The translations under genes were made by a program, and so were the position numbers. This document shows, in pieces, positions 1 through 64,000 of a DNA stretch of 64,000 nt (position 1 is its first letter; every line of letters starts with the position of its first letter). Under the pieces are notes generated by a model. That model saw only the letters and a program-made list of their open reading frames with translations. It was not told where the DNA came from and made no database searches. This DNA is from an uncultured Alphaproteobacteria bacterium (GTDB taxonomy: Bacteria; Pseudomonadota; Alphaproteobacteria; CAAHEQ01; UBA3637). The stretch covers positions 7,084 to 71,083 of the forward strand of contig CAKQBW010000003.1 in NCBI GenBank assembly GCA_934216505.1, in the 5' to 3' direction.

Positions 1-174
1 CGGACCTTGGTGGCGTCTGAACAAAAACTTGTCCTCATGGAAGGGGGAAATCTCCCTTCGTTCTTTCCTTTGTTGTTTGCGGGGCCCGCCCTTCTTTTTT
101 CTGGGGTGGCGATTTTTATGATTAAAAAAGCCTTGGCAATTAAAAAACAATCCGTGCCCTGTAAAAGGGGATAA
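1..174 (+). CDS. 3' end of a CDS entering from upstream; product unknown, hydrophobic C-terminal segment
   Basis: Frame 1 is open from the window edge to TAA at 172-174. It contains the TM-like stretch FFPLLFAGPALLFSGVAIFMI and is followed by a hairpin terminator. Confidence 0.3.
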   Translation, partial: RTLVASEQKLVLMEGGNLPSFFPLLFAGPALLFSGVAIFMIKKALAIKKQSVPCKRG

Positions 175-192
175 TCCGAAGGCAATAAAAAA

Positions 193-216
193 CCGCCCCG
201 ATGGTGGGGCGGTTTT
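193..216. terminator. Rho-independent terminator hairpin between convergent genes
   Basis: CCGCCCC (193-199) pairs with GGGGCGG (206-212) across a 6-nt loop. It is followed by TTTT and preceded by an A-run, so it could work in both directions. Confidence 0.7.
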
Positions 217-230
217 GGGATAGGGCCTTT

Positions 231-899
231 TTATCTATACTTATCCCAACAATTATTGGGAAGTTTTCCACAATCTGTTCCGTTTTTATTGCAATCTTTT
301 CCGCAGCTATCCCAATAATTTTCTGTATAAGAACAATTAATCCTATCAGAGCCATTAGGATAACAATAAATACGATAATTGGGATGCTTACACCCGTACA
401 TCCAACCTTCACGACCCTGTACCATGACCCAATTCCATTTTTGGCCCATTACATCATCGCATTCGGATTTCAAGCAATACCCATAGGAACAGTTAGAGCC
501 ATCGGATTGACACCCTAATCCACAAATTTGACGCCCATAACGGCAAGTATAAGTGTCGCCTGTTTTTACGCATTGGATTTTCTTTTCCGCCGCTTTGGGG
601 ACCGCGACTTTAGCGGCCGGTGCAGAAGCGTCTTGCCATTTCACCTCAGGTTGCGCCGCCTCAGCGGAACCCACGCCGCCCGAGACAGAAGCCTTTCCGG
701 CTGTTGTCGCTTTAGTGGCAGCGGCTTTTTTTACCGTCGTTGTTGCTTTCTTTTGACTCACAGACGCCTTTTGTTCCGTGGGCCACGCCACACTTTGACT
801 TTGTTTATAATAAGTGTCATCAATGGGTTGTTTGCCGTGATAATTCCCACAGGCCGCCAAACACAGGCAAGCCACACCGATTCCTAATACTTTCTTCAT
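231..899 (-). CDS. Lipoprotein with a Cys-rich C-terminal domain, function unknown
   Basis: Lipobox LAAC after a signal peptide (MKKVLGIGVACLCLAACG). An Ala/Thr/Lys-rich linker is followed by about 120 aa with many Cys, Trp, Tyr, Gly and Asn residues. Confidence 0.6.
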   Translation of the reverse strand: MKKVLGIGVACLCLAACGNYHGKQPIDDTYYKQSQSVAWPTEQKASVSQKKATTTVKKAAATKATTAGKASVSGGVGSAEAAQPEVKWQDASAPAAKVAVPKAAEKKIQCVKTGDTYTCRYGRQICGLGCQSDGSNCSYGYCLKSECDDVMGQKWNWVMVQGREGWMYGCKHPNYRIYCYPNGSDRINCSYTENYWDSCGKDCNKNGTDCGKLPNNCWDKYR

Positions 900-1375
900 T
901 ACATTTTCCCCCGAATACGTGTTGTTCCATCAATGGTGACCAAAACGACATTATCACCTGGCTTTAAGTTCAATTCATTTGTTTGAACAACGGAAATCAC
1001 ATTATTTGAACTTCCTTTTTGGACCAAGAATTCATAGGCTGTATCACTGGTGGCCGCTTGTTGTGCTGCCCCCCCAACGGCACCGCCCGCTAAAGCGCCC
1101 ACGACGCCGCCCGCTAAAGCCATTAAATCTGAGCCTTTACCGCCGCCCAAAGTGGAACCCGCTATACCGCCAGCAACACCGCCAACGCCAGCCCCCACCA
1201 AGGTACCGCCTGCGCTTTCGCCTTCAATCTCAATTTGCATCATAGAAATAATACGCCCTGTTTCGGTCCGCCCTTGACGCCCGATTTGAGAACGATTATA
1301 GGTGGTATTGGTATCCCCGATACCGCACCCCGTCAATAATCCCGCCAACAACAGCGGTACAAACAATTTTTTCAT
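899..1375 (-). CDS. Glycine-zipper outer-membrane lipoprotein (SlyB / Rickettsia 17-kDa surface-antigen-like)
   Basis: Lipobox LTGC. Long glycine-zipper stretch GGTLVGAGVGGVAGGIAGSTLGGGKG...LAGGVVGALAGGAVGGAA. Confidence 0.75.
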   Translation of the reverse strand: MKKLFVPLLLAGLLTGCGIGDTNTTYNRSQIGRQGRTETGRIISMMQIEIEGESAGGTLVGAGVGGVAGGIAGSTLGGGKGSDLMALAGGVVGALAGGAVGGAAQQAATSDTAYEFLVQKGSSNNVISVVQTNELNLKPGDNVVLVTIDGTTRIRGKM

Positions 1376-1448
1376 TTGCTTTTTCCTTTCAAATTTAATA
1401 GAATAAACGACATATCAATGAATGCCATAAAATTAAAAAAAGGTCAAG

Positions 1449-2042
1449 ATGAAAAAGTGGTGGAATCAACAAATACGCAGACTTTATGATTGGGCGATGC
1501 GAGTGGTCGCCAGTCCCAAAGCTATTATCACCCTGTGTTTGGTATCGTTTATGGAAAGTTCTTTTTTCCCGATTCCCCCTGATGTTTTATTGATTCCTTT
1601 GGTCCTGAAGCAACGGGAAAAGGCCTTTCGGATTGCCACCTATTGTATGATTGCTTCGGTGTTTGGGGGGGCATTTGGGTACGCTATCGGACATTTTGCC
1701 TATGGCACGATTGAACCCTTTTTATCCCAAGGATTTATTGAAAAAATGCATTGGTTTTCGGGGAAATATAATGAATATGGCTCGTGGATTGTATTTGGGG
1801 CAGGCATTACGCCTTTCCCCTATAAAATTATCACGATTGCCAGCGGGGTCACAGGATTAAACTTTGTCGTCTTTATGGTGGCCAGCCTGTTGGCCCGTGG
1901 CTTGCGCTTTTTCCTGATTGCCTTTTTATTGTGGAAATGGGGAAAGCCCATGCAAGAATTTATTGAAAAACACTTAGGCATACTCAGTATTTTGTTCTTC
2001 ATCCTTTTAATCGGCAGTTTCTATCTGATTAAATACTTATGA
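1449..2042 (+). CDS. YqaA/DedA-type (SNARE-associated) inner membrane protein
   Basis: Motif ESSFFPIPPDVLLIPL plus several TM segments; 197 aa. Confidence 0.65.
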   Translation: MKKWWNQQIRRLYDWAMRVVASPKAIITLCLVSFMESSFFPIPPDVLLIPLVLKQREKAFRIATYCMIASVFGGAFGYAIGHFAYGTIEPFLSQGFIEKMHWFSGKYNEYGSWIVFGAGITPFPYKIITIASGVTGLNFVVFMVASLLARGLRFFLIAFLLWKWGKPMQEFIEKHLGILSILFFILLIGSFYLIKYL

Positions 2043-2471
2043 TTTTTTTGAAGAAAGAATTTTTTTCTTTCCCGCTTTTTGTACAGGGATTTGATGGACA
2101 ATCGTTTGTACTTTGGGGCGCACCAACTCTATTGTCAAAAGCCCATTATCCAACTTGGCCGCCGCAATCTTCATGCCATCTGCCAAAATAAAGGATTTAA
2201 CAAAACTGCGCATGGCAATCCCCCGATGCAAAAAACGCCGGTTGGGATCGTTTTCTTGATGCCCCCGCACAACCAGTTGGTTGCCTTCATGGGTCACTTC
2301 TAAATCCGAATCGTCATAGCCCGCCACCGCCAAAGTAATTTGCAACTTGACATCGTCCAATAATTCCACATTGTAAGGCGGAAAAGAATCTGCCCCTTTA
2401 GCCACTTGAAAGAGCATTTCCTCCAAGCCTTCAAACCCTAACAAAAAAGGATTTTGAAAAGGCGACATCAT
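2037..2471 (-). CDS. Small heat-shock protein, Hsp20/alpha-crystallin family
   Basis: IbpA-like pattern PPYNVE...ITLAVAGY...L.V...GN.L.V.G...F.R.F.L...I..A...NGLL.I.L. The start overlaps the dnaA stop codon. Confidence 0.85.
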   Translation of the reverse strand: MMSPFQNPFLLGFEGLEEMLFQVAKGADSFPPYNVELLDDVKLQITLAVAGYDDSDLEVTHEGNQLVVRGHQENDPNRRFLHRGIAMRSFVKSFILADGMKIAAAKLDNGLLTIELVRPKVQTIVHQIPVQKAGKKKILSSKKS

Positions 2472-3856
2472 TTCAATCCCTTTAACCTTTCAATAATAAT
2501 TTCTTTGTCGGTCCGTAATTGTTTGTCCCGCAACAACAAATTATCAATCGTTTCCACCGCATGCTTGATGGTGGTATTTTCCCGTTCAAAAAACAACGCA
2601 ATATCCGGCATTGCCATCGGGGTCATTTGGCGCACCAAATACATCGCCATTTGACGGGGACGCACAATGGCCCTATCCCGCCGAGAAGACCGTAAATCTT
2701 TTAAAGTCAGACCGTAATAATCGGCCACCGCTTGTTGAATTTCAGGCGCCCGCACCTGACGGTCTGTCGTATGCAAAATATCCTTGAGGTTTTGGCGGGC
2801 ACTTTCCAAAGTAATTTCTGCCCCCAACAATTGCCGCCGAGCAATCAATCGCTTTAAAGCCCCCTCTAATTCCCGCACATTAGAAGTAATGTTTTTGGCC
2901 AAAAACGCCAACACATTTTCGTCCATTGTCGTTCCCATGCGGACCAACTTTTCCCGTAAAATCCCCAAACGCAAATCATAATCAGCGGGCTTTATTTCAA
3001 TCACGAGCCCCTGAGATAAACGGTTTTTCAACCCTTCACAAATCCCTTTTAATTCAGCGGGCACACAATGCGCCGACAAAATCACTTTCTTTCCACGGGC
3101 CGTTAAAGCATTAAAAATTTGGGAAAACTCTTCTTGCGTCCGCGTCTTACTGGCAATAAATTGAATGTCGTCCAACAACAAAACATCCGCATGACGAAAA
3201 ATTTCTTTGAATGGTTCTGTATTTTTGGATTGCATGCCCTGTACAAAATGTTGGAAAAACTGTTCAGCCGATAAATAAATCACATTCTTTTCAGGACACC
3301 GTTCTTTCATGCGCCATGCCATCGCATGCATCAAATGCGTCTTACCCAATCCTACATCGGCATAAAAATACAACGGATTAAAGGAGACATTTTCTTCGTT
3401 GGCAATTTGTTCAGCCGCCGCATACGCAAACCGATTCGCTTTTCCCACCACAAAAGTATCAAAGGTATGAGACTTATCCAAACACTCCATAAAGGTATCT
3501 TCCTTCACGACAGAAGGTGGATTTGGCCTGATATCAGGGACAGGCACATGCTTGGCCACTAATGGCTTTTGCACCGTCTCAGGAATTCCCCCCAGCGAAT
3601 TGGCTTTCTTTAATTGAAGTTGCACCACCGCATTGGGATTCTTCTTATGCCACAAAGAACGAATCGCTTCGGCATAACGTTGTTCAATCAATTCACAGAT
3701 ACAAGCACTTGGAGCCCACAGGTTCAATCCATTTTCAGGGGTCAGTTCAGGAATCACTCGTCCCAACCAACGCATCACTGATGTATCCTTCAGCTGTTCT
3801 TCCAACTGTTGGCACATTTCCATCCACTCTGATTGAAATGTGTTCAGATCTTGCAT
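2468..3856 (-). CDS. dnaA: Chromosomal replication initiator DnaA
   Basis: Walker A GLGKTHLMHA, LLLDDIQF, and the C-terminal DNA-binding region ...IVRPRQMAMYL.R.MT. I prefer the ATG at 3856, which has a GAAGGGG Shine-Dalgarno sequence, over the TTG at 3892 used in the ORF track. Confidence 0.95.
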   Translation of the reverse strand: MQDLNTFQSEWMEMCQQLEEQLKDTSVMRWLGRVIPELTPENGLNLWAPSACICELIEQRYAEAIRSLWHKKNPNAVVQLQLKKANSLGGIPETVQKPLVAKHVPVPDIRPNPPSVVKEDTFMECLDKSHTFDTFVVGKANRFAYAAAEQIANEENVSFNPLYFYADVGLGKTHLMHAMAWRMKERCPEKNVIYLSAEQFFQHFVQGMQSKNTEPFKEIFRHADVLLLDDIQFIASKTRTQEEFSQIFNALTARGKKVILSAHCVPAELKGICEGLKNRLSQGLVIEIKPADYDLRLGILREKLVRMGTTMDENVLAFLAKNITSNVRELEGALKRLIARRQLLGAEITLESARQNLKDILHTTDRQVRAPEIQQAVADYYGLTLKDLRSSRRDRAIVRPRQMAMYLVRQMTPMAMPDIALFFERENTTIKHAVETIDNLLLRDKQLRTDKEIIIERLKGLK

Positions 3857-4026
3857 TTTTTCCCCTTCTTTTCTTTTTAAAAATTGAACCAAAAATATCT
3901 GATGTAATCTTAAAAAATTTTGATTAAAATTTCAACCCATCTTTTAGGTAAAAAACAATTTATTTTTAAAAAACACAAAATGTAGATAGCATAACACTAT
4001 ATGTTGTGGTTTTTTAAAAATTTTTC

Positions 4027-4506
4027 TTATAACAAGTGATTTCCCATAAAAGCATGGCACAGGGCAATCGCCAACGCATCAGAGGCGTCAGGTGGTATGC
4101 CTTCTGGCACTGTTTTTAAAAGGGTGCGCACCATCATATCTACCTGTTTTTTTTCGGCATGTCCCACCCCAGTAATGGTTTTTTTAATTTGATTCGGGGT
4201 ATATTCCCCCACAGGAAGATGCAACAAGGCAGGTGTCATCAAAACAATCCCCCGTGCCTGCCCCAATTTTAAAGTAGAAGACGGATTTTTATTCACAAAA
4301 GTTTCTTCCACCGCACACGAATCGGGTTTCCATTGTTGAATCACTTGTTTTAACGAATCGTGCAACTCAGCCAATCGGTCGGCCAAAGGCAAGGTGGTAT
4401 CAGGGTTGATGACCCCCGCCGCCAAAAAATCAAAATGCGAGCCAATTTGTTCAATCAGGCCCCAGCCTGTATGTCGTAATCCAGGGTCTAATCCCAAAAT
4501 CCGCAT
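4027..4506 (-). CDS. ruvC: Holliday junction resolvase RuvC
   Basis: N-terminus MRILGLDPGLRHTGWGLIE, and later DASDALAIALCHA. Confidence 0.92.
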   Translation of the reverse strand: MRILGLDPGLRHTGWGLIEQIGSHFDFLAAGVINPDTTLPLADRLAELHDSLKQVIQQWKPDSCAVEETFVNKNPSSTLKLGQARGIVLMTPALLHLPVGEYTPNQIKKTITGVGHAEKKQVDMMVRTLLKTVPEGIPPDASDALAIALCHAFMGNHLL

Positions 4507-4524
4507 TCTTCCCCCAATTAAAAT

Positions 4525-5268
4525 TTATGCCAACTTGTCCAAGATATCCTCACTGATATCAGCGTTGGTAATCACCCGTTGCACATCATCATCTTCATTT
4601 AAATCTTCAATAAAAGCCATTAATTTTTGGGCGGTTTCCAAATCTGTAATAGCGGTTTCCACAGTTGGCTTCCAATCAAAACGAGCCACATTTGGGGTGC
4701 CAAACTTTTTTTCCAAAGCCTCACGCACCGTTGCCAATTCTTCAGGCTTACAGGTAATTTCATGGGCCGATTCTGTTGTCTGAACATCATCAGCACCCGC
4801 CTCTAATGCCGCCTCAAACATCGCATCTGCACTGGCCACATTCAAACCAAATTCAATATAGCCCACATGTTCAAAGTTAAATAAAACCGTATCCCCGAAC
4901 GATCCGCCTTTTTTCGTAAAAAGAGAACGCAAGTTCGGTGCTGTTCTGGCCCGATTATCTGTCAAAGCCTCCACAATCACAGCGACCCGACCGGGACCAT
5001 ACCCTTCATAACGGACTTCTTCATAATTGGTGGTATCTGTACCCTGTGATCCCTTTTGAATGGCCCGCGCAATGTTATCCTTGGGCATATTTTCACTGCG
5101 GGCACTTTGAATCGCCAAACGCAACCGAGGATTGCCGTCAGGGTCGGCCCCGCCTGTTTTGACCGCCACAGTAATTTCACGGGCTAACTTGGAAAAAATA
5201 CGGGCACGAGCTTTGTCTTGCGCCCCTTTGCGATTCATAATGTTTTTAAATTGTGAATGTCCTGACAT
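4525..5268 (-). CDS. yebC: YebC/PmpR family DNA-binding regulator
   Basis: MSGHSQFKNIMNRKGAQDKARARIFSKL...; conserved full length of 247 aa. Confidence 0.9.
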   Translation of the reverse strand: MSGHSQFKNIMNRKGAQDKARARIFSKLAREITVAVKTGGADPDGNPRLRLAIQSARSENMPKDNIARAIQKGSQGTDTTNYEEVRYEGYGPGRVAVIVEALTDNRARTAPNLRSLFTKKGGSFGDTVLFNFEHVGYIEFGLNVASADAMFEAALEAGADDVQTTESAHEITCKPEELATVREALEKKFGTPNVARFDWKPTVETAITDLETAQKLMAFIEDLNEDDDVQRVITNADISEDILDKLA

Positions 5269-5310
5269 ACTTAACTCCTTTTATTTGAGATTTTCAAAAT
5301 TATAGCATAG

Positions 5311-6117
5311 TTATAGATTTTTTTCAAGGGTATCCCCCAAAATTAAAGGACGAATCGCTGTGGCTTGTTTTTTTTCTGGATCAATCTCCACTAACACAGC
5401 GCATAAAGTTGCACTGTTCGTGGCTGGTTCCCACCGCATGCGTTCTGTCCCCAAACCAAAATGGGAAAAAGCCGTTTCCCGTGTCATACCAATTACTGAA
5501 GTATAATCGCCACACATCCCCACATCGGTAATATAGGCTGTTCCTTTGGGGAGAATATGGGCATCGTTTGTGGGAATATGGGTATGCGTCCCCGCCACCA
5601 AAATGGCTTGGCCTTCCATTAAATAGCCCATCGCCACTTTTTCCGCGGTGGTTTCTGCATGAAAATCAATCATCAATAAATCATATTCAGAAGCATGCGT
5701 TTGGATAAAATTTTGCATACATTGAAAAGGGTCAGATAACTCTAACTTTGTTCCCATATAGCCACGTCCCAACACCTGCACCACACACAACCTTTTTCCC
5801 AAAACAGGCAAGATATGATAGCCTTTTCCCGCAGTTTTATCGGGGTAATTTAACGGACGCACCAAGACATTGTCTTGCAACCAAATCTGCACAACATCAG
5901 GTTTATCAAAAGTATGATTGCCCATAGTAATCACATCTGCCCCTAAACGGCGTAATTCTTGATAAATCTTTGGGGTAAGGCCCAATCCATGTGCTGCATT
6001 TTCCCCATTCACAATCACCACATCAGGCGCATATTTTTTTTTGATTTCAGGCAAATAAGTGCGGATCGCCAAGCGCCCCATTTTGCCCATCACATCGCCA
6101 CAAAAAAGTAATTTCAT
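5311..6117 (-). CDS. YmdB-like metallophosphoesterase (TIGR00282 family)
   Basis: MKLLFCGDVMGK.GR, VIVNGENAAHG.G and GNHTFD motifs. Confidence 0.8.
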   Translation of the reverse strand: MKLLFCGDVMGKMGRLAIRTYLPEIKKKYAPDVVIVNGENAAHGLGLTPKIYQELRRLGADVITMGNHTFDKPDVVQIWLQDNVLVRPLNYPDKTAGKGYHILPVLGKRLCVVQVLGRGYMGTKLELSDPFQCMQNFIQTHASEYDLLMIDFHAETTAEKVAMGYLMEGQAILVAGTHTHIPTNDAHILPKGTAYITDVGMCGDYTSVIGMTRETAFSHFGLGTERMRWEPATNSATLCAVLVEIDPEKKQATAIRPLILGDTLEKNL

Positions 6118-6428
6118 TCTTGACCCTGTAAAGTATCCGCCAACACCCCGACTTTCAAGGCGATATTTTGAATACTTTGGGCAATTTGTTCCGAAGTTTT
6201 ATCCAAAATTTCAGCGTTCGTTTCTTTTTCCAAATGGTGTTTTTCCTCCGCCAACAGCAGGCACATCATCGCCAACATCTGACCTTCCTGCATAAAGCCA
6301 ATAGAACGGGTCAGACTTTCGGCCTTTTTATTTAATTCTTCCCCCAACTCCTTCATGTGGAGTTCTTGTCCGTCATTACAGGAAAACTTATAAAACCTTC
6401 CCCCAATGTTTAAGGAGACAACTGCCAT
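6114..6428 (-). CDS. zapA: Cell division protein ZapA
   Basis: 104 aa with V.L.IGGRFYKFSC.DG.E. The start overlaps the upstream stop, and the stop overlaps the next gene. Confidence 0.75.
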   Translation of the reverse strand: MAVVSLNIGGRFYKFSCNDGQELHMKELGEELNKKAESLTRSIGFMQEGQMLAMMCLLLAEEKHHLEKETNAEILDKTSEQIAQSIQNIALKVGVLADTLQGQE

Positions 6429-6616
6429 TATCCTTCTCCTTTCTTATAGGTATCCAACGCCTTATCCAATCGGTCGTAAGTCCGACGAAGGACCTGTTTC
6501 AATTCTGAAATTTTTTCCATAGATTGCGTATGTTCTTTTTTGCTGAGATGAACAACCGTTTCCAATTTTAAAACAGCCTGTTCCAATTGTGTAATTGCTG
6601 ATTTAATTTGTTCCAT
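6428..6616 (-). CDS. Small coiled-coil protein upstream of zapA (DUF4164/ZapB-like position)
   Basis: Heptad-like sequence. The ATG at 6616 has a GGAGA Shine-Dalgarno sequence; the ORF track extends to a GTG at 6640. Confidence 0.5.
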   Translation of the reverse strand: MEQIKSAITQLEQAVLKLETVVHLSKKEHTQSMEKISELKQVLRRTYDRLDKALDTYKKGEG

Positions 6617-6681
6617 CAAAAATTCTCCGTTTTCTTTCACAGCAGTATAACCGATTTTTTATAAAAGGTCTAGTCTTTTTT

Positions 6682-7275
6682 TCAAAGATCACGGCGAGAT
6701 TTTAACGCCATTTGCAAAGTCCCATCGTCCAAATAGTCCAATTCGCCCCCAATCGGCACCCCACGCGCCAAAGAAGTCATTTTTACCGAAAAATCCCCCA
6801 ACTTATCCGCCACATAATGGGCCGTTGTTTGTCCTTCAACCGTGGCAGGCAACGCCAAAATGATTTCTTCCACAGAGCCATCTTGGATTCTTTTTTCCAA
6901 AGCCGTGATATTTAAATCTTCGGGCCCAATCCCGTCTATGGCCGACAAAACGCCCCCCAACACATGGTACAGACCATGAAAAGAATTAGCCCTTTCTAAA
7001 GCCCATAAATCCGCTATATCCCGCACCACGCAAATTTGCTTTTTTTCCCGCTTGGGATTCGTACAAATACCGCATGGCACCTGTGTATCATAGTTGCCAC
7101 AAATTGGGCACGCATAGATATGGTCTTTGACATTTTGAAGCGACTCAATCAAGGGCCCCATTTTTAAATCAGGATTTTTCAACAACGACAAAACAGCCCG
7201 TCTGGCCGACCGCGGTCCCATTGTCGGCAAACGGGCAAATAACCCAATTAAATGTTCTATTTCATTAGACGGCAT
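6682..7275 (-). CDS. recR: Recombination protein RecR
   Basis: [11 protein letters not shown] helix-hairpin-helix, the C4 zinc finger CPICGNY...CGIC, and a Toprim region. Confidence 0.95.
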
Positions 7276-7281
7276 ATTTCA

Positions 7282-7599
7282 TCAGAAAGGCAATTTAAAC
7301 CCAGGAGGTAATCCCAAATTCTTTTGCATTTTTTCCATTTCAGTGGTTAAATAAGTTTCGGCTTTTGTACGGGCATCTGTGATAGCCACCGTCATCAAAT
7401 CTTCCAAAGTTTCTTTGTCGGCTAAGGCTTTTTCATCAATTTGCGTTTTTACCCCATAGCCCCGTCCCGTCAAAACCACTTTCACCAAGCCGTTTCCAGC
7501 CACGCCTTCAAATTCCAATTCTTCCATTTTGGATTGTAAGATTGTCATTTGAGATTGTACCTGATGCGCTTTTGCCATCAATTCACCAATGTTTTTCAT
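7282..7599 (-). CDS. ybaB: Nucleoid-associated protein YbaB/EbfC
   Basis: 105 aa, with the C-terminus GLPPGFKLPF. It occupies the conserved ybaB-recR pairing. Confidence 0.9.
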   Translation of the reverse strand: MKNIGELMAKAHQVQSQMTILQSKMEELEFEGVAGNGLVKVVLTGRGYGVKTQIDEKALADKETLEDLMTVAITDARTKAETYLTTEMEKMQKNLGLPPGFKLPF

Positions 7600-7667
7600 T
7601 TCAAGTCCTTTCTAAAAAAATTACATTTTGTAAGTTAGCGGATTTTTTAAAAAAAAGCAACGGCTTT

Positions 7668-8582
7668 TTAACCCAATAAATACTTTTCTGCCCCCAAAGC
7701 CGCTAAAGCCCCAGAAGCCGCCGCAATAATCGCTTGGCGATGGCCCTTTTCTTGCACATCACCACAGGCGAAAACCCCCGCAACAGAAGTTTCCATGGTG
7801 CGCTTATCTGTAATAATAAAGCCTGCCTCATCCCTCTCTACTTGTCCATGAAAAATAGTGGCATTTGGGGTTTGTCCAATGGCTTCAAAAACACCATCTA
7901 CCAACACTTCACGCTCTTGATTTTCTGTTTTCAACACAACGGATGACAACCTATTTTTTCCTTTAAAGCACACTGCTTGCGTATTCCATAAAATTTCAAT
8001 TTTGGGATTGTTTTTAATTTGTTCGGCCAACTTATATTCTGCCCGCAGGGTATCCCGCCGATGTACTAAATAAACTTTCTTGGCAATATGACTTAAATAC
8101 AACGCTTCATACGCCGCCGTGTTGCCTCCCCCAATTACCATAACGGTTTTATCCTTATAAAAAAAGCCATCACAGACAGCGCAAATGGAAATGCCGTGTC
8201 CTTTAAAAGTGGCTTCCCCAGGCAGATTCAACCACTTTGGGGACGCCCCTGTGGCCACAATCAATGAATCACATTGATATTCTTCATCGGCATCAGATTT
8301 CACCACGAAAGGGTGTTTTTTGACCGAAACACTCACCGCATTTTGAGAAATCAATTCCACCCCAGATTGAACCGCTTGTTGGGTCAGATTTTCCACCAAC
8401 TCTGTCCCCGAAATTTTCAAAAACCCAGGGAAGTTTTCAATTTGATGTGTCAAAAGGAGTTGCCCCCCTTGTGCTGACCCCGTCAGTACCACAGCCTTCA
8501 ACCCCGCTCGGGTGGCGTAAATCCCCGCCATTAACCCCGCAGGACCTGCCCCTAAAATCAATACCTGAGTCTTCATCATCAC
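7668..8582 (-). CDS. trxB: Thioredoxin-disulfide reductase
   Basis: GAGPAG FAD motif, the redox-active CAVCDG, and GGGNTA. Confidence 0.92.
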   Translation of the reverse strand: MMMKTQVLILGAGPAGLMAGIYATRAGLKAVVLTGSAQGGQLLLTHQIENFPGFLKISGTELVENLTQQAVQSGVELISQNAVSVSVKKHPFVVKSDADEEYQCDSLIVATGASPKWLNLPGEATFKGHGISICAVCDGFFYKDKTVMVIGGGNTAAYEALYLSHIAKKVYLVHRRDTLRAEYKLAEQIKNNPKIEILWNTQAVCFKGKNRLSSVVLKTENQEREVLVDGVFEAIGQTPNATIFHGQVERDEAGFIITDKRTMETSVAGVFACGDVQEKGHRQAIIAAASGALAALGAEKYLLG

Positions 8583-8599
8583 GCCCCTTATTTAAAAAA

Positions 8600-9076
8600 T
8601 CAGATGAACTCCACATTTAAAATTTCATAAGACTTGACGCTTTTAGGCGTCGTGACATCAATCAAATCACCTTTGTTTTTTCCAATCAAGGCCTTGGCCA
8701 AAGGAGAAATAAAGGAAATTAATCCTTTTTCTAAATTCGCCTCATGCTGACCCACAATTTGATAAGATTGTTTGGTGTCCGTATCTAAATCTTGCACCTG
8801 AACCGTTGCCCCAAATAAAACCGTATCCCCCGATAATGTTTGTGGGTCAATTACTTGCGCATGGGAAATAGCGGCCTCCAAATCTTGGATACGCCCTTCA
8901 ATGAAACTTTGTTTTTCACGGGCGGTTTGATATTCGGCATTTTCGGACAAATCCCCATGGGCACGAGCTTCTTCAATCGCCGCCACAATTTCGGGACGTT
9001 CCACAAACTTTAAATGTTTTAATTCTTCATTTATTTTGTCAAATCCGACCTTGGTCATTGGAATCTTATCTGCCAT
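8600..9076 (-). CDS. greA: Transcription elongation factor GreA
   Basis: [18 protein letters not shown]...RPEI...[13 protein letters not shown]. The ATG at 9076 is preceded by an AAGGAGG Shine-Dalgarno sequence. Confidence 0.92.
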
Positions 9077-9376
9077 TATAAACCTCCTTAAAAAATTGAA
9101 AAAGAAATACCCCAGTCTTTTCCTGCTGTGGCATGATTTTCTATATAGCACAAAAAAAAGAAAAAATCAAGTTTTAATCTACTTCCCCTTTAATGAGGGA
9201 AAAATAACTCTTTTTCTTTCGGATTCAGAAGATTACCATAAAACGAGCCAATCCACAGCAAGAACTTTTGTCTTCATCATACGGGTTAAAATGACCTCTC
9301 TACCTTGCGTACCTAACTTTTTATTGTACAGGCCCACAAACTCACGATAAAGCGAAATTTGTATTATATAAGCAAA

Positions 9377-11176
9377 TTACTTTTTAAATGTTTCCAAAGA
9401 AACAGGAATTAAATCCCCTCGTTTGATTTCAAATACCCAATTTTCTTGAGTATCAATAATACATAAATTTCCGCACACGGTTTCAGTAAATTTTCGGATT
9501 TGTTCTATCTTTTTTTCTACCTCAGCCCGTGAGTTCCCCATAGCCGTATTAACATAGGGCATAAAATGATAAGTGGAAGTCCATTCTAAATTTAATTTTG
9601 CTTTCTTTAACCCCTGAACAAAATCTTGCATATAAGGACATGTTATATTTTCCATTTCGGGTATGTAAACAAACAGCCGTTTGGACTCTTGAGGATAGTT
9701 TTTCCTTACGAATTGAAGCATATCCCCCGTCAGATATTTGACTTTTACGCCTGTATCTCCGTAAATAACCTCTTGGTAGGAGGGTTGCTTTGATTTGACA
9801 TAATAAGAAACCATCAACAAAATAACCAAAACAATAACAACACCCATTAAAATTTTTACTATTGTATTTACCAATGTATCTTTTTTATTTTTTAAAGATA
9901 GATTTTGTTGAGGCATCCCCTCCGTCAAACTATTTGAAGTACTTAATGAATCCAGAACGGGGGCTTGAAAATTCAAAGAATCATTCGCAGCAAAATTTTC
10001 TTCTTCTGTATTGACAAACGAATCCAATCCATCATAACCATTTTCAGGGGGGAGCGCATCTAAATCTTCTTCTGACTTGAAATTTTTTTCTAACAAAAGC
10101 CCCCGAACTAAAATATAACTTAAAAAAACGATAATTCCATATATAACATATAGCAAAAAATTTCCTTTTTCTAACATGGGGATACCTTGCACTAATTCAG
10201 GTCTTATCAACATGAGTAAAGGAATTATTTTTTCACTTAAAGACAAAAACATTTGTATACAAACAGAAATCCCCATTAGTGGTAAAAGAATAAGACTTAT
10301 TTGAGTATGTGCCTTGGCAATTTCTTTCACAAACCACAACCAAATCATCATAATAATAGCAATCAAACAACAAGCCCCAGATACAATTAAAAGATATTTA
10401 GCCATTTGAATTCTATATTCATAACCGCCAACAACTGTTAAAAATCCAGTTGCTTGAGCTTCTATTAAATCCTTCACTTCTACAGAATATTTTTTCAATA
10501 GAGCCCCACCCACAAACACAAACAATCCCATCAACAATGTTAATGTTATTTTCAGGCTTATTCTTTCCAATGGAATAATTTTGTTTTTTATAAATAAAGG
10601 TTGGGGATTGCCTCGCTTTTGATGGAAAAATAATCCAACGATAACAAAGCATATGACAACGCCATAATAAATATAAGAGCTATGCCATTTAAATAACGTT
10701 GGCAAAGTTAAATTTGACCCCATGGAAATCTTAAGAGGATCTATTGCAAGCATCCAAAAAGGGGCCGTCAAATGAATAATGTCTAATAACCATAAACCAT
10801 TCGTAAAAAAACGACTTAGTAATTTATGAATCAAAGAAACGCTAAATATCAAACCTATACCACAAAATAGAAAAAGTATCCCCAAATTAGGAATTGTATT
10901 GAAAAACCATGAAATGCGCATTCCTATTAAAAATACAGGAAATAAAAAAACAAATGCCCCTGTTAAAAGCCATAAAGAAATGTTATCCATCAGGGAATAT
11001 TTGTTTTTACCAGAAACCTTCCAAGTACAAAAATAAAAGAGGCCTATTTCTACTAACATTAAAACAAAGCCCCAAAAATTTATTTTAATGACCTGAAATG
11101 GAAAAAAATTCCACGTTAATACTCCAAACATCAATCCCGCTAAAAGCGTCAGAAAAATTTTCCCACTTTTTGACAT
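9377..11176 (-). CDS. Orphan polytopic membrane protein with a C-terminal soluble domain
   Basis: About a dozen hydrophobic segments, an acidic linker, one further TM segment, then about 140 soluble aa. I recognised no family motif. The gene looks AT-rich by eye. Confidence 0.5.
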   Translation of the reverse strand: MSKSGKIFLTLLAGLMFGVLTWNFFPFQVIKINFWGFVLMLVEIGLFYFCTWKVSGKNKYSLMDNISLWLLTGAFVFLFPVFLIGMRISWFFNTIPNLGILFLFCGIGLIFSVSLIHKLLSRFFTNGLWLLDIIHLTAPFWMLAIDPLKISMGSNLTLPTLFKWHSSYIYYGVVICFVIVGLFFHQKRGNPQPLFIKNKIIPLERISLKITLTLLMGLFVFVGGALLKKYSVEVKDLIEAQATGFLTVVGGYEYRIQMAKYLLIVSGACCLIAIIMMIWLWFVKEIAKAHTQISLILLPLMGISVCIQMFLSLSEKIIPLLMLIRPELVQGIPMLEKGNFLLYVIYGIIVFLSYILVRGLLLEKNFKSEEDLDALPPENGYDGLDSFVNTEEENFAANDSLNFQAPVLDSLSTSNSLTEGMPQQNLSLKNKKDTLVNTIVKILMGVVIVLVILLMVSYYVKSKQPSYQEVIYGDTGVKVKYLTGDMLQFVRKNYPQESKRLFVYIPEMENITCPYMQDFVQGLKKAKLNLEWTSTYHFMPYVNTAMGNSRAEVEKKIEQIRKFTETVCGNLCIIDTQENWVFEIKRGDLIPVSLETFKK

Positions 11177-11365
11177 AATTTTCCACTTTCATTTTTGATT
11201 CATAGAAATATGATTTCACAATTTATAGTAAATGTCAATAGAAATCAAGAGGCTTTACATGATTCGTTCTTAGGAAAGAACGTCATACAAAATGATACTT
11301 TTTAAAGCAATAAAGATTATCACAAAAGCCCTTGATAGGGGGTGGTTCGGGGAAAAATTTTTGTC

Positions 11366-11394
11366 TTGCAATTTATTCTGATTTGTGCTATAAA
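11366..11394 (+). promoter_or_regulatory. Candidate sigma70 promoter for tig
   Basis: TTGCAA (11366-11371), a 17-nt spacer, then TATAAA (11389-11394). It lies about 30 nt upstream of the tig ATG. Confidence 0.45.
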
Positions 11395-11425
11395 AACACT
11401 ACTTATTTTAACAAAAGGAACAAAT

Positions 11426-12742
11426 ATGTCAAAACTCAATCAAACTTTAAAAATCAAAATCAAAGCTGATACTTTTGCGCAAAAAATGACCGATCGGTTA
11501 GAAAATCTTCGTAAAGAAGCCAAAATCCAAGGGTTTCGCCCTGGTCAAGCTCCTTTGGCGATGATTCGCAAAAAATATGAAAATGCCGTCAAAGGCGAAG
11601 TGTTGGACGATTTAATCAATCAGGAAGTGGCCAAAGCCATTAAAGAAAAAGGCGTGCGCCCTGCGATGCGGCCTGCGGTCAAAATGGATAAGTTTGAAGA
11701 TGGAAAAGACATTGAATTGACTGTGGATTTTGAGGCTTTACCTGAAATCAAAGTCAAAAAATTTGATGACATTAAAATTGAAAAAATGGTGGCCAAGGCG
11801 ACGGATAAAGAAATTCAAGAATCTTTGGATAAGTTGGCCAATGCTCACAAAACAAGTGAGGCTGTCAAAGCCGAACGTCCCACCCAAAAAGGCGATGTGA
11901 TTGTGATTGACTTTACAGGGTCTGTTGATGGCAAAGAATTTAAAGGCGGGGCCAGTAAAGGGGCTTATTTGGAATTAGGATCTCATACTTTTATCCCTGG
12001 ATTTGAAGATCAATTGACGGGGCATAAAGTGGGGGACAAAGTAGATGTGAATGTGGTCTTCCCTGAAGATTATCATGCCAAGGAATTAGCGGGTAAAAAA
12101 GCCCTATTTAAAACAGAAATCAAGGAAATGCGTCAATGGAAATTGCCCGCCTTTGACGATTCCTTTGCCAAAAAGTTTGGCGTAGAAAACATGGATAAAT
12201 TAAAGGAAATGATTCAAACCGAGTTGGAAAAAGAATACGCCCGTGTGGCGCGTTTGCATGAAAAGCGGGCGTTATTGGATGCTTTGGATGCACAATACGA
12301 TTTTGACATTCCTGAAGGCATGGTCAAGGCAGAAATGGACAGCATTTGGGCCCAATATGAACAAGCCAAAAAGAACAATCAATTAGATGACGAAGAAAAG
12401 AAAAAGTCTGAATCTGATTTGAAAAAAGAATACGAAAAGATTGCAGAACGTCGTGTGCGTTTAGGCTTATTGTTGGCTAAAATTGCTGATGAAAATAAAC
12501 TTTCTGTTTCTCAGGAAGATTTGACGAAGGCGATTATGGCCGAAGCCCGCCGCTACCCTGGACAAGAAAAGAAAGTTTTTGAATACTATACTAAAAATCC
12601 GCAAGCCTTAGAGGCCGTGCGTGCCCCTGTGTTTGAAGAAAAAATCGTTGATTTTCTTTTGACAAAAGTGACGGTGGCGGATAAGGCTGTCTCTGTGACG
12701 GATTTGTATGCTTTTGACCCAGATGTTAAGGCCAAAAAATAA
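11426..12742 (+). CDS. tig: Trigger factor
   Basis: GFRPGQAP ribosome-binding signature, a central FKBP-like region (GDVIVIDF.GSVDGKEF.GG), and the tig-clpP-clpX context. I chose the ATG at 11426 over the upstream GTG. Confidence 0.9.
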   Translation: MSKLNQTLKIKIKADTFAQKMTDRLENLRKEAKIQGFRPGQAPLAMIRKKYENAVKGEVLDDLINQEVAKAIKEKGVRPAMRPAVKMDKFEDGKDIELTVDFEALPEIKVKKFDDIKIEKMVAKATDKEIQESLDKLANAHKTSEAVKAERPTQKGDVIVIDFTGSVDGKEFKGGASKGAYLELGSHTFIPGFEDQLTGHKVGDKVDVNVVFPEDYHAKELAGKKALFKTEIKEMRQWKLPAFDDSFAKKFGVENMDKLKEMIQTELEKEYARVARLHEKRALLDALDAQYDFDIPEGMVKAEMDSIWAQYEQAKKNNQLDDEEKKKSESDLKKEYEKIAERRVRLGLLLAKIADENKLSVSQEDLTKAIMAEARRYPGQEKKVFEYYTKNPQALEAVRAPVFEEKIVDFLLTKVTVADKAVSVTDLYAFDPDVKAKK

Positions 12743-12751
12743 AGGTGAAAA

Positions 12752-13456
12752 ATGGCAAAAGAACTTTCCATCCAAACGATGGCCTTTAAAAAGTTATTAA
12801 AGATGGCTATGGAGGGTTCTTTTGACCTTTATACGACAATGGGTGAAAAAAACGAAAAAAAAGTTTGGCCCGTGTGTTGTTTGGACCCGTTGGAAAGGTT
12901 GGTGCGACGTTCGCAAAAAATGACCCGACAAGAGGCATTGAATGAAACTTTAATGAACTTACCTTTGGGGGATCTTCCCAAAAGCAAGGCACAAATGGAA
13001 AGAGAACGAAAGGTGATTCAATTGACGCTTTGGGCAGGGGCAGATCCGAATTGTTCCAATCGTTATGGAAATGCGTTCAATGAGTTTTGGGAGAATCGCA
13101 AGTTTTATGGAGCGTTGGAATTGGCCAAAGATATCCGCTTTACTCTTCCACCAAATTTAGAGGCATTATATCAGGAGTTGGAAAAAAATCTGACTTTAAG
13201 GGGGGAAACCCGTATTGGGGCTTCAGCGATGGCGCAAAGACAGTCTTTAATATATCAAAAGGAATTACTGACCACTTTGCTTCAAAAACAGATGTTTCCT
13301 TGTGATAAACAAGTTTTAAAAAAATTATCCCAAATTGTGTTGGAAGAAGGCTCATCTTCTGTAGGAAGGAAAACAGGGGCTTTTCCTTTGAGACGCCCCC
13401 AAACACTGAGATCTTTATGTCGGATTGTTCAGATAAAAAGAAAGGAGAAAAATTGA
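12752..13456 (+). CDS. Hypothetical protein inserted between tig and clpP; one ankyrin-like motif
   Basis: The segment [22 protein letters not shown] resembles an ANK repeat turn. The stop overlaps the clpP ATG (TGATG). Confidence 0.4.
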
Positions 13457-14049
13457 TGCAAATAAGGGATACTTTAGTGCCGACCGTGATTGAAACAACG
13501 GGACGTGGGGAAAGAGCTTTTGATATTTATTCACGGCTCTTAAAGGAAAGAATCGTCTTTTTGACGGGAGAAGTCAATGATGAAGTGGCGAGTTTGATTT
13601 GTGCGCAACTTTTGTTTTTAGAGGCCGAAAATCCCGATAAAGAAATTTCCTTTTACATTAACTCTCCTGGGGGTGTTGTCACATCGGGACTGGCGATTTT
13701 GGATACAATGAACTATATTAAATGTCCGGTTTCAACGGTGTGTATGGGGCAAGCGTGCAGTATGGGGTCTTTGCTTTTAACCTGCGGGGAAAAGGGGAGG
13801 CGTTTTGCATTGCCGAATGCACGAGTGATGATTCATCAACCCAGTGGTGGTTTCCAAGGGCAAGCCACTGATATGGAAATTCATGTCAAAGAAATCTTGG
13901 CCATTAAAAAGCGGTTAAATCAAATTTATGTTCAACAAACGGGAAAGCCTTTAAAGGAAATTGAAGCGGCAATGGAACGGGACAATTTTATGACCGCTGA
14001 AGAAGCCAAAGCCTTTGGCTTGATTGATGCAGTGATTGAAAAAAAGTAA
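13456..14049 (+). CDS. clpP: ATP-dependent Clp protease proteolytic subunit
   Basis: [26 protein letters not shown], the active-site context GQACSMGS, and MIHQP. Confidence 0.95.
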
Positions 14050-14058
14050 GGACAGAAA

Positions 14059-15309
14059 ATGGAAAATAGGATATGTTCCTTTTGCGGTAAGACCCAAAAA
14101 GAAGTAAAAAAACTGATTGCGGGGAAAATGGAAAAATCATCTGATGGTCAGGTAAAGACCGTTTATATCTGTGATGAATGTGTGGGATTGTGCCAAGATG
14201 TGTTGAAAGAGGAAGTTCAAAAAAATCCTCAATTAGAGTTGGAAGGATTAGGGGGAGAAAAGCCCTTGAAAAAACCCGCTGAACTCAAGGCCTTTTTGGA
14301 CGAATATGTGATTGGGCAGGAAGCCGCCAAAAAAGTCCTGTCGGTAGCCGTATATAACCATTACAAGCGGTTAAAAAATTTGGAAAAAGTAGATGGAGTG
14401 GAATTGGATAAATCCAATATCCTTTTACTGGGGGCCACAGGGTGTGGGAAAACTTTGTTGGCTCGGACTTTGGCCAAAGTATTAGAAGTTCCCTTTGCTA
14501 TCGCCGATGCGACCACTTTGACCGAAGCAGGCTATGTGGGGGAAGATGTAGAAAATGTGGTATTGAAACTTTTACAGGCCGCCAATTATGATGTCGCCGC
14601 CGCTGAAAAAGGGATTATTTATATTGATGAAATTGATAAAATTGCCCGTAAGTCTGATGGCCCCTCTATCACACGTGATGTGTCGGGCGAAGGGGTGCAA
14701 CAGGCTCTTTTGAAAATGATCGAAGGAACCGAAGCAAGTTTGCCCCCGCAAGGCGGCCGCAAACACCCCAACCAAGAATACATTAAAGTCAATACACGCC
14801 ATATTTTGTTTATTTGTGGTGGGGCTTTTGATGGCTTGGATAAAGTGATTGCACAACGTCAGGCAGAATACTCGATTGGGTTTGGTAGCCAGATTAAAAA
14901 TAAAGAACATTTGAATACCAACGAATTGTTAAAGGATTTGGAACCTAATGACCTTCTGAAGTATGGGTTGATTCCCGAATTTATTGGACGCTTACCTGTC
15001 CATGTGGCCTTACAAGAATTGGATGAAAAAGCACTTGTTCAAATTTTAAAAGAACCCAAAAATGCGCTTGTCAAACAATATCAGGCTTTGTTCAAAATGG
15101 AAAATGTGCAACTGACTTTGACGGAAGAAGCCTGCCATGAGATTGCCAAACAAGCCCTCAAGCGGAAAACGGGGGCCCGTGGGTTGCGTTCTATTATGGA
15201 AAATTTGTTGATGGATTTGATGTATTCTATCCCAAGCCAAAAGAATGTCAAAGAAATTATTATTGACGCAGATGTTGTTTTGGGCAAAAAGAAACCTAAA
15301 ATAAAATAG
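14059..15309 (+). CDS. clpX: ATP-dependent Clp protease ATP-binding subunit ClpX
   Basis: Zinc finger CSFCGK...CDEC, Walker A GATGCGKT, and IIYIDEIDK. Confidence 0.95.
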
Positions 15310-15316
15310 GAGGAAT

Positions 15317-16243
15317 ATGCAAAAATACGCCTTTCTTTTTCCAGGTCAAGGAAGCCAATTTATTGGAATGGGGGCGGATTTAGCCCAAGAGTTTCCTGTG
15401 GCCCGAATGGTTTTTCAAGAGGTAGATGACGCATTGCACCAATCCTTGTCGTCTTTGATGTTTTCGGGCGATAAAGACGATTTAATCCAAACACAAAATG
15501 CCCAACCAGCAATTATGGCGGTATCGGTGGCCATCTTTAAGATTTTAGAAACAGAGGGAAGTGCTATTGAAGAAATGGCCTCTATGATGGCGGGGCATTC
15601 TTTGGGGGAATATAGTGCTTTGTGTGTGTCGGGGGCCCTGAGTTTGTCGCAAACGGCCCGCCTGTTAAAGGTCAGAGGACAGGCGATGGCAGAGGCTTCC
15701 CGTACAAATAAAGGGGGCATGTTGGCTTTACTGGGGGCGACGTTGGAACAGGCCCAAGAAATTGCCACGAAAACAGATTCTTTTATTGCCAATGATAACT
15801 GCGTGGGGCAAATTGTTTTAAGTGGGGTGGTTTCTTCTCTGGCTTCGGCACAAATTTTGTCAGGCCAAATGAAATTAAGGGCAATTCCTTTGGCGGTATC
15901 GGGGGGCTTTCATTGTCCGTTGATGCAACCTGCGGCGGAATGTTTAGCGCAAGAACTTCGGCAAATCCAATTTAATACCCCCAAGGTCCCCATTTACTTT
16001 AATGTGTTGGCGCAACCAGAACAAAATCCCGCCTTATTTTCGGATTTGTTGATTCAACAACTGACGCATCCCGTGCGTTGGCGTGAAACGATTTTAAATA
16101 TGCCTGAAACTCACTTTGTGGAATGTGGGCCTGGGACCGTTTTATCAGGGCTGATGCGGCGTATAGGAAAAGAACAAACAACCCTGAATGGGTGTTCGGT
16201 TGCACAAGTCAAAGACTTGATAGAAAAACTTTCAATAAAATAA
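15317..16243 (+). CDS. fabD: Malonyl-CoA:ACP transacylase
   Basis: FLFPGQGSQ and GHSLGEYSAL motifs. Confidence 0.92.
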   Translation: MQKYAFLFPGQGSQFIGMGADLAQEFPVARMVFQEVDDALHQSLSSLMFSGDKDDLIQTQNAQPAIMAVSVAIFKILETEGSAIEEMASMMAGHSLGEYSALCVSGALSLSQTARLLKVRGQAMAEASRTNKGGMLALLGATLEQAQEIATKTDSFIANDNCVGQIVLSGVVSSLASAQILSGQMKLRAIPLAVSGGFHCPLMQPAAECLAQELRQIQFNTPKVPIYFNVLAQPEQNPALFSDLLIQQLTHPVRWRETILNMPETHFVECGPGTVLSGLMRRIGKEQTTLNGCSVAQVKDLIEKLSIK

Positions 16244-16252
16244 AAAAAGTGC

Positions 16253-16281
16253 TTGCAATTTTAAAATAAATTTGCTAATAT
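16253..16281 (+). promoter_or_regulatory. Candidate sigma70 promoter for tRNA-Asp
   Basis: TTGCAA (16253-16258), a 17-nt spacer, then TAATAT (16276-16281). It ends about 20 nt upstream of the tRNA. Confidence 0.45.
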
Positions 16282-16301
16282 AGGGGCATTCTCGTGAATG
16301 C

Positions 16302-16379
16302 GGGGTTGTAGCTCAGCTGGTTTAGAGCGTCTGCCTGTCACGCAGAAGGTCGAGGGTTCGAGCCCCTTCAATCCCGCCA
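16302..16379 (+). tRNA. tRNA-Asp (GTC)
   Basis: Hand-folded cloverleaf. Acceptor stem GGGGTTG/CAATCCC, anticodon arm TCTGC-CTGTCAC-GCAGA, T-loop TTCGAGC, and an encoded GCCA end. Confidence 0.9.
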
Positions 16380-16411
16380 GTTTTCTTAAGCCATGCCTTT
16401 CGTTTGAAAGG

Positions 16412-17032
16412 TTATTTTTTTACCGAATTTTGGATATCTATGCCTTCGGCAACTAACAATCGCCGGATAGTCGTTCGGCTGACTTTGAATTGGCGGGCAA
16501 TTTGGGCTTTGGGAACATTTTGATAATACATTTCTATAATGTCTTTTTTATGGCGCTTCAGGTTTTTAAAAGCACACTGAAAACCAAAGGGGCGTCCCAG
16601 ATGCTTTCCTTCTGCTTTGAGTCGGTTAAGGGATTCTTTTGTCCTTTGTGAAATTAGTTGCCTTTCAATTTCAGCCGACAGGGCAAAAGCAAACGCCAAA
16701 ACTTTGGATTGTAAATCAGCCCCCAATTTGTAATGTTCTTTAATGGTCCAAATTTGGCATTCTTTTTCTAAACAGTTTTGTAAAATCCCCATAATTTGAA
16801 GTAAGTTGCGCCCTAACCGAGAGATTTCAGAGGCAATTAAAATATCGCCTTCTTTTAAATTTTTTAATAATTTCCCGAGTTTTCTGTCCTTTAGTTGCAC
16901 CCGAGAAGAAATGGTTTCTTCTATCCATTTATTGATGAGAATATGATGTTTTTGGCAGTAATTTTCAATTTCAAATTTTTGATTAGCAACGCTTTGATGA
17001 TCAGTTGAAACCCGAATATACCCATAAATCAT
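16412..17032 (-). CDS. Serine recombinase (resolvase/invertase family)
   Basis: MIYGYIRVSTDHQ catalytic serine motif, SRLGRN, and a C-terminal HTH (IARQFKVSRTTIRR). It lies immediately 3' of tRNA-Asp. Confidence 0.88.
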   Translation of the reverse strand: MIYGYIRVSTDHQSVANQKFEIENYCQKHHILINKWIEETISSRVQLKDRKLGKLLKNLKEGDILIASEISRLGRNLLQIMGILQNCLEKECQIWTIKEHYKLGADLQSKVLAFAFALSAEIERQLISQRTKESLNRLKAEGKHLGRPFGFQCAFKNLKRHKKDIIEMYYQNVPKAQIARQFKVSRTTIRRLLVAEGIDIQNSVKK

Positions 17033-17442
17033 CTTTCTGTAATCCTTTTCTGTATTTATTGACTTGGATTATAATAAAATAAAGATGTTTTGAGCGAACT
17101 GATAGACCAACATTTAGTACAGGGGGATATTTTTTGATATTTGTACAGGGCTTAAAAGGTGAAAAAATGTACTCTGTTATTTTGTATTTCCTGTATTTTT
17201 TCAAATTTATTCTTTACTTTTGCCGCTAAATGATATATCATACTATCGTATATAAAATACGGACAATTAAATGTTGGATTAAGACACTTTACATATTAAA
17301 AGTTGTAAAATTTGAAAATTATTAAAAAAATAGCTACTTAAAGTTGTGTTTTTAAAAAAATAAGTGTATAGTAAGACTATCGGTGCAAGTGTACTAATAA
17401 AATTTTAGAAAAAGAACCCAAAGCATATAATAGGAGGGTGTT

Positions 17443-18327
17443 ATGTTAAAAAGAAATATGATTCTGTTAAAGAAACTCATGACCTTAAAAGAAGTAATTG
17501 ATTTTGGTCAGATTCAAATGGCTGCCTCTAAAAATGGATTAAGGCAGTCTAATTTTTCTCATTTAATCAGTCAATTGGAAAATGATTTAAAATGTAATTT
17601 ATTAATGCGTTCTTCAACAGGGGTGACTCCGACAAATACGGCGCAACTGTTGTATGTTGAAATTCAAAAAATTTCTGATATATTGGAAAATATCAATACT
17701 TCTTTTATCAAATCAGAGGACCTATCGGGCACTTTAAATCTTTGGACAGAAATAGGTATTGTGGGAAACTATATTATCAAAAATTTATCTGATTTTTATG
17801 CTATGTACCCCAAAATTAGATTAAATATCTTAACCGAAAAGAACATAGATTTGAAAAATGTGGATATCGCTATCTTGGATACACAAAGGTATGCGATTCC
17901 CAAAACAGCCACACGATTGTTTTCATTTAAAACACAATCCCATTTTTATACAACGCAAAAGTATTTGAATACTCATGGTACGCCAAAGGATTTAGATGAT
18001 CTAACGGAAAATTTTGATTTATGTATTCGGACACATGATTTACAACTGCCTGAAATGGTTCATATTTTGAAAAAGGCAAAACACTTAAATACAACCTCTG
18101 ATTCGGGGGCGGTTATTTTTAGATTGATTGCAGATAATGGGGGTATTTCTTTGTTTCCAGATTGGATGGTTAATTTATCACCAAACTTAATTCCTGTCAA
18201 ATCGTTGGATTTTTCCGTAGATAAGCATTTCATCGCTTTTTCCCCAAAAAAAGGAATAGATCCTCGTGTTTCGTTGTATATTGAACACACCAAAAGAGCG
18301 AATCGCTATAACCTGAAATTTGAATAA
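17443..18327 (+). CDS. LysR-family transcriptional regulator
   Basis: N-terminal HTH F..V.DFG.I..AA...GL.QS.FS..I..LE..L...L..R, followed by a substrate-binding-size C-terminus. Confidence 0.75.
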   Translation: MLKRNMILLKKLMTLKEVIDFGQIQMAASKNGLRQSNFSHLISQLENDLKCNLLMRSSTGVTPTNTAQLLYVEIQKISDILENINTSFIKSEDLSGTLNLWTEIGIVGNYIIKNLSDFYAMYPKIRLNILTEKNIDLKNVDIAILDTQRYAIPKTATRLFSFKTQSHFYTTQKYLNTHGTPKDLDDLTENFDLCIRTHDLQLPEMVHILKKAKHLNTTSDSGAVIFRLIADNGGISLFPDWMVNLSPNLIPVKSLDFSVDKHFIAFSPKKGIDPRVSLYIEHTKRANRYNLKFE

Positions 18328-18333
18328 AGGAGA

Positions 18334-19899
18334 TTAAGGGGAAAAAGTTCGTTCATCCTTACAAAGACGAACAACCTGTATTTTCTTTCTTTTTTCTAAA
18401 AAAGATTGAACCTTAATTCGGCCTGTACTGTTTTTTATTTTTTGTGATTTTTTTATCAAAGAGTCAAGAATGTTTTTATGTTGGGTGGGAGATAATCGGG
18501 CCCATTTCATTTGTTGATACAGATGAGGCAAATCTTCGGCTTGGGCGTCAAGCAAAACGTCTATTAAATCTTTGGGGAGCATGTACTGTGTCAAAAGATT
18601 GACCATCGGCCAATCTTTGCGTTTCAACGCCTTGAGCGCCTCTTCTTTTTTTTCTGTATCAGAAATTTTTCCCCGCACATGTTTTAAAAGGGTTCTAAAA
18701 GAAGTATAGTTCCCCGATTTATGGGCAACCTCTTTGATGCGTTGATAAAAGTAGGTGCCGTCCTCCATCTTTTGTAGGTAAAAGTTGGATTCTCCAGAAA
18801 GACCCTCCAAAGAATACTTGGCTAATAAATCCAACAAAGATTTATTTTCTTTATTTTCTTTTTTTATTTTTAAATTTAACCGTCGTCCTTCGTTTAGGTT
18901 TTTAGCAACAAAAGTGGGATTTATTTTTTTCATGATTTCTTTTAAAGAGTCCGTGTCTTCTGGGTGAGATACAAAATGTTGGAAGACATTTCGGATAAAT
19001 TGAAATCCCTCTTCATTCTCACGTATTTCAGGATCAGAAGAAAGAAATTTTTTTTGTCCTGCCACTAAATGAAGTATTTGAGAATGTTCATCATATTCTT
19101 GCCCGTTTGTCAGGGGGGTAGCAATTTCCTTAAATACACCTATGATTTCATTTTCTGTTATCGGTAGGAAAGCCATCCGAGAATCCATTTTTTGATGATG
19201 CAACATTTTATAAAAATTATCATCTGCGACCGTTCCCCGATCTACATATCTTTCATCGGCCAAGGAAACGATATGGAAGTGTTTAGCCCCCGTCCCTTTC
19301 CCAAAAGGTTTACGGGAAGCCAAATGGAGCATTCTTAAATTGGACATCACCAGTTTTTCAGAACCAGGGTAAAATTGTTTGATCTTTTCGTATAACAGAT
19401 TTTCTATTTGTTGAGCAAACATACTGCCATGACAATGACTGGCAATGGTGATGTTTTGCAGGTTTTTGATGACTTCCTTTATGGGCCGAGATTTTCCTAA
19501 ATTTTCTTGAATCAAAGGCAGAATATAGGTATCAAAAAAAGGTTGCCAATAGGCGGGAAATTGTTTGGGTTTTTCTAATCCATAACGAGTGAGTCCCTCT
19601 TGTTCCAATAATTGACGGCGATGAGAAATCGTGTCTGTGTCAAATCCTAAACTATATACATGTGGTTTTTCTTTTAAAGGGAAAGGCACATTTTTTAACA
19701 TGATTTCAATCAATTTACAGCATGCATTCATTTCATCATCATGACTCACACCATCACCTGGAAAAAAAAGGATACTCTTATGCCCCAAAAGGGAATCATT
19801 TGTTTGCATACCCTTATGAAAAGTATAAATTTCCTTCCACCCTTTAGGGAAAAGTGATGTTTTAGGAACTCGTTCGCCAAACTTTAAAATGCTGTCCAT
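18334..19899 (-). CDS. Orphan 521-aa protein; possible hydrolase fold with a Cys nucleophile elbow
   Basis: No family recognised. The segment ITIASHCHGSMFA resembles a [small]-x-Nuc-x-G elbow with Cys as the nucleophile. The C-terminal half is helical and Lys/Glu-rich. Confidence 0.4.
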   Translation of the reverse strand: MDSILKFGERVPKTSLFPKGWKEIYTFHKGMQTNDSLLGHKSILFFPGDGVSHDDEMNACCKLIEIMLKNVPFPLKEKPHVYSLGFDTDTISHRRQLLEQEGLTRYGLEKPKQFPAYWQPFFDTYILPLIQENLGKSRPIKEVIKNLQNITIASHCHGSMFAQQIENLLYEKIKQFYPGSEKLVMSNLRMLHLASRKPFGKGTGAKHFHIVSLADERYVDRGTVADDNFYKMLHHQKMDSRMAFLPITENEIIGVFKEIATPLTNGQEYDEHSQILHLVAGQKKFLSSDPEIRENEEGFQFIRNVFQHFVSHPEDTDSLKEIMKKINPTFVAKNLNEGRRLNLKIKKENKENKSLLDLLAKYSLEGLSGESNFYLQKMEDGTYFYQRIKEVAHKSGNYTSFRTLLKHVRGKISDTEKKEEALKALKRKDWPMVNLLTQYMLPKDLIDVLLDAQAEDLPHLYQQMKWARLSPTQHKNILDSLIKKSQKIKNSTGRIKVQSFLEKRKKIQVVRLCKDERTFSP

Positions 19900-20056
19900 T
19901 TTTTTCCTTTTTCTATTTTTATATAGGGTACATCAGATTAGCCAATGAGTCAAGGAAAAACGCATTTCTTTTGGTCTTTTTAAAAGGGCCTAAAGAATCC
20001 TTGACTTTTATCCGAAGTTATGGTTGAATGACAAAAAAGCGCAATGGAGGTAGAAA

Positions 20057-21028
20057 ATGGCTTTAGATTTTACATTATTAACACGTGACCAAATTTGGGG
20101 CGAAAAAGCTTTAGAAGTTATCAAAAAATATGGCTCAAAAGTGGCACCTACTGATTTATCTGTTTTATTAGGTGGCCAGATAGGTGGCTATACCCCCAGC
20201 GAAAAAACAAGCGAAGGAGAATTAGCCTGTGATACTTGGACCGCTTCTTTTCATCGGGGATTTCGTTCTAAGTTAGAAGTTTGTGCCTGTGATGCAGACG
20301 GACTTGCCTCTGAACAATTTGAATTTGTCCGGCGGGATTTGGCGGTGCGCCCCGTTTTACCCCCCTCAGAAACAGCAAAACTCACCCCCACTGTCCGCCG
20401 AAAAGGAATCAATGGCGTGGATATTGTTGAATTTGGCGAATACCCTCAAACAATCATGGATGAAAAAACAGGGAAAGAATTAGACGAATTGCATGCCTCA
20501 GGGGCTTTGTCTCCAACTGGAAAAACTTATACTTTTGATGACATTGACCCCAAAAATTGCACTGAAAAATTTCGCTCATGGGGTGGTTGTAAAGAATATG
20601 CGCACAACGGGAAAAAATACATTCGGCTTAATGGGCATCCCGCAGACAATGACAGCCAATTATCGTCAGGGGAAAAAGCGCAAACAAAACCTTATTGGAT
20701 ACAGGTAGAACCAATTGAATGGTTGCAAGACAAGGACGGGACTTGGGTCAGTAAAAAATGTTTGTTTTCTGGGGTTCAATTTGATACAGAGGGGGCCTAT
20801 AATTTGGATGTTTTTGAAGACTTTGAAAAGACTTTCATGAAGCGGTATTTAAAGACCTATTTTTCCAAAGAAATCGTGCCCTCTCACCTAAAAGAAAAAA
20901 GTCAGGAAGTTGAAAAAACGACGTCTCAAAAACTAACAGATCTTTTATCGTCAAAGTCCAAAACTTTGGAAAAAAAGAAATCCCCTTTGGCCACTCAACT
21001 GAAGGCTCAGAAACAAAAAAGTTTATGA
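20057..21028 (+). CDS. Hypothetical protein
   Basis: Intact 323-aa ORF with an upstream GGAGG Shine-Dalgarno sequence, a Lys/Ser-rich tail and a downstream terminator. No family recognised. Confidence 0.45.
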   Translation: MALDFTLLTRDQIWGEKALEVIKKYGSKVAPTDLSVLLGGQIGGYTPSEKTSEGELACDTWTASFHRGFRSKLEVCACDADGLASEQFEFVRRDLAVRPVLPPSETAKLTPTVRRKGINGVDIVEFGEYPQTIMDEKTGKELDELHASGALSPTGKTYTFDDIDPKNCTEKFRSWGGCKEYAHNGKKYIRLNGHPADNDSQLSSGEKAQTKPYWIQVEPIEWLQDKDGTWVSKKCLFSGVQFDTEGAYNLDVFEDFEKTFMKRYLKTYFSKEIVPSHLKEKSQEVEKTTSQKLTDLLSSKSKTLEKKKSPLATQLKAQKQKSL

Positions 21029-21087
21029 TTTTATAAAAAGAGGGGGCCGAGAGGCGTCCGTATCAGCCCTAGATTGGAAGAAAAATT

Positions 21088-21121
21088 CCCCGAAACAATG
21101 GCTTGATTTTCGGGGGATTTT
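21088..21121 (+). terminator. Rho-independent terminator
   Basis: CCCCGAAA (21088-21095) pairs with TTTCGGGG (21108-21115), followed by ATTTT. Confidence 0.55.
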
Positions 21122-21164
21122 GTGCTACCATTCGTCTAATTTTAATCAGAGAGGAAGGATCAAA

Positions 21165-24100
21165 ATGTCCCCCAAAGTTTCCGTTATTGTTCCCGTTTAT
21201 AATGTCGCCCCTTACTTGGGACAATGTTTAGATACTATTTTATTACAAACGCTGTCAGACATAGAGGTTATCTGTGTAGATGACGGTTCCACGGATGGGA
21301 GTTTAGATATCCTAAAAACCTATACGATGTTTGATGATCGGTTAAAAGTCATTCAACAAGAAAATGCAGGGGCGGCTGCGGCCCGTAATCGGGGATTAAA
21401 AGAGGCCACAGGAGAGTTTATATCTGTGTTGGATAGTGATGATTTTTTCCATCCTGAAATGTTGGAAAAAATGGTTCAAAAAGCCGAAGAGGAAAACAGC
21501 GATGTGGTGGTATGTGGCTATACAACCTTTGATAACAAAACACAAACCGAGACGGGGGAACAGAAAGTTGAGGAAAAATATCTTGTTCAATCTCCCTTAA
21601 GCAGAAATGATTTTCACGAGGACTTATTTACTTTCACGAGTGGGGGGGCGGCCTGGGATAAACTGATTCGGCATGATTTAATTAAAAAATACAAAATCAA
21701 CTTTGATGAAAGGGTTCGTTATTGTGATGATTTGATGTTTTCGTGTTGTGTTTTAGGAAGTGCGACAAAAATTAGTGTTTTACCCGATACTTTCATTCAT
21801 TATCGGATTAACACCAAGACGCAACAATCGGCATCAAAACCTGACACGATTATGGCCGATCATTGTCTGACTTTATCTTTGGCTTATGAAAAGTTAAAAA
21901 AATTAGACTTACCCTATGATTTGATGCGGGTCTTTTCTAAAAAATTACCCCACTCGTTTGATTGGAGTTTGACAAACCTAGGCAACGACAAAAAACGAAT
22001 GGCCTTGACTTCTATTCGTTCCCACCTGAATCCAAATCTTTATCAGGCTTTATTTGGCACAAAAGGACCTGTTCTTTCTTTGATTGTTTGCGCCTATAAT
22101 GCGGGGGAATTTTTAAATGAATGTTTGGACAGTTGTTTAAATCAGACCCTGAAAGAAATTGAAATCATTTGTGTTGATGATGGATCATCGGATAATACTT
22201 TGGCCATCATGGAAAGTTATGCCCGCCAAGATCATCGCTTTAAGGTTATCCATCAAGAAAATCAAGGGCTTCCTGTGGCCCGCCAAAATGCCATGAAAAT
22301 AGCCAAAGGGCAATATATCCAATTTTTGGATGCCGATGATTATTTGGACCTTGATACCACAGAATGCTTATTTCTTTACGCCCAAATTTATCACTTGGAT
22401 ATGCTGTCTTTTGCGGCCATAGAATTTAAAAACGATAGCCGGATAGAATTTGAAGATCCGTATCATATTTTACGGTGGCTACCCGAAAAATTTATGCCTG
22501 TTTTCACCTATTCCGACATCGGTAATGTTCTGACACGGGTTGCCGTTACCTCTGCCTTAACTTTGTATCGGCGGGCTTATTTATTGGAAAACGACATTCA
22601 CTGGGTCAATAAAAAAGTCGCCTATGAGGACACCCCCTTCTTTATTGAAAGCCTTTTAAAGGGAGCACGTATGGGCGCCCTGCCCCTTCGCTTTTACCAC
22701 AGACGTGTTCATGAAGCCGCTATTACCCAAAATATGAAAACAAATTTCCCCGACTATTGTTGGATTTGTCAATATACTTTACGCAAGATTTATGAAATCC
22801 AAGGAAATACGGATATTTTTATCCACTACCTGTATGGCTTTATGAACAAAATATACATGAATTATGAAAAACTGGACAGCGATATTCAACAAAAAATGCT
22901 GCCTGCTTTGTTCAGATTTAATTTACATATTTTAAAGAAATATCGTTTGCCTTTAACGGTGGGCATGAAGACATTATCTGAAGATTACTTACAAAACAAA
23001 AAAATCACTCAAAAAATTCCTTTTTTCTTTTTGAATTTAATGACAATCTGGCGACAATCAGGATACACAATCAATCCTTTTCGCCTTTCTTTTTCCCCTT
23101 TCGCTTTAAGTGTGTTTGGCAAAACGGTGTTTTTTAAAAAGACCCAGCCGCTTCCCAAAATTCACCCCAAACGTCTGCCCGAAAAAGAATGTTTTATTTT
23201 GTGCTTTGATAACTTACATGACGGTTTAACCGAATGTATTGATGCCTATACCTTTTTCCAATACCTGCAAGAAAAAGGTATCCCTTCAAAATATGTCGTT
23301 CATCCCCAAAATCCTTTGGCTTTAAAAATACGTCATAACCCCGATATTATTTTGTCAGATAATAAAAACTTCTTTGTGCGGTGTGCGCCCATTTTGGCCC
23401 AATCAAGGTATGTTCTTACCAGTTTCGGTTTATACCAAGCCAATCGCTCTTTAAAAAAATTACCTTGGCTTAAATACATCCTGATTGACCACGGGGTAGA
23501 ATACTTGAAAAAAGCCTTTTATTCCGAAAAAGATTTTGATTATCGTTTAACGGGTTTTATTCCCAGCCATTCCCTTTTCCAAAAGAAAGGCTTATGGAAG
23601 GGCAAACAAATCAATGTCGGGCTCCCCCGTTGGTCGCATCTTAAAAAAATACCGCATTCAGAAAAACAAATTTTTGTTTTCTTTACTTGGCGTAAAAGTA
23701 ATGAGTCCCTTTTTCAAAAAAGAATTTTTTCATTTTTAACCTGTGAAAAACTTCAATCCCTTTTAAAAGAAAATAACATTACTTTAAATGTGGGCATTCA
23801 TCATGAATCATTGGTAAAAAATAACCTGATGGATTTTAAGGGCTTTGACAATATCCATGTTGTCCAAGGGGCTTACTTCCCCTATATTGGCAAAACGGAT
23901 TTAATGATGACTGATTATTCTTCTTTGGCTTTTGATTTTATGTTTTTGGATATTCCTGTCCTGTTTTATCGGCCGGACAAAGATATCCCCTACACGGATA
24001 CACGAGATCGGAGGGATATGAAATGCGCCCAATCTCGTGATAAAGAATTGTATAATGTCTTTTACGAGGAAAACGCTGTCATCAACAAAATAGCGTTTTA

Positions 24101-24212
24101 TATTCAAAATCATTTCGTTTTGGAGCCTGAGTATAAAAAAATCAATGATTCTTTCTTTTGGGAAAAGAAAGATATTTGCAATCACCTTTATGAACAAATA
24201 AAGGCCCTCTGA
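21165..24212 (+). CDS. Three-domain glycopolymer synthase: GT2 + GT2 + CDP-glycerol glycerophosphotransferase (TagF/TagB-like)
   Basis: Two copies of the GT2 signature (VSVIVPVYNV...CVDDGSTDGS...DSDD and LSLIVCAYNA...CVDDGSSDNT...DADD). The C-terminus MMTDYSSLAFDFMFLDIPVLFYRPD is typical of TagF-family enzymes. The ATG at 21165 has a GAGGAAGG Shine-Dalgarno sequence. Confidence 0.8.
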   Translation: MSPKVSVIVPVYNVAPYLGQCLDTILLQTLSDIEVICVDDGSTDGSLDILKTYTMFDDRLKVIQQENAGAAAARNRGLKEATGEFISVLDSDDFFHPEMLEKMVQKAEEENSDVVVCGYTTFDNKTQTETGEQKVEEKYLVQSPLSRNDFHEDLFTFTSGGAAWDKLIRHDLIKKYKINFDERVRYCDDLMFSCCVLGSATKISVLPDTFIHYRINTKTQQSASKPDTIMADHCLTLSLAYEKLKKLDLPYDLMRVFSKKLPHSFDWSLTNLGNDKKRMALTSIRSHLNPNLYQALFGTKGPVLSLIVCAYNAGEFLNECLDSCLNQTLKEIEIICVDDGSSDNTLAIMESYARQDHRFKVIHQENQGLPVARQNAMKIAKGQYIQFLDADDYLDLDTTECLFLYAQIYHLDMLSFAAIEFKNDSRIEFEDPYHILRWLPEKFMPVFTYSDIGNVLTRVAVTSALTLYRRAYLLENDIHWVNKKVAYEDTPFFIESLLKGARMGALPLRFYHRRVHEAAITQNMKTNFPDYCWICQYTLRKIYEIQGNTDIFIHYLYGFMNKIYMNYEKLDSDIQQKMLPALFRFNLHILKKYRLPLTVGMKTLSEDYLQNKKITQKIPFFFLNLMTIWRQSGYTINPFRLSFSPFALSVFGKTVFFKKTQPLPKIHPKRLPEKECFILCFDNLHDGLTECIDAYTFFQYLQEKGIPSKYVVHPQNPLALKIRHNPDIILSDNKNFFVRCAPILAQSRYVLTSFGLYQANRSLKKLPWLKYILIDHGVEYLKKAFYSEKDFDYRLTGFIPSHSLFQKKGLWKGKQINVGLPRWSHLKKIPHSEKQIFVFFTWRKSNESLFQKRIFSFLTCEKLQSLLKENNITLNVGIHHESLVKNNLMDFKGFDNIHVVQGAYFPYIGKTDLMMTDYSSLAFDFMFLDIPVLFYRPDKDIPYTDTRDRRDMKCAQSRDKELYNVFYEENAVINKIAFYIQNHFVLEPEYKKINDSFFWEKKDICNHLYEQIKAL

Positions 24213-24216
24213 TAAA

Positions 24217-24248
24217 AAAGGCCCGCTCAAAAGAGGGGCCTTTGTTTT
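24217..24248 (+). terminator. Rho-independent terminator
   Basis: AAAGGCCC pairs with GGGCCTTT around a loop, followed by GTTTTT. It sits directly after the stop of the glycosyltransferase gene. Confidence 0.6.
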
Positions 24249-24324
24249 TGGTAGCGAAGGAGGGGATCGAACCCCCGACACATGGATTATGATTCCACCG
24301 CTCTACCAACTGAGCTACTTCGCC
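24249..24324 (-). tRNA. tRNA with CAT anticodon (elongator Met, or Ile2 if lysidine-modified)
   Basis: The reverse complement folds as GGCGAAG-TA-GCTCAGTTGGTAGAGC...GTGGA-ATCATAA-TCCAT...GGTTCGATCC...CTTCGCT-A-CCA. It is 76 nt long. Confidence 0.88.
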
Positions 24325-24437
24325 AAAAGTTGTCTTATCATACCCCATTTCAAATGAATTGTCAATAAAAAACTTGCTTTTTTGTGAAAAATATGCTAAT
24401 TTCGTTTCATAAATCAATTTAATTTCAGGAGGCAAAA

Positions 24438-25136
24438 ATGGCCGAAGTTTTTTTTCAAGGACCCTTTGGACGCATTGAAGGGCGCTTTTTTCGTTCCGAA
24501 AATCCCAAAGCCCCATTCGTCTTAATTCTCCCCCCGAATCCTATTCAGGGAAATAATATGAATAACAAAGTAACCTATGCCATTTTTCAGGCGTTCGTCA
24601 ATTTGGGCTTTTCTGTTTTGCGCATCAATTACCACGGTGTCGGACGGTCGCAAGGAAATCCCGATGGGTCGGGCGCAGGCGAATTGTTGGACGCCATTGC
24701 CGCTTTAGATTGGTTGCAATCCCAAGATGACGAATCCAATAAATGTTGGATTGCGGGGTATTCTTTTGGTTCGTGGGTGGCGGCTCAGGTGTTAATGCGC
24801 CGTCCCGAAATTCAAGGGTTTGTTTTTGCGACCCCGCCCACCAATGTGTATGACTTTAACTTTTTATCCCCCTGCCCTTCATCGGGAGTCATTGTCCAAG
24901 GGGGTGCCGACAGTGTGGTTGATGAAAAAACGGTGGCTTATTTAGCGGAGCAATTGGACACCACCGAAAATATCAACATTGACTATCGCCTGTTAAAAGG
25001 CGTAGATCATTTTTACACAAATGCCTTAAAACCTTTACACGATTCTATTGTTCAGGCGATTCCTGATTTAAAGTTGAAAAAGATGAAGTTGGGGAAAAAA
25101 TTTGCCAAAGCCATTATCCCCAATGATGATTATTAG
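24438..25136 (+). CDS. Alpha/beta-fold hydrolase (COG2945-like)
   Basis: Nucleophile elbow AGYSFGS and the later motif GGADSVVD. Confidence 0.75.
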   Translation: MAEVFFQGPFGRIEGRFFRSENPKAPFVLILPPNPIQGNNMNNKVTYAIFQAFVNLGFSVLRINYHGVGRSQGNPDGSGAGELLDAIAALDWLQSQDDESNKCWIAGYSFGSWVAAQVLMRRPEIQGFVFATPPTNVYDFNFLSPCPSSGVIVQGGADSVVDEKTVAYLAEQLDTTENINIDYRLLKGVDHFYTNALKPLHDSIVQAIPDLKLKKMKLGKKFAKAIIPNDDY

Positions 25137-25185
25137 GAAAAATCTCAAGGAACGTTGATAACATTTGATCATATAAGGAGTTTTC

Positions 25186-26151
25186 ATGACAAATTTCGCA
25201 AGTATCTCTGTTATTGGTTGTGGGCGTTGGGGTGGCTTTTTGGGGTATTATTGCGCCAAATACCTGAAATCTGATGTCTTATTTTTGGGGGTTCCCCAAG
25301 ACCCTGCCTATCAATCTTTGGTCAAATCAGGCAACAACGGCTATTGTCAAATGCCACCGAATGTGCGCCTGACAACCGACATGGGAGAATGTTTGAAAAA
25401 CGACTTTATTATCGTTTCCATTGGATGTCAAGGCTTTCGGGGATTGTGTCGTCAGATGGCTTCCTATGATTTAAAAAACAAAACTTTTTTGTTGGCCATG
25501 AAGGGATTGGAGGAAAAAACAAGCACGCGTATGAGTCAAGTTTTCCATCAAGAAATTCACGAACCAACCGCTCAAGTGGCTTGTTTAATGGGGCCAGGTC
25601 ATGTTCAAGATTATTTACAGGAAATCCCCAGTTGTGTCGTCATTGATTCCGAAAAAGAACAAACGACCAAAAAAATTGCCCAGTATCTGAACAGTTCTTT
25701 GATTCGTACTTACTATGGGACCGACTTAATTGGAAATGAAGTCGGGGCCGCCATGAAGAATGTCATTGGCTTAGCGGCGGGCATTTTAGATGGTCTTTCT
25801 TGGTCGGGATTAAAAGGGGCCTTAATGGCACGGGCCCCCGTGGAAGTCGGTCGCTTGATTCAATACTTTGGGGGAAATCCCAAATCTGCCTTTGGGTTAG
25901 CACATTTAGGGGATTATGAGGCGACTTTATTTTCCCCGCATAGCCACAACCGTGCCTATGGGGAAAGTTTGGTCAAAGGACCTTTGTTTGACAAATTGGC
26001 CGAAGGGGTCCCGACTTTAGCGGCCGTTTATGAATTACGGGATAAAGTAGATATGCCTATCTGTCAGGCCTTATACGAAGTCGTTTATAATCACAAAGAT
26101 CCACGCACAGAAATCAACCGACTTTTTGAACGCCCCAACAAAGCCGAATAA
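25186..26151 (+). CDS. Divergent NAD(P)H-dependent glycerol-3-phosphate dehydrogenase (GpsA-like)
   Basis: Rossmann motif VIGCGRWGG, GPGHV, and GNEVGAAMKNVIGLAAGILDG. It appears collinear with GpsA as I recall that sequence. Confidence 0.7.
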   Translation: MTNFASISVIGCGRWGGFLGYYCAKYLKSDVLFLGVPQDPAYQSLVKSGNNGYCQMPPNVRLTTDMGECLKNDFIIVSIGCQGFRGLCRQMASYDLKNKTFLLAMKGLEEKTSTRMSQVFHQEIHEPTAQVACLMGPGHVQDYLQEIPSCVVIDSEKEQTTKKIAQYLNSSLIRTYYGTDLIGNEVGAAMKNVIGLAAGILDGLSWSGLKGALMARAPVEVGRLIQYFGGNPKSAFGLAHLGDYEATLFSPHSHNRAYGESLVKGPLFDKLAEGVPTLAAVYELRDKVDMPICQALYEVVYNHKDPRTEINRLFERPNKAE

Positions 26152-26165
26152 TAAAGGATTTTTTA

Positions 26166-26993
26166 ATGAAAGACAAAATGATTCAAGTGGCCCTGTGTTA
26201 TGATTTTGATGGGACTTTGTCCCCCAAAGCCATGCAAGAGTATGGCTTTATGCGGGCCACGGGTCAGGAAGCCAACAAATTTTGGACGACTTCTAATACC
26301 ATGGCCAAAGACCAAAAAGCGGACAACATCTCGGCCTATATGCGTTTAATGTTGCAAGAATGCGCCCGCAAAAAAATTATCCCCACGCGGCAAACTTTTC
26401 ATCGTTTTGCCAAAGGAATTGAACTGTTTCAAGGGGTGGTCTCTTGGTTTAGACGCATCAACCGTTATGGTCTGAAAAAAGGTATTTTGGTCAAACATTA
26501 CATTATTTCTTCGGGATTAAAGGAAATTTTAGAGGGCACAGAAATCGCCAAAAACTTTACTCAGATTTTTGCTTCCTCGTTTATGTATGATGAATCTGGG
26601 GTGGCTGTGTGGCCTGCAATCGTGTTGAATTACACCAGTAAAACCCAATTTATCTTTCGCATCAACAAAGGGTGTGAGGATATTTCGGATAATGTGTCTA
26701 TCAACAACTTTGTCAAAAAATCAGACCGTCCTGTGCCCTTTGAACACATGATTTATTTCGGTGATGGCGAAACGGATATTCCCTGTATGAAAATGATTAA
26801 AGTGAATGGCGGGCATTCTGTGGCGGTCTTTAAACCCCATCAAAAAGACACCGCCCAAAAACTGATTCACGATGATCGGGTGAATATCGCTGTTCCCGCC
26901 GATTACAGAAAAAATTCAATGGCCGAAAAATATGTCTGTGCGGTCATTGATAAAATTGCCGCAGATATCAATTTACAAAAAATGGAGAAGTAA
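26166..26993 (+). CDS. HAD-superfamily hydrolase
   Basis: Motif I CYDFDGTLSP and motif IV FGDGETDIPCM. Confidence 0.7.
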   Translation: MKDKMIQVALCYDFDGTLSPKAMQEYGFMRATGQEANKFWTTSNTMAKDQKADNISAYMRLMLQECARKKIIPTRQTFHRFAKGIELFQGVVSWFRRINRYGLKKGILVKHYIISSGLKEILEGTEIAKNFTQIFASSFMYDESGVAVWPAIVLNYTSKTQFIFRINKGCEDISDNVSINNFVKKSDRPVPFEHMIYFGDGETDIPCMKMIKVNGGHSVAVFKPHQKDTAQKLIHDDRVNIAVPADYRKNSMAEKYVCAVIDKIAADINLQKMEK

Positions 26994-26994
26994 A

Positions 26995-27399
26995 ATGCAA
27001 GAAGAAAAAAGAAAAGTTGTTGTCAGTGCAGGTGTTATTTATCACCAAGGAAAAATCTTAATCGCTCAAAGGCGATTGGATAAATCGTTGGGTGGCTATT
27101 GGGAATTCCCCGGCGGAAAAATTGAATCAGGAGAAACAGGCGAACAGGCTTTGGCCCGTGAAATCAAAGAAGAATTTGACATTGATATTCAGGTGGAAAA
27201 ATTTTTAACAAAAACTTTTTATGAATATCCCACCTTTTGTTTGACAATGTTTGTTTATCAAGCCCGTTGGGATGGACAAGGGCAAATCAAAATTTGCGAC
27301 CATGAACAATATAAGTGGGCCGATTTATCCGAATTAAAAACAATGGATTTTCCCCCAGCGGATATTCCTGTCTTGGATTTTTTAACACACGCTGGCTAA
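26995..27399 (+). CDS. NUDIX hydrolase (MutT-like)
   Basis: Nudix box GGYWEFPGGKIESGETGEQALAREIKEE. The ATG at 26995 comes right after the upstream stop. Confidence 0.85.
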   Translation: MQEEKRKVVVSAGVIYHQGKILIAQRRLDKSLGGYWEFPGGKIESGETGEQALAREIKEEFDIDIQVEKFLTKTFYEYPTFCLTMFVYQARWDGQGQIKICDHEQYKWADLSELKTMDFPPADIPVLDFLTHAG

Positions 27400-27416
27400 A
27401 AAATCACTGGGGTATT

Positions 27417-28082
27417 TTATAAATACCTTTGGCGCAATTTTTTAATAACACGGCGGGAGATGTGATAGGCTTTTTTCAACTTCCACCCATTAAATTGGTT
27501 GGCGTGAATGGCCTCAATATATTCATTTTCTATTTCGTTTAAGGTTTGCGCCCGATCAAATGCATTCGGCAAACAAGAAGCGTTGATTGTCCTTTTCCCA
27601 AAATCAATGTAAGTTTTTGTGGAAGAAAGTCGCTGAGCGGCGGAAAAATGCTTTTTGGCCCTTGGCTTTCTGATACGATCAAATTCTTCCACCACATAAG
27701 TCAATTCCTTTTTATCTTGTAAGGCCTTCGCAGGCATGGTCTTTTGACAAAATAATTTTCCCAAAGTATAAAGGGCGATTAAATTTTCAAAATCAGCCCA
27801 ATTTTTTTGATGTTTATGAGAAATTTTATCCCAGCCCGTTTTCACTAAAGTATCAGGGACTAACACAGGTCTAACGGGAGCCTCCTCAAACGATAAATCA
27901 GGCAAAGAAGCCTCTTCCTTTTTTTCTATTTCTTGACGCTTGGCGGACAATAATCTGTCTAAACTTTCGGAATTTTGCTCTAACTGTGGATCTTCATCGG
28001 ATAAATCTTCTACTAAATCACGGGGAAAAACCGCATAAAAATCACGATGCATTTGAACTGAATCTTGCAGGGAAACTTTCAT
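27417..28082 (-). CDS. Hypothetical protein
   Basis: Intact 221-aa ORF with an acidic N-terminal half and a basic C-terminus. No family recognised. Confidence 0.4.
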   Translation of the reverse strand: MKVSLQDSVQMHRDFYAVFPRDLVEDLSDEDPQLEQNSESLDRLLSAKRQEIEKKEEASLPDLSFEEAPVRPVLVPDTLVKTGWDKISHKHQKNWADFENLIALYTLGKLFCQKTMPAKALQDKKELTYVVEEFDRIRKPRAKKHFSAAQRLSSTKTYIDFGKRTINASCLPNAFDRAQTLNEIENEYIEAIHANQFNGWKLKKAYHISRRVIKKLRQRYL

Positions 28083-28224
28083 TTTTACCTCCTGACCCTT
28101 CCGAATAAAGAGGACGATAAAAAGAGGGGGAGAATCCTTTTAACTTGTTGCATGTTGAGGAGTATTATTTTGAACAAGCCTTCTTATCGTCCAAGAATAA
28201 GAATATCACGAAAATTGTTTTTTG

Positions 28225-29574
28225 TCAAGAGTTTTTAAATTCAATTCGTAAAGCCCGTAAAATATCATGAATTGGCACATAAAATGAAAAATTGGTTTCA
28301 TCAAGATTGCGTCCGTCTTGCACTCCCAAAACACGACCATAATTGTCCAACAAAGGTGCCCCCGCATATCCCCCTGTTGTGGGCAAAGTAGCCTGAATAA
28401 AGCGTTGGTCTTTCTGAGATTTAAAACGACTGGAACTAATGATTCCCCGTCCCAAAGTATTACGAGCATAAAAATCCGAGGGATTCCCTATGGTAAAGAC
28501 TTCCGTCAATTCCTTTAGCAGAGCTTCAGGTGCCACTGATAAAGCCGCATGGTTGGATAAATCCACCTTTAAGAAGGCTACCCCTAACCGTGTATTTTTG
28601 CGTAAAACAGTGGCCGTCAAACGCGTCCCTTGATTGTCTGTAAGCGCCACCTTTTGAGCATTTCCCACATTTTTCAACGCCGTCAAAATATATCCATCAG
28701 GTGAAATGAAAAAGCCCGTTCCTTTCTTTTCATCAATAGCCACCACGGCCCGCTTTAATAAAAACGAGGACTCATAAATCGGCTTTAAGTTTTTGCCAAA
28801 AGGAGCTTTTATCGTTAAAGGTTTTTGATTTTTCTCTTTTTCCACCAACGAACGAATATCTACCTTGGCCCCCACAATCTCTTGAAAGGTTTTTTGATGG
28901 GCTAATTGACGGGTGGCGTCTTCCAAAGCTCGCAGCAACACAAAAGTATTGCCATTTTCCGTTGGTTTTTCAACCACACCCAATCCTTGTGTGGTTAAAC
29001 GGGCGATGACACGGTCTTGTAATTTATCAAAAATTTCCCACTCCACCTGAATCGTTGCATTCCCCGCCGAAAGATTCGTTTCACGAAAATAAAGGAAATT
29101 CAACACATGACAGATATTAGATTGAATTTCAACAATATGCGCTGAAAGCAAAATTTCGGCCCGTTTCTTTTCCCAGGCTTGATGAAAAGAAGAATGTTTT
29201 GCCCCTGCGATATCATAGCCCGCCTCTATCAAAGGTCTTTCTACAAAGTCCGCTGTTTCACTTTCCCAATCCCCAAAATCCTTTGACCCTGTCGCCCATT
29301 GGGACACAGACGCACTAAAACGATTTTTTAAAGAAGCATTACAAGTATCCGCCCAACTTAAATGAACATTATCAAAACTCCACCGCCAATAAGGATAGGC
29401 CACATAATCTGTGCCCCGCTTTAAATCAATAAACGCCGAATCAAACCCCACAGGCCGTAAATTTGTCTTTCCCTTTAAATCTTCGGGAACTTCAAATTCA
29501 GGAATCACCGCCAAAGGCATCGCCCTTTGACAACCCGACAAAATCAACAACAAAAATACCCAAACAAAACGCAT
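28225..29574 (-). CDS. Lipoprotein with a C-terminal trypsin-like (S1C/Trypsin_2) fold lacking the catalytic triad
   Basis: Lipobox LSGC. GTGFFISPDGYILTALKNV, LGVAFLKV and GGYAGAPLLDNYGRVLGV align with GSGF..DG.ILTN.HV, DLA.LKV and GNSGGPL.. of that fold. His, Asp and Ser are replaced by Lys, Gly and Ala. Confidence 0.65.
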   Translation of the reverse strand: MRFVWVFLLLILSGCQRAMPLAVIPEFEVPEDLKGKTNLRPVGFDSAFIDLKRGTDYVAYPYWRWSFDNVHLSWADTCNASLKNRFSASVSQWATGSKDFGDWESETADFVERPLIEAGYDIAGAKHSSFHQAWEKKRAEILLSAHIVEIQSNICHVLNFLYFRETNLSAGNATIQVEWEIFDKLQDRVIARLTTQGLGVVEKPTENGNTFVLLRALEDATRQLAHQKTFQEIVGAKVDIRSLVEKEKNQKPLTIKAPFGKNLKPIYESSFLLKRAVVAIDEKKGTGFFISPDGYILTALKNVGNAQKVALTDNQGTRLTATVLRKNTRLGVAFLKVDLSNHAALSVAPEALLKELTEVFTIGNPSDFYARNTLGRGIISSSRFKSQKDQRFIQATLPTTGGYAGAPLLDNYGRVLGVQDGRNLDETNFSFYVPIHDILRALRIEFKNS

Positions 29575-29626
29575 TGGATTTCACGCCTTCTTTCCGGGAA
29601 AAGTATATACGATTTTATGTCAAAAA

Positions 29627-30424
29627 TCAATCTTTTAATTCTAAACCTATCGGCGCATGATCTGAGGTCTTTTCCCATCCCCGCACCTCTTTATAGATTT
29701 TTGCGGCCGCCACTTGTTCAACCAATGCTGGGCTCACAAAAAAGAAATCCAATAAAATCCCCAAATTACGGGGCCACGCCCCCATTTGAAAATCCCAAAA
29801 AGTATATGTTTTTTCGGCGGGATAAAACAAGCGAATCATATTTTGCAGCCCTACCTGATTTAACCGTTCAAACGCTTGCCGCACTTCGGGCAACATCAAG
29901 GCACTGACCAAAAAGGCCTGAGGATTATAGACATCTGAATTTCGTTCTATCACATTAAAATCGCCCCCCAATAAAATGTTTTCCCCTTGATTTTTCAAGT
30001 GTTGTAGATGGTGCGTCAAAGCATCCAACCATTTGATTTTAAAGGTCAAACGTGATGTATCTGTGGGATCATTCATCGGGGCCGTTCCATTGGGAACATA
30101 TACACAAATCGCCTGCGTTCCTTGGGGTAAGCGAGCCTGAATGAAGCGGGCTTGAAAGGGCTCACTTTGGGGCGCATTCGGCAACGAACAACTGACTTCT
30201 GTCAAAGGCTTCTTACTTAAAATGGCCACGCCATTATAACTTTTTTGACCACAAATATAACTTTGGTAGCCCAAAGATTGAAAAAAAAGGGAGGGAAAAT
30301 TTTCTTCTGTGGCTTTTATTTCCTGTAAAAATACCACCTCAGGGTCTTCTTGTTTTAAAAGTTTTTCCAACGCCCCTAACCGAGAACGAACAGACGCCAC
30401 ATTCCATGAAATTATTCTTTGCAT
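29627..30424 (-). CDS. xth: Exodeoxyribonuclease III
   Basis: ISWNV, FLQE.K, GDFN and SDHAP motifs. Confidence 0.9.
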   Translation of the reverse strand: MQRIISWNVASVRSRLGALEKLLKQEDPEVVFLQEIKATEENFPSLFFQSLGYQSYICGQKSYNGVAILSKKPLTEVSCSLPNAPQSEPFQARFIQARLPQGTQAICVYVPNGTAPMNDPTDTSRLTFKIKWLDALTHHLQHLKNQGENILLGGDFNVIERNSDVYNPQAFLVSALMLPEVRQAFERLNQVGLQNMIRLFYPAEKTYTFWDFQMGAWPRNLGILLDFFFVSPALVEQVAAAKIYKEVRGWEKTSDHAPIGLELKD

Positions 30425-30453
30425 TTTTTTTCCCTTTGTGCTAGCATACGATT

Positions 30454-31113
30454 ATGAAAAATAAAAAAATATTCTTTTTCGCTTTATTATCCCTTGTTTT
30501 CAGCCAAAAAGCAAGTGCTTTTTGTGAGTCGATGGCCACGCGGGTTTATATTGATATGATGCCTGGAAATCCCACCTATATTACCACGCGTTCTCGTCAA
30601 GATTTTATGGCGTCCTCCACTCAAAAAATTTCACCCAACACTTTGGGATTGACGGTGGCTAAATTGACGATCCAAGGACGGCCCGATCCTATTATAGATG
30701 TCGTTTCCGAAAATGGCTTTATGTGTGCGGGGTTGAAAACGATTCGTTTTAAAATGGGGTATGATACTGGGGCGATTCAAGTTTTTATTGATAAAAAATA
30801 TCCCCGTCATTCTTGCGAATATGAAGTCATTAAAAAACATGAAAATTATCATGTTCAAGTCGCTCAACAAGCCATGAAGTTTTTTAAGCCTGATGTGGAA
30901 AAAAGGATTTACGATAGTATTGCCCAGTTGCGCCCCAAAAAAGTAGCCACGGTGGAGGAATATCAACAAGAAATAGAGCGGCAATATCAAAAAATTATTC
31001 AGGATTTAAAGCCCTTAATTCAACATATCAATGAAGTTATTGCCGAAAAAAACTATGAAATAGATACTCCTGAATCCTATCGAGCCACTACCGAATTGTG
31101 TCAAAATTGGTAA
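30454..31113 (+). CDS. Secreted protein with an HExxH motif (DUF922 / predicted Zn-protease-like)
   Basis: Signal peptide ...SQKASA, then HENYH within EYEVIKKHENYHVQV. Confidence 0.45.
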   Translation: MKNKKIFFFALLSLVFSQKASAFCESMATRVYIDMMPGNPTYITTRSRQDFMASSTQKISPNTLGLTVAKLTIQGRPDPIIDVVSENGFMCAGLKTIRFKMGYDTGAIQVFIDKKYPRHSCEYEVIKKHENYHVQVAQQAMKFFKPDVEKRIYDSIAQLRPKKVATVEEYQQEIERQYQKIIQDLKPLIQHINEVIAEKNYEIDTPESYRATTELCQNW

Positions 31114-32082
31114 TCAAAACCACTTCATTTTCTTAATAAAAATAACTTGAAAAACCACTATACAAATCAAGATGATACAGATAACCCCAAACCCCGCCGG
31201 ATCATCATTAAAGGGAATTCCCCCAATATTCGCCCCCAACAAACCCGTAATAAAACTTAAAGGGGTAAAAATAACCATAATCAAACTCATCAAATACATT
31301 GTTCGACTGATGTTGATATTTGTCTTGGAATCCAATTCTTCTTGAGTAACTTTAGAATGATCTCTGGCAAATTCTAACCCCTCCACAATCGTGATTAAAT
31401 CACGCAACATTTCCCCAAAAACAGTCCTGTTGGCCTTAGAAAAAAAAGGCAACGAAGTTTGGGCCAAAGTTTTCATCATCTCTCGTTGGGGTAAAATATA
31501 CCGTCTGAGCCCCACAATCACATGGCGAATATGGCTGATATCCGAACGCAAGGCACGATCCTGATGAATGGCTTTTTCCTCTATAACAGCTTCCTCTAGT
31601 TCATCTACCTTATCATCAATAAGGGCCAAAGATTCTTCCATTTGATGCACCATAGAGGCACATAATTGTGTCAAACAATCCCCAATCGTTCTAGGCCCTT
31701 TTCTTTGTTGAAAACTATCCAGTATCTGGTCAATCGCCGAAATAGACCGATGCGAAACGGTCAATAACCGGTTTTTGGTCATCCACACATGAAGGGCCAC
31801 CATATCATCGTCTTTTTGCCGATTGGGACAAACACCCCGCATTACCATCACCAACCCTTTTTCATGGACAAAACAACGCGGCGAGGTATCTGCATCCAGC
31901 AGATTTTCCAAAACAGTCGCATCTAAATTCAATGAACGCAACCATTTGAGTTTATTGACATCTTTGTAATCTATATGAATCCATATAGGGCGGGATAATT
32001 CTTGGGATACTTGACGCAAAGAAACAGAAGTCGCTGCGCCCTTTTTATCCAAGACCTTACAAAATTGCGGTGTATTCATCAA
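31114..32082 (-). CDS. CorA/ZntB-family divalent cation channel
   Basis: Two C-terminal TM segments flank FITGLLGANIGGIP, which occupies the GxN motif position. The N-terminus is a cytoplasmic domain. Confidence 0.75.
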   Translation of the reverse strand: MMNTPQFCKVLDKKGAATSVSLRQVSQELSRPIWIHIDYKDVNKLKWLRSLNLDATVLENLLDADTSPRCFVHEKGLVMVMRGVCPNRQKDDDMVALHVWMTKNRLLTVSHRSISAIDQILDSFQQRKGPRTIGDCLTQLCASMVHQMEESLALIDDKVDELEEAVIEEKAIHQDRALRSDISHIRHVIVGLRRYILPQREMMKTLAQTSLPFFSKANRTVFGEMLRDLITIVEGLEFARDHSKVTQEELDSKTNINISRTMYLMSLIMVIFTPLSFITGLLGANIGGIPFNDDPAGFGVICIILICIVVFQVIFIKKMKWF

Positions 32083-32109
32083 AGCACCCTCCCCCCCTGT
32101 TCAAGGACT

Positions 32110-32700
32110 TTATTCAATACAACAATCTACCGCCTTACGCACTACGGCTTTCAACTTTCCCAAAACACCCGTTGCCACAGGGGCGGAAACAACTGCATTT
32201 TTCTTTTTGGCGGGCATTTCTTTATGAGTCAAAGAGGCCACCTCTTTTTGAACTTCCTCTAAGGAATCTACTTTCCATGAAATGTCTTTGGCATCCACCA
32301 AATTCATGTTCAAGCCCCAAAATAAACAATATAAATCATACGCTTGATTAAATAATTCATAGGCCTTTTCTTTATGCCCCATGGATTGTTGCTTGGTCCC
32401 CACTTCCATCAAACGCATGCTAGCCGATAATAAATGTTTGGAAATACACCACACTTCCCCTTCATAACTGGGAATAATTTGAAGCATCAAATTCTTGCGC
32501 AATTCACGCACCTCCTGCACCAAATCATAAAAACTGTTCTTTCCCGTTTTTGCCCCAGAAAAAACCAAATGTTCCTCTATGGAAATTAAATTCATAATCG
32601 CTATTGTTAAATCTTGGTCCGAAGACAAATCTTTGGGATTCTTCTTCTTTGTCGCGTCAATGCGTTCCACAAATTCTTTGACTGATGCTACTTTTTTCAT
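32110..32700 (-). CDS. Hypothetical soluble helical protein ending in DCCIE
   Basis: Intact 196-aa ORF immediately downstream of the 32710-33246 membrane protein. No family recognised. Confidence 0.4.
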   Translation of the reverse strand: MKKVASVKEFVERIDATKKKNPKDLSSDQDLTIAIMNLISIEEHLVFSGAKTGKNSFYDLVQEVRELRKNLMLQIIPSYEGEVWCISKHLLSASMRLMEVGTKQQSMGHKEKAYELFNQAYDLYCLFWGLNMNLVDAKDISWKVDSLEEVQKEVASLTHKEMPAKKKNAVVSAPVATGVLGKLKAVVRKAVDCCIE

Positions 32701-32709
32701 GTTCTCCTC

Positions 32710-33246
32710 CTAATTTAAAATAAGTACTTCTTTGCATTCGCACAAACTACCGCCCCAGAAAATGCAACAAACCAAGGCGTCTAATAACAAAGGCACCACC
32801 ACTTTTTCAAAAGGAAAGTGCGCATGCCCGCCGTTTTTTTCCTTAAGCCACGCATACAAATGCACCCCTGAAATATGTGCTACCGCCCCACAAATGGCCG
32901 CCATTAAAAAAGAATCCACATAAACAAAATTCCAATGCAAACGGGGTTTATATTCCAAATCCTTTAAATAGACAAACCCAATAGAGGAAATGGCAATCAA
33001 CATTAAAATTTTATCCCGCATCCAAAAATGCCAATTTCTTTTATCAAAAAACTTCATCAGGATATAGCCCACAATACTCATCAAAGCCCCCGATAAAACC
33101 CCAATAACTTCTATTTTCACTCCCATTTTATCGGCCACCACCAACAACAGACCAATCGCCGCAGGACAAATTGCTGTACAGGCTTGGGCAAAAACACGGT
33201 TGGCCAGCAACAAAGAAAACGCAAAAACAAATAATTTTTTCATCAA
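32710..33246 (-). CDS. Hypothetical membrane protein with terminal Cys motifs
   Basis: Signal or TM segment, then CTAIC near the N-terminus. Four or five TM segments. The C-terminus is LVCCIFWGGSLCEC. Confidence 0.45.
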   Translation of the reverse strand: MMKKLFVFAFSLLLANRVFAQACTAICPAAIGLLLVVADKMGVKIEVIGVLSGALMSIVGYILMKFFDKRNWHFWMRDKILMLIAISSIGFVYLKDLEYKPRLHWNFVYVDSFLMAAICGAVAHISGVHLYAWLKEKNGGHAHFPFEKVVVPLLLDALVCCIFWGGSLCECKEVLILN

Positions 33247-33303
33247 TAACTCCTTATTTTGGGATTCTTTGTAGCATATTTTTTTATACTTTTCAACCTT
33301 TTT

Positions 33304-33939
33304 TTATTGACTCACCCAAATCACCCGTGCCACCCATGACACCTCCGACATTTTCAATACCACATCTTCACATTTGGGGTTCAAACTTTTTAATTCCAAT
33401 AAACACGCCGATTTATGAATCAATTCCTTGACCATAATTTCACCTTTGACAGTACGTACTACCACCCGATCAAACTTACGAATTTCCGCATCAGGGGCCA
33501 CAATCAATTTATTCCCGTCCCGATAAACAGGTTCCATACTTTCGCCCGATACCTCCAGCGCATAGACCCGTTGATTTAAGGCAAACGGAAATTCCACAGC
33601 GTCCCAATCGTCTGATAGAATAGGCCCCCCTTGAGCATCAAAATATCCGTCCCGTCCCGCTTTGGCCAACCCCATCAAAGGAATCATATTTTTGGGGGCT
33701 GGACACGGCTGGCCCGCCAACGCCATGAATTCAAAGACAGTGGTATTTGTCGCCTGTAAAACCTTATTCATACTTTCCGTGGAAGGCCATCTTTTCCGCC
33801 CATCGGCCCCAATGCGTTTTGATTTATTAAAACTGGTGGGATCTAACCCCGCTTTCATCGCCAATGCCGACAAAGAAAGCCCCTTAAATTCGGCTAATTT
33901 CTCAATCCCCGTCCAGATTTCATTGTAAGAGAGTTGCAT
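33304..33939 (-). CDS. CI/LexA-like repressor (XRE HTH + S24 peptidase domain)
   Basis: HTH GLSLSALAMKAGLDPTSFNKSKR. The S24 catalytic context is VSGESMEP, with a downstream Lys (KGEIMVKEL). It is divergent from the phage genes, and I chose the ATG at 33939. Confidence 0.8.
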   Translation of the reverse strand: MQLSYNEIWTGIEKLAEFKGLSLSALAMKAGLDPTSFNKSKRIGADGRKRWPSTESMNKVLQATNTTVFEFMALAGQPCPAPKNMIPLMGLAKAGRDGYFDAQGGPILSDDWDAVEFPFALNQRVYALEVSGESMEPVYRDGNKLIVAPDAEIRKFDRVVVRTVKGEIMVKELIHKSACLLELKSLNPKCEDVVLKMSEVSWVARVIWVSQ

Positions 33940-34099
33940 TTTTAATTTTTCCTTTCTTTCTCTTTTTAGTTGTATTTTCTTTTTACTCTTTTTTAGAGAG
34001 AATGTCAATAGGATTTTTTTCTTATTTTTGTCTTGACATTCCTAAAAAAATATGTTAGTTCTTGTTTTGTTCTTATTTTAACAAAGGGAGGAAACAAAA

Positions 34100-34471
34100 A
34101 TGAAGAACTTTTACAAATCAACAATAGATACACGCACCACAACGCCTTTTACTTCTTCTGAAGAAGCCTGGTTTTGGTATTGTCTTTGTGAAAAATTAGG
34201 CTTTCAAAGAGCCCGCTCTGGTGATTCGCGCGTTGCCCGTCCCTGTGAATCATCCGATATTGCGCTATCGGTCAAAAAACTATTCCGACAAGGTCTTTTA
34301 AAACCAGAACACATCAAAGTTTTATCTAAGTATGGCTTTGAACAAGTCCCACCCCACCCCCATTTCGGCGACACCCCACGCATCTGTCAAATTTGGAAAG
34401 AAGCCTTGCAATTTTTAGAATCTCTTTTGCGCCAAAAAGGAATCGTTTATAGTTTGTTGGGTGCCCTATGA
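34100..34471 (+). CDS. Phage early protein, function unknown (possible small DNA-binding regulator)
   Basis: GGAGG Shine-Dalgarno sequence; 123 aa. The C-terminal LKPEHIKVLSKYG weakly resembles a sigma region-4/LuxR-type HTH. I could not verify this. Confidence 0.4.
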   Translation: MKNFYKSTIDTRTTTPFTSSEEAWFWYCLCEKLGFQRARSGDSRVARPCESSDIALSVKKLFRQGLLKPEHIKVLSKYGFEQVPPHPHFGDTPRICQIWKEALQFLESLLRQKGIVYSLLGAL

Positions 34472-34869
34472 TTACAACAATTTATCCCTGTGCCTATCGG
34501 TATCCTTTTGCCTATGTTGGATTTGGGGGAAATCGGACCCGTTGGTGGACAAAATTTTTAAAAAAAGGCTTTTATCATTGTTTATTGATTTTGGGAAATG
34601 GACACGAATGGGTCTTGATTGATCCCGTCGCCCATTACACCGATTTAATGGTGATAAAAAAAACAAAGGTGTTGGCTTTTTTCCAAGAAAAAGGGTACCG
34701 ATTTATTCGCACGACCCCCCAGATTCCCACAAAAGTTATTTTGCACTTGCGCCCTTTGACTTGCGTTGAGGTGGTGAAACGCTTTTTGGGGATTACCCAC
34801 CCGTTGATTTGGACCCCTTTTCAACTTTATTTACACCTTAAATCCCCAAAAAAGGAAAATTTTCCTTGA
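34468..34869 (+). CDS. Phage early protein, function unknown
   Basis: 133 aa. The start overlaps the previous stop (ATGA). No family recognised. Confidence 0.4.
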   Translation: MITTIYPCAYRYPFAYVGFGGNRTRWWTKFLKKGFYHCLLILGNGHEWVLIDPVAHYTDLMVIKKTKVLAFFQEKGYRFIRTTPQIPTKVILHLRPLTCVEVVKRFLGITHPLIWTPFQLYLHLKSPKKENFP

Positions 34870-34894
34870 CAAATGAAAAATTTTGTGTTATAAT
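34866..34894 (+). promoter_or_regulatory. Consensus sigma70 promoter with extended -10 (late-operon promoter)
   Basis: TTGACA (34866-34871), a 17-nt spacer ending in TGT, then TATAAT (34889-34894). Confidence 0.75.
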
Positions 34895-34925
34895 GCAATT
34901 CAGTTAAACGCTCATAGTGTGTCTA

Positions 34926-34960
34926 AAGGCTTTCTGATGAATTTCAGGAAGCCTTTTTTT
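34926..34960 (+). terminator. Leader intrinsic terminator between the late promoter and the portal gene
   Basis: AAGGCTT (34926-34932) pairs with AAGCCTT (34949-34955), with inner CTGA/TCAG pairing. The T-run extends to 34960, and the portal ATG is at 34994. Confidence 0.65.
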
Positions 34961-34993
34961 CAATTTAAAGTTGTATCAAAAAAAGGAGAAAAA

Positions 34994-36448
34994 ATGCCCG
35001 ACATCCCTACACTTTATCAAGACTATAAAAAAGCCTGTGCCCTACGCAGCCATTGGGAAAGCACTTGGCAAGAATGCTATGCCTATGCCTTGCCCCAACG
35101 GGAAACTGTTTTTCAACCCAGTGCCAGCAAAATTCCCACCCTGTACGATGCGACCGCTATGGACGCCACGGACCAACTGGGGGCGTTAATGCTTTCCGAA
35201 TTGACACCCCCTTGGTTGGAATGGTTTCATTTAACCGCAGGTAGCCAACTTTCCGAAGAAGAAAAAGTCAAAATCGCCCCAGTGATGAATCAAATTTCTA
35301 TGGCGTTAAAAAACAATTTAGACCGTTCTAATTTTGCCAGCGAAATTCATCAATGTTATTTGGATTTAATTACTTTGGGGACAGCGTGTTTATTGTTTGA
35401 AGAAGCCCCTGTGGGTAGTTCTTCTTGTTTTCGTTTTACCGCTTTACCCTTGAATGAAGTGTGTTTAGGCGAAGGCCCCTGTGGTAAATTGGATAAAGTG
35501 TTCCGTTGTTTTACCATGGACGAAGCCACTTTTATCGCCCGTTATGGATTGGACAAATTGCCCCCTCAACAAAACGATAAAAAGCAGCCCCTCCGCCTGA
35601 TAGAAGCCCTGATTCCCCGCCTGAAAGGGGGATATGATTCTTACACCTTTTTACACCCAGATGACCAGCCTCTCTCAGCAACAAAGGAGTCCCCTTTCCT
35701 CCTGAAACAGGCGTATTACAGCACCTCGCCGTTTGTTGCTTTCCGCTGGTTGAAAGCCCCGGGGGAAGTCTATGGCCGTTCCCCTGTCATGAAGGCGTTG
35801 CCTGATATTAAGACCGCCAATAAAGTTGTGGAATTGATTTTGAAAAACGCCACAATTTCCGTGACAGGTATTTGGTTAGCCGAAGACGATGGTGTGCTCA
35901 ACCCCGCCACCATCAACTTGACCCCGGGTGCCATTATTCCCAAAGCCGTTGGGTCTAAAGGACTCACTCCCTTGGAGGCCCCAGGTAAATTTGATGTGTC
36001 CCAGCTAGTCATTAAAGACTTACGGGAACACATTCGCCATGCACTTTTGGGCGATAAATTAGGGACCGTTTGCGATAATGCCAAAATGACCGCCACCGAA
36101 GTTTTAGAGCGCAGTGAAGAAATGATCCGTATCTTAGGGGCGACTTATGGCCGATTGCAATCTGAATTGCTGACCCCTTTAATCAACCGTGCCCTAGCCC
36201 TTTTACGCAAGCGGGGAGAAATTCCTGAAATCTTTTTGGACGGACAAATTTTAACGGTTTCCTATAAATCGCCCCGAGCCGAAATTCAAGCCCGCAAGCA
36301 AGCGCAAGATGCCCTCAGTTGGTTAAACGCCATCAAGGGCTTAGGCGAAAATGCACTCACCCAACTGGATACCGCCAAAATCATGCGATGGATTGGGGAA
36401 AAATTGGCTCTGCCCGCTGACTTTATCAAAGAAAGTGTTGTCCCATGA
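34994..36448 (+). CDS. Portal (head-to-tail connector) protein, podovirus type
   Basis: N-terminus LYQDYKKACALRSHWESTWQECYAYALPQRE, about 484 aa, first gene of the structural block. The ATG at 34994 has an AAGGAGA Shine-Dalgarno sequence. Confidence 0.7.
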   Translation: MPDIPTLYQDYKKACALRSHWESTWQECYAYALPQRETVFQPSASKIPTLYDATAMDATDQLGALMLSELTPPWLEWFHLTAGSQLSEEEKVKIAPVMNQISMALKNNLDRSNFASEIHQCYLDLITLGTACLLFEEAPVGSSSCFRFTALPLNEVCLGEGPCGKLDKVFRCFTMDEATFIARYGLDKLPPQQNDKKQPLRLIEALIPRLKGGYDSYTFLHPDDQPLSATKESPFLLKQAYYSTSPFVAFRWLKAPGEVYGRSPVMKALPDIKTANKVVELILKNATISVTGIWLAEDDGVLNPATINLTPGAIIPKAVGSKGLTPLEAPGKFDVSQLVIKDLREHIRHALLGDKLGTVCDNAKMTATEVLERSEEMIRILGATYGRLQSELLTPLINRALALLRKRGEIPEIFLDGQILTVSYKSPRAEIQARKQAQDALSWLNAIKGLGENALTQLDTAKIMRWIGEKLALPADFIKESVVP

Positions 36449-36642
36449 AAGAAGTCATTTACGCCCTGATTCGTTTAAGCACGACAGTTGATGGTAAAAC
36501 GGTTTTAAATTATTTGCGGCGCAAGGTTTATGGACGCATTTTATCGCCCGAAGCCAGCACCCAAGAACTGTGGTATTTGGAAGGCCAACGCGCCTTTATT
36601 GCCACAATGGATAAAATGATTGAACAAGGAAAAACTTTATAA
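36445..36642 (+). CDS. Small phage protein, function unknown
   Basis: 65 aa. The start overlaps the portal stop (ATGA). Confidence 0.4.
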   Translation: MKEVIYALIRLSTTVDGKTVLNYLRRKVYGRILSPEASTQELWYLEGQRAFIATMDKMIEQGKTL

Positions 36643-36653
36643 GGAGAAATTCT

Positions 36654-37298
36654 ATGACCCCAGAAACACCTCAAATTCCCGAAAAATTCACCGACAAAGA
36701 CGGTCAATTAAAAACACAAGATTTATTAAAATCTTATTTGGCTTTGGAAAAAAAATTGAGTGCCCCCAAAATTACCGATAAAGGCACTCTGCCCACCAAA
36801 CCCGAAGAATATAAAATCGTTCCCAAAAACGATTTGATTGTTGTGGATAAACAAGTCAATCAACGCCTCTTTGAGTTGGGCCTCACCAACGAACAAGCCC
36901 AAGGCATTTACGATTTAGCCGCCGACATTATCTTGCCTCAACTGGAATCTTTTGGGGAAGAAATCAGTGCCGACAAAGAATTAAAAGAATTAGAAAAAGA
37001 ATTTGGGGGCTTGGAACAATTTAACACGATTGCCCGCCAATTATCCGCTTGGGGCGAAAAAAATTTAGACGCCAAAACTTTTAATTCTCTTTCTTGCTCA
37101 AAAGACGGGATTTTAACCCTTTACAAAATGATGCAGGAAAAACAAGAAGTGCCCGTTTCACGGGAAAAAAGTCAGCCCCAAAATATAGATGACGAACTCA
37201 CTTTACGCCGATTGATGCAGGACCCCAAATACTGGAAAGATCAAGATCCTGAATTAGTTCGGCGTATTGAGCAAGGATTTAAACGCCTTTACGGATAA
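36654..37298 (+). CDS. Putative scaffolding protein
   Basis: It sits between the portal and capsid genes. It is acidic, helical and Lys/Glu-rich; 214 aa. Confidence 0.45.
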   Translation: MTPETPQIPEKFTDKDGQLKTQDLLKSYLALEKKLSAPKITDKGTLPTKPEEYKIVPKNDLIVVDKQVNQRLFELGLTNEQAQGIYDLAADIILPQLESFGEEISADKELKELEKEFGGLEQFNTIARQLSAWGEKNLDAKTFNSLSCSKDGILTLYKMMQEKQEVPVSREKSQPQNIDDELTLRRLMQDPKYWKDQDPELVRRIEQGFKRLYG

Positions 37299-37435
37299 AT
37301 CCTTGTCCTGTGGATAAGCCCCGTTGGGGCCCCACAAACCCTTCCTTTTTAATCGGCGAAGATTTTTCTTCATAACCCTTTATTCAAGGCCTTTTATCGT
37401 ATTCACTTTTTTACTTATTACAAGGAGAATAAATT

Positions 37436-38290
37436 ATGACCGATTCAACCGCTATTGATGCGTCTTTTATCAAACACTTTGAAGCCGATGTGCATACAGC
37501 CTATCAGCAACAAGGATCTAAATTAAAATCTACTGTCCGCTTTAAAGACGGTATTACAGGATCCAGCACAACTTTCCAAGTGATTGGCACGCAAACAGCC
37601 AACCAAAAATCTGCCCGTAATGCGCAACTGACACCCGCCGCTGTGTCCCACGCCCCCGTGGAATGCACTTTGGCCGATTGGTATGCCGGCCAATGGGTGG
37701 ATAAGTTGGACGAATTAAAAGTGGGCCACGATGAACGCAAAGTCTTGGCCACCGCAGGGGCTTATGCTTTGGGACGCAAAACAGATGCCCTGATTATCAA
37801 TGCCTTGGGCAATGCCACACAAACAGCCGGCAAAAATACAGACCCTTTAACAAAAGAACGTATTTTGGCCGCCTTTAAGACACTCAACACCAACGATGTC
37901 CCTGATGATGGCGAACGCTATGCATTGGTGGGGCCCGCTCAATGGAATCAATTATTGAGTTTAGATGAATTTTCCAACGCCAACTATGTGGGCGATGCAC
38001 ACCCCCTTTTGACGGGTTCAGAATCCCGCAAATGGATGGGCATCAATTGGATTATGCATACGGGCCTTCCCACACAAGGGTCCGGCGATAGCGCCACAAC
38101 CACTTGCTTTATTTACCACAAATCTGCCATCGGTTTAGCCGCAGGGCAAGACATCACGACAGACATTACATGGCACGGAGATTATGCCGCCCACTATGTC
38201 AATAATATGATGAGTCAAGGAGCGTGCTTGATTGATGCCAAAGGCGTGGTCAAAATGGTGTGTTTAGATAGCGTACCTGCCTCTGTCTAA
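37436..38290 (+). CDS. Putative major capsid protein
   Basis: Its position after the scaffold-position gene, a strong AAGGAGA Shine-Dalgarno sequence, and a terminator directly downstream. 284 aa. Confidence 0.6.
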   Translation: MTDSTAIDASFIKHFEADVHTAYQQQGSKLKSTVRFKDGITGSSTTFQVIGTQTANQKSARNAQLTPAAVSHAPVECTLADWYAGQWVDKLDELKVGHDERKVLATAGAYALGRKTDALIINALGNATQTAGKNTDPLTKERILAAFKTLNTNDVPDDGERYALVGPAQWNQLLSLDEFSNANYVGDAHPLLTGSESRKWMGINWIMHTGLPTQGSGDSATTTCFIYHKSAIGLAAGQDITTDITWHGDYAAHYVNNMMSQGACLIDAKGVVKMVCLDSVPASV

Positions 38291-38310
38291 CCTTCAGATT
38301 TTTCCTCAAG

Positions 38311-38340
38311 AGAGGTCCTTTTGCAAGGGCCTCTTTTTTC
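38311..38340 (+). terminator. Intrinsic terminator directly after the capsid gene
   Basis: AGAGGTCC pairs with GGGCCTCT (one G-T wobble), followed by TTTTTT. Confidence 0.65.
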
Positions 38341-38363
38341 TATTTTTTCAGAAAGGACCTTTT

Positions 38364-38933
38364 ATGACAAATACAAAAATTGATTTGTGTTCCCAAGCCT
38401 TGGTCAAACTGGGGGCAAAAAGTATTGCCTCTATGGACGAAAACACCACAGAAGCCATGGTCGCCCAACAACTTTATGAACCCACTTTGCGCCATTTGCT
38501 CAGTTCTTATCCTTGGCGTTTTGCCTTGCGTCAAGAATGTTTGGGCCGATTAGATGAAACACCCCTGACCGATTATCCCTATGCCTTTCAAATTCCCAAC
38601 GATTGCTTGCGTATTTTATCGGCGGGACAAAACACAAAAAGTAGCGGATTAATTTACCGTTTAGTGGGCCAAAAATTATATGCCAAAGTCCCTGAGGTTG
38701 TTTTAACTTATCTGAGTCGTCCTGAAGAAAATACTTTTCCGCCTTTTTTCAATCAGGCTTTAACGGATACTTTGGCGGCACAATTTTGTCTGCCTTTGAC
38801 GGAAAGTTCTGCCCGCACAGATTATATGAGTAAATGCGCCACTGAGTCTGTTTCCAAAGCCCGTTTAATAGACAGCCAACAATCTGTTCATTCTTGTTTT
38901 CAAGATTTTTCCTTAATTGAGGTACGTTCATGA
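38364..38933 (+). CDS. Putative head-tail adaptor (T7 gp11-like tail tubular protein A)
   Basis: 189 aa. The N-terminus IDLCSQALVKLGAKSIASMDENTTEA...LY...R..LLS.YPWRFA fits the adaptor pattern and gene position. Confidence 0.55.
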   Translation: MTNTKIDLCSQALVKLGAKSIASMDENTTEAMVAQQLYEPTLRHLLSSYPWRFALRQECLGRLDETPLTDYPYAFQIPNDCLRILSAGQNTKSSGLIYRLVGQKLYAKVPEVVLTYLSRPEENTFPPFFNQALTDTLAAQFCLPLTESSARTDYMSKCATESVSKARLIDSQQSVHSCFQDFSLIEVRS

Positions 38934-40855
38934 CCAACCAATTTACCGCTAAAACAAATTTTACCGCTGGCGAACTGTCCCCTGATTTATTGGGACGTGT
39001 GGATTTAAATGCCTATGCCAGTGGGGCCTCGTGTTTGGAAAATGTCTTTATTGAACCCACTGGAGGCATTCATCGCCGCCCTGGGTTGCAACATGTCCAA
39101 ACCCTATCAGGCAAAGGCCGTTTAATGAGTTATGAAGCCGACAGCCAAAACGCTTTTTTATTCATTTTACAAAACCAACAAACATTGATTTACAAAAATG
39201 ATGTCCTGATTCAAACACTTTCTACCCCTTGGACAGAAAAACAAATCAATCAAATCAATTGGTGTTGCGTGCCCAACGGGGTTATCTGTGTGCATCAAGA
39301 AGTCCCCCCGCAACATTTTACTTTAAAAGACGCTGTATGGCAAGTAGTTCCCTTTCAATGCGCCACCGACCAAGGGTGTGTGCAAATGCCCTATCACCGC
39401 TTTGAAAACGAAACAACCACGCTTTCCAGTTCGGGGTGTTCAGGGAATGTCGTTTTAACCGCCAGCGATGATTTATTTTCAGCGCACCATTTGGGACAAA
39501 CTTTTAAATTAGCCGATGGCTATGTTTCCATTACCACCATCAATACCCCTAAACAGGCTAAAGCCACTGTCTTGAAAAAATTATTAAATGAAGATGATGT
39601 CGGGGCAACCACAGTTTTACAACCAACCCGTTATTGGGGGGAACCCGCTTGGAGTGCTACACGTGGGTGGCCTAGTTGCGCCACAACCTATCAATCCCGA
39701 TTGGTTTTTGCGGGCAGCAAAAGTTTGCCCAATACTTTGTGGTTTAGCCAAAGTAATGATATTTACAATTTTGAAGAAGGGACAGCCTTAGACAATGAAG
39801 CCATTAGTTTTTCCCTGTTATCCGATGGGGCCAACAAAATTTGTGCTTTATTTGCGGGGCGCCACCTCCAAGTTTTCACCACCAGCGCCGAATGGATGGT
39901 CTGTGGGGCCCCTTTAACGCCGGCCTCTATCCAAGTCAATCGCCAAACGCAAGTTGGGTCCGATGATACGCATTCTATTCCCCCAATTGGCATAGACGGG
40001 GCCACGATTTTTGCCGCCGCCAATGGTAAAGAAATTCGTGAATTTTTGTTTTCGGATTTAGAGGGAATTTATCAGGCCACAGACCTTTCTTTATTGGCGC
40101 ATCACATGATTCACAAGCCCATTGAAATGGCCTATGATAAGTATTTACGCCAAGCCTATATCGTCATGCAAGACGGGACTTTGTCTGTGCTGACCAGTTT
40201 CAGAGCCGAAGATTTGCAAAGTTGGACGCACCAAAAAACAGAGGGGCAATTTTTAAGTGTCGCTTTATGCCAAAAGCAAGCCTACTTTATCGTTCAACAA
40301 AACAATACTTTTTATTTGGAAAAATTCAATGAAAACTTGCACACGGATAAAGGCCTTTTACAAACCGCTCAAACGCCACAAAAAACTTGGGGCAATTTGG
40401 ATATGTTAGAGGGGCAAGAGGTGCAATTGGTCGCCGATGGGCGCGTTCAATTTCCGCAAATTGTCCAAGGGGGAAGTGTGACTTTGGATATTGCCTGTCA
40501 AACATTAGAGGCGGGGTTGGCTTTTACTCATAAAATACAGCCTTTACCCCCTGTTGTCGGGGCCCATAACGGACCCGCCCCCGCCACTTCAGCCCGATTG
40601 GTCAAAGGGATCTTTCGCATCGTCAATACGCAAAGCATTGAAATAGACACCGGCTCAGGTTTTCATCAAGAACTGACCTCAAGTCTTTCTCAATATACTT
40701 TAGATGCTCCCAGCCAAAAACAAACTCGGGATATTATCGTCCGAGGATTAGGGTGGAAACGCAACCCTCTATCCCCCCTTTGGACCATCCAAAGTGCTCT
40801 GCCTTTACCTTTTCAACTTGTGTCCGTCACCAACGATATTAAAATAGGAGAATAA
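38930..40855 (+). CDS. Putative tail nozzle (T7 gp12-like tail tubular protein B)
   Basis: 641 aa, immediately after the adaptor gene with an overlapping start and stop. The call rests on position and size only. Confidence 0.45.
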   Translation: MTNQFTAKTNFTAGELSPDLLGRVDLNAYASGASCLENVFIEPTGGIHRRPGLQHVQTLSGKGRLMSYEADSQNAFLFILQNQQTLIYKNDVLIQTLSTPWTEKQINQINWCCVPNGVICVHQEVPPQHFTLKDAVWQVVPFQCATDQGCVQMPYHRFENETTTLSSSGCSGNVVLTASDDLFSAHHLGQTFKLADGYVSITTINTPKQAKATVLKKLLNEDDVGATTVLQPTRYWGEPAWSATRGWPSCATTYQSRLVFAGSKSLPNTLWFSQSNDIYNFEEGTALDNEAISFSLLSDGANKICALFAGRHLQVFTTSAEWMVCGAPLTPASIQVNRQTQVGSDDTHSIPPIGIDGATIFAAANGKEIREFLFSDLEGIYQATDLSLLAHHMIHKPIEMAYDKYLRQAYIVMQDGTLSVLTSFRAEDLQSWTHQKTEGQFLSVALCQKQAYFIVQQNNTFYLEKFNENLHTDKGLLQTAQTPQKTWGNLDMLEGQEVQLVADGRVQFPQIVQGGSVTLDIACQTLEAGLAFTHKIQPLPPVVGAHNGPAPATSARLVKGIFRIVNTQSIEIDTGSGFHQELTSSLSQYTLDAPSQKQTRDIIVRGLGWKRNPLSPLWTIQSALPLPFQLVSVTNDIKIGE

Positions 40856-40858
40856 AAA

Positions 40859-41335
40859 ATGGAAGTCGCCTTGATTGCCACCGCCGCCACCGTTATCGGG
40901 TCGGCCTATTACACCAAAAGAAATTCAGATTTACAGGCCAAAGCCATAAAGCAATCTAATTCTTATGCTCAAGCCAGTGCCGCCAACCAAAACCGTCAAG
41001 CCCAAATCGCTTTAGCCGAACAAAAACGCAAAAACAAAAATTTGTTGGCGCAACAACAGGCAACCTATAAAGCGTCCTTAAGTGCAGGGGGCGTCAATAC
41101 CAATCATGGGTCCAGCCAAACCTATCTCAACGCTTTACAACGGGAATATGACATGGAGGACAAGTATTTGGATAAACAAGCCAAAATCTCCTCAGACGCT
41201 ATTTTGAACAGTTTAAATCGTACCAATTCATCCAACTTATTAAAATTAAATGCCCTCAACAACAGCCAACAATCTAATCTCTATACTTCCTTGGGGAATT
41301 TGGCCAATGGGGTGGGACGGACCCTGATTAAATAA
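40859..41335 (+). CDS. Small virion-associated protein (N-terminal TM, Gln/Asn-rich)
   Basis: N-terminal hydrophobic segment VALIATAATVIGSAYY, followed by low-complexity Q/N/A sequence. Confidence 0.35.
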   Translation: MEVALIATAATVIGSAYYTKRNSDLQAKAIKQSNSYAQASAANQNRQAQIALAEQKRKNKNLLAQQQATYKASLSAGGVNTNHGSSQTYLNALQREYDMEDKYLDKQAKISSDAILNSLNRTNSSNLLKLNALNNSQQSNLYTSLGNLANGVGRTLIK

Positions 41336-41349
41336 AGGAGCCTTCCCCA

Positions 41350-41607
41350 ATGATGGCCCCTAAAGAGTGGGCGGTTTTTTTGGAAAAAGCCGTCCAAAGT
41401 TATCAGACTTTTGCCAGTTCGCCCCCGCCGATGGACGCCAAAGAATTTAACGCCTATCATGGGGCCTGCAAAAGTGCCCTGATGCATATTGCTTTGTTGG
41501 AAAAATTGATTGAACTCAACCCTGAAAAACCCCCTGATTCTTTTCCTTTGGACGAATGGATTCAGACCGCACGACAGGAATTAAAAAATGAAAACGACCT
41601 TTCTTGA
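41350..41607 (+). CDS. Small phage protein in the small-terminase position
   Basis: 85 aa, overlapping the start of the large terminase gene. Its size and position match T7 gp18. No motif support. Confidence 0.35.
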   Translation: MMAPKEWAVFLEKAVQSYQTFASSPPPMDAKEFNAYHGACKSALMHIALLEKLIELNPEKPPDSFPLDEWIQTARQELKNENDLS

Positions 41608-42985
41608 ATTTGTTTGGATTTGGGATAAGATGCATCATCTAAGCTTGCCCAACCATCATAAAAAAATCGGCCGATTCTTATCACATTTGGCCCATCAAAA
41701 AGAACGTCGGTATGCTCTGTTAATGGCCTTTCGGAATTCGGGAAAATCCACTTTAATGGGATTGTTTTGTGCGTGGGTATTAAATCAAGATCCCAACTTG
41801 AAAGTCTTGATTTTATCCGCCGACACAGACTTGTCCCGCAAAATGGCCACGCACATTCAACGCATTTTAGAGCAACACCCGTGTTGTGTGGGCCTGAAAC
41901 CACCGGCCCCCAAAGAATGGGCGGGCGGGCGCTTTACCGTGCAACGCACTTGTGCCGACCGAGATCCGTCTGTGTTGGCCAAAGGATTGTTCAGCAATTT
42001 GACAGGCAGCCGGGCCGACATTATTATTTGCGATGATGTTGAGGTTCCCAAAACAGCTGACACCGCCGCAAAGCGGGCCGACATGCGTTTAAAATTAAAT
42101 GAGTTAAACTATATTTTGGCCCCCAATGGCTTGATGTTGTATGTGGGAACGCCCCATGCCAAAGAAACCATTTATGAGGTACCCGATAAATGGGAAAAAT
42201 TGATTCTTCCCATTTGGGACGATCAAGGGCGACCAGCGTGGCCTGAACGTTTTTCTATGGAAAAAATCAACCAAATTCGGACCAACACCAGTGCCGCCAA
42301 ATTTTCAAGTCAGATGTTATTAAAACCCATGGCCCCCGAAGAAAGGCGTTTAGATGAAAGTTATCTCACCATGTATGCTGAGGATTTAGATTATTACGAG
42401 GCAAACAACAGCGCCGTCTTGACTTTAGCGGGAAAAAAATTAGTCTCGGGGTCGGCTTGGTGGGACCCCGCCTTTGGGCGAGTACGAGGGGATAGAAGTG
42501 TGATTGCCTGTGTTTTTACCGATGAAGAAGGCCATTTATATGTGCATCAAATCCGCTATCTGAAAGTCCCCGATGGGACGGAAGCCACGCACTATCAATG
42601 CCAACAGGTTGCCCAGTTTTTACAGGAAAACTTTTTGCCTGCCCTCAACATTGAAACCAACGGGATTGGGCAATTTTTACCCGCTTTACTCAAGCAAGAA
42701 TTGGCCCGTCAGCGGATGGGGTGTGCGGTGATAGAAAAAAACGCCCATCAAAACAAAGTGGAACGCATTTTGGGCGCATGGGAAGCCCCGCTTTTTAACC
42801 GCCAAATCAGCATACACAAAAGCGTTTGGGACAGTCCTTTAATCCAAGAAATGCAAGACTTTAACACGCATGGCAACACCCATGATGATGGATTAGATGC
42901 CGTGGCGGGGTGTTTATTGAGTGAGCCTGTGCGCTTAAAAAAACAGCCTGATTTTTACAAAAGACGCCCCCTATGGCGTCCTTAA
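41588..42985 (+). CDS. Terminase large subunit
   Basis: Walker A-like FRNSGKST, Walker B IIICDDVE, and a C-terminal nuclease-size domain ending ...HDDGLDA. Confidence 0.7.
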   Translation: MKTTFLEFVWIWDKMHHLSLPNHHKKIGRFLSHLAHQKERRYALLMAFRNSGKSTLMGLFCAWVLNQDPNLKVLILSADTDLSRKMATHIQRILEQHPCCVGLKPPAPKEWAGGRFTVQRTCADRDPSVLAKGLFSNLTGSRADIIICDDVEVPKTADTAAKRADMRLKLNELNYILAPNGLMLYVGTPHAKETIYEVPDKWEKLILPIWDDQGRPAWPERFSMEKINQIRTNTSAAKFSSQMLLKPMAPEERRLDESYLTMYAEDLDYYEANNSAVLTLAGKKLVSGSAWWDPAFGRVRGDRSVIACVFTDEEGHLYVHQIRYLKVPDGTEATHYQCQQVAQFLQENFLPALNIETNGIGQFLPALLKQELARQRMGCAVIEKNAHQNKVERILGAWEAPLFNRQISIHKSVWDSPLIQEMQDFNTHGNTHDDGLDAVAGCLLSEPVRLKKQPDFYKRRPLWRP

Positions 42986-43001
42986 ACAAAAGGAAAATAA
43001 A

Positions 43002-43409
43002 ATGACTCAAGAAGAAATTTTTGCCAAAACTATTTTCGGCGAAGCACGGGGCGAATCATTAGCGGGCCAAGAAGCCGTCGCCAATGTCATTCTCAATCGT
43101 GTGAAGTATGCCCAACACCACCCCCATATTTGGTGGGGAAAAACAATTCAGGAAGTTTGTTTGAAACCCAAGCAATTTTCTTGTTGGAATAAAGATGATA
43201 AAAACTATCGGCTTTTATTGGAAAACTTGAATGATAATCCCCTTTATCAAATCTGTTTGCGGGTGGCCAAACGGGCGCAAGCGGGCTTAATCCCAGACAA
43301 CACCCATCACGCCACCCATTATCACGCCGTGAATTGTTCCCCCGTTTGGGCCCGCCATTTGGTTCCTTGCGCCGAAATCGGACGACATTTATTTTATGTT
43401 TTACCTTGA
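43002..43409 (+). CDS. SleB-type cell-wall hydrolase (endolysin)
   Basis: FGEARGES..GQEAVANVILNRV...FSCWN... pattern of the SleB hydrolase_2 family. Confidence 0.75.
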   Translation: MTQEEIFAKTIFGEARGESLAGQEAVANVILNRVKYAQHHPHIWWGKTIQEVCLKPKQFSCWNKDDKNYRLLLENLNDNPLYQICLRVAKRAQAGLIPDNTHHATHYHAVNCSPVWARHLVPCAEIGRHLFYVLP

Positions 43410-43423
43410 TTCAGGAGGCCGTC

Positions 43424-43735
43424 ATGCCCACACAAAATTTAACCATTGAAATTGGAAAACTTATGTCTTCCGTTCACACCTTGCAAGAATCCTTAAGCGA
43501 ATTAAAAAAAGAAGTGGATATTTGGGGGCAAAAAATTGCCTCGGTCCATGATGAACTGATTCACTTTATGGGAAATGTCCAAAACAAAAACACCTGTCAA
43601 ATTTTACATGACAAAATAAAAAATGAATTTGTTTTGCGTCAAGAAATTGCCCCGATTAAAAACTTGGTCGGGGTCATTGTTGCCGCCACAGGAACCGCTC
43701 TCGTGGTGGCTTTGTTAAACCTAATCTTAAAATAG
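43424..43735 (+). CDS. Small membrane-anchored coiled-coil protein (holin/spanin candidate)
   Basis: AGGAGG Shine-Dalgarno sequence and ATG at 43424. C-terminal TM segment LVGVIVAATGTALVVALLNLIL. Confidence 0.45.
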   Translation: MPTQNLTIEIGKLMSSVHTLQESLSELKKEVDIWGQKIASVHDELIHFMGNVQNKNTCQILHDKIKNEFVLRQEIAPIKNLVGVIVAATGTALVVALLNLILK

Positions 43736-43743
43736 GAGAAAAA

Positions 43744-43923
43744 ATGCTTTCATTTATTATCACCCATTTTGAAGACTTTATCACCGCTTTGACTTCCATG
43801 GTCACAGGAGCCAGTATCTTAACAGCCCTCACCCCCACGCAAAAAGATGATAATGTTGTCAATAAAATTAAAAAAGTACTCAACTTGTGCGCTTTGAATG
43901 TCGCCAATGCCAAAGCCGCCTAA
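43744..43923 (+). CDS. 59-aa small membrane protein (holin candidate), absent from the ORF track
   Basis: My own translation: MLSFIITHFEDFITALTSMVTGASILTALTPTQKDDNVVNKIKKVLNLCALNVANAKAA. AGGAGA Shine-Dalgarno sequence 7 nt upstream. It falls below the 60-aa cutoff. Confidence 0.5.
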   Translation: MLSFIITHFEDFITALTSMVTGASILTALTPTQKDDNVVNKIKKVLNLCALNVANAKAA

Positions 43924-43926
43924 AAA

Positions 43927-43947
43927 AGGGGGAAAAACTTTCCCCCT
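43927..43947. terminator. Bidirectional hairpin terminator between the phage module and pilR
   Basis: AGGGGGA pairs with TCCCCCT around a 7-nt loop. An A-run lies 5' and a T-rich tail 3', so the hairpin sits after the stop codons of both convergent genes. Confidence 0.65.
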
Positions 43948-43955
43948 GCTTTCTT

Positions 43956-45074
43956 TTAGGCCCCCAAGCCCATGCCTTGCACCATTTGGTCTTGCATGAC
44001 GAAGGTCCCCCAGACAACCCAACCAATCACGGCTGAAATCATCAAAATCGCTATTGCATTTAAAATTTCTGCTTGCTTTGAAATCGTCCGAACAGATTCT
44101 TCCAACCATGAATTCGCCAGATTTTCCAACGCTTCAGGAAAGGTATCTAATTCAGAATAAATCCGTAAGTCCCCCACGACTTCTTCATCAGGAAAACCCA
44201 ACTTGGTGTGATACAGAGCCTCCCCCAAGTTATCCCCGTTATTGATAAACAGCAACGCCCGATTCAACCGGTATTTTAAATATGGGGTAGTTTCATCGCT
44301 GATTAAAGAACGCACCGCTTTAGACACAGGCATCCCCGCCCGCACCAAAGCCGACAATGCCAACAACCAACTGACCCCAATAAAGCCCCGATAAATGGAC
44401 CACGGGGGATACTTATCAAATGTCGCCCGCCCTGCCCCTTTCCAATAGGGAAAAGTAATCATCACGCAGAGCACGATAACGGGGATAATAGAAAACAACA
44501 AAATCGGGTGTTGATCCACAAAGATAGATAAATCCACCAAAGAAGCTGCCACGCCTTTCCATTGTAAGTTTGGCACCGCATCTACCATAGGGGGCACCAT
44601 GAATTTTGCTACCCCCCAAATCAACAAAGCCACCATACACATCAAAAACAACGGGTAAGCCACCGCCCCCCAAACCAATTGACGCATTTTATTCATGCCT
44701 TCCACCACACGTACCGTATGTTGTAAAGCCAATTCCAAGTTCGCCACATCCCCCACAGACAGCAATAATAATTCTGTGGAAGGGGCCCAACCCCGCAACG
44801 CTTCCGCAAAAGTTTGACCGTTTCGGATTTGGGTCATCCAACTGGCCACCGCCATCGCCATACTTTCGGTGGGACTTTTGCCGTCTTTTGAAGCGATCTG
44901 ATACAACCGTTCCAAAGCGTCCATCAAAGAAAATCGGTTCTTTAACAAAGACGCCAATTTCCGATACATTTCCAATCGGTCTTCCGCATGCAACCGCACC
45001 ATAAAGCGGGCATACATCAAATTCAATGTATCCATAATTCCATCGTTTAATTTTATTTCATTTTTTTTATCCAT
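43956..45074 (-). CDS. pilR: Type IVb pilus inner-membrane platform protein (GspF/PilC family, R64 PilR-like)
   Basis: About 370 aa with the GspF-like arrangement of helical domains and 3 TM segments. It directly follows the GspE-type ATPase gene. Confidence 0.7.
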   Translation of the reverse strand: MDKKNEIKLNDGIMDTLNLMYARFMVRLHAEDRLEMYRKLASLLKNRFSLMDALERLYQIASKDGKSPTESMAMAVASWMTQIRNGQTFAEALRGWAPSTELLLLSVGDVANLELALQHTVRVVEGMNKMRQLVWGAVAYPLFLMCMVALLIWGVAKFMVPPMVDAVPNLQWKGVAASLVDLSIFVDQHPILLFSIIPVIVLCVMITFPYWKGAGRATFDKYPPWSIYRGFIGVSWLLALSALVRAGMPVSKAVRSLISDETTPYLKYRLNRALLFINNGDNLGEALYHTKLGFPDEEVVGDLRIYSELDTFPEALENLANSWLEESVRTISKQAEILNAIAILMISAVIGWVVWGTFVMQDQMVQGMGLGA

Positions 45075-45091
45075 GGTCTTTTATCCTCAGG

Positions 45092-47062
45092 TTATATCAA
45101 GTTAGGTTGATTCAATAAACCACACCACCGTTCTACTTCTTCTATATCAAATTCCCCTTTTAACATGTGTTCAATGGCGGCTTCTTTCAATGTACGACCG
45201 TGCAAATCTGTAATCCAATAATTTAACGCCTTTTGGGATTCCCCCCTTAACATCAAATCCAAAAAAGTGGTATCAGGCAGAATAAATTCCGCCACCGCTG
45301 ACCGACCACTCACTCCGTGAAAATCACATTCCTCACACCCAGGACCCCGCAAATAGCATTGTTCCAAAGCAATATCCCCATAGGCTTCACGCAACCGTTG
45401 GACAGAGGGGTGATTTAAACACTCTGTTGCCTTTAAACGGCAATGCGGACACACCCGTGAAAGCAACCGTTGCGCCAACATACCCCGCATAATAGAGGGA
45501 TCCTGTAATTTAAAATCTTCCACCCCAATATCTTTAAGCCGCAGCAACACCGCCGATGCAGTATTGGCGTGAATCGTGGACCACACATTGTGTCCCGAAA
45601 GGGCCCCCCGAAAGGCCAAGTCCGCCGCTGACAAAGTCCGAATTTCCCCAATCATCAACGAATCAGGGTCCGACCGCAACGCCGCCGACAGGGCTTTCGT
45701 AAATTCACGGTCCTTGGCTTCTTCCACCCCAGCGTTTGTCACAGGCATCTGACGGGCCCCAGGAATCGGATATTCGGGCGGGTCTTCCACCGTAATCAAG
45801 TTCGTTTCATAGTTGCGTTCTTTCAACATGGCAATCATGTTGCGTTGCAAGGTGGTGGATTTGCCTGAACCTGTCGGTCCAGATACCATCACAATGCCTG
45901 TGGGTAAAGAGCGCAGGTACCGAAACTGATCAATTTCAAATTGCCCAAAGCCCAAACTTTCAAGTGCTTTGTCCCCCACCGCCGCATTATCATCGGCGTA
46001 CAGCAAACGAATCACCACATAACGTGTTCCAAAGGCGATGGGGTTAAATTGCAACCGCAACCCCAAAACAGACTTTGGCAACACCAAGCGGCCCCCTGAG
46101 CCCCGTAAAGGTGTGCGACCTAATTTTTGAGCCGCCTGATATTCATTTTGCGCATAGTTGGAATCCGAAATATCCGCTGAAGCAAAGGCCGCCCGAACAA
46201 AACTTTCGCCCCATTCTTTGTTATATTCCATTTCCGTTTGCATCAACCCATTCACACGAAACATCACTGTCGTATGGTCCGCCACCACAATATGCACATC
46301 GGACACCCGATTCATGGCGGCCCGAGAAATAACGGTGACAAAGTCCCGTTGCATACGGGTTTGCTTTTGGGATTCTTCTGTACTAATGACCTCAGACGCT
46401 GAATGCACTTGTTCGGCATAATTATAAATGGCCGATAATTCCGCCACCGATACATACTCTGCCTGCCCAATCTGCAACCGCCTTTTTTTGGCCAAGTATT
46501 CAAAGCCCAACACCCGTCCATCAAAGCGATTTTCCGATACCACAAAAAACCGCCCATTGGAAAACAAAGCCAACAATTTGCGTGTTTCATCATTGACAGG
46601 GAAAGCCCCCGTCAGGGAAGTCATACATTCATTTCCATTATCGTACAGGTCTTTTAAAAAGTGAATAGAACTGTGGTCATTGGGGTCCATCTGGGATTCA
46701 GTGGTTGTCTGAGGTTGCGTAAAAGCCGATGGGTCTTCTTCCACTGTCAGTTTTGTTTCAGGGGTAATTTCTTCGGGCACAACCGCTGGCTTTTGTTCCA
46801 CAGGTGGGGGCGTATTTTCATATTCTTTCAGGGTATCCAAAGTTTCAGATAATTTTTTTTGAGGTGCCAAAATATCACTGGCTTGGGCCGTATCCGCCTC
46901 AGGCGTTGGCGTAGGAACAGCCCCCCGCTCCTGTGCCAATTCTGCCTTCTCCTCTGATGGTAAAATGGGTGGCTGAATCGGTGGATTGACCCCGTTCAAT
47001 TCCTCTGTTTGAGAAATTGAGTCCGTTTTTTGCGTCAAACCAACCTTATTTTGCTCATCCAT
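45092..47062 (-). CDS. pilQ: Type IVb pilus assembly ATPase (GspE/PilB family, R64 PilQ-like) with a long N-terminal extension
   Basis: Walker A SGPTGSGKSTT, Asp/His box regions, and a C-terminal tetracysteine (CPHC...CEEC). The N-terminal extension of about 130 aa is Pro/Glu/Thr-rich. Confidence 0.85.
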   Translation of the reverse strand: MDEQNKVGLTQKTDSISQTEELNGVNPPIQPPILPSEEKAELAQERGAVPTPTPEADTAQASDILAPQKKLSETLDTLKEYENTPPPVEQKPAVVPEEITPETKLTVEEDPSAFTQPQTTTESQMDPNDHSSIHFLKDLYDNGNECMTSLTGAFPVNDETRKLLALFSNGRFFVVSENRFDGRVLGFEYLAKKRRLQIGQAEYVSVAELSAIYNYAEQVHSASEVISTEESQKQTRMQRDFVTVISRAAMNRVSDVHIVVADHTTVMFRVNGLMQTEMEYNKEWGESFVRAAFASADISDSNYAQNEYQAAQKLGRTPLRGSGGRLVLPKSVLGLRLQFNPIAFGTRYVVIRLLYADDNAAVGDKALESLGFGQFEIDQFRYLRSLPTGIVMVSGPTGSGKSTTLQRNMIAMLKERNYETNLITVEDPPEYPIPGARQMPVTNAGVEEAKDREFTKALSAALRSDPDSLMIGEIRTLSAADLAFRGALSGHNVWSTIHANTASAVLLRLKDIGVEDFKLQDPSIMRGMLAQRLLSRVCPHCRLKATECLNHPSVQRLREAYGDIALEQCYLRGPGCEECDFHGVSGRSAVAEFILPDTTFLDLMLRGESQKALNYWITDLHGRTLKEAAIEHMLKGEFDIEEVERWCGLLNQPNLI

Positions 47063-47075
47063 TTTCCCGTCCGTT

Positions 47076-47987
47076 TTATTCCTCAGTAATAAACTTGATC
47101 ACATACTCCGCATTATCACGCAAAATAACCACACTGTCTGGGGTAATGCCTGTCACCACTTCCCCTGACAAGTTATCCCCAATACGCACCGTTGAAATCA
47201 CATTATCCGTCAAGTTCTTTACCTTGGCCACCAAATGTCCCCGTGTCCCTTTAACATTCAACAAACTGTATTGGTCATGTTGCGCAATCGGGGCCACATC
47301 TTCTTCAGGAAGAGGCGGGACAAGAGGATTATTTTTGTTGGCTTCTGCTTCGGCTTGCGCCTGTTCTAACTGTTTGCGCAAAGCCTCATTTTGGGCCTTT
47401 TGGTTTTGTAAAGCCTCAGATTCAAGACGAGCTTTATCGGCTTCCTGACGCACTTTTTCGGCTTCCTGCCACCATTGAATACGGGTCCGCACCAACTCTT
47501 CCCGTTTGGCAATTTCATCTAAACGATCTTTGCGGTATTGCGCCCGTGCATTTTCCAATGCATTCGTTGCTTCTTGTTTTTTCAACTGCAACGCCAAAAA
47601 TGCATTGTCCCGTTCCAATTCGGCCATTTCTTGGAACACATCTGTGGTCAAACGCCCCAACAATTGTTCGCTGGGCGCATCATGAATGGAAACAGATTCA
47701 CCCATCGGCTGCGGGCCCGTCATTGTCGTTTCTGAAATGCCTGGGATAGCCGTAAATTCCAAATCCCCCAAAGAAGAACGAGGTGAAAAATCAACCGGCT
47801 TTTTATCCGCCAAGCCCAAATCATTTAAATCCGTTAAAGAATTTAAATCATCTTCAGGGGCTTTTTGTTCGTCCGTTAAGTTGGATTTTGAGCCTAAAGC
47901 CTCGTCCATTTGAACTTCTTGCGCCAAAGCAGGAAGAGCCAAGAAAGAGACCGTAAAAAGTGTTTGAAATAAAATTTTATTTTGCAT
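47076..47987 (-). CDS. pilP: PilP-like pilus biogenesis protein (signal peptide, coiled coil, C-terminal beta domain)
   Basis: Signal ...LPALAQE, then a long Glu/Ala/Gln coiled coil. The C-terminus is L.NVKGTRG.LVAKV.......TVRIGD.LSGEVVTGITPDSVVI. I chose the ATG at 47987, which has an AGGGAAG Shine-Dalgarno sequence. Confidence 0.55.
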   Translation of the reverse strand: MQNKILFQTLFTVSFLALPALAQEVQMDEALGSKSNLTDEQKAPEDDLNSLTDLNDLGLADKKPVDFSPRSSLGDLEFTAIPGISETTMTGPQPMGESVSIHDAPSEQLLGRLTTDVFQEMAELERDNAFLALQLKKQEATNALENARAQYRKDRLDEIAKREELVRTRIQWWQEAEKVRQEADKARLESEALQNQKAQNEALRKQLEQAQAEAEANKNNPLVPPLPEEDVAPIAQHDQYSLLNVKGTRGHLVAKVKNLTDNVISTVRIGDNLSGEVVTGITPDSVVILRDNAEYVIKFITEE

Positions 47988-49323
47988 AGATTCTTCCCTC
48001 ATATTTCCATTTGTTAGTCGCTTCGCCAGACGGCGTATATTCCAGTTTTAATAATTCTAAACCAGAAAACTTTTTAAAAAAGTCCAACCATACTTTGGGA
48101 AAATAAGGCGAGACTATTGTAAATGAATAATAAGTATAGGCCTTTTGATTCGCCGGTCTGGACCCATCGGGCCGATTAGGGGGATCATACAGCGTTTGCC
48201 GTGAGTATTGGATATTACTTTCCAAACCTGTGGCTTTTTGAATTTCCTTTAAATCTTCCCCGATTAAATCCGCCGAAAGTGTGGGTTGAGAAGGCACCAA
48301 AGGAATCTTGGTAAAGGGCATATTGCCTGTGGCACTCGTCCCTGATGCATCAATGTCAATATTAAAATTCATCAACTGATATTGGCCAATCCCAAATTTA
48401 ATCCATGGCAACCGCCCCACTTTTTCATCGGCCAATCGCCATGAAGTGGAAATCCCCTTAGGGGTACAGGTAATCGTTCCCATGGACCACCCTGGGAACA
48501 AAATCGCCCGCACCTGATAGGTATCATACCAACATTGATTCATAAACACCGCCATATCGGGCACTTTTTCCCAAGGCTTAGGCTTTTCTGGTTCAGGACG
48601 GACAGGCGCCAAAACTTGAGGTCGTTCAATTTCTGGACGGGTAAAACCTGAAGTAAAAATATCCTTCCACACCCCCACCAACAAATAAATAACATAGACC
48701 ACCGCCGCCAAAATCAATAAGGCGATTACCAACAAAAATTTGGTGCGACGAACGGCATTTAACTCCTTTAATCGGACACGGCGCACATTTTGAATCAACT
48801 TGACCAAATCTTGTTGTTCTGTTCCCGTGATATTCCATTCTTTGGGAACAATTTTTAAATCCCAATCAGGCACCGCCATCATGGCCGCATAAGCCCGTTG
48901 CGCTTCGGCTTCGTTGGTAAAAACCACATCTTCTTCGGCCAAAATTAAATCGTTTCTGATGGCAACCAACCACCACCCTGCCTCTATTTTAAAGACAGCA
49001 CACACAGAACTGCGATTGGACAAAGCCGACGCCACCGAGGCCGCCAAAGACGGCATGCCTTCTTTATGCCCCCACTCCGTCCGACCAATACCATATTGTG
49101 GCGTTGTAGCGGGACGCAAACAATAAATATCGGCCCCTAATTCACTTTCGGCCGCCTCACGAATCTCCATGATAGGGTCGTCCAAATTCTGCAAAGGTTG
49201 CCACACCAACCCCACTGCATACTTTTGTCCCCCAACAGAAACAACCCCCACCGTGGGGGCTTTGATTTTCGCCCCCGCTTGGGTTGTTTCCAGTTCATCT
49301 ATCAGATTCGTTTTATGCTCCAT
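47977..49323 (-). CDS. pilO: PilO-like (R64 type) pilus biogenesis protein, single TM
   Basis: 448 aa with a central TM segment (FLLVIALLILAAVVYVIYLLV). It sits between the secretin gene and pilP, as in R64/PAPI-1-type clusters. Confidence 0.55.
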   Translation of the reverse strand: MEHKTNLIDELETTQAGAKIKAPTVGVVSVGGQKYAVGLVWQPLQNLDDPIMEIREAAESELGADIYCLRPATTPQYGIGRTEWGHKEGMPSLAASVASALSNRSSVCAVFKIEAGWWLVAIRNDLILAEEDVVFTNEAEAQRAYAAMMAVPDWDLKIVPKEWNITGTEQQDLVKLIQNVRRVRLKELNAVRRTKFLLVIALLILAAVVYVIYLLVGVWKDIFTSGFTRPEIERPQVLAPVRPEPEKPKPWEKVPDMAVFMNQCWYDTYQVRAILFPGWSMGTITCTPKGISTSWRLADEKVGRLPWIKFGIGQYQLMNFNIDIDASGTSATGNMPFTKIPLVPSQPTLSADLIGEDLKEIQKATGLESNIQYSRQTLYDPPNRPDGSRPANQKAYTYYSFTIVSPYFPKVWLDFFKKFSGLELLKLEYTPSGEATNKWKYEGRIYAK

Positions 49324-49335
49324 ACAACTTTCCCT

Positions 49336-50985
49336 TTATATGTTCCGCATTAAAGCCTCAGGCGACAAAGGAGATTGCAAAACCTCAGGTGTCATCGTAA
49401 TCACCAACACATTGCGACTTGTTGCGTCAATGGCACTGCCCCCCAACAGGCCCATCTTCGCCCGGCCAATCCCCGACGTATTGGTGGATTCGCTTAAATC
49501 TTCAAAGCCACTCAGCACCAAAGTTTGGCCCGAACGCATCGCAATTTCTTGGACAAAGCCACGCATCTTCATGGTCGGTAATTGTAGTTTTGTTGTTTCT
49601 GTTTCCGCATCAGTGGAAGAACTACTGCTTGTTCCCGTTTCTGTCCCCGTCTCTGTGTTCTCAGAATTGCTACTGCCTGCGGAACTGGACACAATATTTT
49701 GTGTCTCCATATCCACCAAATCTGTAATGGACAGGTTAAACAAGACAATCAACCGTCCTTGATCCAAAATACGGGGCAAAATTTCCATCGTAAAACCATA
49801 GTTCAACGTATCCACCGAATAATCCGTATCCGTTGTTCTGTCTTCCCCTGACCCCGAAGAACTCACCGTGATTTCTTTCAAGTAGTTTCTAGAAGTTGAA
49901 ATTTGCACAGGCGCCACTTTATTGTTCAAAGTTGTAACCGATGAACTGGTCAAAAGGGCCGTTTTACCTTGTGTAGAAAGGGCTTGGATAACCGCTTTGG
50001 ATTTTTGGAACTTTTTGGGTTTCAACAAAGTCATCGCCAAACTGCCCGTTCCGCTGGTGCCGCCCTCAGCAATCTTGGCCGCCCCTCCAAGTGTTAAATC
50101 CTGTACCCAACTGGAATTAAACGCCGCCGCAATATCCAACCCATAGTTATCAGAATTGTTCAAAGTGACCTGATAAATACGGACAGTAATCGCCACTTGA
50201 CGGGACAATTTTTCGTTCCAATTCGCCACATAGCCCGCTACTTTACGAATAATATAAGGGCTGGCCGTTACGGTAATCGTTCCCGCCACTTTGGAAAAAG
50301 ACAATTTGCCTTTATCGCCCACGACTTGTTTGACCCCTTCTTCAATGCCTTCCCAAACTTTTAAATCCGTACTGACCGACAAGTTAGAGTTTGCGTTCCC
50401 ACCGCCCCCATTGTCGCCCATGGTCGCCCCCGTCATAGACGCCGACAAAGTCGTATCTGTGGGCAAGGCATAAATGGTAAAGACCCGTGTTTCTTGGGTA
50501 AAGAAAGTAATAATCCCATCCTTATACCGCCAATATACATTAAACCGATTGGACAGGTAATTCAATAAACCACTCAACGCCCCTGAATACTTGACGGGGA
50601 CGGTATTTTCGGGCACAGCATTTTCCGCCTTTAAATCATCCAAACGAATGGTGATTCCCGTCATATCAGAAATTTCCTGTAAGATATTGGGTAAAGTCGT
50701 TTGGTCCGAAATAGCCACCGTAATGCCATCTTCTTTTTCCACCCAACTGGGCAAAGGATCCCCTTCAGCAATCTTGGTGCTTTGCGTCCCTAACCAAATA
50801 TCGTTTTGCATACGCACTGTATCCACGGGTTCAGGTAAATCAGGAATTTGAGAGGCTTCCAGATATTCTTCTGTTCGGGCCAAAGTTGTTTCAATACGTT
50901 TATCTACCTCCACAACATGCTCATTACATGCCGCCAAGGTAAAACACCCCATCAACAAGGCCAATGTGAATTTTTTAATGTGCAT
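49336..50985 (-). CDS. pilN: Secretin lipoprotein (R64 PilN family)
   Basis: Lipobox LAAC (MHIKKFTLALLMGCFTLAAC). The C-terminal secretin domain reads ...TLNNKVAPVQIS...GFTMEILPRI...GQTLVLSGFED...LVITMTPEV. I chose the ATG at 50985. Confidence 0.8.
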   Translation of the reverse strand: MHIKKFTLALLMGCFTLAACNEHVVEVDKRIETTLARTEEYLEASQIPDLPEPVDTVRMQNDIWLGTQSTKIAEGDPLPSWVEKEDGITVAISDQTTLPNILQEISDMTGITIRLDDLKAENAVPENTVPVKYSGALSGLLNYLSNRFNVYWRYKDGIITFFTQETRVFTIYALPTDTTLSASMTGATMGDNGGGGNANSNLSVSTDLKVWEGIEEGVKQVVGDKGKLSFSKVAGTITVTASPYIIRKVAGYVANWNEKLSRQVAITVRIYQVTLNNSDNYGLDIAAAFNSSWVQDLTLGGAAKIAEGGTSGTGSLAMTLLKPKKFQKSKAVIQALSTQGKTALLTSSSVTTLNNKVAPVQISTSRNYLKEITVSSSGSGEDRTTDTDYSVDTLNYGFTMEILPRILDQGRLIVLFNLSITDLVDMETQNIVSSSAGSSNSENTETGTETGTSSSSSTDAETETTKLQLPTMKMRGFVQEIAMRSGQTLVLSGFEDLSESTNTSGIGRAKMGLLGGSAIDATSRNVLVITMTPEVLQSPLSPEALMRNI

Positions 50986-51643
50986 TCTCGTCCTCCTGTA
51001 CGCTGATGACCAAAACTTTATTCCCCTTATAAAAAGTCCCAATAGGCGCAGGAACAGCCCGTGCAAAAGTCCGAATAATCGCACTGGATACTTCGGTAAA
51101 GGTTCCACGAAAAACAACCCCCGCTTCCAAAGTATAATCCCTGTCCAACTTCCAAATCAAAGTCCAACCCGACACTTCTGACCATTGAGCCAAAAGGGAC
51201 TTTAATGTTTCCCCCCGGGCGGCTTCCCAATCATGTACCGCATCCCCATAGGCCAACTTTTCATTCAAATCATGGGTGACCCACAAATGGCCATCTTTTC
51301 CCTTTAATTGAGTGGCAATACGGCGGTTGCGTTCGTTGGCTTTCGCCTGAACACTCATCTGACGAGTTACCTTAATCGTCTTATTATTTTGCCCCTCATT
51401 TGGCACCGCATATCCCAAAGGTTGATAGGACGTCTTTACCACCGCAGGTTCCACTTGAATCTGACCACTGACACAATCTGTGCAATCTGCCCCCACAAAC
51501 AAATCGTCCGAAGAATAAAGCATATCGCATTGAGCATTACCCGCCGAACAATCTACATATTGATTGGCTTGGGCCTGTCCCTGTGTCGGTATCAAAGCCA
51601 ACGCCCCCACTAACAAAACAACTTTTTTCATATTTTTGCTCAT
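50975..51643 (-). CDS. pilL: PilL/TcpQ-domain pilus protein
   Basis: Signal peptide, then the C-terminal TcpQ-like block TLKSLLAQWSEVSGWTLIW.LDRDYTLEAGVVF.GTF..........F. Its last 11 nt overlap the secretin gene's start. Confidence 0.6.
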   Translation of the reverse strand: MSKNMKKVVLLVGALALIPTQGQAQANQYVDCSAGNAQCDMLYSSDDLFVGADCTDCVSGQIQVEPAVVKTSYQPLGYAVPNEGQNNKTIKVTRQMSVQAKANERNRRIATQLKGKDGHLWVTHDLNEKLAYGDAVHDWEAARGETLKSLLAQWSEVSGWTLIWKLDRDYTLEAGVVFRGTFTEVSSAIIRTFARAVPAPIGTFYKGNKVLVISVQEDENAH

Positions 51644-51702
51644 GTTTTACTCCCTGTTTAGTTCAAACATACACTGTTTTTTTTGAGAATACAAGTATTT
51701 TT

Positions 51703-52560
51703 TTACCAGCGCAATGTTTTTTGTTTTTTCCTTTCATGTTTTACCATTTCATTGGGGATAATTTCCGTTTGCGTATATCCCAACAAAACCGTATTCACCT
51801 CACGCTCTGTCTTAAAGATGCGAATTTGATGACGCGACACCCCTTGTTCCAAAATAATTTGAATCAACAAGCCCACCCGCTTACTTTGTAAAGGCCAATC
51901 TTCCGAACTTGCCCGAATATCCAAACGATAGCGCGGGTCCTTTAACACCTTTAAAGCAAACGCTTTCACCCACTTTAACGAGTGCGCCGAAAAAGACGCT
52001 TGATTCGGGTAAAAACGAATGCGGACCTCACGGGGAATCGCCCCTTTGATTTCTGAGCCCGATTGCATCGCCTGCAAAACTTCATCTGCTTTTGTGGATT
52101 GTTGAATATAGGGGGTATAGGGGGGGATATCCTCTTCCTCAATCACCATCGGTTGAGGCAACTCGGGCAACGGCGTCAGGAGGGCCTTTTGTATATTCAC
52201 GATATTTTTAGGAGTCGGCGTAAAAACCTTGGTTGTCGTTGAAGGGGACGCCTTCGGGGTCGGGGGTGCCATCTGATCCACCGTTAAAGCATTCTTACCA
52301 AAAATTTCGGCGACAATATCCACTCCTTCGGGAATCTTTTGGACAGGCGTTTCCTGTTTTTGTAGAGGAATTTCAACCGACATCGGGTCCGCAGGTAAAG
52401 TAAAAGTTGGTGTTAAAAAATCGTCCTGAAGCGTCGCCACCGAAAGTGCATTCACAGCGGTCGGTCCTTTTTCATCGGATGCCAAATCCACCGCTTTCCC
52501 AGTCAATGGAAAAAGCAAAACTGACAAAAATACCCAACTGATTTGTCCCCAAACGGTCAT
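51703..52560 (-). CDS. Secreted hypothetical protein, first gene of the pilus cluster
   Basis: Signal peptide (ATG at 52560) and a Pro-rich middle. The C-terminal approx. 90 aa vaguely resemble an OmpA/MotB-like fold. I could not verify this. Confidence 0.4.
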   Translation of the reverse strand: MTVWGQISWVFLSVLLFPLTGKAVDLASDEKGPTAVNALSVATLQDDFLTPTFTLPADPMSVEIPLQKQETPVQKIPEGVDIVAEIFGKNALTVDQMAPPTPKASPSTTTKVFTPTPKNIVNIQKALLTPLPELPQPMVIEEEDIPPYTPYIQQSTKADEVLQAMQSGSEIKGAIPREVRIRFYPNQASFSAHSLKWVKAFALKVLKDPRYRLDIRASSEDWPLQSKRVGLLIQIILEQGVSRHQIRIFKTEREVNTVLLGYTQTEIIPNEMVKHERKKQKTLRW

Positions 52561-52676
52561 TTTTCCCCTAAAAATTTGTTTAAACACTCCTACTCTAAAA
52601 TATAAATTATTGATTGTCAAGTATAAAATGAAAGGAAAATTTGCCTTTTTTTAAATTTTAAGGTAAAATAAAAAAT

Positions 52677-53969
52677 ATGACAAGTCTGTTTGAAGTTTTA
52701 AATCATAAGCCTTTGGCTGAGAAAATGCGCCCACAACAATTAGAACAAGTCGTGGGACAAGATCTTTTATTAGGTGAAAAAGGCCCCTTAAATCGCATGA
52801 TCCAAAACCAAAATTTATCCAGTTTTATTTTATGGGGACCACCAGGGTGTGGCAAAACAACAATTGCCCGCATTTTGGCCGAACAAACAAAACTCCATTT
52901 TGTACAACTGTCCGCTGTTTTTTCGGGGGTTGCCGATTTAAGAAAAGTCTTTGATGAAGCCAAACAACGCCAACTGTCGGGGCAAGGGACTTTATTGTTC
53001 GTTGATGAAATTCACCGTTTTAATCGGGCGCAACAGGATGGCTTTTTACCCTATGTAGAAGATGGCACAATTATCTTGGTCGGCGCTACCACCGAAAACC
53101 CCAGTTTTGAACTCAACGGCGCTTTGCTTTCCCGCTGTAAGGTTTTTGTGCTGAATCGGTTGGATGAAAAAGCCTTAATGACTTTAGCCAAAAGGGCCGA
53201 AGAAATTATGGAAAAACCGCTACCTTTGGACGAAACAGGAAAAAAATACCTATGCACCTTAGCCGATGGCGATGGACGATATTTTATCAATTTAATTGAG
53301 GCGGTGTATCAATATGCGCGTCCCAACGAAATTTTAGACCAAAAAGAACTGGAAATCTTGTTGCAAAAAAGGCTACCTGATTATGATAAAGCCGGAGAAG
53401 GACACTATAATTTAATCTCCGCTTTACATAAATCTTTGCGGGGATCAGACCCTGATGCAGGGTTGTACTGGCTGGCCCGCATGGTGGTCAGTGGAGAGGA
53501 CATGAAATACATCCTGCGTCGCCTCACCCGATTTGCCAGCGAAGATGTGGGCTTGGCGGACCCTCAGGCTTTGGTTCAAGCCATCAATGCGTGGCACAGT
53601 TATGAACGATTGGGGTCGCCTGAAGGCGATTTAGCCGTGGCAGGCTTGGTCGTTTATTTGGCCACAGCCCCCAAATCTATAGGGATTTATCGGGCATGGA
53701 ATCAAGCCGTTCAGGTGGCCCATGAAACAGCGGCGTTGATGCCCCCCAAACATATTTTAAATGCCCCCACAAAATTGATGAATGAGTTGGGCTATAGTCA
53801 AGGCTATCAATACGACCCTGACCTGCCTGACAGTTTTTCGGGTCAAGAATACTTCCCCGATGAAATTGGCCACAGGACTTTTTATGTCCCCGCCGAACGG
53901 GGCTTTGAACGAGAGATTCAAAAACGCTTGGTCTATTGGAACAAGTTAAGAAAGAAAAAACATTCTTGA
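52677..53969 (+). CDS. rarA: Replication-associated recombination protein A (MgsA/RarA AAA+ ATPase)
   Basis: LAEKMRPQ.L..VVGQ, Walker A GPPGCGKTT, VDEIHRFN, and a C-terminal MgsA domain. Confidence 0.92.
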   Translation: MTSLFEVLNHKPLAEKMRPQQLEQVVGQDLLLGEKGPLNRMIQNQNLSSFILWGPPGCGKTTIARILAEQTKLHFVQLSAVFSGVADLRKVFDEAKQRQLSGQGTLLFVDEIHRFNRAQQDGFLPYVEDGTIILVGATTENPSFELNGALLSRCKVFVLNRLDEKALMTLAKRAEEIMEKPLPLDETGKKYLCTLADGDGRYFINLIEAVYQYARPNEILDQKELEILLQKRLPDYDKAGEGHYNLISALHKSLRGSDPDAGLYWLARMVVSGEDMKYILRRLTRFASEDVGLADPQALVQAINAWHSYERLGSPEGDLAVAGLVVYLATAPKSIGIYRAWNQAVQVAHETAALMPPKHILNAPTKLMNELGYSQGYQYDPDLPDSFSGQEYFPDEIGHRTFYVPAERGFEREIQKRLVYWNKLRKKKHS

Positions 53970-54024
53970 AAAAGGATTGGACAGGTCGTTTCCAACAAAT
54001 TTTTCATAGTGCTTTTTAAGCGAA

Positions 54025-54111
54025 CAACAATTGAACTGGCTTAACGCATGGAAAATAAAAGAAAAAGTCGCTATTTTAAGCGACTTGTCCAATTTGGCGG
54101 AGCGTTGTGCA
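54025..54111. repeat. 87-bp direct repeat, copy A (contains a minus-strand terminator hairpin)
   Basis: CAACAATTGAACTGGCTTAACGCATGGAAAATAAAAGAAAAAGTCGC...GACTTGTCCAATTTGGCGGAGCGTTGTGCA. It matches copy B with about 6 mismatches. The inner hairpin is AAGTCGC/GCGACTT, with a T-run on the minus strand. Confidence 0.85.
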
Positions 54112-54131
54112 TAATGAGAACTAATCAAAAA

Positions 54132-54893
54132 TTATTTTGTGGTCTTTTTCAAAAACTCTATAGCATCTTCTGCAGCAACTGTTTTTGATTCAACTGCCAA
54201 AATGGCTTTTGGACAATATTTTTGAACCAACTTCATAAGCTTTTTAAAATCAATTGTTCCATCGTCAAAACCATTGTGCTCATCATTATTTGTGCGGGTT
54301 AATTTTCCATGATTATTGTGTAAATGCATATAACCAATACGATTGTTTAAAGTTTTTACCCAATCATAGACAGACATATCTGAATTGCCATGGGCATGTC
54401 CAACATCTAAACAGGCCTTTAATCTTTTATCATGGACTGCATCAATTTCTTGTATTATGACAGAACTATCCAATTCCAACATATTCTCAATCATCATTGT
54501 AATAGAATCATCTTTATCTGCAAAGAATTCTTGCCAGAATGTGGTTGCTCTTTTCACCCAGTTAGGAATATGTGATGTAAATGGCACATATCCATCATGC
54601 ACAACAATACTATCGCAATTCAATTCTTTGGCTATTTTATAAGCATAGTTAAACCACTTCATAGTTTCTTTTCTAAGGCTTGGCAGTGCAGAACCTAAAT
54701 TTAAATCCCAAAAAGGCGCATGAAGTGATAAACATTTAATATTCTTTGTTTGTTCTTTTTGATATGCAATATGTTTTTTTACATTTTTCAATAAAGGATC
54801 TGCGAATAATTGAAGTTCCATTCCAATCTTTTGACGTTTGACAATCTCAAAAGCTGGTTCAAACTTACCATGATCACATAATCTTATGTCCAT
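54132..54893 (-). CDS. Sugar-phosphate isomerase/epimerase (xylose-isomerase-like TIM barrel)
   Basis: Metal-ligand pattern ...LHAPF..., IVVHDG..., MIENM..., LDVGHA..., HLHNN.... The ATG at 54893 has a GGAGGT Shine-Dalgarno sequence. Confidence 0.65.
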   Translation of the reverse strand: MDIRLCDHGKFEPAFEIVKRQKIGMELQLFADPLLKNVKKHIAYQKEQTKNIKCLSLHAPFWDLNLGSALPSLRKETMKWFNYAYKIAKELNCDSIVVHDGYVPFTSHIPNWVKRATTFWQEFFADKDDSITMMIENMLELDSSVIIQEIDAVHDKRLKACLDVGHAHGNSDMSVYDWVKTLNNRIGYMHLHNNHGKLTRTNNDEHNGFDDGTIDFKKLMKLVQKYCPKAILAVESKTVAAEDAIEFLKKTTK

Positions 54894-55092
54894 CGTTATT
54901 ACCTCCACTTTTGTGTTTTTATTATCGTACAGAATCATTTTGTAAAACGCAATGATTTTCTTGTTTTAACTAAAAAAGTTCGAATGTCGGTAAGGCCTTT
55001 AAACAGACGAAAAAATATGAAACATAATAAAATCAAGCGCTTACTGTGTTATTGGTTCGATTGTTGGACAAAGTATGCCTGTTTTTCCTGCG

Positions 55093-55179
55093 CAACAATT
55101 GAACTGGCTTAACGCATGGAAAATAAAAGAAAAAGTCGCCATTTCTGACGACTTGTCCAATTTGGTGGAGCGTTGTGCA
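55093..55179. repeat. 87-bp direct repeat, copy B
   Basis: Same sequence as 54025-54111, with substitutions clustered in the hairpin loop and one GGCGG-to-GGTGG change. Confidence 0.85.
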
Positions 55180-55513
55180 ATTGCCAAAACATCAGAACCC
55201 TTCGGAATGTAATGCTAAAGCTTCATTTTGTTCTGATTTCCTTAAAATTTCCTATATTTCAGGTGTTAGGGCTTTACGAACTGGAAGGAGTTTGGGCTTG
55301 CCTTGAGCGGAACACATTTTCAACCTTGATTGCAAAGTTGGGGAAGTGGTACGTTTTTGCTCTTCTTTGTACTCTTTTAGCGCCTTTTCTAATCCCAGCT
55401 TAGTAAAACTTAAGCCGAGTTTTCCATTAGCATTTTTTATCATTTTTGTACAAGATCCTTCCACTCCTGTTTCTGGATTAATAACAGTTTTACCTTCGTA
55501 GCTACCTATTAAT

Positions 55514-56662
55514 TTACGAACTGTTTTTTTTTAAAATCTCTATTAATTCCTCAAAATTACCATATCCGAATTTAGTTAAAGGAAGCGGATAAACTAGAAA
55601 AACATCAAAATCTGAAAATTCTCTCATCCCTTTATCCATCTCGGAAAGAGCTTCTTTCTGAAAAGGTTTATCTGTATTTATTATAACCGTACGCAAAGAC
55701 AATAGTGATGAATAATGTTCCCTTAAGATTGGCATCACAATGTCTTGAGCATAACAAGCACCTATGATAACTGCTGTTTTCCCATTTTTAGAATTAAGTC
55801 GTTTGCCTTTTTCAAAAATAACAATTTTTCCGTTTAAAATTTGCTTTTCAATCTGATAATTACTCTTTATACCATCGAATTTAAAATGAAATGAAGGATC
55901 TGTTCCTTTTTGTAAAGTCAAATTTAAAGATGAAGCAAGATAGGAGTGCTGGTATGTTTTGTCTGGAACTATTTTTTTGACATCTATTGGAACATTAAAT
56001 TTTTTTTGTAAAAGATTAACAATGATTTGAGTACCCCAAAAAGTGAGATGAAGATCTTCTTTATAAAAAAGCCTTTTCTTTTCAGAAACTTCTATAAATT
56101 CTTTTTTGGGATAAATCACTTCTATATTATGATAATCTGATAGTAACTTGGCTATTTCTTCCCCATTATCCAAATACGGTTTGGCTTTGTAATATTTTTC
56201 CCAATATTTTTGATATAAAACTTCTCGTTCGGGTATCAACATCAAATAAATCGAGACATTTTTTCTTTTAAGTTTATCAGCAAATCTTTTTAATATTTCC
56301 ACATCTTTCTCTATCTTTTCTCTCTGTTTTTTAATAGATGGACGATTGACTGTATTCCACTTTTCAAACATCCAACCATCATCACCAATAAAAACTTTTT
56401 CATTTTCTATTCGACCATTAACTTTATAAAGCATCTGGGAGCGAGCATCTATCAATTCGTTTCTGCCCCAAAATCGATCTCCCAACCAAGATTCAAATTC
56501 TTTTCCAAAATCCGTGTTTAATTTATCTTTTTTCTTTAATTCCGGAAATTCTTCCAAAGTTCTATTCTCTTGCTCTGTTATTTCAGAGGTATTCATATGA
56601 AATAAGGGGATTATCAATACTGTCAAAACTAATATTGAAAAAACTATTTTATAATATTTCAT
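55514..56662 (-). CDS. AlgJ/AlgX/DltD-like SGNH-fold O-acyltransferase partner protein
   Basis: N-terminal TM anchor. The motif EDLHLTFWG sits in the position of the DTHW(T) motif. It is adjacent to an MBOAT gene. Confidence 0.55.
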   Translation of the reverse strand: MKYYKIVFSILVLTVLIIPLFHMNTSEITEQENRTLEEFPELKKKDKLNTDFGKEFESWLGDRFWGRNELIDARSQMLYKVNGRIENEKVFIGDDGWMFEKWNTVNRPSIKKQREKIEKDVEILKRFADKLKRKNVSIYLMLIPEREVLYQKYWEKYYKAKPYLDNGEEIAKLLSDYHNIEVIYPKKEFIEVSEKKRLFYKEDLHLTFWGTQIIVNLLQKKFNVPIDVKKIVPDKTYQHSYLASSLNLTLQKGTDPSFHFKFDGIKSNYQIEKQILNGKIVIFEKGKRLNSKNGKTAVIIGACYAQDIVMPILREHYSSLLSLRTVIINTDKPFQKEALSEMDKGMREFSDFDVFLVYPLPLTKFGYGNFEELIEILKKNSS

Positions 56663-56663
56663 T

Positions 56664-57075
56664 TTAATCCTTTACTATTCTTTTGGCTTTTCCTTGAATT
56701 TCAGGTAGGGTTCCTTTTGAGATAAAATTTAATTTCGGTGTCACACTAATATAAGCTTTCATCGTAGTAATTAACTCTTTTTGTAAAATAAGCCAATGTT
56801 GAAATTCCCGTTGTTCCGCTTGAAGCATTAAATCGGGCAATTTTATCCTGTGATACAGCCAAAAAACCATAAGGAAAATTTTGACGTAAATCCCCCTTGA
56901 CAGTGAAGGGTAATTTACCAGCTTCAGATAAATCTTCAATATTATTTGGTAATTTTCCCAAATAAGCACTCGTTCTATTTGCTCTTTCCAATTGCTGATT
57001 AAAAAGTGTTAATTGCAACTCTTTCAATTGATTTTGAGGTATACATTCTATTTTTTTACCGTAATATTCTGTCAT
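56664..57075 (-). pseudogene. Internally deleted adenylate-forming enzyme (PaaK / F390-synthetase-like)
   Basis: The first approx. 100 aa run up to the SSGTTG AMP-binding motif (frame 56746-57075). The reading frame then shifts to a C-terminal end ...LPEIQGKAKRIVKD (frame 56664-). About 300 central residues are missing. Confidence 0.6.
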
Positions 57076-57084
57076 TTCTTCTCT

Positions 57085-58485
57085 CTAAAACCTAAAATAA
57101 ATAAAAGGGTTATATGTGGATGCAGCCAATTGTGCACAAGATATAATCAATAATCCCAAAAGCCAAATATCAACTCCAATAGAAAGCATTTTCCATTTTT
57201 TACCCCAATCTAACATATGTTTAAAAATAGGCATACAACATAAAATAGCCACAAAAATAATAATAATACCGACTCGATCCAAATAATAGGAAAAATAAAA
57301 AGGCGCATCTGTTGCTTGTGACAATCCAAACATACCTTTAAAATGTATAATAGAATGCTTTATTGTATCAGCATTTGCCAATATCGCATTCACAATAAAA
57401 ATAATAAAAACATAAAAATATTGTGGAATTATCCATATTTTTTTTAACTGCCTTTTTGATAGATTAAAGAACCTTTCCAGCACAATCAAAGAACCATTTA
57501 GCACACCAAAAGCAATGAAATTCCATGAGGCACCATGCCATAACCCTATGATAAAAAACAAAAAGAATAAATTAAAATAAATGCGCCATGGAGCTACTCG
57601 ACTTCCGCCCATAGGAATATAAATATAATCTTTACACCATGTAGCCAAAGAAATGTGCCACCGTTGCCAATACTCACTCATTGTCTTCGAAATGTAGGGA
57701 TAATTAAAATTCTCCAAAAATTTAAACCCAAATATTGCACCAAGACCTATTGCCATATCTGAATAACCACTAAAATCATAATAAACTTGCAGGGCTCGAG
57801 TGATTCCTCCCAGCCATGCAACCATTACATCAATACTACCTTCTTCAGATAATGTTTTAAAAACTTTATCCGCAACTCCCCCCAAAGTATTTGCAATCAG
57901 TACCTTTTTAGCAAGGCCAATAATGAAACGCCGAATACCATAATAAACTTTATCTATTGTTTCTTCACGGTTATCAATTTGGTCCGATACGTCATGATAC
58001 TTTACAATAGGTCCCGCAATCAGTTGAGGAAACAAGCATATGTAAAGCGCTATCCTTAAATAATTCTTTTGAGCTTTTACCTGTCCACGATATACATCCA
58101 CCAGATAGGACAAGGCCTGAAATGTATAAAATGATATCCCCAATGGCAACACAACCTTTAATGACCACTGTTTATGAAATATCAAATTCAGATTTTCCAA
58201 AAAGAAATTTGTATATTTAAAGTAAAACAATAGACTCAAATCTAATAAAATAAAGAAAGCTAATAACGTCTTTTTCCACTTAAATCGTTCAACCGCCAAT
58301 GCACCAATATAGCTAATAGTAATTGTAGCAAATATCACAGGTAAATATCTCGGTTCACCCCAGGCATAAAAAAAGATACTGGCCAACAGTAAAACTAAAT
58401 TTCTTAGCTCTCGTCGAACCAAATAATATAGTCCTACTGTTATAGGCAAAAAACAAAACAAAAATGTTAATGACGAAAAAAGCAT
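57085..58485 (-). CDS. MBOAT-family membrane O-acyltransferase (AlgI/DltB-like)
   Basis: MLFSSLTFLFCFLP start, many TM segments, and the conserved context ...WQRWHISL..W..DY.Y.P.GG.R. I chose the ATG at 58485. Confidence 0.85.
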   Translation of the reverse strand: MLFSSLTFLFCFLPITVGLYYLVRRELRNLVLLLASIFFYAWGEPRYLPVIFATITISYIGALAVERFKWKKTLLAFFILLDLSLLFYFKYTNFFLENLNLIFHKQWSLKVVLPLGISFYTFQALSYLVDVYRGQVKAQKNYLRIALYICLFPQLIAGPIVKYHDVSDQIDNREETIDKVYYGIRRFIIGLAKKVLIANTLGGVADKVFKTLSEEGSIDVMVAWLGGITRALQVYYDFSGYSDMAIGLGAIFGFKFLENFNYPYISKTMSEYWQRWHISLATWCKDYIYIPMGGSRVAPWRIYFNLFFLFFIIGLWHGASWNFIAFGVLNGSLIVLERFFNLSKRQLKKIWIIPQYFYVFIIFIVNAILANADTIKHSIIHFKGMFGLSQATDAPFYFSYYLDRVGIIIIFVAILCCMPIFKHMLDWGKKWKMLSIGVDIWLLGLLIISCAQLAASTYNPFIYFRF

Positions 58486-58685
58486 AATGGTGTGTTTAGC
58501 ATAAAATAGATGATTGTGCAATCATTTTTATTATCTTGTTTTTAAAAAGATCGTGATGGGTAGAGGATTCGAACTCTTATAAATTATTGTAAAATAAGTG
58601 TTTTTATTTTTATTGGTTCGAACTGATTGGTTTTTGAGGTGTTTTTTAAAATTTGAGTTCGAACCCGCATAAATACTTGATTTTA

Positions 58686-58712
58686 AAAGAAAAAAGAGCC
58701 TTTTCAGGCTCT
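58686..58712 (-). terminator. Rho-independent terminator after tRNA-Ser
   Basis: On the minus strand, AGAGCC-TGAAAA-GGCTCT is followed by TTTTT. Confidence 0.6.
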
Positions 58713-58722
58713 CTGTACTCTA

Positions 58723-58811
58723 TGGCGGAGCGTAGAGGACTCGAACCTCTGCATCCCTTTAACAGGATGACGGATTAGCAATCCGCTGCATTACCACTCT
58801 GCCAACGCTCC
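58723..58811 (-). tRNA. tRNA-Ser (GCT)
   Basis: The reverse complement is GGAGCGT-TG-GCAGAGTGGTAATGC...GCGGA-TTGCTAA-TCCGT, then a long variable arm, GAGGTTCGAGTCCTC and ACGCTCC-G-CCA. It is 89 nt long. Confidence 0.9.
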
Positions 58812-58868
58812 ATTCGTGATAACTGGTTTTATTTTAACAAAAAGCCCCCCAAATGTCAATTCTTTTTT

Positions 58869-59945
58869 TTAACGACATCTTTTGAAAATTTTCATACGCC
58901 GTTTTATAGGAACAGCTTCCTTTTTTAAATTAACCTCAGGCAAAGAACTTTGGGGCACTGGCAACACAATAAAATGAGCCTTCTTTTCATCTTTATCGGC
59001 TTCATTTAAAGCCGCTTCCGTCAAAAGGTTTAAGGCTTGCGTATGTAATTTTTTATGATCTTCTTCATTCATCCAAACCACATTTTCCAAGGTATTTTCA
59101 CCCCCTAAACGGCGGGGCAAAATATGATGACAGGTCAATTTTATACCCGCTGGAAATTTATGTTTTTGGACCAAATACGCCTTTTGTTTTGGGGGCAAAA
59201 AATCAAAATCTCCCCGTTGTAAAGCCTGACTTAAAAGGGTTTCTTTCGCATGGGCATATTCTTGCGTGATTTTTCTTCTATCCAGCAAATTGGGGAAATG
59301 AATTTGCGTTTCACGCCATGTACAGGCAAACGGCAATGAGGGGGCTTTTCTTAATTTAAAAAATACTTTTTTGCCCCGAACTTTTTTTTCTACTTTTTGA
59401 GCAATTGTCTTATGAATAGATTTTTGCTTTTGCAAAAAATCAAAAACTTGTTGTCTATCTTCGGGAAAGAGGATATTTGAAAAATTTTCGGGCAACACAA
59501 AATCGGGGATATGGGGAAAAGACACATGGACTTTTTTACCCAAAGGTGCCTGTTTTACCACTTCTTCCGCCAGTTGGTCAAAATAAAGGGAATACAAAAT
59601 ATCACTATAGCCTTTGGGCATCAACGCAAAATTAGACAAATGATAATTTCCCCCGCATTGAAGGGGGATTTTCAAGGCAATTTCATACCCTTTGGGCATC
59701 CACCCATAGGAGGCTTCCTTTTGTTCGGCCAAAGAAAAGTTTTCAAAAGCCCCCGCCCAAAATAAGCGTCTGACAAAAATATTTGCCTGTTTTTTAAAAG
59801 CGTGCAGGGTTAAATTTAAATGGTCTGAATGGGGCAGAATCAATTCGTCCATATCCACATTTTCCCACAAAGAATCTAAATAGATATTTCCCTGCTTATC
59901 CGTTTTTTTCTTAAACTTTTTTTTGGCGCGTGTTTCAAAAATCAT
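58869..59945 (-). CDS. HNH-nuclease-domain protein with an unknown N-terminal region
   Basis: C-terminal HNH motif CHHILPRRLGGENTLENVVWMNEEDHKKLH. The start overlaps the phoB stop (ATGA). Confidence 0.65.
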   Translation of the reverse strand: MIFETRAKKKFKKKTDKQGNIYLDSLWENVDMDELILPHSDHLNLTLHAFKKQANIFVRRLFWAGAFENFSLAEQKEASYGWMPKGYEIALKIPLQCGGNYHLSNFALMPKGYSDILYSLYFDQLAEEVVKQAPLGKKVHVSFPHIPDFVLPENFSNILFPEDRQQVFDFLQKQKSIHKTIAQKVEKKVRGKKVFFKLRKAPSLPFACTWRETQIHFPNLLDRRKITQEYAHAKETLLSQALQRGDFDFLPPKQKAYLVQKHKFPAGIKLTCHHILPRRLGGENTLENVVWMNEEDHKKLHTQALNLLTEAALNEADKDEKKAHFIVLPVPQSSLPEVNLKKEAVPIKRRMKIFKRCR

Positions 59946-60622
59946 ACCATCAACCCATAGCCCGAAGAACGTACCGTCCGAATTAAAGTATTGTCTGTAT
60001 CTTTGAGATTTTTCCTGAGGCGGCGAATATGTACATCAACCGTTCGGGCCTCCACAAAAATATCCTTTCCCCAAATTTTTTTTAACAACTCTTCCCGGGA
60101 AAAAACACGCCCTGCTTGTTCCATAAATAAAGTCAATAAACGAAATTCAGTGGGTCCCAAATGCATTTCTTTTCCTTTTTTAAAGACCTGCTTTTTTTCT
60201 AAATCCAATTTTAAAAGTCCCACTTCTAAAATGGTCGCCGATTCATTGGTTTCCGTGCGCCGCAACAACGCCTGAATGCGGGCCAACAGTTCGGGAATGG
60301 AAAAAGGCTTGGTCATATAATCATCGGCCCCCTCCATCAAACCTTTGACTTTGTCTGATTCGTCCGAACGGGCCGTCAGCATAATCACAGGAATCTTTTT
60401 TAAGCCCGAATTTTGGCGCATACAATGACACAATTCTACCCCGCTGATATTCGGCAACATCCAATCCATCAAAACGAGATCGGGCTTTTGCGCCTTCAAT
60501 TCCGCTATCACTTTTTTCCCATCACAGCACACGCAAGTTTGATAGTTTTGCCGTTCCAAATTATAGGTCAATAAATCCACTAACCCTTCTTCATCTTCCA
60601 CAATCATAATTTTTGTCATCAT
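59942..60622 (-). CDS. phoB: OmpR/PhoB-family response regulator (closest to PhoB)
   Basis: Receiver domain IVEDEE...DLVLMDWMLP...MLTAR...GADDY.TKPFS. Winged helix KIWGKDIFVEARTVDVHIRRLRKNL, close to the E. coli PhoB sequence as I recall it. Confidence 0.7.
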   Translation of the reverse strand: MMTKIMIVEDEEGLVDLLTYNLERQNYQTCVCCDGKKVIAELKAQKPDLVLMDWMLPNISGVELCHCMRQNSGLKKIPVIMLTARSDESDKVKGLMEGADDYMTKPFSIPELLARIQALLRRTETNESATILEVGLLKLDLEKKQVFKKGKEMHLGPTEFRLLTLFMEQAGRVFSREELLKKIWGKDIFVEARTVDVHIRRLRKNLKDTDNTLIRTVRSSGYGLMV

Positions 60623-61278
60623 TCGCCTTTCAAAGCCTTGATGGCTTTTGTATAGGGTCTGTTTTTAAAAATACTTGTCCCTGCAATCAAAACATCTGCC
60701 CCGACCAAACGACAAGCCTCCGCCGTCATCGGATTGATGCCTCCATCTACGGCAATTTTGACTTTCTTGCGCCCAATCAATTCTTTCAAGGCCCCAATTT
60801 TTTCCAACGAATGCGGGATAAAAGATTGGCCCCCTGCCCCTGGTTCCACACTCATCAACAACACCCAATCAATTTCGGGGAGATAAGGAATTAAATCCGC
60901 CACTTTTGTATGAGGTTTAATGGACAAGCCCACTTTTTTGTGAAGGCGTTTAATATGCGCCACCAAGTCAGGCACCCTTTGGTCTGCCTCTAAATGAACT
61001 GTGATTTGGTCCGCCCCTGCCCGTGCCACCAAATCAATCAAGGCATCGGGCTTATCCACCATCAAATGCACATCAAAGGGTAATTTTGTATAAGGGCGTA
61101 GCGCTTGAATAACGGGAGGACCAAAAGTCAGGTTTGGCACAAAATGCCCGTCCATCACATCCCAATGAACATAGGTCGCCCCCGCCTTTTCAATCGCTTG
61201 AATTTCTTTGGCCAAATGCGCAAAATCCGCCGAAAGCAAACTGGGCGCAATCTCAACTTTTTTTGTAGTTTTCATCAT
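60619..61278 (-). CDS. rpe: Ribulose-phosphate 3-epimerase
   Basis: IAPSLLSADF, HWDVMDGHFVPN, DVHLMV, and MSVEPGAGGQSF. Confidence 0.93.
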   Translation of the reverse strand: MMKTTKKVEIAPSLLSADFAHLAKEIQAIEKAGATYVHWDVMDGHFVPNLTFGPPVIQALRPYTKLPFDVHLMVDKPDALIDLVARAGADQITVHLEADQRVPDLVAHIKRLHKKVGLSIKPHTKVADLIPYLPEIDWVLLMSVEPGAGGQSFIPHSLEKIGALKELIGRKKVKIAVDGGINPMTAEACRLVGADVLIAGTSIFKNRPYTKAIKALKGE

Positions 61279-61358
61279 AGGGTCATACTAACACAATCCC
61301 CAAACAAAAGCAACAAAAAAAGCACCCTGAATTGGGTGCTTTTTAGAAAAGGCCTTTC

Positions 61359-62423
61359 TCAGCCAACAATCTTGGGGTCTAATTCCCCCGAAGCATAACG
61401 GCGCGCCATTTCTTCCATGGGAATGGGTTTGATATGGTCGGCCTGACCCGCTGCCCCAAATTCTTCATAGCGTTTGACACACACTTCGGTCATCGCCGCC
61501 ATAGCAGGTTTTAAGTACTTGCGTGGGTCAAATTCCCCTGGCTTTTCCGTAAAGACCGTCCGAATCGCCCCCGTCATTGCCATGCGCAAATCGGTATCCA
61601 CATTAACTTTGCGGACCCCGTATTTAATGGCTTGTTGAATTTCTTCCACAGGCACCCCATACGTTTGAGGCATTTGCCCCCCATGCGCATTGATAATGTC
61701 TTGCAGATATTGAGGCACGCTGGAAGACCCATGCATCACCAAGTGTGTATAAGGCAATTTTTCATGGATTTTTTTCACAGTATCAATGGACAAAATCGCC
61801 CCATCGGGTTTGCGTGTAAATTTATACGCCCCATGGGAAGTCCCAATCGCCACCGCCAACGCATCCACTTTTGTTTGACGCACAAAATCCACGGCTTGAT
61901 CAGGGTCTGTCAAAAGTTTGGATTTATCCACTGTCCCGTCAAAACCATGACCGTCTTCTTTTTCGCCTTTGCCCGTTTCCAAAGATCCGATACAGCCTAA
62001 TTCCCCTTCCACAGAAACACCCGCAGGGTGAGCGGTATCCACCACAGACTTTGTTGTCGTGGCGTTGTATTCATAGGAGGCAGGCTTTCCTTCGGGATCC
62101 AACGACCCATCCATCATGACAGAAGTAAAACCAGCCGCCATCGCCGAAAAACAAACTTCCGGAGAAGACCCGTGGTCTTGATGCACACAGATGGGCAAAT
62201 GGGGATACATTTCCACCCCCGCCATCATCAAATGTTTCAACACCGCATCATTGGCGTATTGCCGTGCCCCTTTAGAGGCTTGAATAATCACAGGGGCTTT
62301 CACCTTATCAGCGGCCGCCAAAATAGATAACACGCCTTCCATATTATTCACATTGAACGCCGGAATACCATACCCAAATTCCGCCGCATCATCCAAAAGT
62401 TGTCTTAAAGATACAAGAGCCAT
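61359..62423 (-). CDS. fba: Class II fructose-bisphosphate aldolase
   Basis: GYGIPAFNVNN, HQDHG, GELG, AIGTSHGAYKF, and HGSSSVP. Confidence 0.93.
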   Translation of the reverse strand: MALVSLRQLLDDAAEFGYGIPAFNVNNMEGVLSILAAADKVKAPVIIQASKGARQYANDAVLKHLMMAGVEMYPHLPICVHQDHGSSPEVCFSAMAAGFTSVMMDGSLDPEGKPASYEYNATTTKSVVDTAHPAGVSVEGELGCIGSLETGKGEKEDGHGFDGTVDKSKLLTDPDQAVDFVRQTKVDALAVAIGTSHGAYKFTRKPDGAILSIDTVKKIHEKLPYTHLVMHGSSSVPQYLQDIINAHGGQMPQTYGVPVEEIQQAIKYGVRKVNVDTDLRMAMTGAIRTVFTEKPGEFDPRKYLKPAMAAMTEVCVKRYEEFGAAGQADHIKPIPMEEMARRYASGELDPKIVG

Positions 62424-62462
62424 TTTTATTTCCTTTCGTTAAGTTGATCAAAATGTAGGGGC

Positions 62463-62491
62463 ATTCTAGCGCATTTTAAAATAAATTACAA
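62463..62491 (-). promoter_or_regulatory. Candidate sigma70 promoter for fba
   Basis: On the minus strand: TTGTAA (62491-62486), a 17-nt spacer, then TAGAAT (62468-62463). Confidence 0.4.
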
Positions 62492-62537
62492 GCTGAAAAA
62501 ATGGACTTACCCTTTTTGCACTTAAGAATTCTTTTTT

Positions 62538-63323
62538 TTAAACTTCAAAATAATTTTTGAAAAAATGCCCCAAAAACTTGCGCTTCATTCCCCGAAAGGG
62601 AATCAAAAAGGCCAACGATAAAATCAAATTTTCCTGAAACAGCATCCGAAAAGGTTTTTTCAAACGCAATTTTTTATAAATCCGATTGAGCAATTTTTCA
62701 TTGACACTCCACGGGGCATCACCCGCTTTCACCGATTTATAGTTTGCTGATACTTTCCAAATAAAGGGGCTCACCTGTTCTTCCTTTAAAACCTGAGGAG
62801 ACATTTGCGGGCAATTTTCAAAATACAAAATGAACCATTCTTTGTGGGGAAAAGCCTGATTTAATTGTTGATGACACGCCAATAATTCTTGGGGCCCCTT
62901 TAATGGTACAGGGTTTTGGGCGTATTCCTGAAAAACAACCAAAATCCGATGACTTTTTTGAATGGCCTGCATCAACCGATGAATACGCCGTTGATACTTT
63001 TCAAAGATACGTGGATAATCTTCATGAAGGGATTTTTCCCCCGAAAAATCATGATTAAACAAAAGGTCGTTTTTGACATTGTGAATCAACCTTTTTGGGC
63101 CATCTCGGTCCATGTAAAGTTGATTTTCATCACGCAAATCTTCTTCATTTAAAAAATCCCGAAAAGAATGGCACACAAAATTAACCCGATCAGACATATG
63201 GGCCGTTCCCCCCAACCAATCCAAAGGATAAGAAAACTTTTGCAATCTGTTTTTACGCAACAACATAGAGGTTGGACAGGCCCCGCCCAAACTGAAAATT
63301 AAATCAAATTTTTGTTTCTTCAT
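62538..63323 (-). CDS. DUF1796-like protein (putative papain-like cysteine peptidase family)
   Basis: N-terminal FDLIFSLGGACPTSMLLRKN.L...SYPLDWL pattern. I chose the ATG at 63323 over the TTG at 63359. The family assignment is from memory. Confidence 0.4.
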   Translation of the reverse strand: MKKQKFDLIFSLGGACPTSMLLRKNRLQKFSYPLDWLGGTAHMSDRVNFVCHSFRDFLNEEDLRDENQLYMDRDGPKRLIHNVKNDLLFNHDFSGEKSLHEDYPRIFEKYQRRIHRLMQAIQKSHRILVVFQEYAQNPVPLKGPQELLACHQQLNQAFPHKEWFILYFENCPQMSPQVLKEEQVSPFIWKVSANYKSVKAGDAPWSVNEKLLNRIYKKLRLKKPFRMLFQENLILSLAFLIPFRGMKRKFLGHFFKNYFEV

Positions 63324-63432
63324 GTTTTTATTATGATGCTTTTTATTCCCAAAAGTCAAGAAAAAAATATCCCGTTATTCTTGACAAGAAAGAGCGAATT
63401 ATGGTACCTTGACTTTAACAAAAGGAAAAAGT

Positions 63433-64000
63433 ATGTCTTATTTTAAAATCTTATTATTTTGTGGGTGGGTTGGGCCTGCCTTAGCACAAAACGCCGTCAA
63501 TGATTCTTTTCAAAAGGCCAAAGAAATCGCCCTGAATCAAATTTATTATGATCACCCCACCACTTTTTATTGTGGGGCCACCATCAATCCAGACAAAAGT
63601 TTAATTTTGCCCACTGGTTTTGAGACCTCTCGCTTCAAAAAAAGAGCCCTAAGATTGGAATGGGAACATGTGGTGCCTGCCGAAAACTTTGGGCGTTATT
63701 TTACCGAATGGCGGGACGGACATGTCCGTTGTCGGGACAAATTCGGCCAACCGTATCGGGGGCGCAAATGTGCCGATAAAGTCAATGCCACTTATCGTTA
63801 TATGCAGGCGGATTTGTATAACCTGTATCCGTCTATTGGGGCCGTCAATGCGGGCCGGTCCAACAAACAATTTACACAACTGCCCCCAACAACAGAAAAT
63901 AGTTTTGGCACATGCCCGATGAAAATTGAAAAAAATAAAGTGGAGCCGCCTGATATGACCAAAGGGCCTATCGCCCGCACCTATCTATACATGCAACATG
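63433..64000 (+). CDS. endA: Periplasmic endonuclease I (EndA/Vvn family), 5' partial; runs off the window
   Basis: My own translation: MSYFKILLFCGWVGPALAQ...FQKAKEIALNQIYYDH.TTFYCG......LEWEHVVPAENFG...YMQADLYNLYPSIGAVNAGRSN. There is no stop before position 64000, so it is absent from the ORF track. Confidence 0.8.
   Translation, partial: MSYFKILLFCGWVGPALAQNAVNDSFQKAKEIALNQIYYDHPTTFYCGATINPDKSLILPTGFETSRFKKRALRLEWEHVVPAENFGRYFTEWRDGHVRCRDKFGQPYRGRKCADKVNATYRYMQADLYNLYPSIGAVNAGRSNKQFTQLPPTTENSFGTCPMKIEKNKVEPPDMTKGPIARTYLYMQH

Follow-up and report, generated by a model that had tools for sequence, protein, structure and literature searches.

A Conserved T7-like Virion and Lysis Cassette of Gut Alphaproteobacteria as a Candidate GTA-like Element

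Introduction

To our knowledge, GTAs are few and nearly all that is known of them comes from a single siphovirus-derived lineage. By the general definition, GTA particles contain mainly host DNA, in fragments too short to hold the entire encoding locus, and transfer it to recipient cells. PBSX, whose particles are domesticated and SOS-inducible, packages 13 kb of host DNA, and capsid-forming PICIs have their own capsid, portal, and terminase and no fibre. In CcGTA, RogA, which joins an HTH to an S24-like domain, represses the two-gene gafYZ operon, and GafZ is an antiterminator that is loaded at a palindrome between the -35 and -10 elements and bypasses a terminator (PMC9632790, PMC11150451). 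One GTA-like element of podovirus-like type, FpGTA, has also been described: this Faecalibacterium operon spans about 10.5 kb, encodes TerS, TerL, portal, scaffold, and capsid, and is conserved across the genus. Its particles, shown by experiment, measure 40 nm and contain 8.4-8.9 kb of DNA, and its fibre, RBP, and lysis genes lie in a second, 5.5-kb locus (PMC12946183).

The window analysed here is a stretch of 64,000 nucleotides from an uncultured Alphaproteobacteria bacterium (GCA_934216505.1, CAKQBW010000003.1:7084-71083). Positions 33304-43947 hold a cassette of ~10.6 kb that is probably what a temperate T7-like podovirus left behind on domestication; inherited vertically, it would encode an SOS-inducible candidate GTA-like (viriform) particle and a lysis module. 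An earlier note on this DNA held that a podovirus-type GTA would be new, but FpGTA has priority, and the cassette is a new variant of GTA-like element in a category already known. Like FpGTA, it occurs in a gut bacterium as an operon of similar length with short-tailed-phage-like genes, incapable of self-propagation. However, FpGTA has a Firmicutes host and a second locus for lysis, whereas the lysis genes are inside the cassette here, whose particles, unlike those of FpGTA, RcGTA, and CcGTA, are predicted.

Gene Content and Order

Every ORF of the cassette was scanned against Pfam, PHROGs, and NCBIfam, and the Pfam and PHROGs family matches agree with the content and order given in the earlier note. 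A CI-like S24 repressor on the minus strand is followed, on the plus strand, by u123, u133, portal, a Bbp19-like gene, scaffold, capsid, adaptor, and nozzle, and then by u158 (158 aa), u85 at the TerS position, TerL, a SleB-type lysin, and two membrane proteins. The reported ATGA overlaps at 34468, 36445, and 38930 proved real when rechecked in the sequence, and the GC content of the cassette is that of its flanks. The structural, packaging, and lysis genes are the following:

34994..36448, plus strand: portal, T7 gp8-like, 484 aa (PF12236, 2e-117)
36445..36642, plus strand: Bbp19-like small protein, 65 aa (PF25181, 2.6e-6)
36654..37298, plus strand: scaffold, T7 gp9-like (PF05396, 3.5e-8)
37436..38290, plus strand: major capsid protein (PF19821, 4e-72; phrog_3437, 1e-76; dN/dS 0.02-0.08)
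38364..38933, plus strand: adaptor or tail tubular protein A, gp11-like (phrog_394, 6e-45)
38930..40855, plus strand: nozzle or tail tubular protein B, gp12-like (phrog_376, 1.5e-119)
40859..41335, plus strand: u158, with an N-terminal hydrophobic segment and a Q/N-rich coiled region (dN/dS 0.02-0.09)
41350..41607, plus strand: u85, 85 aa, overlapping TerL (phrog_31793, 3e-12)
41588..42985, plus strand: TerL, large terminase (phrog_38, 3e-84)
43002..43409, plus strand: SleB-type cell-wall hydrolase (endolysin, Hydrolase_2; PF07486, 1.5e-20; phrog_938)
43424..43923, plus strand: two small membrane proteins, one of 103 aa with a C-terminal TM segment and one of 59 aa (phrog_9685)

The portal gene starts at ATG 34994, after an AAGGAGA RBS; a start at TTG 34883 was rejected, since 34883-34993 comprises the late promoter, its leader, and a terminator. 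The Bbp19-like gene is missing in the loci of flank type B, and TerL gives weak matches to T7 RNaseH-like and GpA ATPase domains. Homologues of u158 were found by HMM right behind the nozzle gene in four relatives (L036, L037, L043, and L210), and homologues of u85 lie 5' of TerL in L042, L043, and L210; by position, u158 would be a conserved post-nozzle, small internal or tail-associated protein, and u85 a gp18-like small terminase. Equivalents of gp8-9-10-11-12-(small)-18-19 are the only T7-type set in the cassette. For the first membrane protein, 43424 is the most likely start, and both membrane proteins, which are candidates for a holin or spanin, are kept at the cassette end in most loci.

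As in RcGTA and CcGTA, a phage-derived cluster of head, tail, and packaging genes, with lysis at its end and no replication or integration genes, is inherited with the host under purifying selection. However, its parts are of T7-like podovirus types instead of HK97-type siphovirus ones, with no prohead protease and no long tail. Membership of the RcGTA type (HK97 portal, protease, and capsid, TIGR02215 connector, and TP901-type tail) was rejected, as the cassette proteins match T7-type families. In further contrast to RcGTA and CcGTA, the repressor and putative activators adjoin the cluster in cis, an SOS box is present, the repressor keeps the S24 catalytic motifs, and the cassette has no known fibre, head-spike, or accessory loci.

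Missing Functions and Phage Relatives

In line with the earlier note, the scans of all cassette ORFs against Pfam, PHROGs, and NCBIfam yielded neither an integrase nor a replication, fibre, or large core gene, and a direct-repeat search of the flanks found no att-like repeats. The annotated flanking ORFs (27417-33246 and 43956-52620) include nothing resembling an integrase, replication, fibre, or core gene; the flank genes are host housekeeping ones (Lnt, the ATP synthase operon, CorA, SixA-like, M48, and type IV pilus), and their sets vary by subclade. The annotation also covered an ORF of 1030 aa at 21120-24212, which is a glycosyltransferase. No receptor-binding protein was found in the cassette or within 10 kb, and the cassette ORFs include neither of the large ejection proteins (gp15, gp16), which leaves DNA delivery unexplained. 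A T7-type tail devoid of fibres is not expected to adsorb; a fibre gene could lie at another locus, as it does for RcGTA and FpGTA, or the particles could have some other role.

The portal, scaffold, capsid, adaptor, nozzle, u158, TerS, and TerL genes are homologous to and colinear with those of temperate T7-like podoviruses (Yersinia YeP4-6 and HTVC019P-type pelagiphages), L210, and Skermanella L043, and the nozzle shares 24-30% identity (tblastn) with tail tubular B of temperate podoviruses. The temperate podoviruses, however, are 35-44 kb long and encode an integrase, a DNA polymerase, and a primase/helicase as well as large internal proteins and a fibre; in the temperate relative YeP5, an integrase, a DNA polymerase, and a primase are accompanied by large proteins encoded behind the nozzle gene. 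L210, a high-GC contig from IMG/VR, has u123, u133, the promoter motif, and the leader terminator in common with the cassette, but encodes between u158 and TerS, where the cassette has nothing, a 779-aa gp17-like tailspike with a Phage_T7_tail N-domain and a pectate-lyase-like domain. Compared gene by gene, YeP5 and L210 indicate what the gut cassette lost.

A minimal temperate phage, autonomous but leaving replication and integration to host machinery, would account for the compact set of repressor, early operon, late operon, and lysis genes. Nevertheless, this is the least plausible of the readings, given that the cassette lacks a replication origin protein, a recombinase, an att site, and a receptor-binding protein, all of which its closest phage relatives of 35-44 kb carry, and that it diverges with its hosts instead of being sporadically distributed. 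Membership of the autonomous T7-like podoviruses was rejected as well, there being no RNA or DNA polymerase, primase/helicase, gp14-16, or gp17.

Conservation, Selection, and Inheritance

The earlier note had described the cassette as maintained and not decaying, and had offered a GTA-like particle, a helper-dependent satellite, or a very recent deletion derivative of a prophage as explanations. A search of related genomes found the colinear cassette in MAGs from gut and rumen that represent about 38 alphaproteobacterial species (all known copies are in MAGs), always amid host housekeeping genes, with flanks differing by subclade. Its 14-15 genes keep their order across species with just 40-60% protein identity, and the ~38 loci contain no inserted integrase, excisionase, primase/rep, replication, or fibre gene and no att repeat. 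The dN/dS ratios, 0.02-0.15 in every gene but u85 (up to 0.53, a value from one closely related pair), reveal purifying selection and, u85 aside, are equal to or lower than those of the host flanks (0.04-0.21). Moreover, cassette identity follows the identity of nine flanking host genes used as a proxy for host divergence (Pearson 0.76-0.99), and flank types follow the cassette phylogeny; since the flanks vary by subclade, occasional relocation or recombinational exchange is possible. Thus, the claim of maintenance holds, based on colinearity, purifying selection, host co-divergence, and the lack of mobility genes, and the option of a GTA-like, domesticated element fits these results. Two general features of GTAs and viriforms are found here, namely a particle cluster without replication, integration, or excision genes, and vertical inheritance under purifying selection with flank genes as the host proxy.

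Decay of a cryptic prophage, or a recent deletion, would fit an element of phage origin that has shed many phage functions and in which a few loci have a split gene: possible disruptions, each single, occur in only 3-4 loci (u123/u85/terL in L029, nozzle in L038, capsid split in L024). This explanation is largely refuted and retains very little probability, as the genes remain colinear at that level of divergence with dN/dS of at most 0.15 except in u85, the SOS box, promoter, and two terminators are conserved, and the rare disruptions are all in MAGs, where assembly errors are common. A very recent deletion, in particular, is contradicted by the recurrence of the colinear cassette in ~38 species with host genes to either side. 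A prophage continuing elsewhere through an assembly artefact is refuted as well.

A helper-dependent satellite or capsid-forming island, borrowing excision, replication, and fibres from a co-resident phage or the host to package itself, would resemble the capsid-forming PICIs in having its own capsid, portal, and terminase without a fibre, and both the varying genomic context among subclades and a cassette dS below flank dS in one species pair (L012/L013) are compatible with mobility of this kind. However, we regard it as quite improbable, because no integrase, excisionase, primase/rep, or att repeat was found in any of the ~38 loci, flank types follow the cassette phylogeny with divergence tracking host genes, and IMG/VR holds cassette fragments only, with no free genome or DTR contig. 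Membership of the phage satellites (PICIs) was rejected on the same lack of integrase, att, and replication module in every locus. The phage collection gave no megablast (near-identity) DNA match to the cassette.

Selection also bears on a third alternative, a killer or altruistic-lysis particle of the PBSX or tailocin kind. Kin would profit from the SOS-induced particles or from lysis as such, be it by bacteriocin-like killing, by DNA or public goods being set free, or by abortive defence, with packaging incidental. SOS-type control together with a complete lysis module, the lack of fibre and ejection proteins for productive DNA delivery, and the precedent of PBSX all favour it. PBSX-like defective prophages are chromosomal, SOS-inducible, and non-propagating, pack host DNA into small heads, and end in lysis of the producer. 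The cassette would resemble them in these respects, but PBSX itself, from Bacillus, is of myovirus type, spans 28 kb, and has a contractile tail for killing. We consider such a particle unlikely: portal, TerS, and TerL are selected as strongly as the capsid, which argues that DNA packaging matters, and it is not obvious how a podovirus stub with neither fibre nor spike would kill.

Repressor, Promoters, and Terminators

The preferred reading, a domesticated GTA-like particle under SOS-type control, draws on the following control elements:

33304..33939, minus strand: S24 repressor, CI-like HTH and S24 autopeptidase (PF00717, 2e-18; phrog_4, 2e-22)
34003..34072, no strand assigned: divergent early control region with leftward and rightward -35 elements and the GTTCTTGTTTTGTTC box
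34853..34963, plus strand: late promoter and leader, with motif AGGAAAATTTTCCTTGAC, -35 at 34866-71, -10 at 34889-94, conserved leader, and terminator
38308..38343, plus strand: intrinsic terminator (hairpin and T run) in the capsid-adaptor gap
43927..43947, no strand assigned: bidirectional terminator closing the cassette

The repressor most likely starts at ATG 33939 (211 aa, matching homologues), its ORF reaching TTG 34008, and identity with the LexA equivalog was rejected (27 bits against a cutoff of 111). It adjoins the cassette in all loci long enough to show it, with 60-88% identity and dN/dS of 0.03-0.06. In the early control region, the leftward -35 is TGTCAA at 34003-08 and the rightward one TTGACA at 34033-38, and the GTTCTTGTTTTGTTC box at 34058-72 overlaps the -10/start region of the early promoter. 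Both GTTC-N7-GTTC and TGTCAATAGG are unchanged in 35/35 aligned loci. GTTCN7GTTC is the alphaproteobacterial LexA box (PMC3091678). The element at the early promoter is an SOS box by sequence, at which host LexA, the S24 repressor of the cassette, or both may act; it could also be an operator of that repressor instead of a host LexA site.

The late promoter, noted earlier as a perfect consensus, is indeed one (TTGACA-17(TG)-TATAAT, 34866-34894, 12/12 match). An upstream/-35 motif, AGGAAAATNNTCCTTGAC, marks it, a palindrome lies in its -35/-10 spacer, and its leader forms an intrinsic terminator (hairpin at 34925-56, then a T run). The promoter with hairpin and T run is present in 37/37 loci; the hairpin has a mean energy of -15.6 kcal/mol against -1.7 for shuffles, and its stems covary, their sequences being unrelated between lineages. 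The post-capsid hairpin (-8 kcal/mol or stronger) with T run recurs in 37 of 39 loci, again with stems that differ in sequence. Conserved terminators after both the late promoter and the capsid gene imply antitermination. The arrangement recalls lambdoid Q late control (PR'-tR'), in which a strong promoter is followed by an intrinsic terminator within about 60 nt, ahead of the structural and lysis operon, and the regulator gene lies immediately 5', and the second terminator recalls T7 T-phi after its capsid gene. The earlier note mentioned neither the SOS box, the promoter-proximal and post-capsid terminators, nor the motif shared with RcGTA.

Early Genes

Two genes separate the early control region from the late promoter:

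34100..34471, plus strand: u123, small all-helical protein (AF2 pLDDT 83, four helices; dN/dS 0.04-0.07)
34468..34869, plus strand: u133, alpha/beta protein, second early gene (AF2 pLDDT 80; dN/dS 0.07-0.13)

Neither protein has detectable sequence similarity to any named family in Pfam and other family scans, and u123 has no sequence match in Pfam, NCBIfam, or PDB. In Foldseek, u123 resembles the Q21 antiterminator at a non-significant level (TMq 0.43-0.46, E 1-6), and its fold matches to phage proteins annotated as RNAP- or sigma-related are likewise non-significant; in contrast to lambdoid Q systems, no Q-family domain was detected. Homologues of u123 lie directly 5' of the late-promoter motif in the high-GC contigs L123, L112, L091, and L210, and u123 is a candidate late-gene activator or antiterminator. 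In u133, H37, C38, D52, C99, and E101 are invariant, and matches to papain-like cysteine peptidases are weak (E>0.3); it is possibly a co-regulator or a papain-like enzyme. Its 434 homologue clusters (90% identity), none of them named, point to an element that is widespread in uncultured gut and rumen Alphaproteobacteria.

Proposed Mechanism

In the resting state, the early promoter would be shut by the S24 repressor, host LexA, or both at GTTC-N7-GTTC. DNA damage (RecA*) would lift this repression and allow expression of the u123-u133 operon, whose products may act at the late promoter, through AGGAAAATNNTCCTTGAC and the palindrome, to yield terminator-resistant RNA polymerase. The polymerase would then pass the leader and post-capsid terminators and transcribe the genes from portal through lysis. 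Procapsids would assemble, TerS and TerL would perform headful packaging, adaptor and nozzle would close the head, and the lysin and membrane proteins would release the particles. Since the element lacks excision and replication, the packaged DNA must be chromosomal; packaging would either sample the chromosome at random or run processively, headful by headful, from a site inside the cassette or close to it. How a podovirus stub without fibre or core could deliver DNA is a question that the cassette raises, with a bearing on horizontal gene flow in gut microbiomes. With all parts contiguous in 10.6 kb, it would also be a compact test bed for antitermination-controlled particle production.

Relation to RcGTA-type Clusters

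The cassette and RcGTA-type clusters share the promoter motif AGGAAAATNNTCCTTGAC, and both have a palindrome in the -35/-10 spacer. The motif, with 16 specified bases, lies 5' of an RcGTA-type TerL or portal in 22 of the 48 metagenome loci with enough downstream sequence, and in about 38 of 68 IMG/VR matches. No second locus with the same late promoter appeared among the metagenome matches listed. In the RogA-GafYZ and GafA circuits, a repressor of the HTH and S24 type governs a two-gene or fused activator, through which the particle genes are driven from a promoter of their own by antitermination. The likeness to RogA-GafYZ is one of architecture only, with an HTH and S24 repressor, a two-gene operon, and a promoter with terminators; GafY is DnaA domain IV-like and GafZ sigma-like, whereas u123 and u133 are linked to them by architecture, without a match to a named family.

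Tentatively, and with somewhat less confidence than doubt, we suggest that a second, structurally unrelated phage was domesticated into an alphaproteobacterial GTA and wired to the RcGTA promoter and antitermination circuit, with u123 and u133 as counterparts or ancestors of GafZ and GafY and RogA-like repressors deriving from phage CI. If true, no T7-type GTA would precede this one and no self-contained GTA locus would be smaller; it would also add a second alphaproteobacterial GTA lineage, built from T7-type parts, and offer a direct view of the origin of the Gaf circuit. The shared promoter motif would make Gaf-type control older and more portable than the particles that it governs. A locus with an RcGTA-type gene set (L072) was also seen and serves for contrast.

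Gene Map and Borders of the Cassette

The ORF listing and the family scans agree with the gene map of the earlier note, in which all cassette genes other than the repressor lie on the + strand:

33304-33939, - strand: HTH and S24-peptidase repressor, 211 aa (ORF listing, family scans)
34100-34471, + strand: u123, small gene (ORF listing)
34468-34869, + strand: u133, small gene (ORF listing)
After u133, + strand, in order: portal, Bbp19-like 65-aa ORF, T7-type scaffold, capsid (family scans)
After the capsid, + strand: adaptor (tail tubular A), nozzle (tail tubular B) (family scans)
After the nozzle, + strand: u158, a 158-aa Q/N-rich protein, then u85, an 85-aa ORF overlapping TerL
Then, + strand: TerL, Hydrolase_2 (SleB-type) lysin, two small membrane proteins (family scans)
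43927-47: bidirectional terminator, end of the cassette

The three ATGA overlaps were real on re-inspection, and the portal start was revised, being placed at ATG 34994, which has a good ribosome-binding site and is preceded by 110 nt of regulatory sequence. The cassette has the GC content of its flanks, which are host genes: CorA and two genes without assigned function upstream and a type IVb-pilus-like cluster downstream. Integrase, replication, fibre, and large core genes are found neither within the cassette nor among the annotated flanking ORFs (27417-33246, 43956-52620, and a 1030-aa ORF at 21120-24212); the remainder of the window was covered by the ORF listing alone. Direct repeats sought across its borders, both in this window and at four loci, were short and at chance level only, in keeping with the earlier remark that att-like repeats do not flank it. 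For integration of the dif/Xer type, too, neither flanking repeats nor a GC-skew switch were seen at the cassette.

Conservation and Maintenance

Capsid homologues number in the thousands. Scanned at one genome per species, GTDB yielded 43 loci, nearly all from gut or rumen alphaproteobacterial MAGs, and the complete cassette, from the S24 gene to the last membrane protein, is present in about 38 of them (tblastn and ORF clustering), in identical gene order and without insertions, with protein identities to the window down to ~40-60%. Genes for housekeeping functions (Lnt, F1 ATP synthase operon, CorA, SixA-like, M48 hydrolase, response regulator) adjoin it on both sides; these neighbours vary by subclade and are at times inverted. 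By the Nei-Gojobori method, dN/dS is 0.02-0.15 for all cassette genes, including the unnamed ones, except u85, the gene in the TerS position (up to 0.53), and 0.04-0.21 for host flank genes. Moreover, pairwise identity of the cassette correlates with that of nine host flank genes (Pearson r 0.76-0.99), and only 3-4 MAG loci carry one possibly broken cassette gene. IMG/VR holds no free genome of the element, only fragments of the cassette, and a megablast comparison with the INPHARED phage collection gave zero matches.

Conservation, low dN/dS, identity tracking, the few breaks, and the restriction of IMG/VR matches to fragments rule out ordinary prophage decay and also an assembly artefact, the case that the earlier note had set against its own reading; a decaying remnant fits the data poorly. 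That the cassette is maintained is borne out by its colinearity in about 38 loci, its selection, and its co-divergence with host flank genes, and the proposal of a very recent deletion derivative falls, since the cassette is old and maintained across these loci. The same observations argue against a mobile satellite, and a helper-dependent satellite and a mini-phage fit the data poorly as well.

Some variation was seen among loci. Split or stop-containing genes, either pseudogenes or assembly errors, occur in L029 (4197-4546, 11962-13181), in the nozzle gene of L038, and in the capsid gene of L024. Between loci L012 and L013 (cassette ~5860-16360; flanks 2140-5780), dS is far lower in cassette genes (0.14-0.38) than in adjacent host genes (0.5-1.4), a hint of strong codon constraint or of exchange by recombination among related species. 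The Bbp19-like 65-aa gene is missing from the portal-scaffold junction in one subclade (L008-L011, L014, L015, L017, L018), where the gap measures only ~100 nt, and thus it appears dispensable.

Functions Lost Relative to Phages

The closest phages by nozzle similarity are podoviruses of 34-44 kb, several of them temperate. Among these, Yersinia phage YeP5 encodes an integrase, helicase, DNA polymerase, repressor, and primase and, downstream of the nozzle, a 148-aa protein and then four others, of 160, 708, 430, and 841 aa. A further relative of the cassette is the high-GC (0.70) alphaproteobacterial contig L210 (IMG/VR UViG_3300020593_000114), which begins at u123 and continues with u133, the same late-promoter motif, the leader terminator, portal, scaffold, capsid, adaptor, nozzle, u158, a 779-aa protein, a TerS-like gene, and TerL. 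The 779-aa protein, encoded at 7665-10004 (motif orientation) between the u158 and TerS-like genes, combines a Phage_T7_tail N-domain with a pectate-lyase-like domain, as in a gp17-like tailspike. In the gut cassette, the TerS-position gene lies directly 3' of u158, and this junction, set against L210 and YeP5, indicates true absence of a fibre or tailspike and of the large internal proteins, as opposed to a failure of detection.

Early Control

The divergent region between the repressor and u123 is 160 nt long and highly conserved. All 35 aligned loci (35/35) contain GTTC-N7-GTTC, at 34058-72 in the window, where it overlaps the rightward promoter at its -10/start region, and a second, weaker copy lies near the -35. 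This sequence is the LexA box of Alphaproteobacteria (PMC3091678), and two further matches occur elsewhere in the window, neither in a promoter and neither informative on a host SOS regulon. The cassette S24 protein is not the host LexA, since its peptidase domain alone matches; it is CI-like, not a LexA equivalog, and its sequence retains the Ala-Gly and Ser/Lys features. DNA damage would be the expected trigger, whichever protein occupies the box.

Late Promoter, Terminators, and Early Proteins

The late promoter, described earlier as a perfect consensus, indeed matches at 12/12 positions, has an extended -10, and lies immediately 3' of u133. It is abutted upstream by AGGAAAAT(N2)TCC, and a palindrome, CAWWTT...AAWWTG, separates its hexamers. 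Next come a conserved leader and, 57-72 nt 3' of the -10, a strong hairpin with a T run, an order of elements that recurs in 37/37 loci. The hairpin stems differ completely between lineages, with a mean energy of -15.6 kcal/mol versus -1.7 in shuffled controls. A second terminator occupies the capsid-adaptor gap in 37/39 loci, again with unrelated stems. Thus, expression of the tail, terminase, and lysis genes needs read-through of terminators, a function for which u123 and u133 are the obvious candidates.

Neither protein matched a family in Pfam (single sequences and 30-member sets), NCBIfam, PHROGs, or PDB sequences, and Foldseek searches of their AF2 models against PDB and BFVD returned nothing at E<0.2. 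The u123 model consists of four helices (pLDDT 83); the structures nearest to it, none of them significant, are the antiterminator Q21 and some small phage proteins with RNAP or sigma-like annotations. For u133 the model is of alpha/beta type, His, Cys, and Asp residues are invariant, and the neighbours are faint and papain-like. These structural resemblances may serve only as leads. A u123 profile search of 1.84 billion representatives retrieved 531 clusters, all of small unnamed proteins; none is GafA-sized, and cluster look-up yielded no names.

A Promoter Motif Common to RcGTA-Type Clusters

Metagenomes and IMG/VR were scanned for the 18-nt motif AGGAAAATNNTCCTTGAC in search of a further operon, for instance one with a fibre gene. 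The motif occurs once per locus within 10 kb on each side, and no such operon was found there under the late promoter. Low-GC metagenome or virome matches outside the cassette, among those listed, carry no leader and look like chance occurrences. Most of the matches listed are in high-GC alphaproteobacterial contigs, in which an RcGTA-type cluster (TerL, HK97 portal, protease, HK97 capsid, TIGR02215 connector, TP901-type tail protein) follows the motif at a distance of 0.3-1.3 kb. This association holds for at least 22 of the 48 metagenome loci with enough downstream sequence and for ~38 of 68 IMG/VR matches. The promoters of these clusters have the consensus atAGGAAAATAaTCCTTGACagCGTgACGcTg..TAg.Gt and a palindrome between -35 and -10. 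Three high-GC contigs, as well as L210, have a u123 homologue immediately 5' of the motif, joined by an S24 repressor in L123.

Caulobacter RogA, an HTH and S24-like protein, represses the two-gene gafYZ operon, in which GafY is a transcription activator and GafZ an antiterminator whose loading site is a palindrome between -35 and -10 and which lets RNAP read through a terminator within the GTA cluster (PMC9632790, PMC11150451). The Rhodobacter protein GafA binds the GTA promoter at its -35/-10 region (PMC9638019). The regulatory layout of the cassette resembles that of RogA-GafYZ, with all candidate regulators in cis. Motif, layout, and the published Caulobacter logic suggest that the cassette could work like a RogA-GafYZ-controlled GTA.

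In loci L058-L132 and L174-L236 (e.g., L072, 3003-8600), AGGAAAATNNTCCTTGAC is followed by a CAGCGT-G-ACGCTG-type palindrome, a conserved promoter signature 5' of RcGTA-type head-tail clusters in many high-GC Alphaproteobacteria; at several motif loci, a ycgN-like gene immediately precedes it. No description of the AGGAAAATNNTCCTTGAC consensus was found in the literature examined.

Interpretation and Relation to Known Elements

On the best-supported reading, the cassette would be a domesticated T7-like module for particle formation and lysis, SOS-inducible and GTA-like. In an element without excision or replication, the terminase would have to package chromosomal DNA. The fibre may be encoded at another locus, as it is in RcGTA and in FpGTA, the Faecalibacterium element; no second promoter copy was seen within 10 kb of each locus or among the metagenome matches listed. 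A less probable rival to a GTA-like element is a particle serving killing or altruistic lysis.

No description of this cassette was found in the papers searched. The earlier note expected a podovirus-type GTA to be new; however, FpGTA has already been published as a podovirus-like GTA-like element (PMC12946183), and the category is therefore known. To our knowledge, the T7-type cassette in Alphaproteobacteria, its in-cis regulatory chain, and the late-promoter motif common to the cassette and RcGTA-type clusters are new.

Other Features of the Window

The type IVb-pilus-like cluster (43956-51643, - strand) directly adjoins the cassette and includes T2SSF, a 656-aa T2SSE ATPase, a PilO-like protein, a secretin, and a TcpQ-like protein; this adjacency is confined to flank type A, the closest subclade. 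CorA is separated from the repressor by u196 and u178, the latter a membrane protein (32110-33246, - strand). u196 is more conserved than the neighbouring CorA (74-85% identity, dN/dS 0.03-0.07). Both genes are found only in flank-type-A loci and are thus probably host genes. Three low-GC stretches (9000-12000, 16000-19000, and 54000-59000; 0.31-0.36 versus ~0.44 elsewhere) may be islands, and two of them adjoin tRNA genes (tRNA-Asp, 16302-16379; tRNA-Ser, 58723-58811).

Follow-up and report, generated by a model that had tools for sequence, protein, structure and literature searches.

A type IVb pilus assembly operon in a genome-reduced gut alphaproteobacterium with candidate prepilins, peptidase and PilT-like ATPase encoded elsewhere in the genome

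A minus-strand operon of seven co-directional, tightly packed ORFs (positions 43956-52560), found in the 64-kb stretch of DNA analysed here (the window), most probably encodes a type IVb pilus machine whose substrates and helpers lie elsewhere in the genome, namely at least 28 prepilins, a single A24 prepilin peptidase and a single PilT-like ATPase. The source was a roughly 1-Mb (1.04-Mb) genome of an uncultured gut/rumen alphaproteobacterium, a 94%-complete MAG of 37 contigs with an estimated contamination of 0.01%. The first-pass annotation had described a seven-gene pilus assembly operon, and this was confirmed by the co-directional, close or overlapping ORFs (spacing between consecutive ORFs of -26 to +59 nt) and by their HMM matches.

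The first gene, g1 (51703-52560; full ORF 51703-52620, likely start 52560), had been taken to encode an unknown secreted protein. Its product is a secreted accessory protein with a signal peptide, a disordered Pro-rich half and a C-terminal OmpA/MotB/Pal-like domain (about aa 155-265), and no match was obtained for it in the Pfam and NCBIfam HMM scans. The C-terminal domain reached a pLDDT of 90-97 in an AF2 model based on a 30-sequence alignment, and Foldseek matched the model to MotB, OprF, Pal and OmpA-like domains (probability 1.00, E down to 2.7e-6, TMt up to 0.66), so that the protein can be given a predicted OmpA-like domain. As modelled, g1, which is also the operon's first gene in about 65 related loci, is probably a peptidoglycan anchor. 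The second gene, g2 (50975-51643), occupies a PilL-like position and encodes a TcpQ/BfpG-type secretin partner (PF10671 TcpQ, 61.7 bits, cut-off 27), whose equivalents in more distant relatives have lipobox-like sequences at their N-termini; in T4bP systems, the lipoprotein secretin is bound by BfpG/TcpQ (PMC12531336). A PilN/BfpB-type lipoprotein secretin carrying an N-terminal lipobox is encoded by g3 (49336-50988; full ORF 49336-51117, likely start 50988), which scored 43.1 bits against PF00263 Secretin and matched the BfpB structure 9u5s with an E-value of 7.5e-49.

The product of g4 (47977-49323) is a PilO protein of the PilO2/BfpC family, the structure of which has been described (PMC3984277); it has a cytoplasmic actin-like domain and matched PAP_PilO PF06864 (89.4 bits over residues 36-447) and the BfpC structure 3vhj (E 2.2e-5). 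The following gene, g5 (47076-48002), encodes a PilP-like periplasmic protein with a signal peptide and a long charged linker, and its position is kept in the relatives. The assignment of g3 and g5 to the R64 PilN and PilP families was only partly borne out by the HMM check: TIGR02520 for g3 (261.1 bits, curated cut-off 287.65) and TIGR03021 for g5 (a weak match of 21.2 bits over aa 198-293, E 4.6e-4, cut-off 34.65) were the best-scoring families for each, but both scores were below the cut-off. The extension ATPase (PilQ/BfpD/GspE type) is encoded by g6 (45092-47062; PF00437 T2SSE, 216.8 bits) and begins with about 220 aa of additional low-complexity sequence; it has a Walker A motif at position 395, together with a CPHC...CEEC tetracysteine motif. 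Finally, g7 (43956-45074) encodes a platform protein of the PilR/BfpE/GspF type with two T2SSF domains (PF00482, 86.5 bits).

To judge from these matches, the seven gene products very likely make up the core of an R64/BFP-like type IVb machine that spans the cell envelope. The TcpQ/BfpG-like partner and the PilN/BfpB-like lipoprotein secretin would be located in the outer membrane, the PilO/BfpC and PilP-like proteins would bridge the periplasm, the extension ATPase and the platform protein would occupy the inner membrane, and the OmpA-like g1 product would be a peptidoglycan-binding accessory to the machine.

The operon is flanked by rarA and a phage-like module. A bidirectional intrinsic terminator (43927-43947; 9-bp stem, 5 of its pairs being GC, and a T tract on either strand) is common to the operon and the convergent phage-like gene cluster, and starts 8 nt after the stop codon of pilR (g7), as had been noted. 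At the other end, rarA (52677-53969; MgsA_C, 206.9 bits) is the divergent neighbour. Two candidate sigma-70 promoters detected by a consensus scan on the minus strand (52592-52683; TTGACA-17-TAGAGT and TTGTCA-17-TAAAAT, 10/12 matches each) lie in the 116-bp divergent region common to the operon and rarA, and we infer that they may act as promoters there. The earlier claim that the window holds no pilin gene was likewise upheld, since searches of the whole genome with N_methyl, PilS and a pilin-motif regular expression returned none in it. Neither a prepilin peptidase nor a PilT gene was found within the 64 kb.

Genome-wide, g3 was the single Secretin match, the only T2SSF matches were the two domains of g7, and no paralogue of the secretin or of the platform protein was recovered in the genome with phmmer. 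On these searches, the operon is the sole type IV filament machine of the genome, and an uncultured, genome-reduced gut/rumen lineage of Alphaproteobacteria would have retained one type IVb machine. The ancestral parts of such filaments are class III-signal pilin(s), a prepilin peptidase, an extension ATPase, a platform protein and a secretin (PMC10191384). All five are present in this genome, three of them in the window, together with the T4bP-specific lipoprotein secretin, TcpQ/BfpG partner and PilO2/BfpC actin-like protein. Clustering of pilins with the biogenesis genes was not observed here; the pilins, the peptidase and the PilT-like gene were distributed over contigs C1, C2, C4, C5 and others.

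By motif, at least 28 pilin-like genes, amounting to 2.9% of the genome, were found outside the window, and the numbers obtained with N_methyl matches and with a profile built from alignment A1 were 23 and 32, respectively. Because the MAG is fragmented and pilin genes lie at several contig ends, these counts are lower bounds and the linkage is incomplete. On the same contig, a 1700-aa pilin-like ORF (C3:71243-76345) begins only 160 bp past the end of the window. The prepilin signal consists of a short leader and the motif G|R-S-x-x-E, with Gly(-1), Arg(+1) and Glu(+5) invariant in 11 paralogues and GRSMVE invariant in 43 homologues. We know of no characterised pilin with Arg at +1, and cleavage at G|R was for this reason assumed. 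The single A24 prepilin peptidase (PF01478, 53.5 bits; D110 and GCGDVK), which is without a methyltransferase domain, would cleave the prepilins after Gly. The single PilT-like ATPase, whose best NCBIfam match was PilT/PilU and whose best PDB matches were PilT and PilU at about 1e-20, would carry out pilus retraction.

Several copies of short, major-pilin-sized members (120-140 aa) were present, and these would form the fibre. The AF2 model of a short pilin (pLDDT 79) showed a long helix and a beta domain, and its ten best Foldseek matches were all type IV pilins, but none had an E-value below 0.04. The genome's own pilins barely reached the cut-off of PilS PF08805 (22.4 bits, cut-off 22), and their globular domain had no Pfam match in the protein scan. 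Many other family members were far above normal pilin size (330-1700 aa), one of them with a vWA domain (29.1 bits) and another with ephrin-receptor-like Cys-rich repeats; these long or giant Cys-rich modular pilins would be displayed as adhesins. The pilin diversity consists of many full-length paralogues. About 3% of a 1-Mb genome is an unannotated pilin family with an unusual Arg(+1) signal and many Cys-rich adhesive fusions.

In about 35 loci of more distant relatives, 1-4 pilin genes (PilS 55.5 bits, Bundlin 40.7 bits) and a PilT-like ATPase gene come next after g1-g7 and share their strand. The window was therefore recognized as a split operon, since the same seven genes directly precede the pilins and the PilT-like ATPase in those loci. 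Fibre genes encoded elsewhere had been one of the options of the first-pass annotation, and it was the one that stood: the pilins (at least 28), the A24 peptidase and the PilT-like ATPase were on other contigs, and what was found is largely an ordinary split operon, still joined in the relatives. The probable reason for an operon without pilins is that its ancestor was complete and that, in this genus, the pilin/PilT tail was relocated and the pilin family amplified; the direction of the splitting was taken from parsimony with R64/BFP outgroups, not from a rooted tree. Between their platform and pilin genes, the relatives have a Bundlin-like ORF of 194 aa that lacks a class III signal and for which this genome showed no clear homologue (best E 0.013). 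With the system recognized as split, the puzzle of a pilus machine without a fibre dissolves, and a single window is no basis on which annotators should conclude that genes were lost or the machine repurposed.

The order g1-g7 was kept in more than 70 related loci, and the locus was syntenic across species and genera. PilO was detected in 17/20 congeners and 4/4 other genera, peptidase homologues in 31/31 genomes of the family and the PilT-like ATPase in 28/31. The pilin module occurred in 24/24 family genomes, compared with 0-3 matches elsewhere in the class. From this synteny and conservation, the operon is a core locus, vertically inherited across 16 genera and not ICE-borne. The expectation that such clusters travel on conjugative elements did not hold for this operon, which is kept in synteny and inherited vertically throughout the genus and family, as with Tfp7, a chromosomal locus in Burkholderia pseudomallei (PMC3984277).

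Assignment to the R64/PAPI-1 type was retained as regards the type IVb nature and the R64-like order, but BFP parts (BfpB, BfpC, BfpG/TcpQ) matched equally well. The core order of the EPEC BFP genes is G (TcpQ-like)-B (lipoprotein secretin)-C (PilO-like)-U-D (ATPase)-E (platform)-F (retraction ATPase). This order within bfpA-L mirrors g2-g7 plus the PilT-like gene of the relatives, the best solved-structure matches were BfpB and BfpC, and the pilins of the relatives matched the Bundlin family. BFP itself is plasmid-borne, with one major and three minor pilins and the peptidase within the operon, whereas here neither the pilin genes nor the peptidase gene lie with the operon, and the pilins form a very large, modular family. 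The R64 variant of T4bP includes the R64 thin pilus, PAPI-1, the Salmonella SPI-7 pil system and Burkholderia pseudomallei Tfp7 (PMC3984277). In common with this variant, TcpQ or PilL, a PilN lipoprotein secretin, PilO (PF06864), PilP, an ATPase and a platform protein were found, with PilS-family pilins next in the relatives; unlike in it, the first gene is OmpA-like and PilM (PF07419) had no match in the genome at E<=1. Furthermore, in contrast to R64, the retraction-type ATPase here is genuinely PilT/BfpF-like and not the R64 PilT protein, the pilins are dispersed in at least 28 copies with Arg at +1, and neither PilN nor PilP reaches the curated cut-off of its R64 equivalog. Tfp7 is a chromosomal R64-variant system that uses TcpQ, has its pilT apart from the rest and lacks a peptidase gene at the locus (PMC3984277), and a chromosomal locus, a TcpQ protein, a 'pilT' elsewhere and a peptidase gene outside the locus were also the situation here.

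Three other explanations were weighed. The absence of pilin, peptidase and PilT genes from the window would fit the other option of the first-pass annotation, a machine that has lost its pilins or serves a new purpose as a secretin/ATPase conduit, and also a remnant in decay; this is hardly credible, because the seven ORFs are intact and their order conserved, and it is contradicted by pilins, a peptidase and a PilT-like ATPase that are present and conserved genome-wide. Moreover, keeping 2.9% of a reduced 1-Mb genome as pilin genes argues for use. Less improbable, though still unlikely, is a T2SS-like secretion or display device in which the large pilin-like proteins are cargo or anchored surface proteins, the class III signal serves only for membrane insertion and extraction, and only a short pseudopilus is built. 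The 330-1700 aa size of many members, the top NCBIfam score of the g6 ATPase on GspE (232.7 bits) and the secretion of effectors such as TcpF and CofJ by T4bP systems (PMC10191384) agree with it. Nevertheless, short, major-pilin-sized members exist in several copies, the operon-linked pilins of the relatives belong to the PilS/Bundlin family, the PilT-like ATPase is conserved, and TcpQ, PilO PF06864 and the lipoprotein secretin are markers of T4bP, not of T2SS. Additionally, modular pilins do enter pili in Streptococcus sanguinis, where the T4P carry the modular minor pilins PilB (vWA) and PilC (lectin) (PMC8179133; PMC10191384) and their incorporation has been documented (PMC8179133). The fusion of a pilin N-terminal module to adhesive domains is shared with PilB/PilC; unlike in S. 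sanguinis, the system described here is a diderm T4bP with dozens of paralogues per genome instead of two, some of 1700 aa.

The surroundings of the operon, with rarA as flank and no T4SS nearby, were as first noted, but a cluster of VirB8, VirB9, a giant VirB10 and VirB11 was located on another contig (C12), with a long pilin gene 1.2 kb from VirB11. In R64, recipients are selected by variants of PilV, an adhesin that is diversified through an Rci-driven shufflon. With this precedent, an R64-like conjugative thin pilus could be imagined that stabilises mating pairs for the VirB-type T4SS of C12 and whose variable pilins choose recipients in a PilV-like manner. This was considered very improbable, given that the operon is unlinked to the T4SS, no relaxase was seen nearby, the operon is core and vertical across the 16 genera and R64 systems are without a PilT-like retraction ATPase (R64 gene list in PMC3984277). 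A type IVb pilus machine with its substrates and helpers encoded elsewhere was therefore preferred.

Furthermore, a 149-bp element bounded by inverted repeats, which surround a perfect 16-bp palindrome, was detected upstream of the long Cys-rich pilin genes of this species. Ten complete copies were found, with arms of 19-23 bp and an inner segment of 113-115 bp, and they end about 70 bp upstream of the start codon. Behind copies of the element lie at least eight long modular-pilin genes, as well as the genes for a teneurin-EGF surface protein of 1606 aa and for two small membrane proteins. The putative promoter read from the sequence is at present ATTCCA-17-TATAGT and would become TTGACA-17-TATAGT after inversion; since a TGn extended -10 is present, basal activity is possible in both orientations. 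A small serine recombinase would invert the element, repositioning a TTGAC box and forming TTGACA-N17-TATAGT across the recombination core, and the inversion would switch individual adhesins on. Tentatively, the operon could be the hub, itself constitutively encoded, of a system that displays adhesins in a phase-variable manner, a reading that we regard as possible but somewhat short of probable. Matches to the pilin N-terminal module ranged from 6 to 76 per 1-2 Mb genome across the family, and such numbers served by a single machine would point to a lifestyle built on variable attachment. If the invertible promoters were true, they would represent a Bacteroides-style combinatorial surface variation built on pilus subunits, and would offer a handle on how abundant uncultured gut bacteria attach to hosts, particles or other microbes.

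Invertible-promoter regulons with serine recombinases include those of Bacteroides fragilis Mpi and Salmonella Hin, and pilin-linked DNA inversion is represented by Moraxella Piv and the R64 Rci shufflon. DNA-inversion systems have been reviewed (PMC11868660, PMC11602134). The element resembles Mpi/Hin-type invertons in its inverted repeats, its many copies, the small segment upstream of surface-protein genes and the resolvase/invertase gene adjoining one copy; in contrast to them, the segment would carry the -35 only, with the recombination core as spacer and the -10 outside. It also differs in that inversion was not observed, all ten copies and a single metagenome contig being in one orientation. 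One copy of the element is followed, after 58 bp, by the start of a Resolvase gene (serine recombinase, 104 bits), and in 6 congeners, at 8 loci in all, recombinase and pilin genes were adjacent and divergent. One pilin locus corresponded to a precise one-core deletion product.

The seven operon genes were located on the minus strand of the window, from 52620 (probable start 52560) to 43956, with intergenic gaps of -26 to +59 nt. The first-pass annotation had described this operon accurately, and its ORFs, its HMM matches, the strong bidirectional terminator 8 nt 3' of the platform gene (g7) and the divergent upstream neighbour rarA were all confirmed. A TcpQ domain (61.7 bits) was detected in g2 by HMM scan, and the top NCBIfam match of the g3 secretin was the PilN type-IVb family, at 261 bits, slightly below the cut-off of 287.65; a lipobox was present at the true N-terminus of this protein. 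A full-length PAP_PilO match (89.4 bits) was obtained for g4, and a weak PilP match (21.2 bits, below the cut-off) for the last 100 residues of g5, which are preceded by a long charged linker. The last two genes encode a T2SSE ATPase with Walker A and tetracysteine motifs (g6) and a two-domain T2SSF platform protein (g7). By sequence, the solved structures closest to the g3 secretin and the g4 PilO were BfpB (E 7.5e-49) and BfpC (E 2.2e-5), respectively.

The first gene of the operon, g1, gave no family match in the HMM scans and occupied the same first place in about 65 related loci. Its AlphaFold model, built with 30 homologues, consisted of a disordered, proline-rich first half and a confidently folded region at residues ~155–265 (pLDDT 90–97). 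This C-terminal domain resembled those of MotB, OprF, Pal and other OmpA-like peptidoglycan-binding proteins (Foldseek probability 1.00, E to 2.7e-6, TMt to 0.66), and from this model we read g1 as a putative peptidoglycan anchor of the pilus machine.

Two explanations had been offered for an assembly operon devoid of pilin genes: either the fibre genes lay elsewhere, or the machine had lost them or been repurposed, for example as a secretin/ATPase conduit. The assembly holding the window (1,037,405 bp in 37 contigs, 93.85% complete, 0.01% contamination) contained a single secretin and a single platform protein, both inside the operon, which is therefore the only type IV filament machine of this genome. 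An A24 prepilin peptidase (53.5 bits), with D110 and the GCGDVK motif and without the Cys-rich methyltransferase part, was found on contig C1 (115670–116368), and a 408-aa ATPase with PilT and PilU as its top matches was also encoded elsewhere in the genome. Together with a large family of pilin-like genes, these two genes contradict a pilin-less or repurposed operon. The fibre genes do lie elsewhere, since 23 to 32 pilin-like genes, depending on the search method, were located outside the window, and the “missing fibre” is that of an ordinary split system.

A strict G-F/M-T-L-I-E pattern applied to all ORFs retrieved no pilins; it took the N_methyl HMM and a relaxed motif to detect the family. 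Genome-wide, 23 genes were matched by N_methyl, 28 by the motif and 32 by a profile of the first 70 residues, and the pilin-like ORFs together made up ~2.9% of the assembly. Their common N-terminus comprises a leader 6–9 residues long, the signal G/R-S-M-V-E-M-L (the slash marks the predicted cleavage site) and a hydrophobic helix. Three signal positions, Gly(-1), Arg(+1) and Glu(+5), were invariant in 11 paralogues, as was GRSMVE in 43 database homologues; we know of no characterised pilin with Arg at +1. Three size classes were distinguished: 120–165, 280–410 and 480–1650 aa. The shortest class, which includes a convergent pair on contig C19 and genes in tandem at the end of C4, provides the major-pilin candidates. 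A short pilin was modelled as a 55-residue helix with a small beta domain, and the best ten matches in the fold search were all type IV pilins, though weak and none statistically strong. The long pilins shared ~90% identity in their first 40 mature residues and 25–35% in the C-terminal two thirds, and carried 10–38 cysteines each; one pilin contained a vWA domain.

Several observations accompanied this survey. A 1700-aa pilin-like ORF with a G/RSMLEM signal and ephrin-receptor-like Cys-rich repeats lies 160 bp past the end of the window (C3:71243–76345), and a truncated paralogue of it lies at the end of C7. In the pilin upstream regions (L132–L142) of G016, the closest relative sampled, the leaders were apparently ~35–40 aa long, with an RPE/MITE-like palindromic insert that is conserved and in some cases present twice; two pilin ORFs of the present genome are preceded by a comparable in-frame stretch. 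The literature search turned up no account of pili from this lineage.

To place the operon among its relatives, 76 related loci, retrieved by scanning a single genome of each species, were compared. All belonged to uncultured “Alphaproteobacteria bacterium” MAGs, including CAG:495 and Candidatus Scatocola, from human, ruminant and chicken gut, which are probably members of the GTDB order RF32. The order g1–g7 was conserved throughout. As in the window, the operon stopped at g7 in the closer relatives (ATPase 65–85% identical). In the more distant ones (ATPase 57–64% identical), a 194-aa ORF, one to four pilin genes and the PilT-like ATPase come after g7 in that order, all on its strand. These linked pilins bear the same G/RSMVEML signal and matched PilS (55.5 bits) and Bundlin (40.7 bits) so clearly that the type IVb assignment is settled. 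Pilin genes are likewise kept within the operon in R64, BFP and Tfp7 (PMC3984277), so that, by parsimony and with no rooted reconstruction, the operon tail appears to have moved to other loci in the genus of the window. The 194-aa ORF (L057, L067, L080, L101; ~12.7–13.3 kb) combines a single TM helix with a Bundlin-like domain (24–29 bits), lacks a class III signal and may be a protein in the PilM position; no clear homologue of it was found in this genome.

The first-pass annotation had also noted that such clusters normally travel on conjugative elements. This does not hold here, where the operon is a vertically inherited core locus across congeners and other genera. PilO was found in 17 of 20 congeners and in all four other genera sampled, the peptidase in all 31 genomes of the family (16 genera) and the PilT-like ATPase in 28 of them. 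Furthermore, 24 family genomes (0.7–2 Mb) gave 6–76 pilin-module matches each, against 0–3 in other families of the class. By this distribution, the pilus system belongs to the core of the family and is passed on vertically.

By sequence, every part needed for a type IVb pilus is encoded, for one machine only. The peptidase would cut after the glycine, leaving an unmethylated arginine, and the short pilins would then polymerise on the platform, powered by the extension ATPase. The fibre would leave through the TcpQ-assisted lipoprotein secretin, with the OmpA-like protein tethering the complex to the wall, and could be retracted by the PilT-like ATPase. The modular pilins might be built in as adhesins, as are PilB and PilC of S. 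sanguinis (PMC8179133, PMC10191384). The operon encodes a true type IVb machine, R64/BFP-like in kind, but it is not an R64 variant in the strict sense: the scores of its PilN and PilP fall short of the curated cut-offs, no PilM was found, a PilT-type ATPase is present and the operon is not on a conjugative element. A chromosomal precedent is Tfp7 of B. pseudomallei, with TcpQ, a detached pilT and a locus without a peptidase gene (PMC3984277). Its new features, which lie mostly outside the window, are modular pilins that bear an Arg(+1) signal and have been amplified across the lineage, an accessory gene of the OmpA-like type, and possible promoter switches.

These possible switches are 149-bp cassettes shared upstream of eight long-pilin genes, one 1606-aa secreted protein with teneurin-type EGF repeats and one pair of small membrane proteins. 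Each contains a perfect 16-bp palindrome twice, 133 bp apart, which the outer flanks extend into 19–23-bp inverted repeats. The palindrome occurs at 25 sites in the genome, none in the window, and its cores are near-invariant, while the 117-bp inner segments are 75–88% identical. In the present orientation (OFF) the -35 position reads ATTCCA and TTGAC ends the inner segment at the gene-distal end; inversion of the segment would create TTGACA, a 17-bp spacer formed by the core, and TATAGT. The pilin locus at C5:7959 retains the left flank, one core and the right flank, precisely an excision product, and a 210-aa Resolvase-family gene (104 bits) begins 58 bp after one cassette copy. Of the 35 recombinase loci examined in six congeners, 8 had a recombinase of this family divergent from a pilin gene, 265–376 nt apart, against a roughly estimated chance expectation of ~0.3, although the eight may be orthologous and hence not independent.

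The palindrome can equally be an operator rather than a recombination site, as the parS palindromes of C2 exemplify. Every copy, here and on the one metagenome contig found, was in the OFF orientation; the ON-junction pattern hit nothing but OFF-state distal junctions in this genome and was absent from 15 congeners. The exact sites are species-specific, as is the OFF pattern, and the core was at background level in G001, G012, G016, G019 and G022; no convincing inverted-repeat pair of at least 14 bp was detected in 19 pilin upstream regions of three congeners. Moreover, a TGn extended -10 could permit transcription in both states, and none of the remaining four Resolvase genes of this genome adjoins a cassette. 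Invertible promoters are proposed tentatively, at somewhat less than even chances. A second palindrome family, on C2, was rejected as a switch, being parS beside parAB; its three canonical copies (C2:38814–39416), by parA, parB and rsmG, mark the origin-proximal region.

One of the five small serine recombinases of this 1-Mb genome lies in the window (16412–17032, minus strand), beside tRNA-Asp and a low-GC stretch (29–37% GC, ~17–20 kb), with no convincing inverted repeats nearby. A podovirus-like structural module (34100–43735, plus strand), convergent with the pilus operon, encodes portal/adaptor, major head protein, tail tubular A, nozzle/tubular B, large terminase and a SleB-type cell-wall hydrolase. 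The same genes occur in the same order and place in 10 other related loci of the one-genome-per-species collection, and the module is a candidate domesticated, GTA-like particle rather than a recent prophage. The Hydrolase_2 gene past the operon terminator, considered as an R64-PilT/BfpH-like wall hydrolase of the pilus machine, was not assigned to the pilus, being the last conserved gene of this module. Additionally, a row of VirB11, VirB10/TrbI, VirB9 (CagX) and VirB8 genes was observed at C12:10756–20505, with a long pilin gene 1.2 kb away; none of the six ORFs scanned past VirB8 gave a family match, and the VirB10/TrbI protein is 2147 aa long with seven beta-flower repeats. Finally, a low-GC block (54132–59945, 30–34% GC) next to tRNA-Ser encodes an AP-endonuclease-2/xylose-isomerase-like TIM barrel, an AlgX-like SGNH protein, an MBOAT acyltransferase and an HNH endonuclease, and is possibly a surface-polymer O-acylation island.
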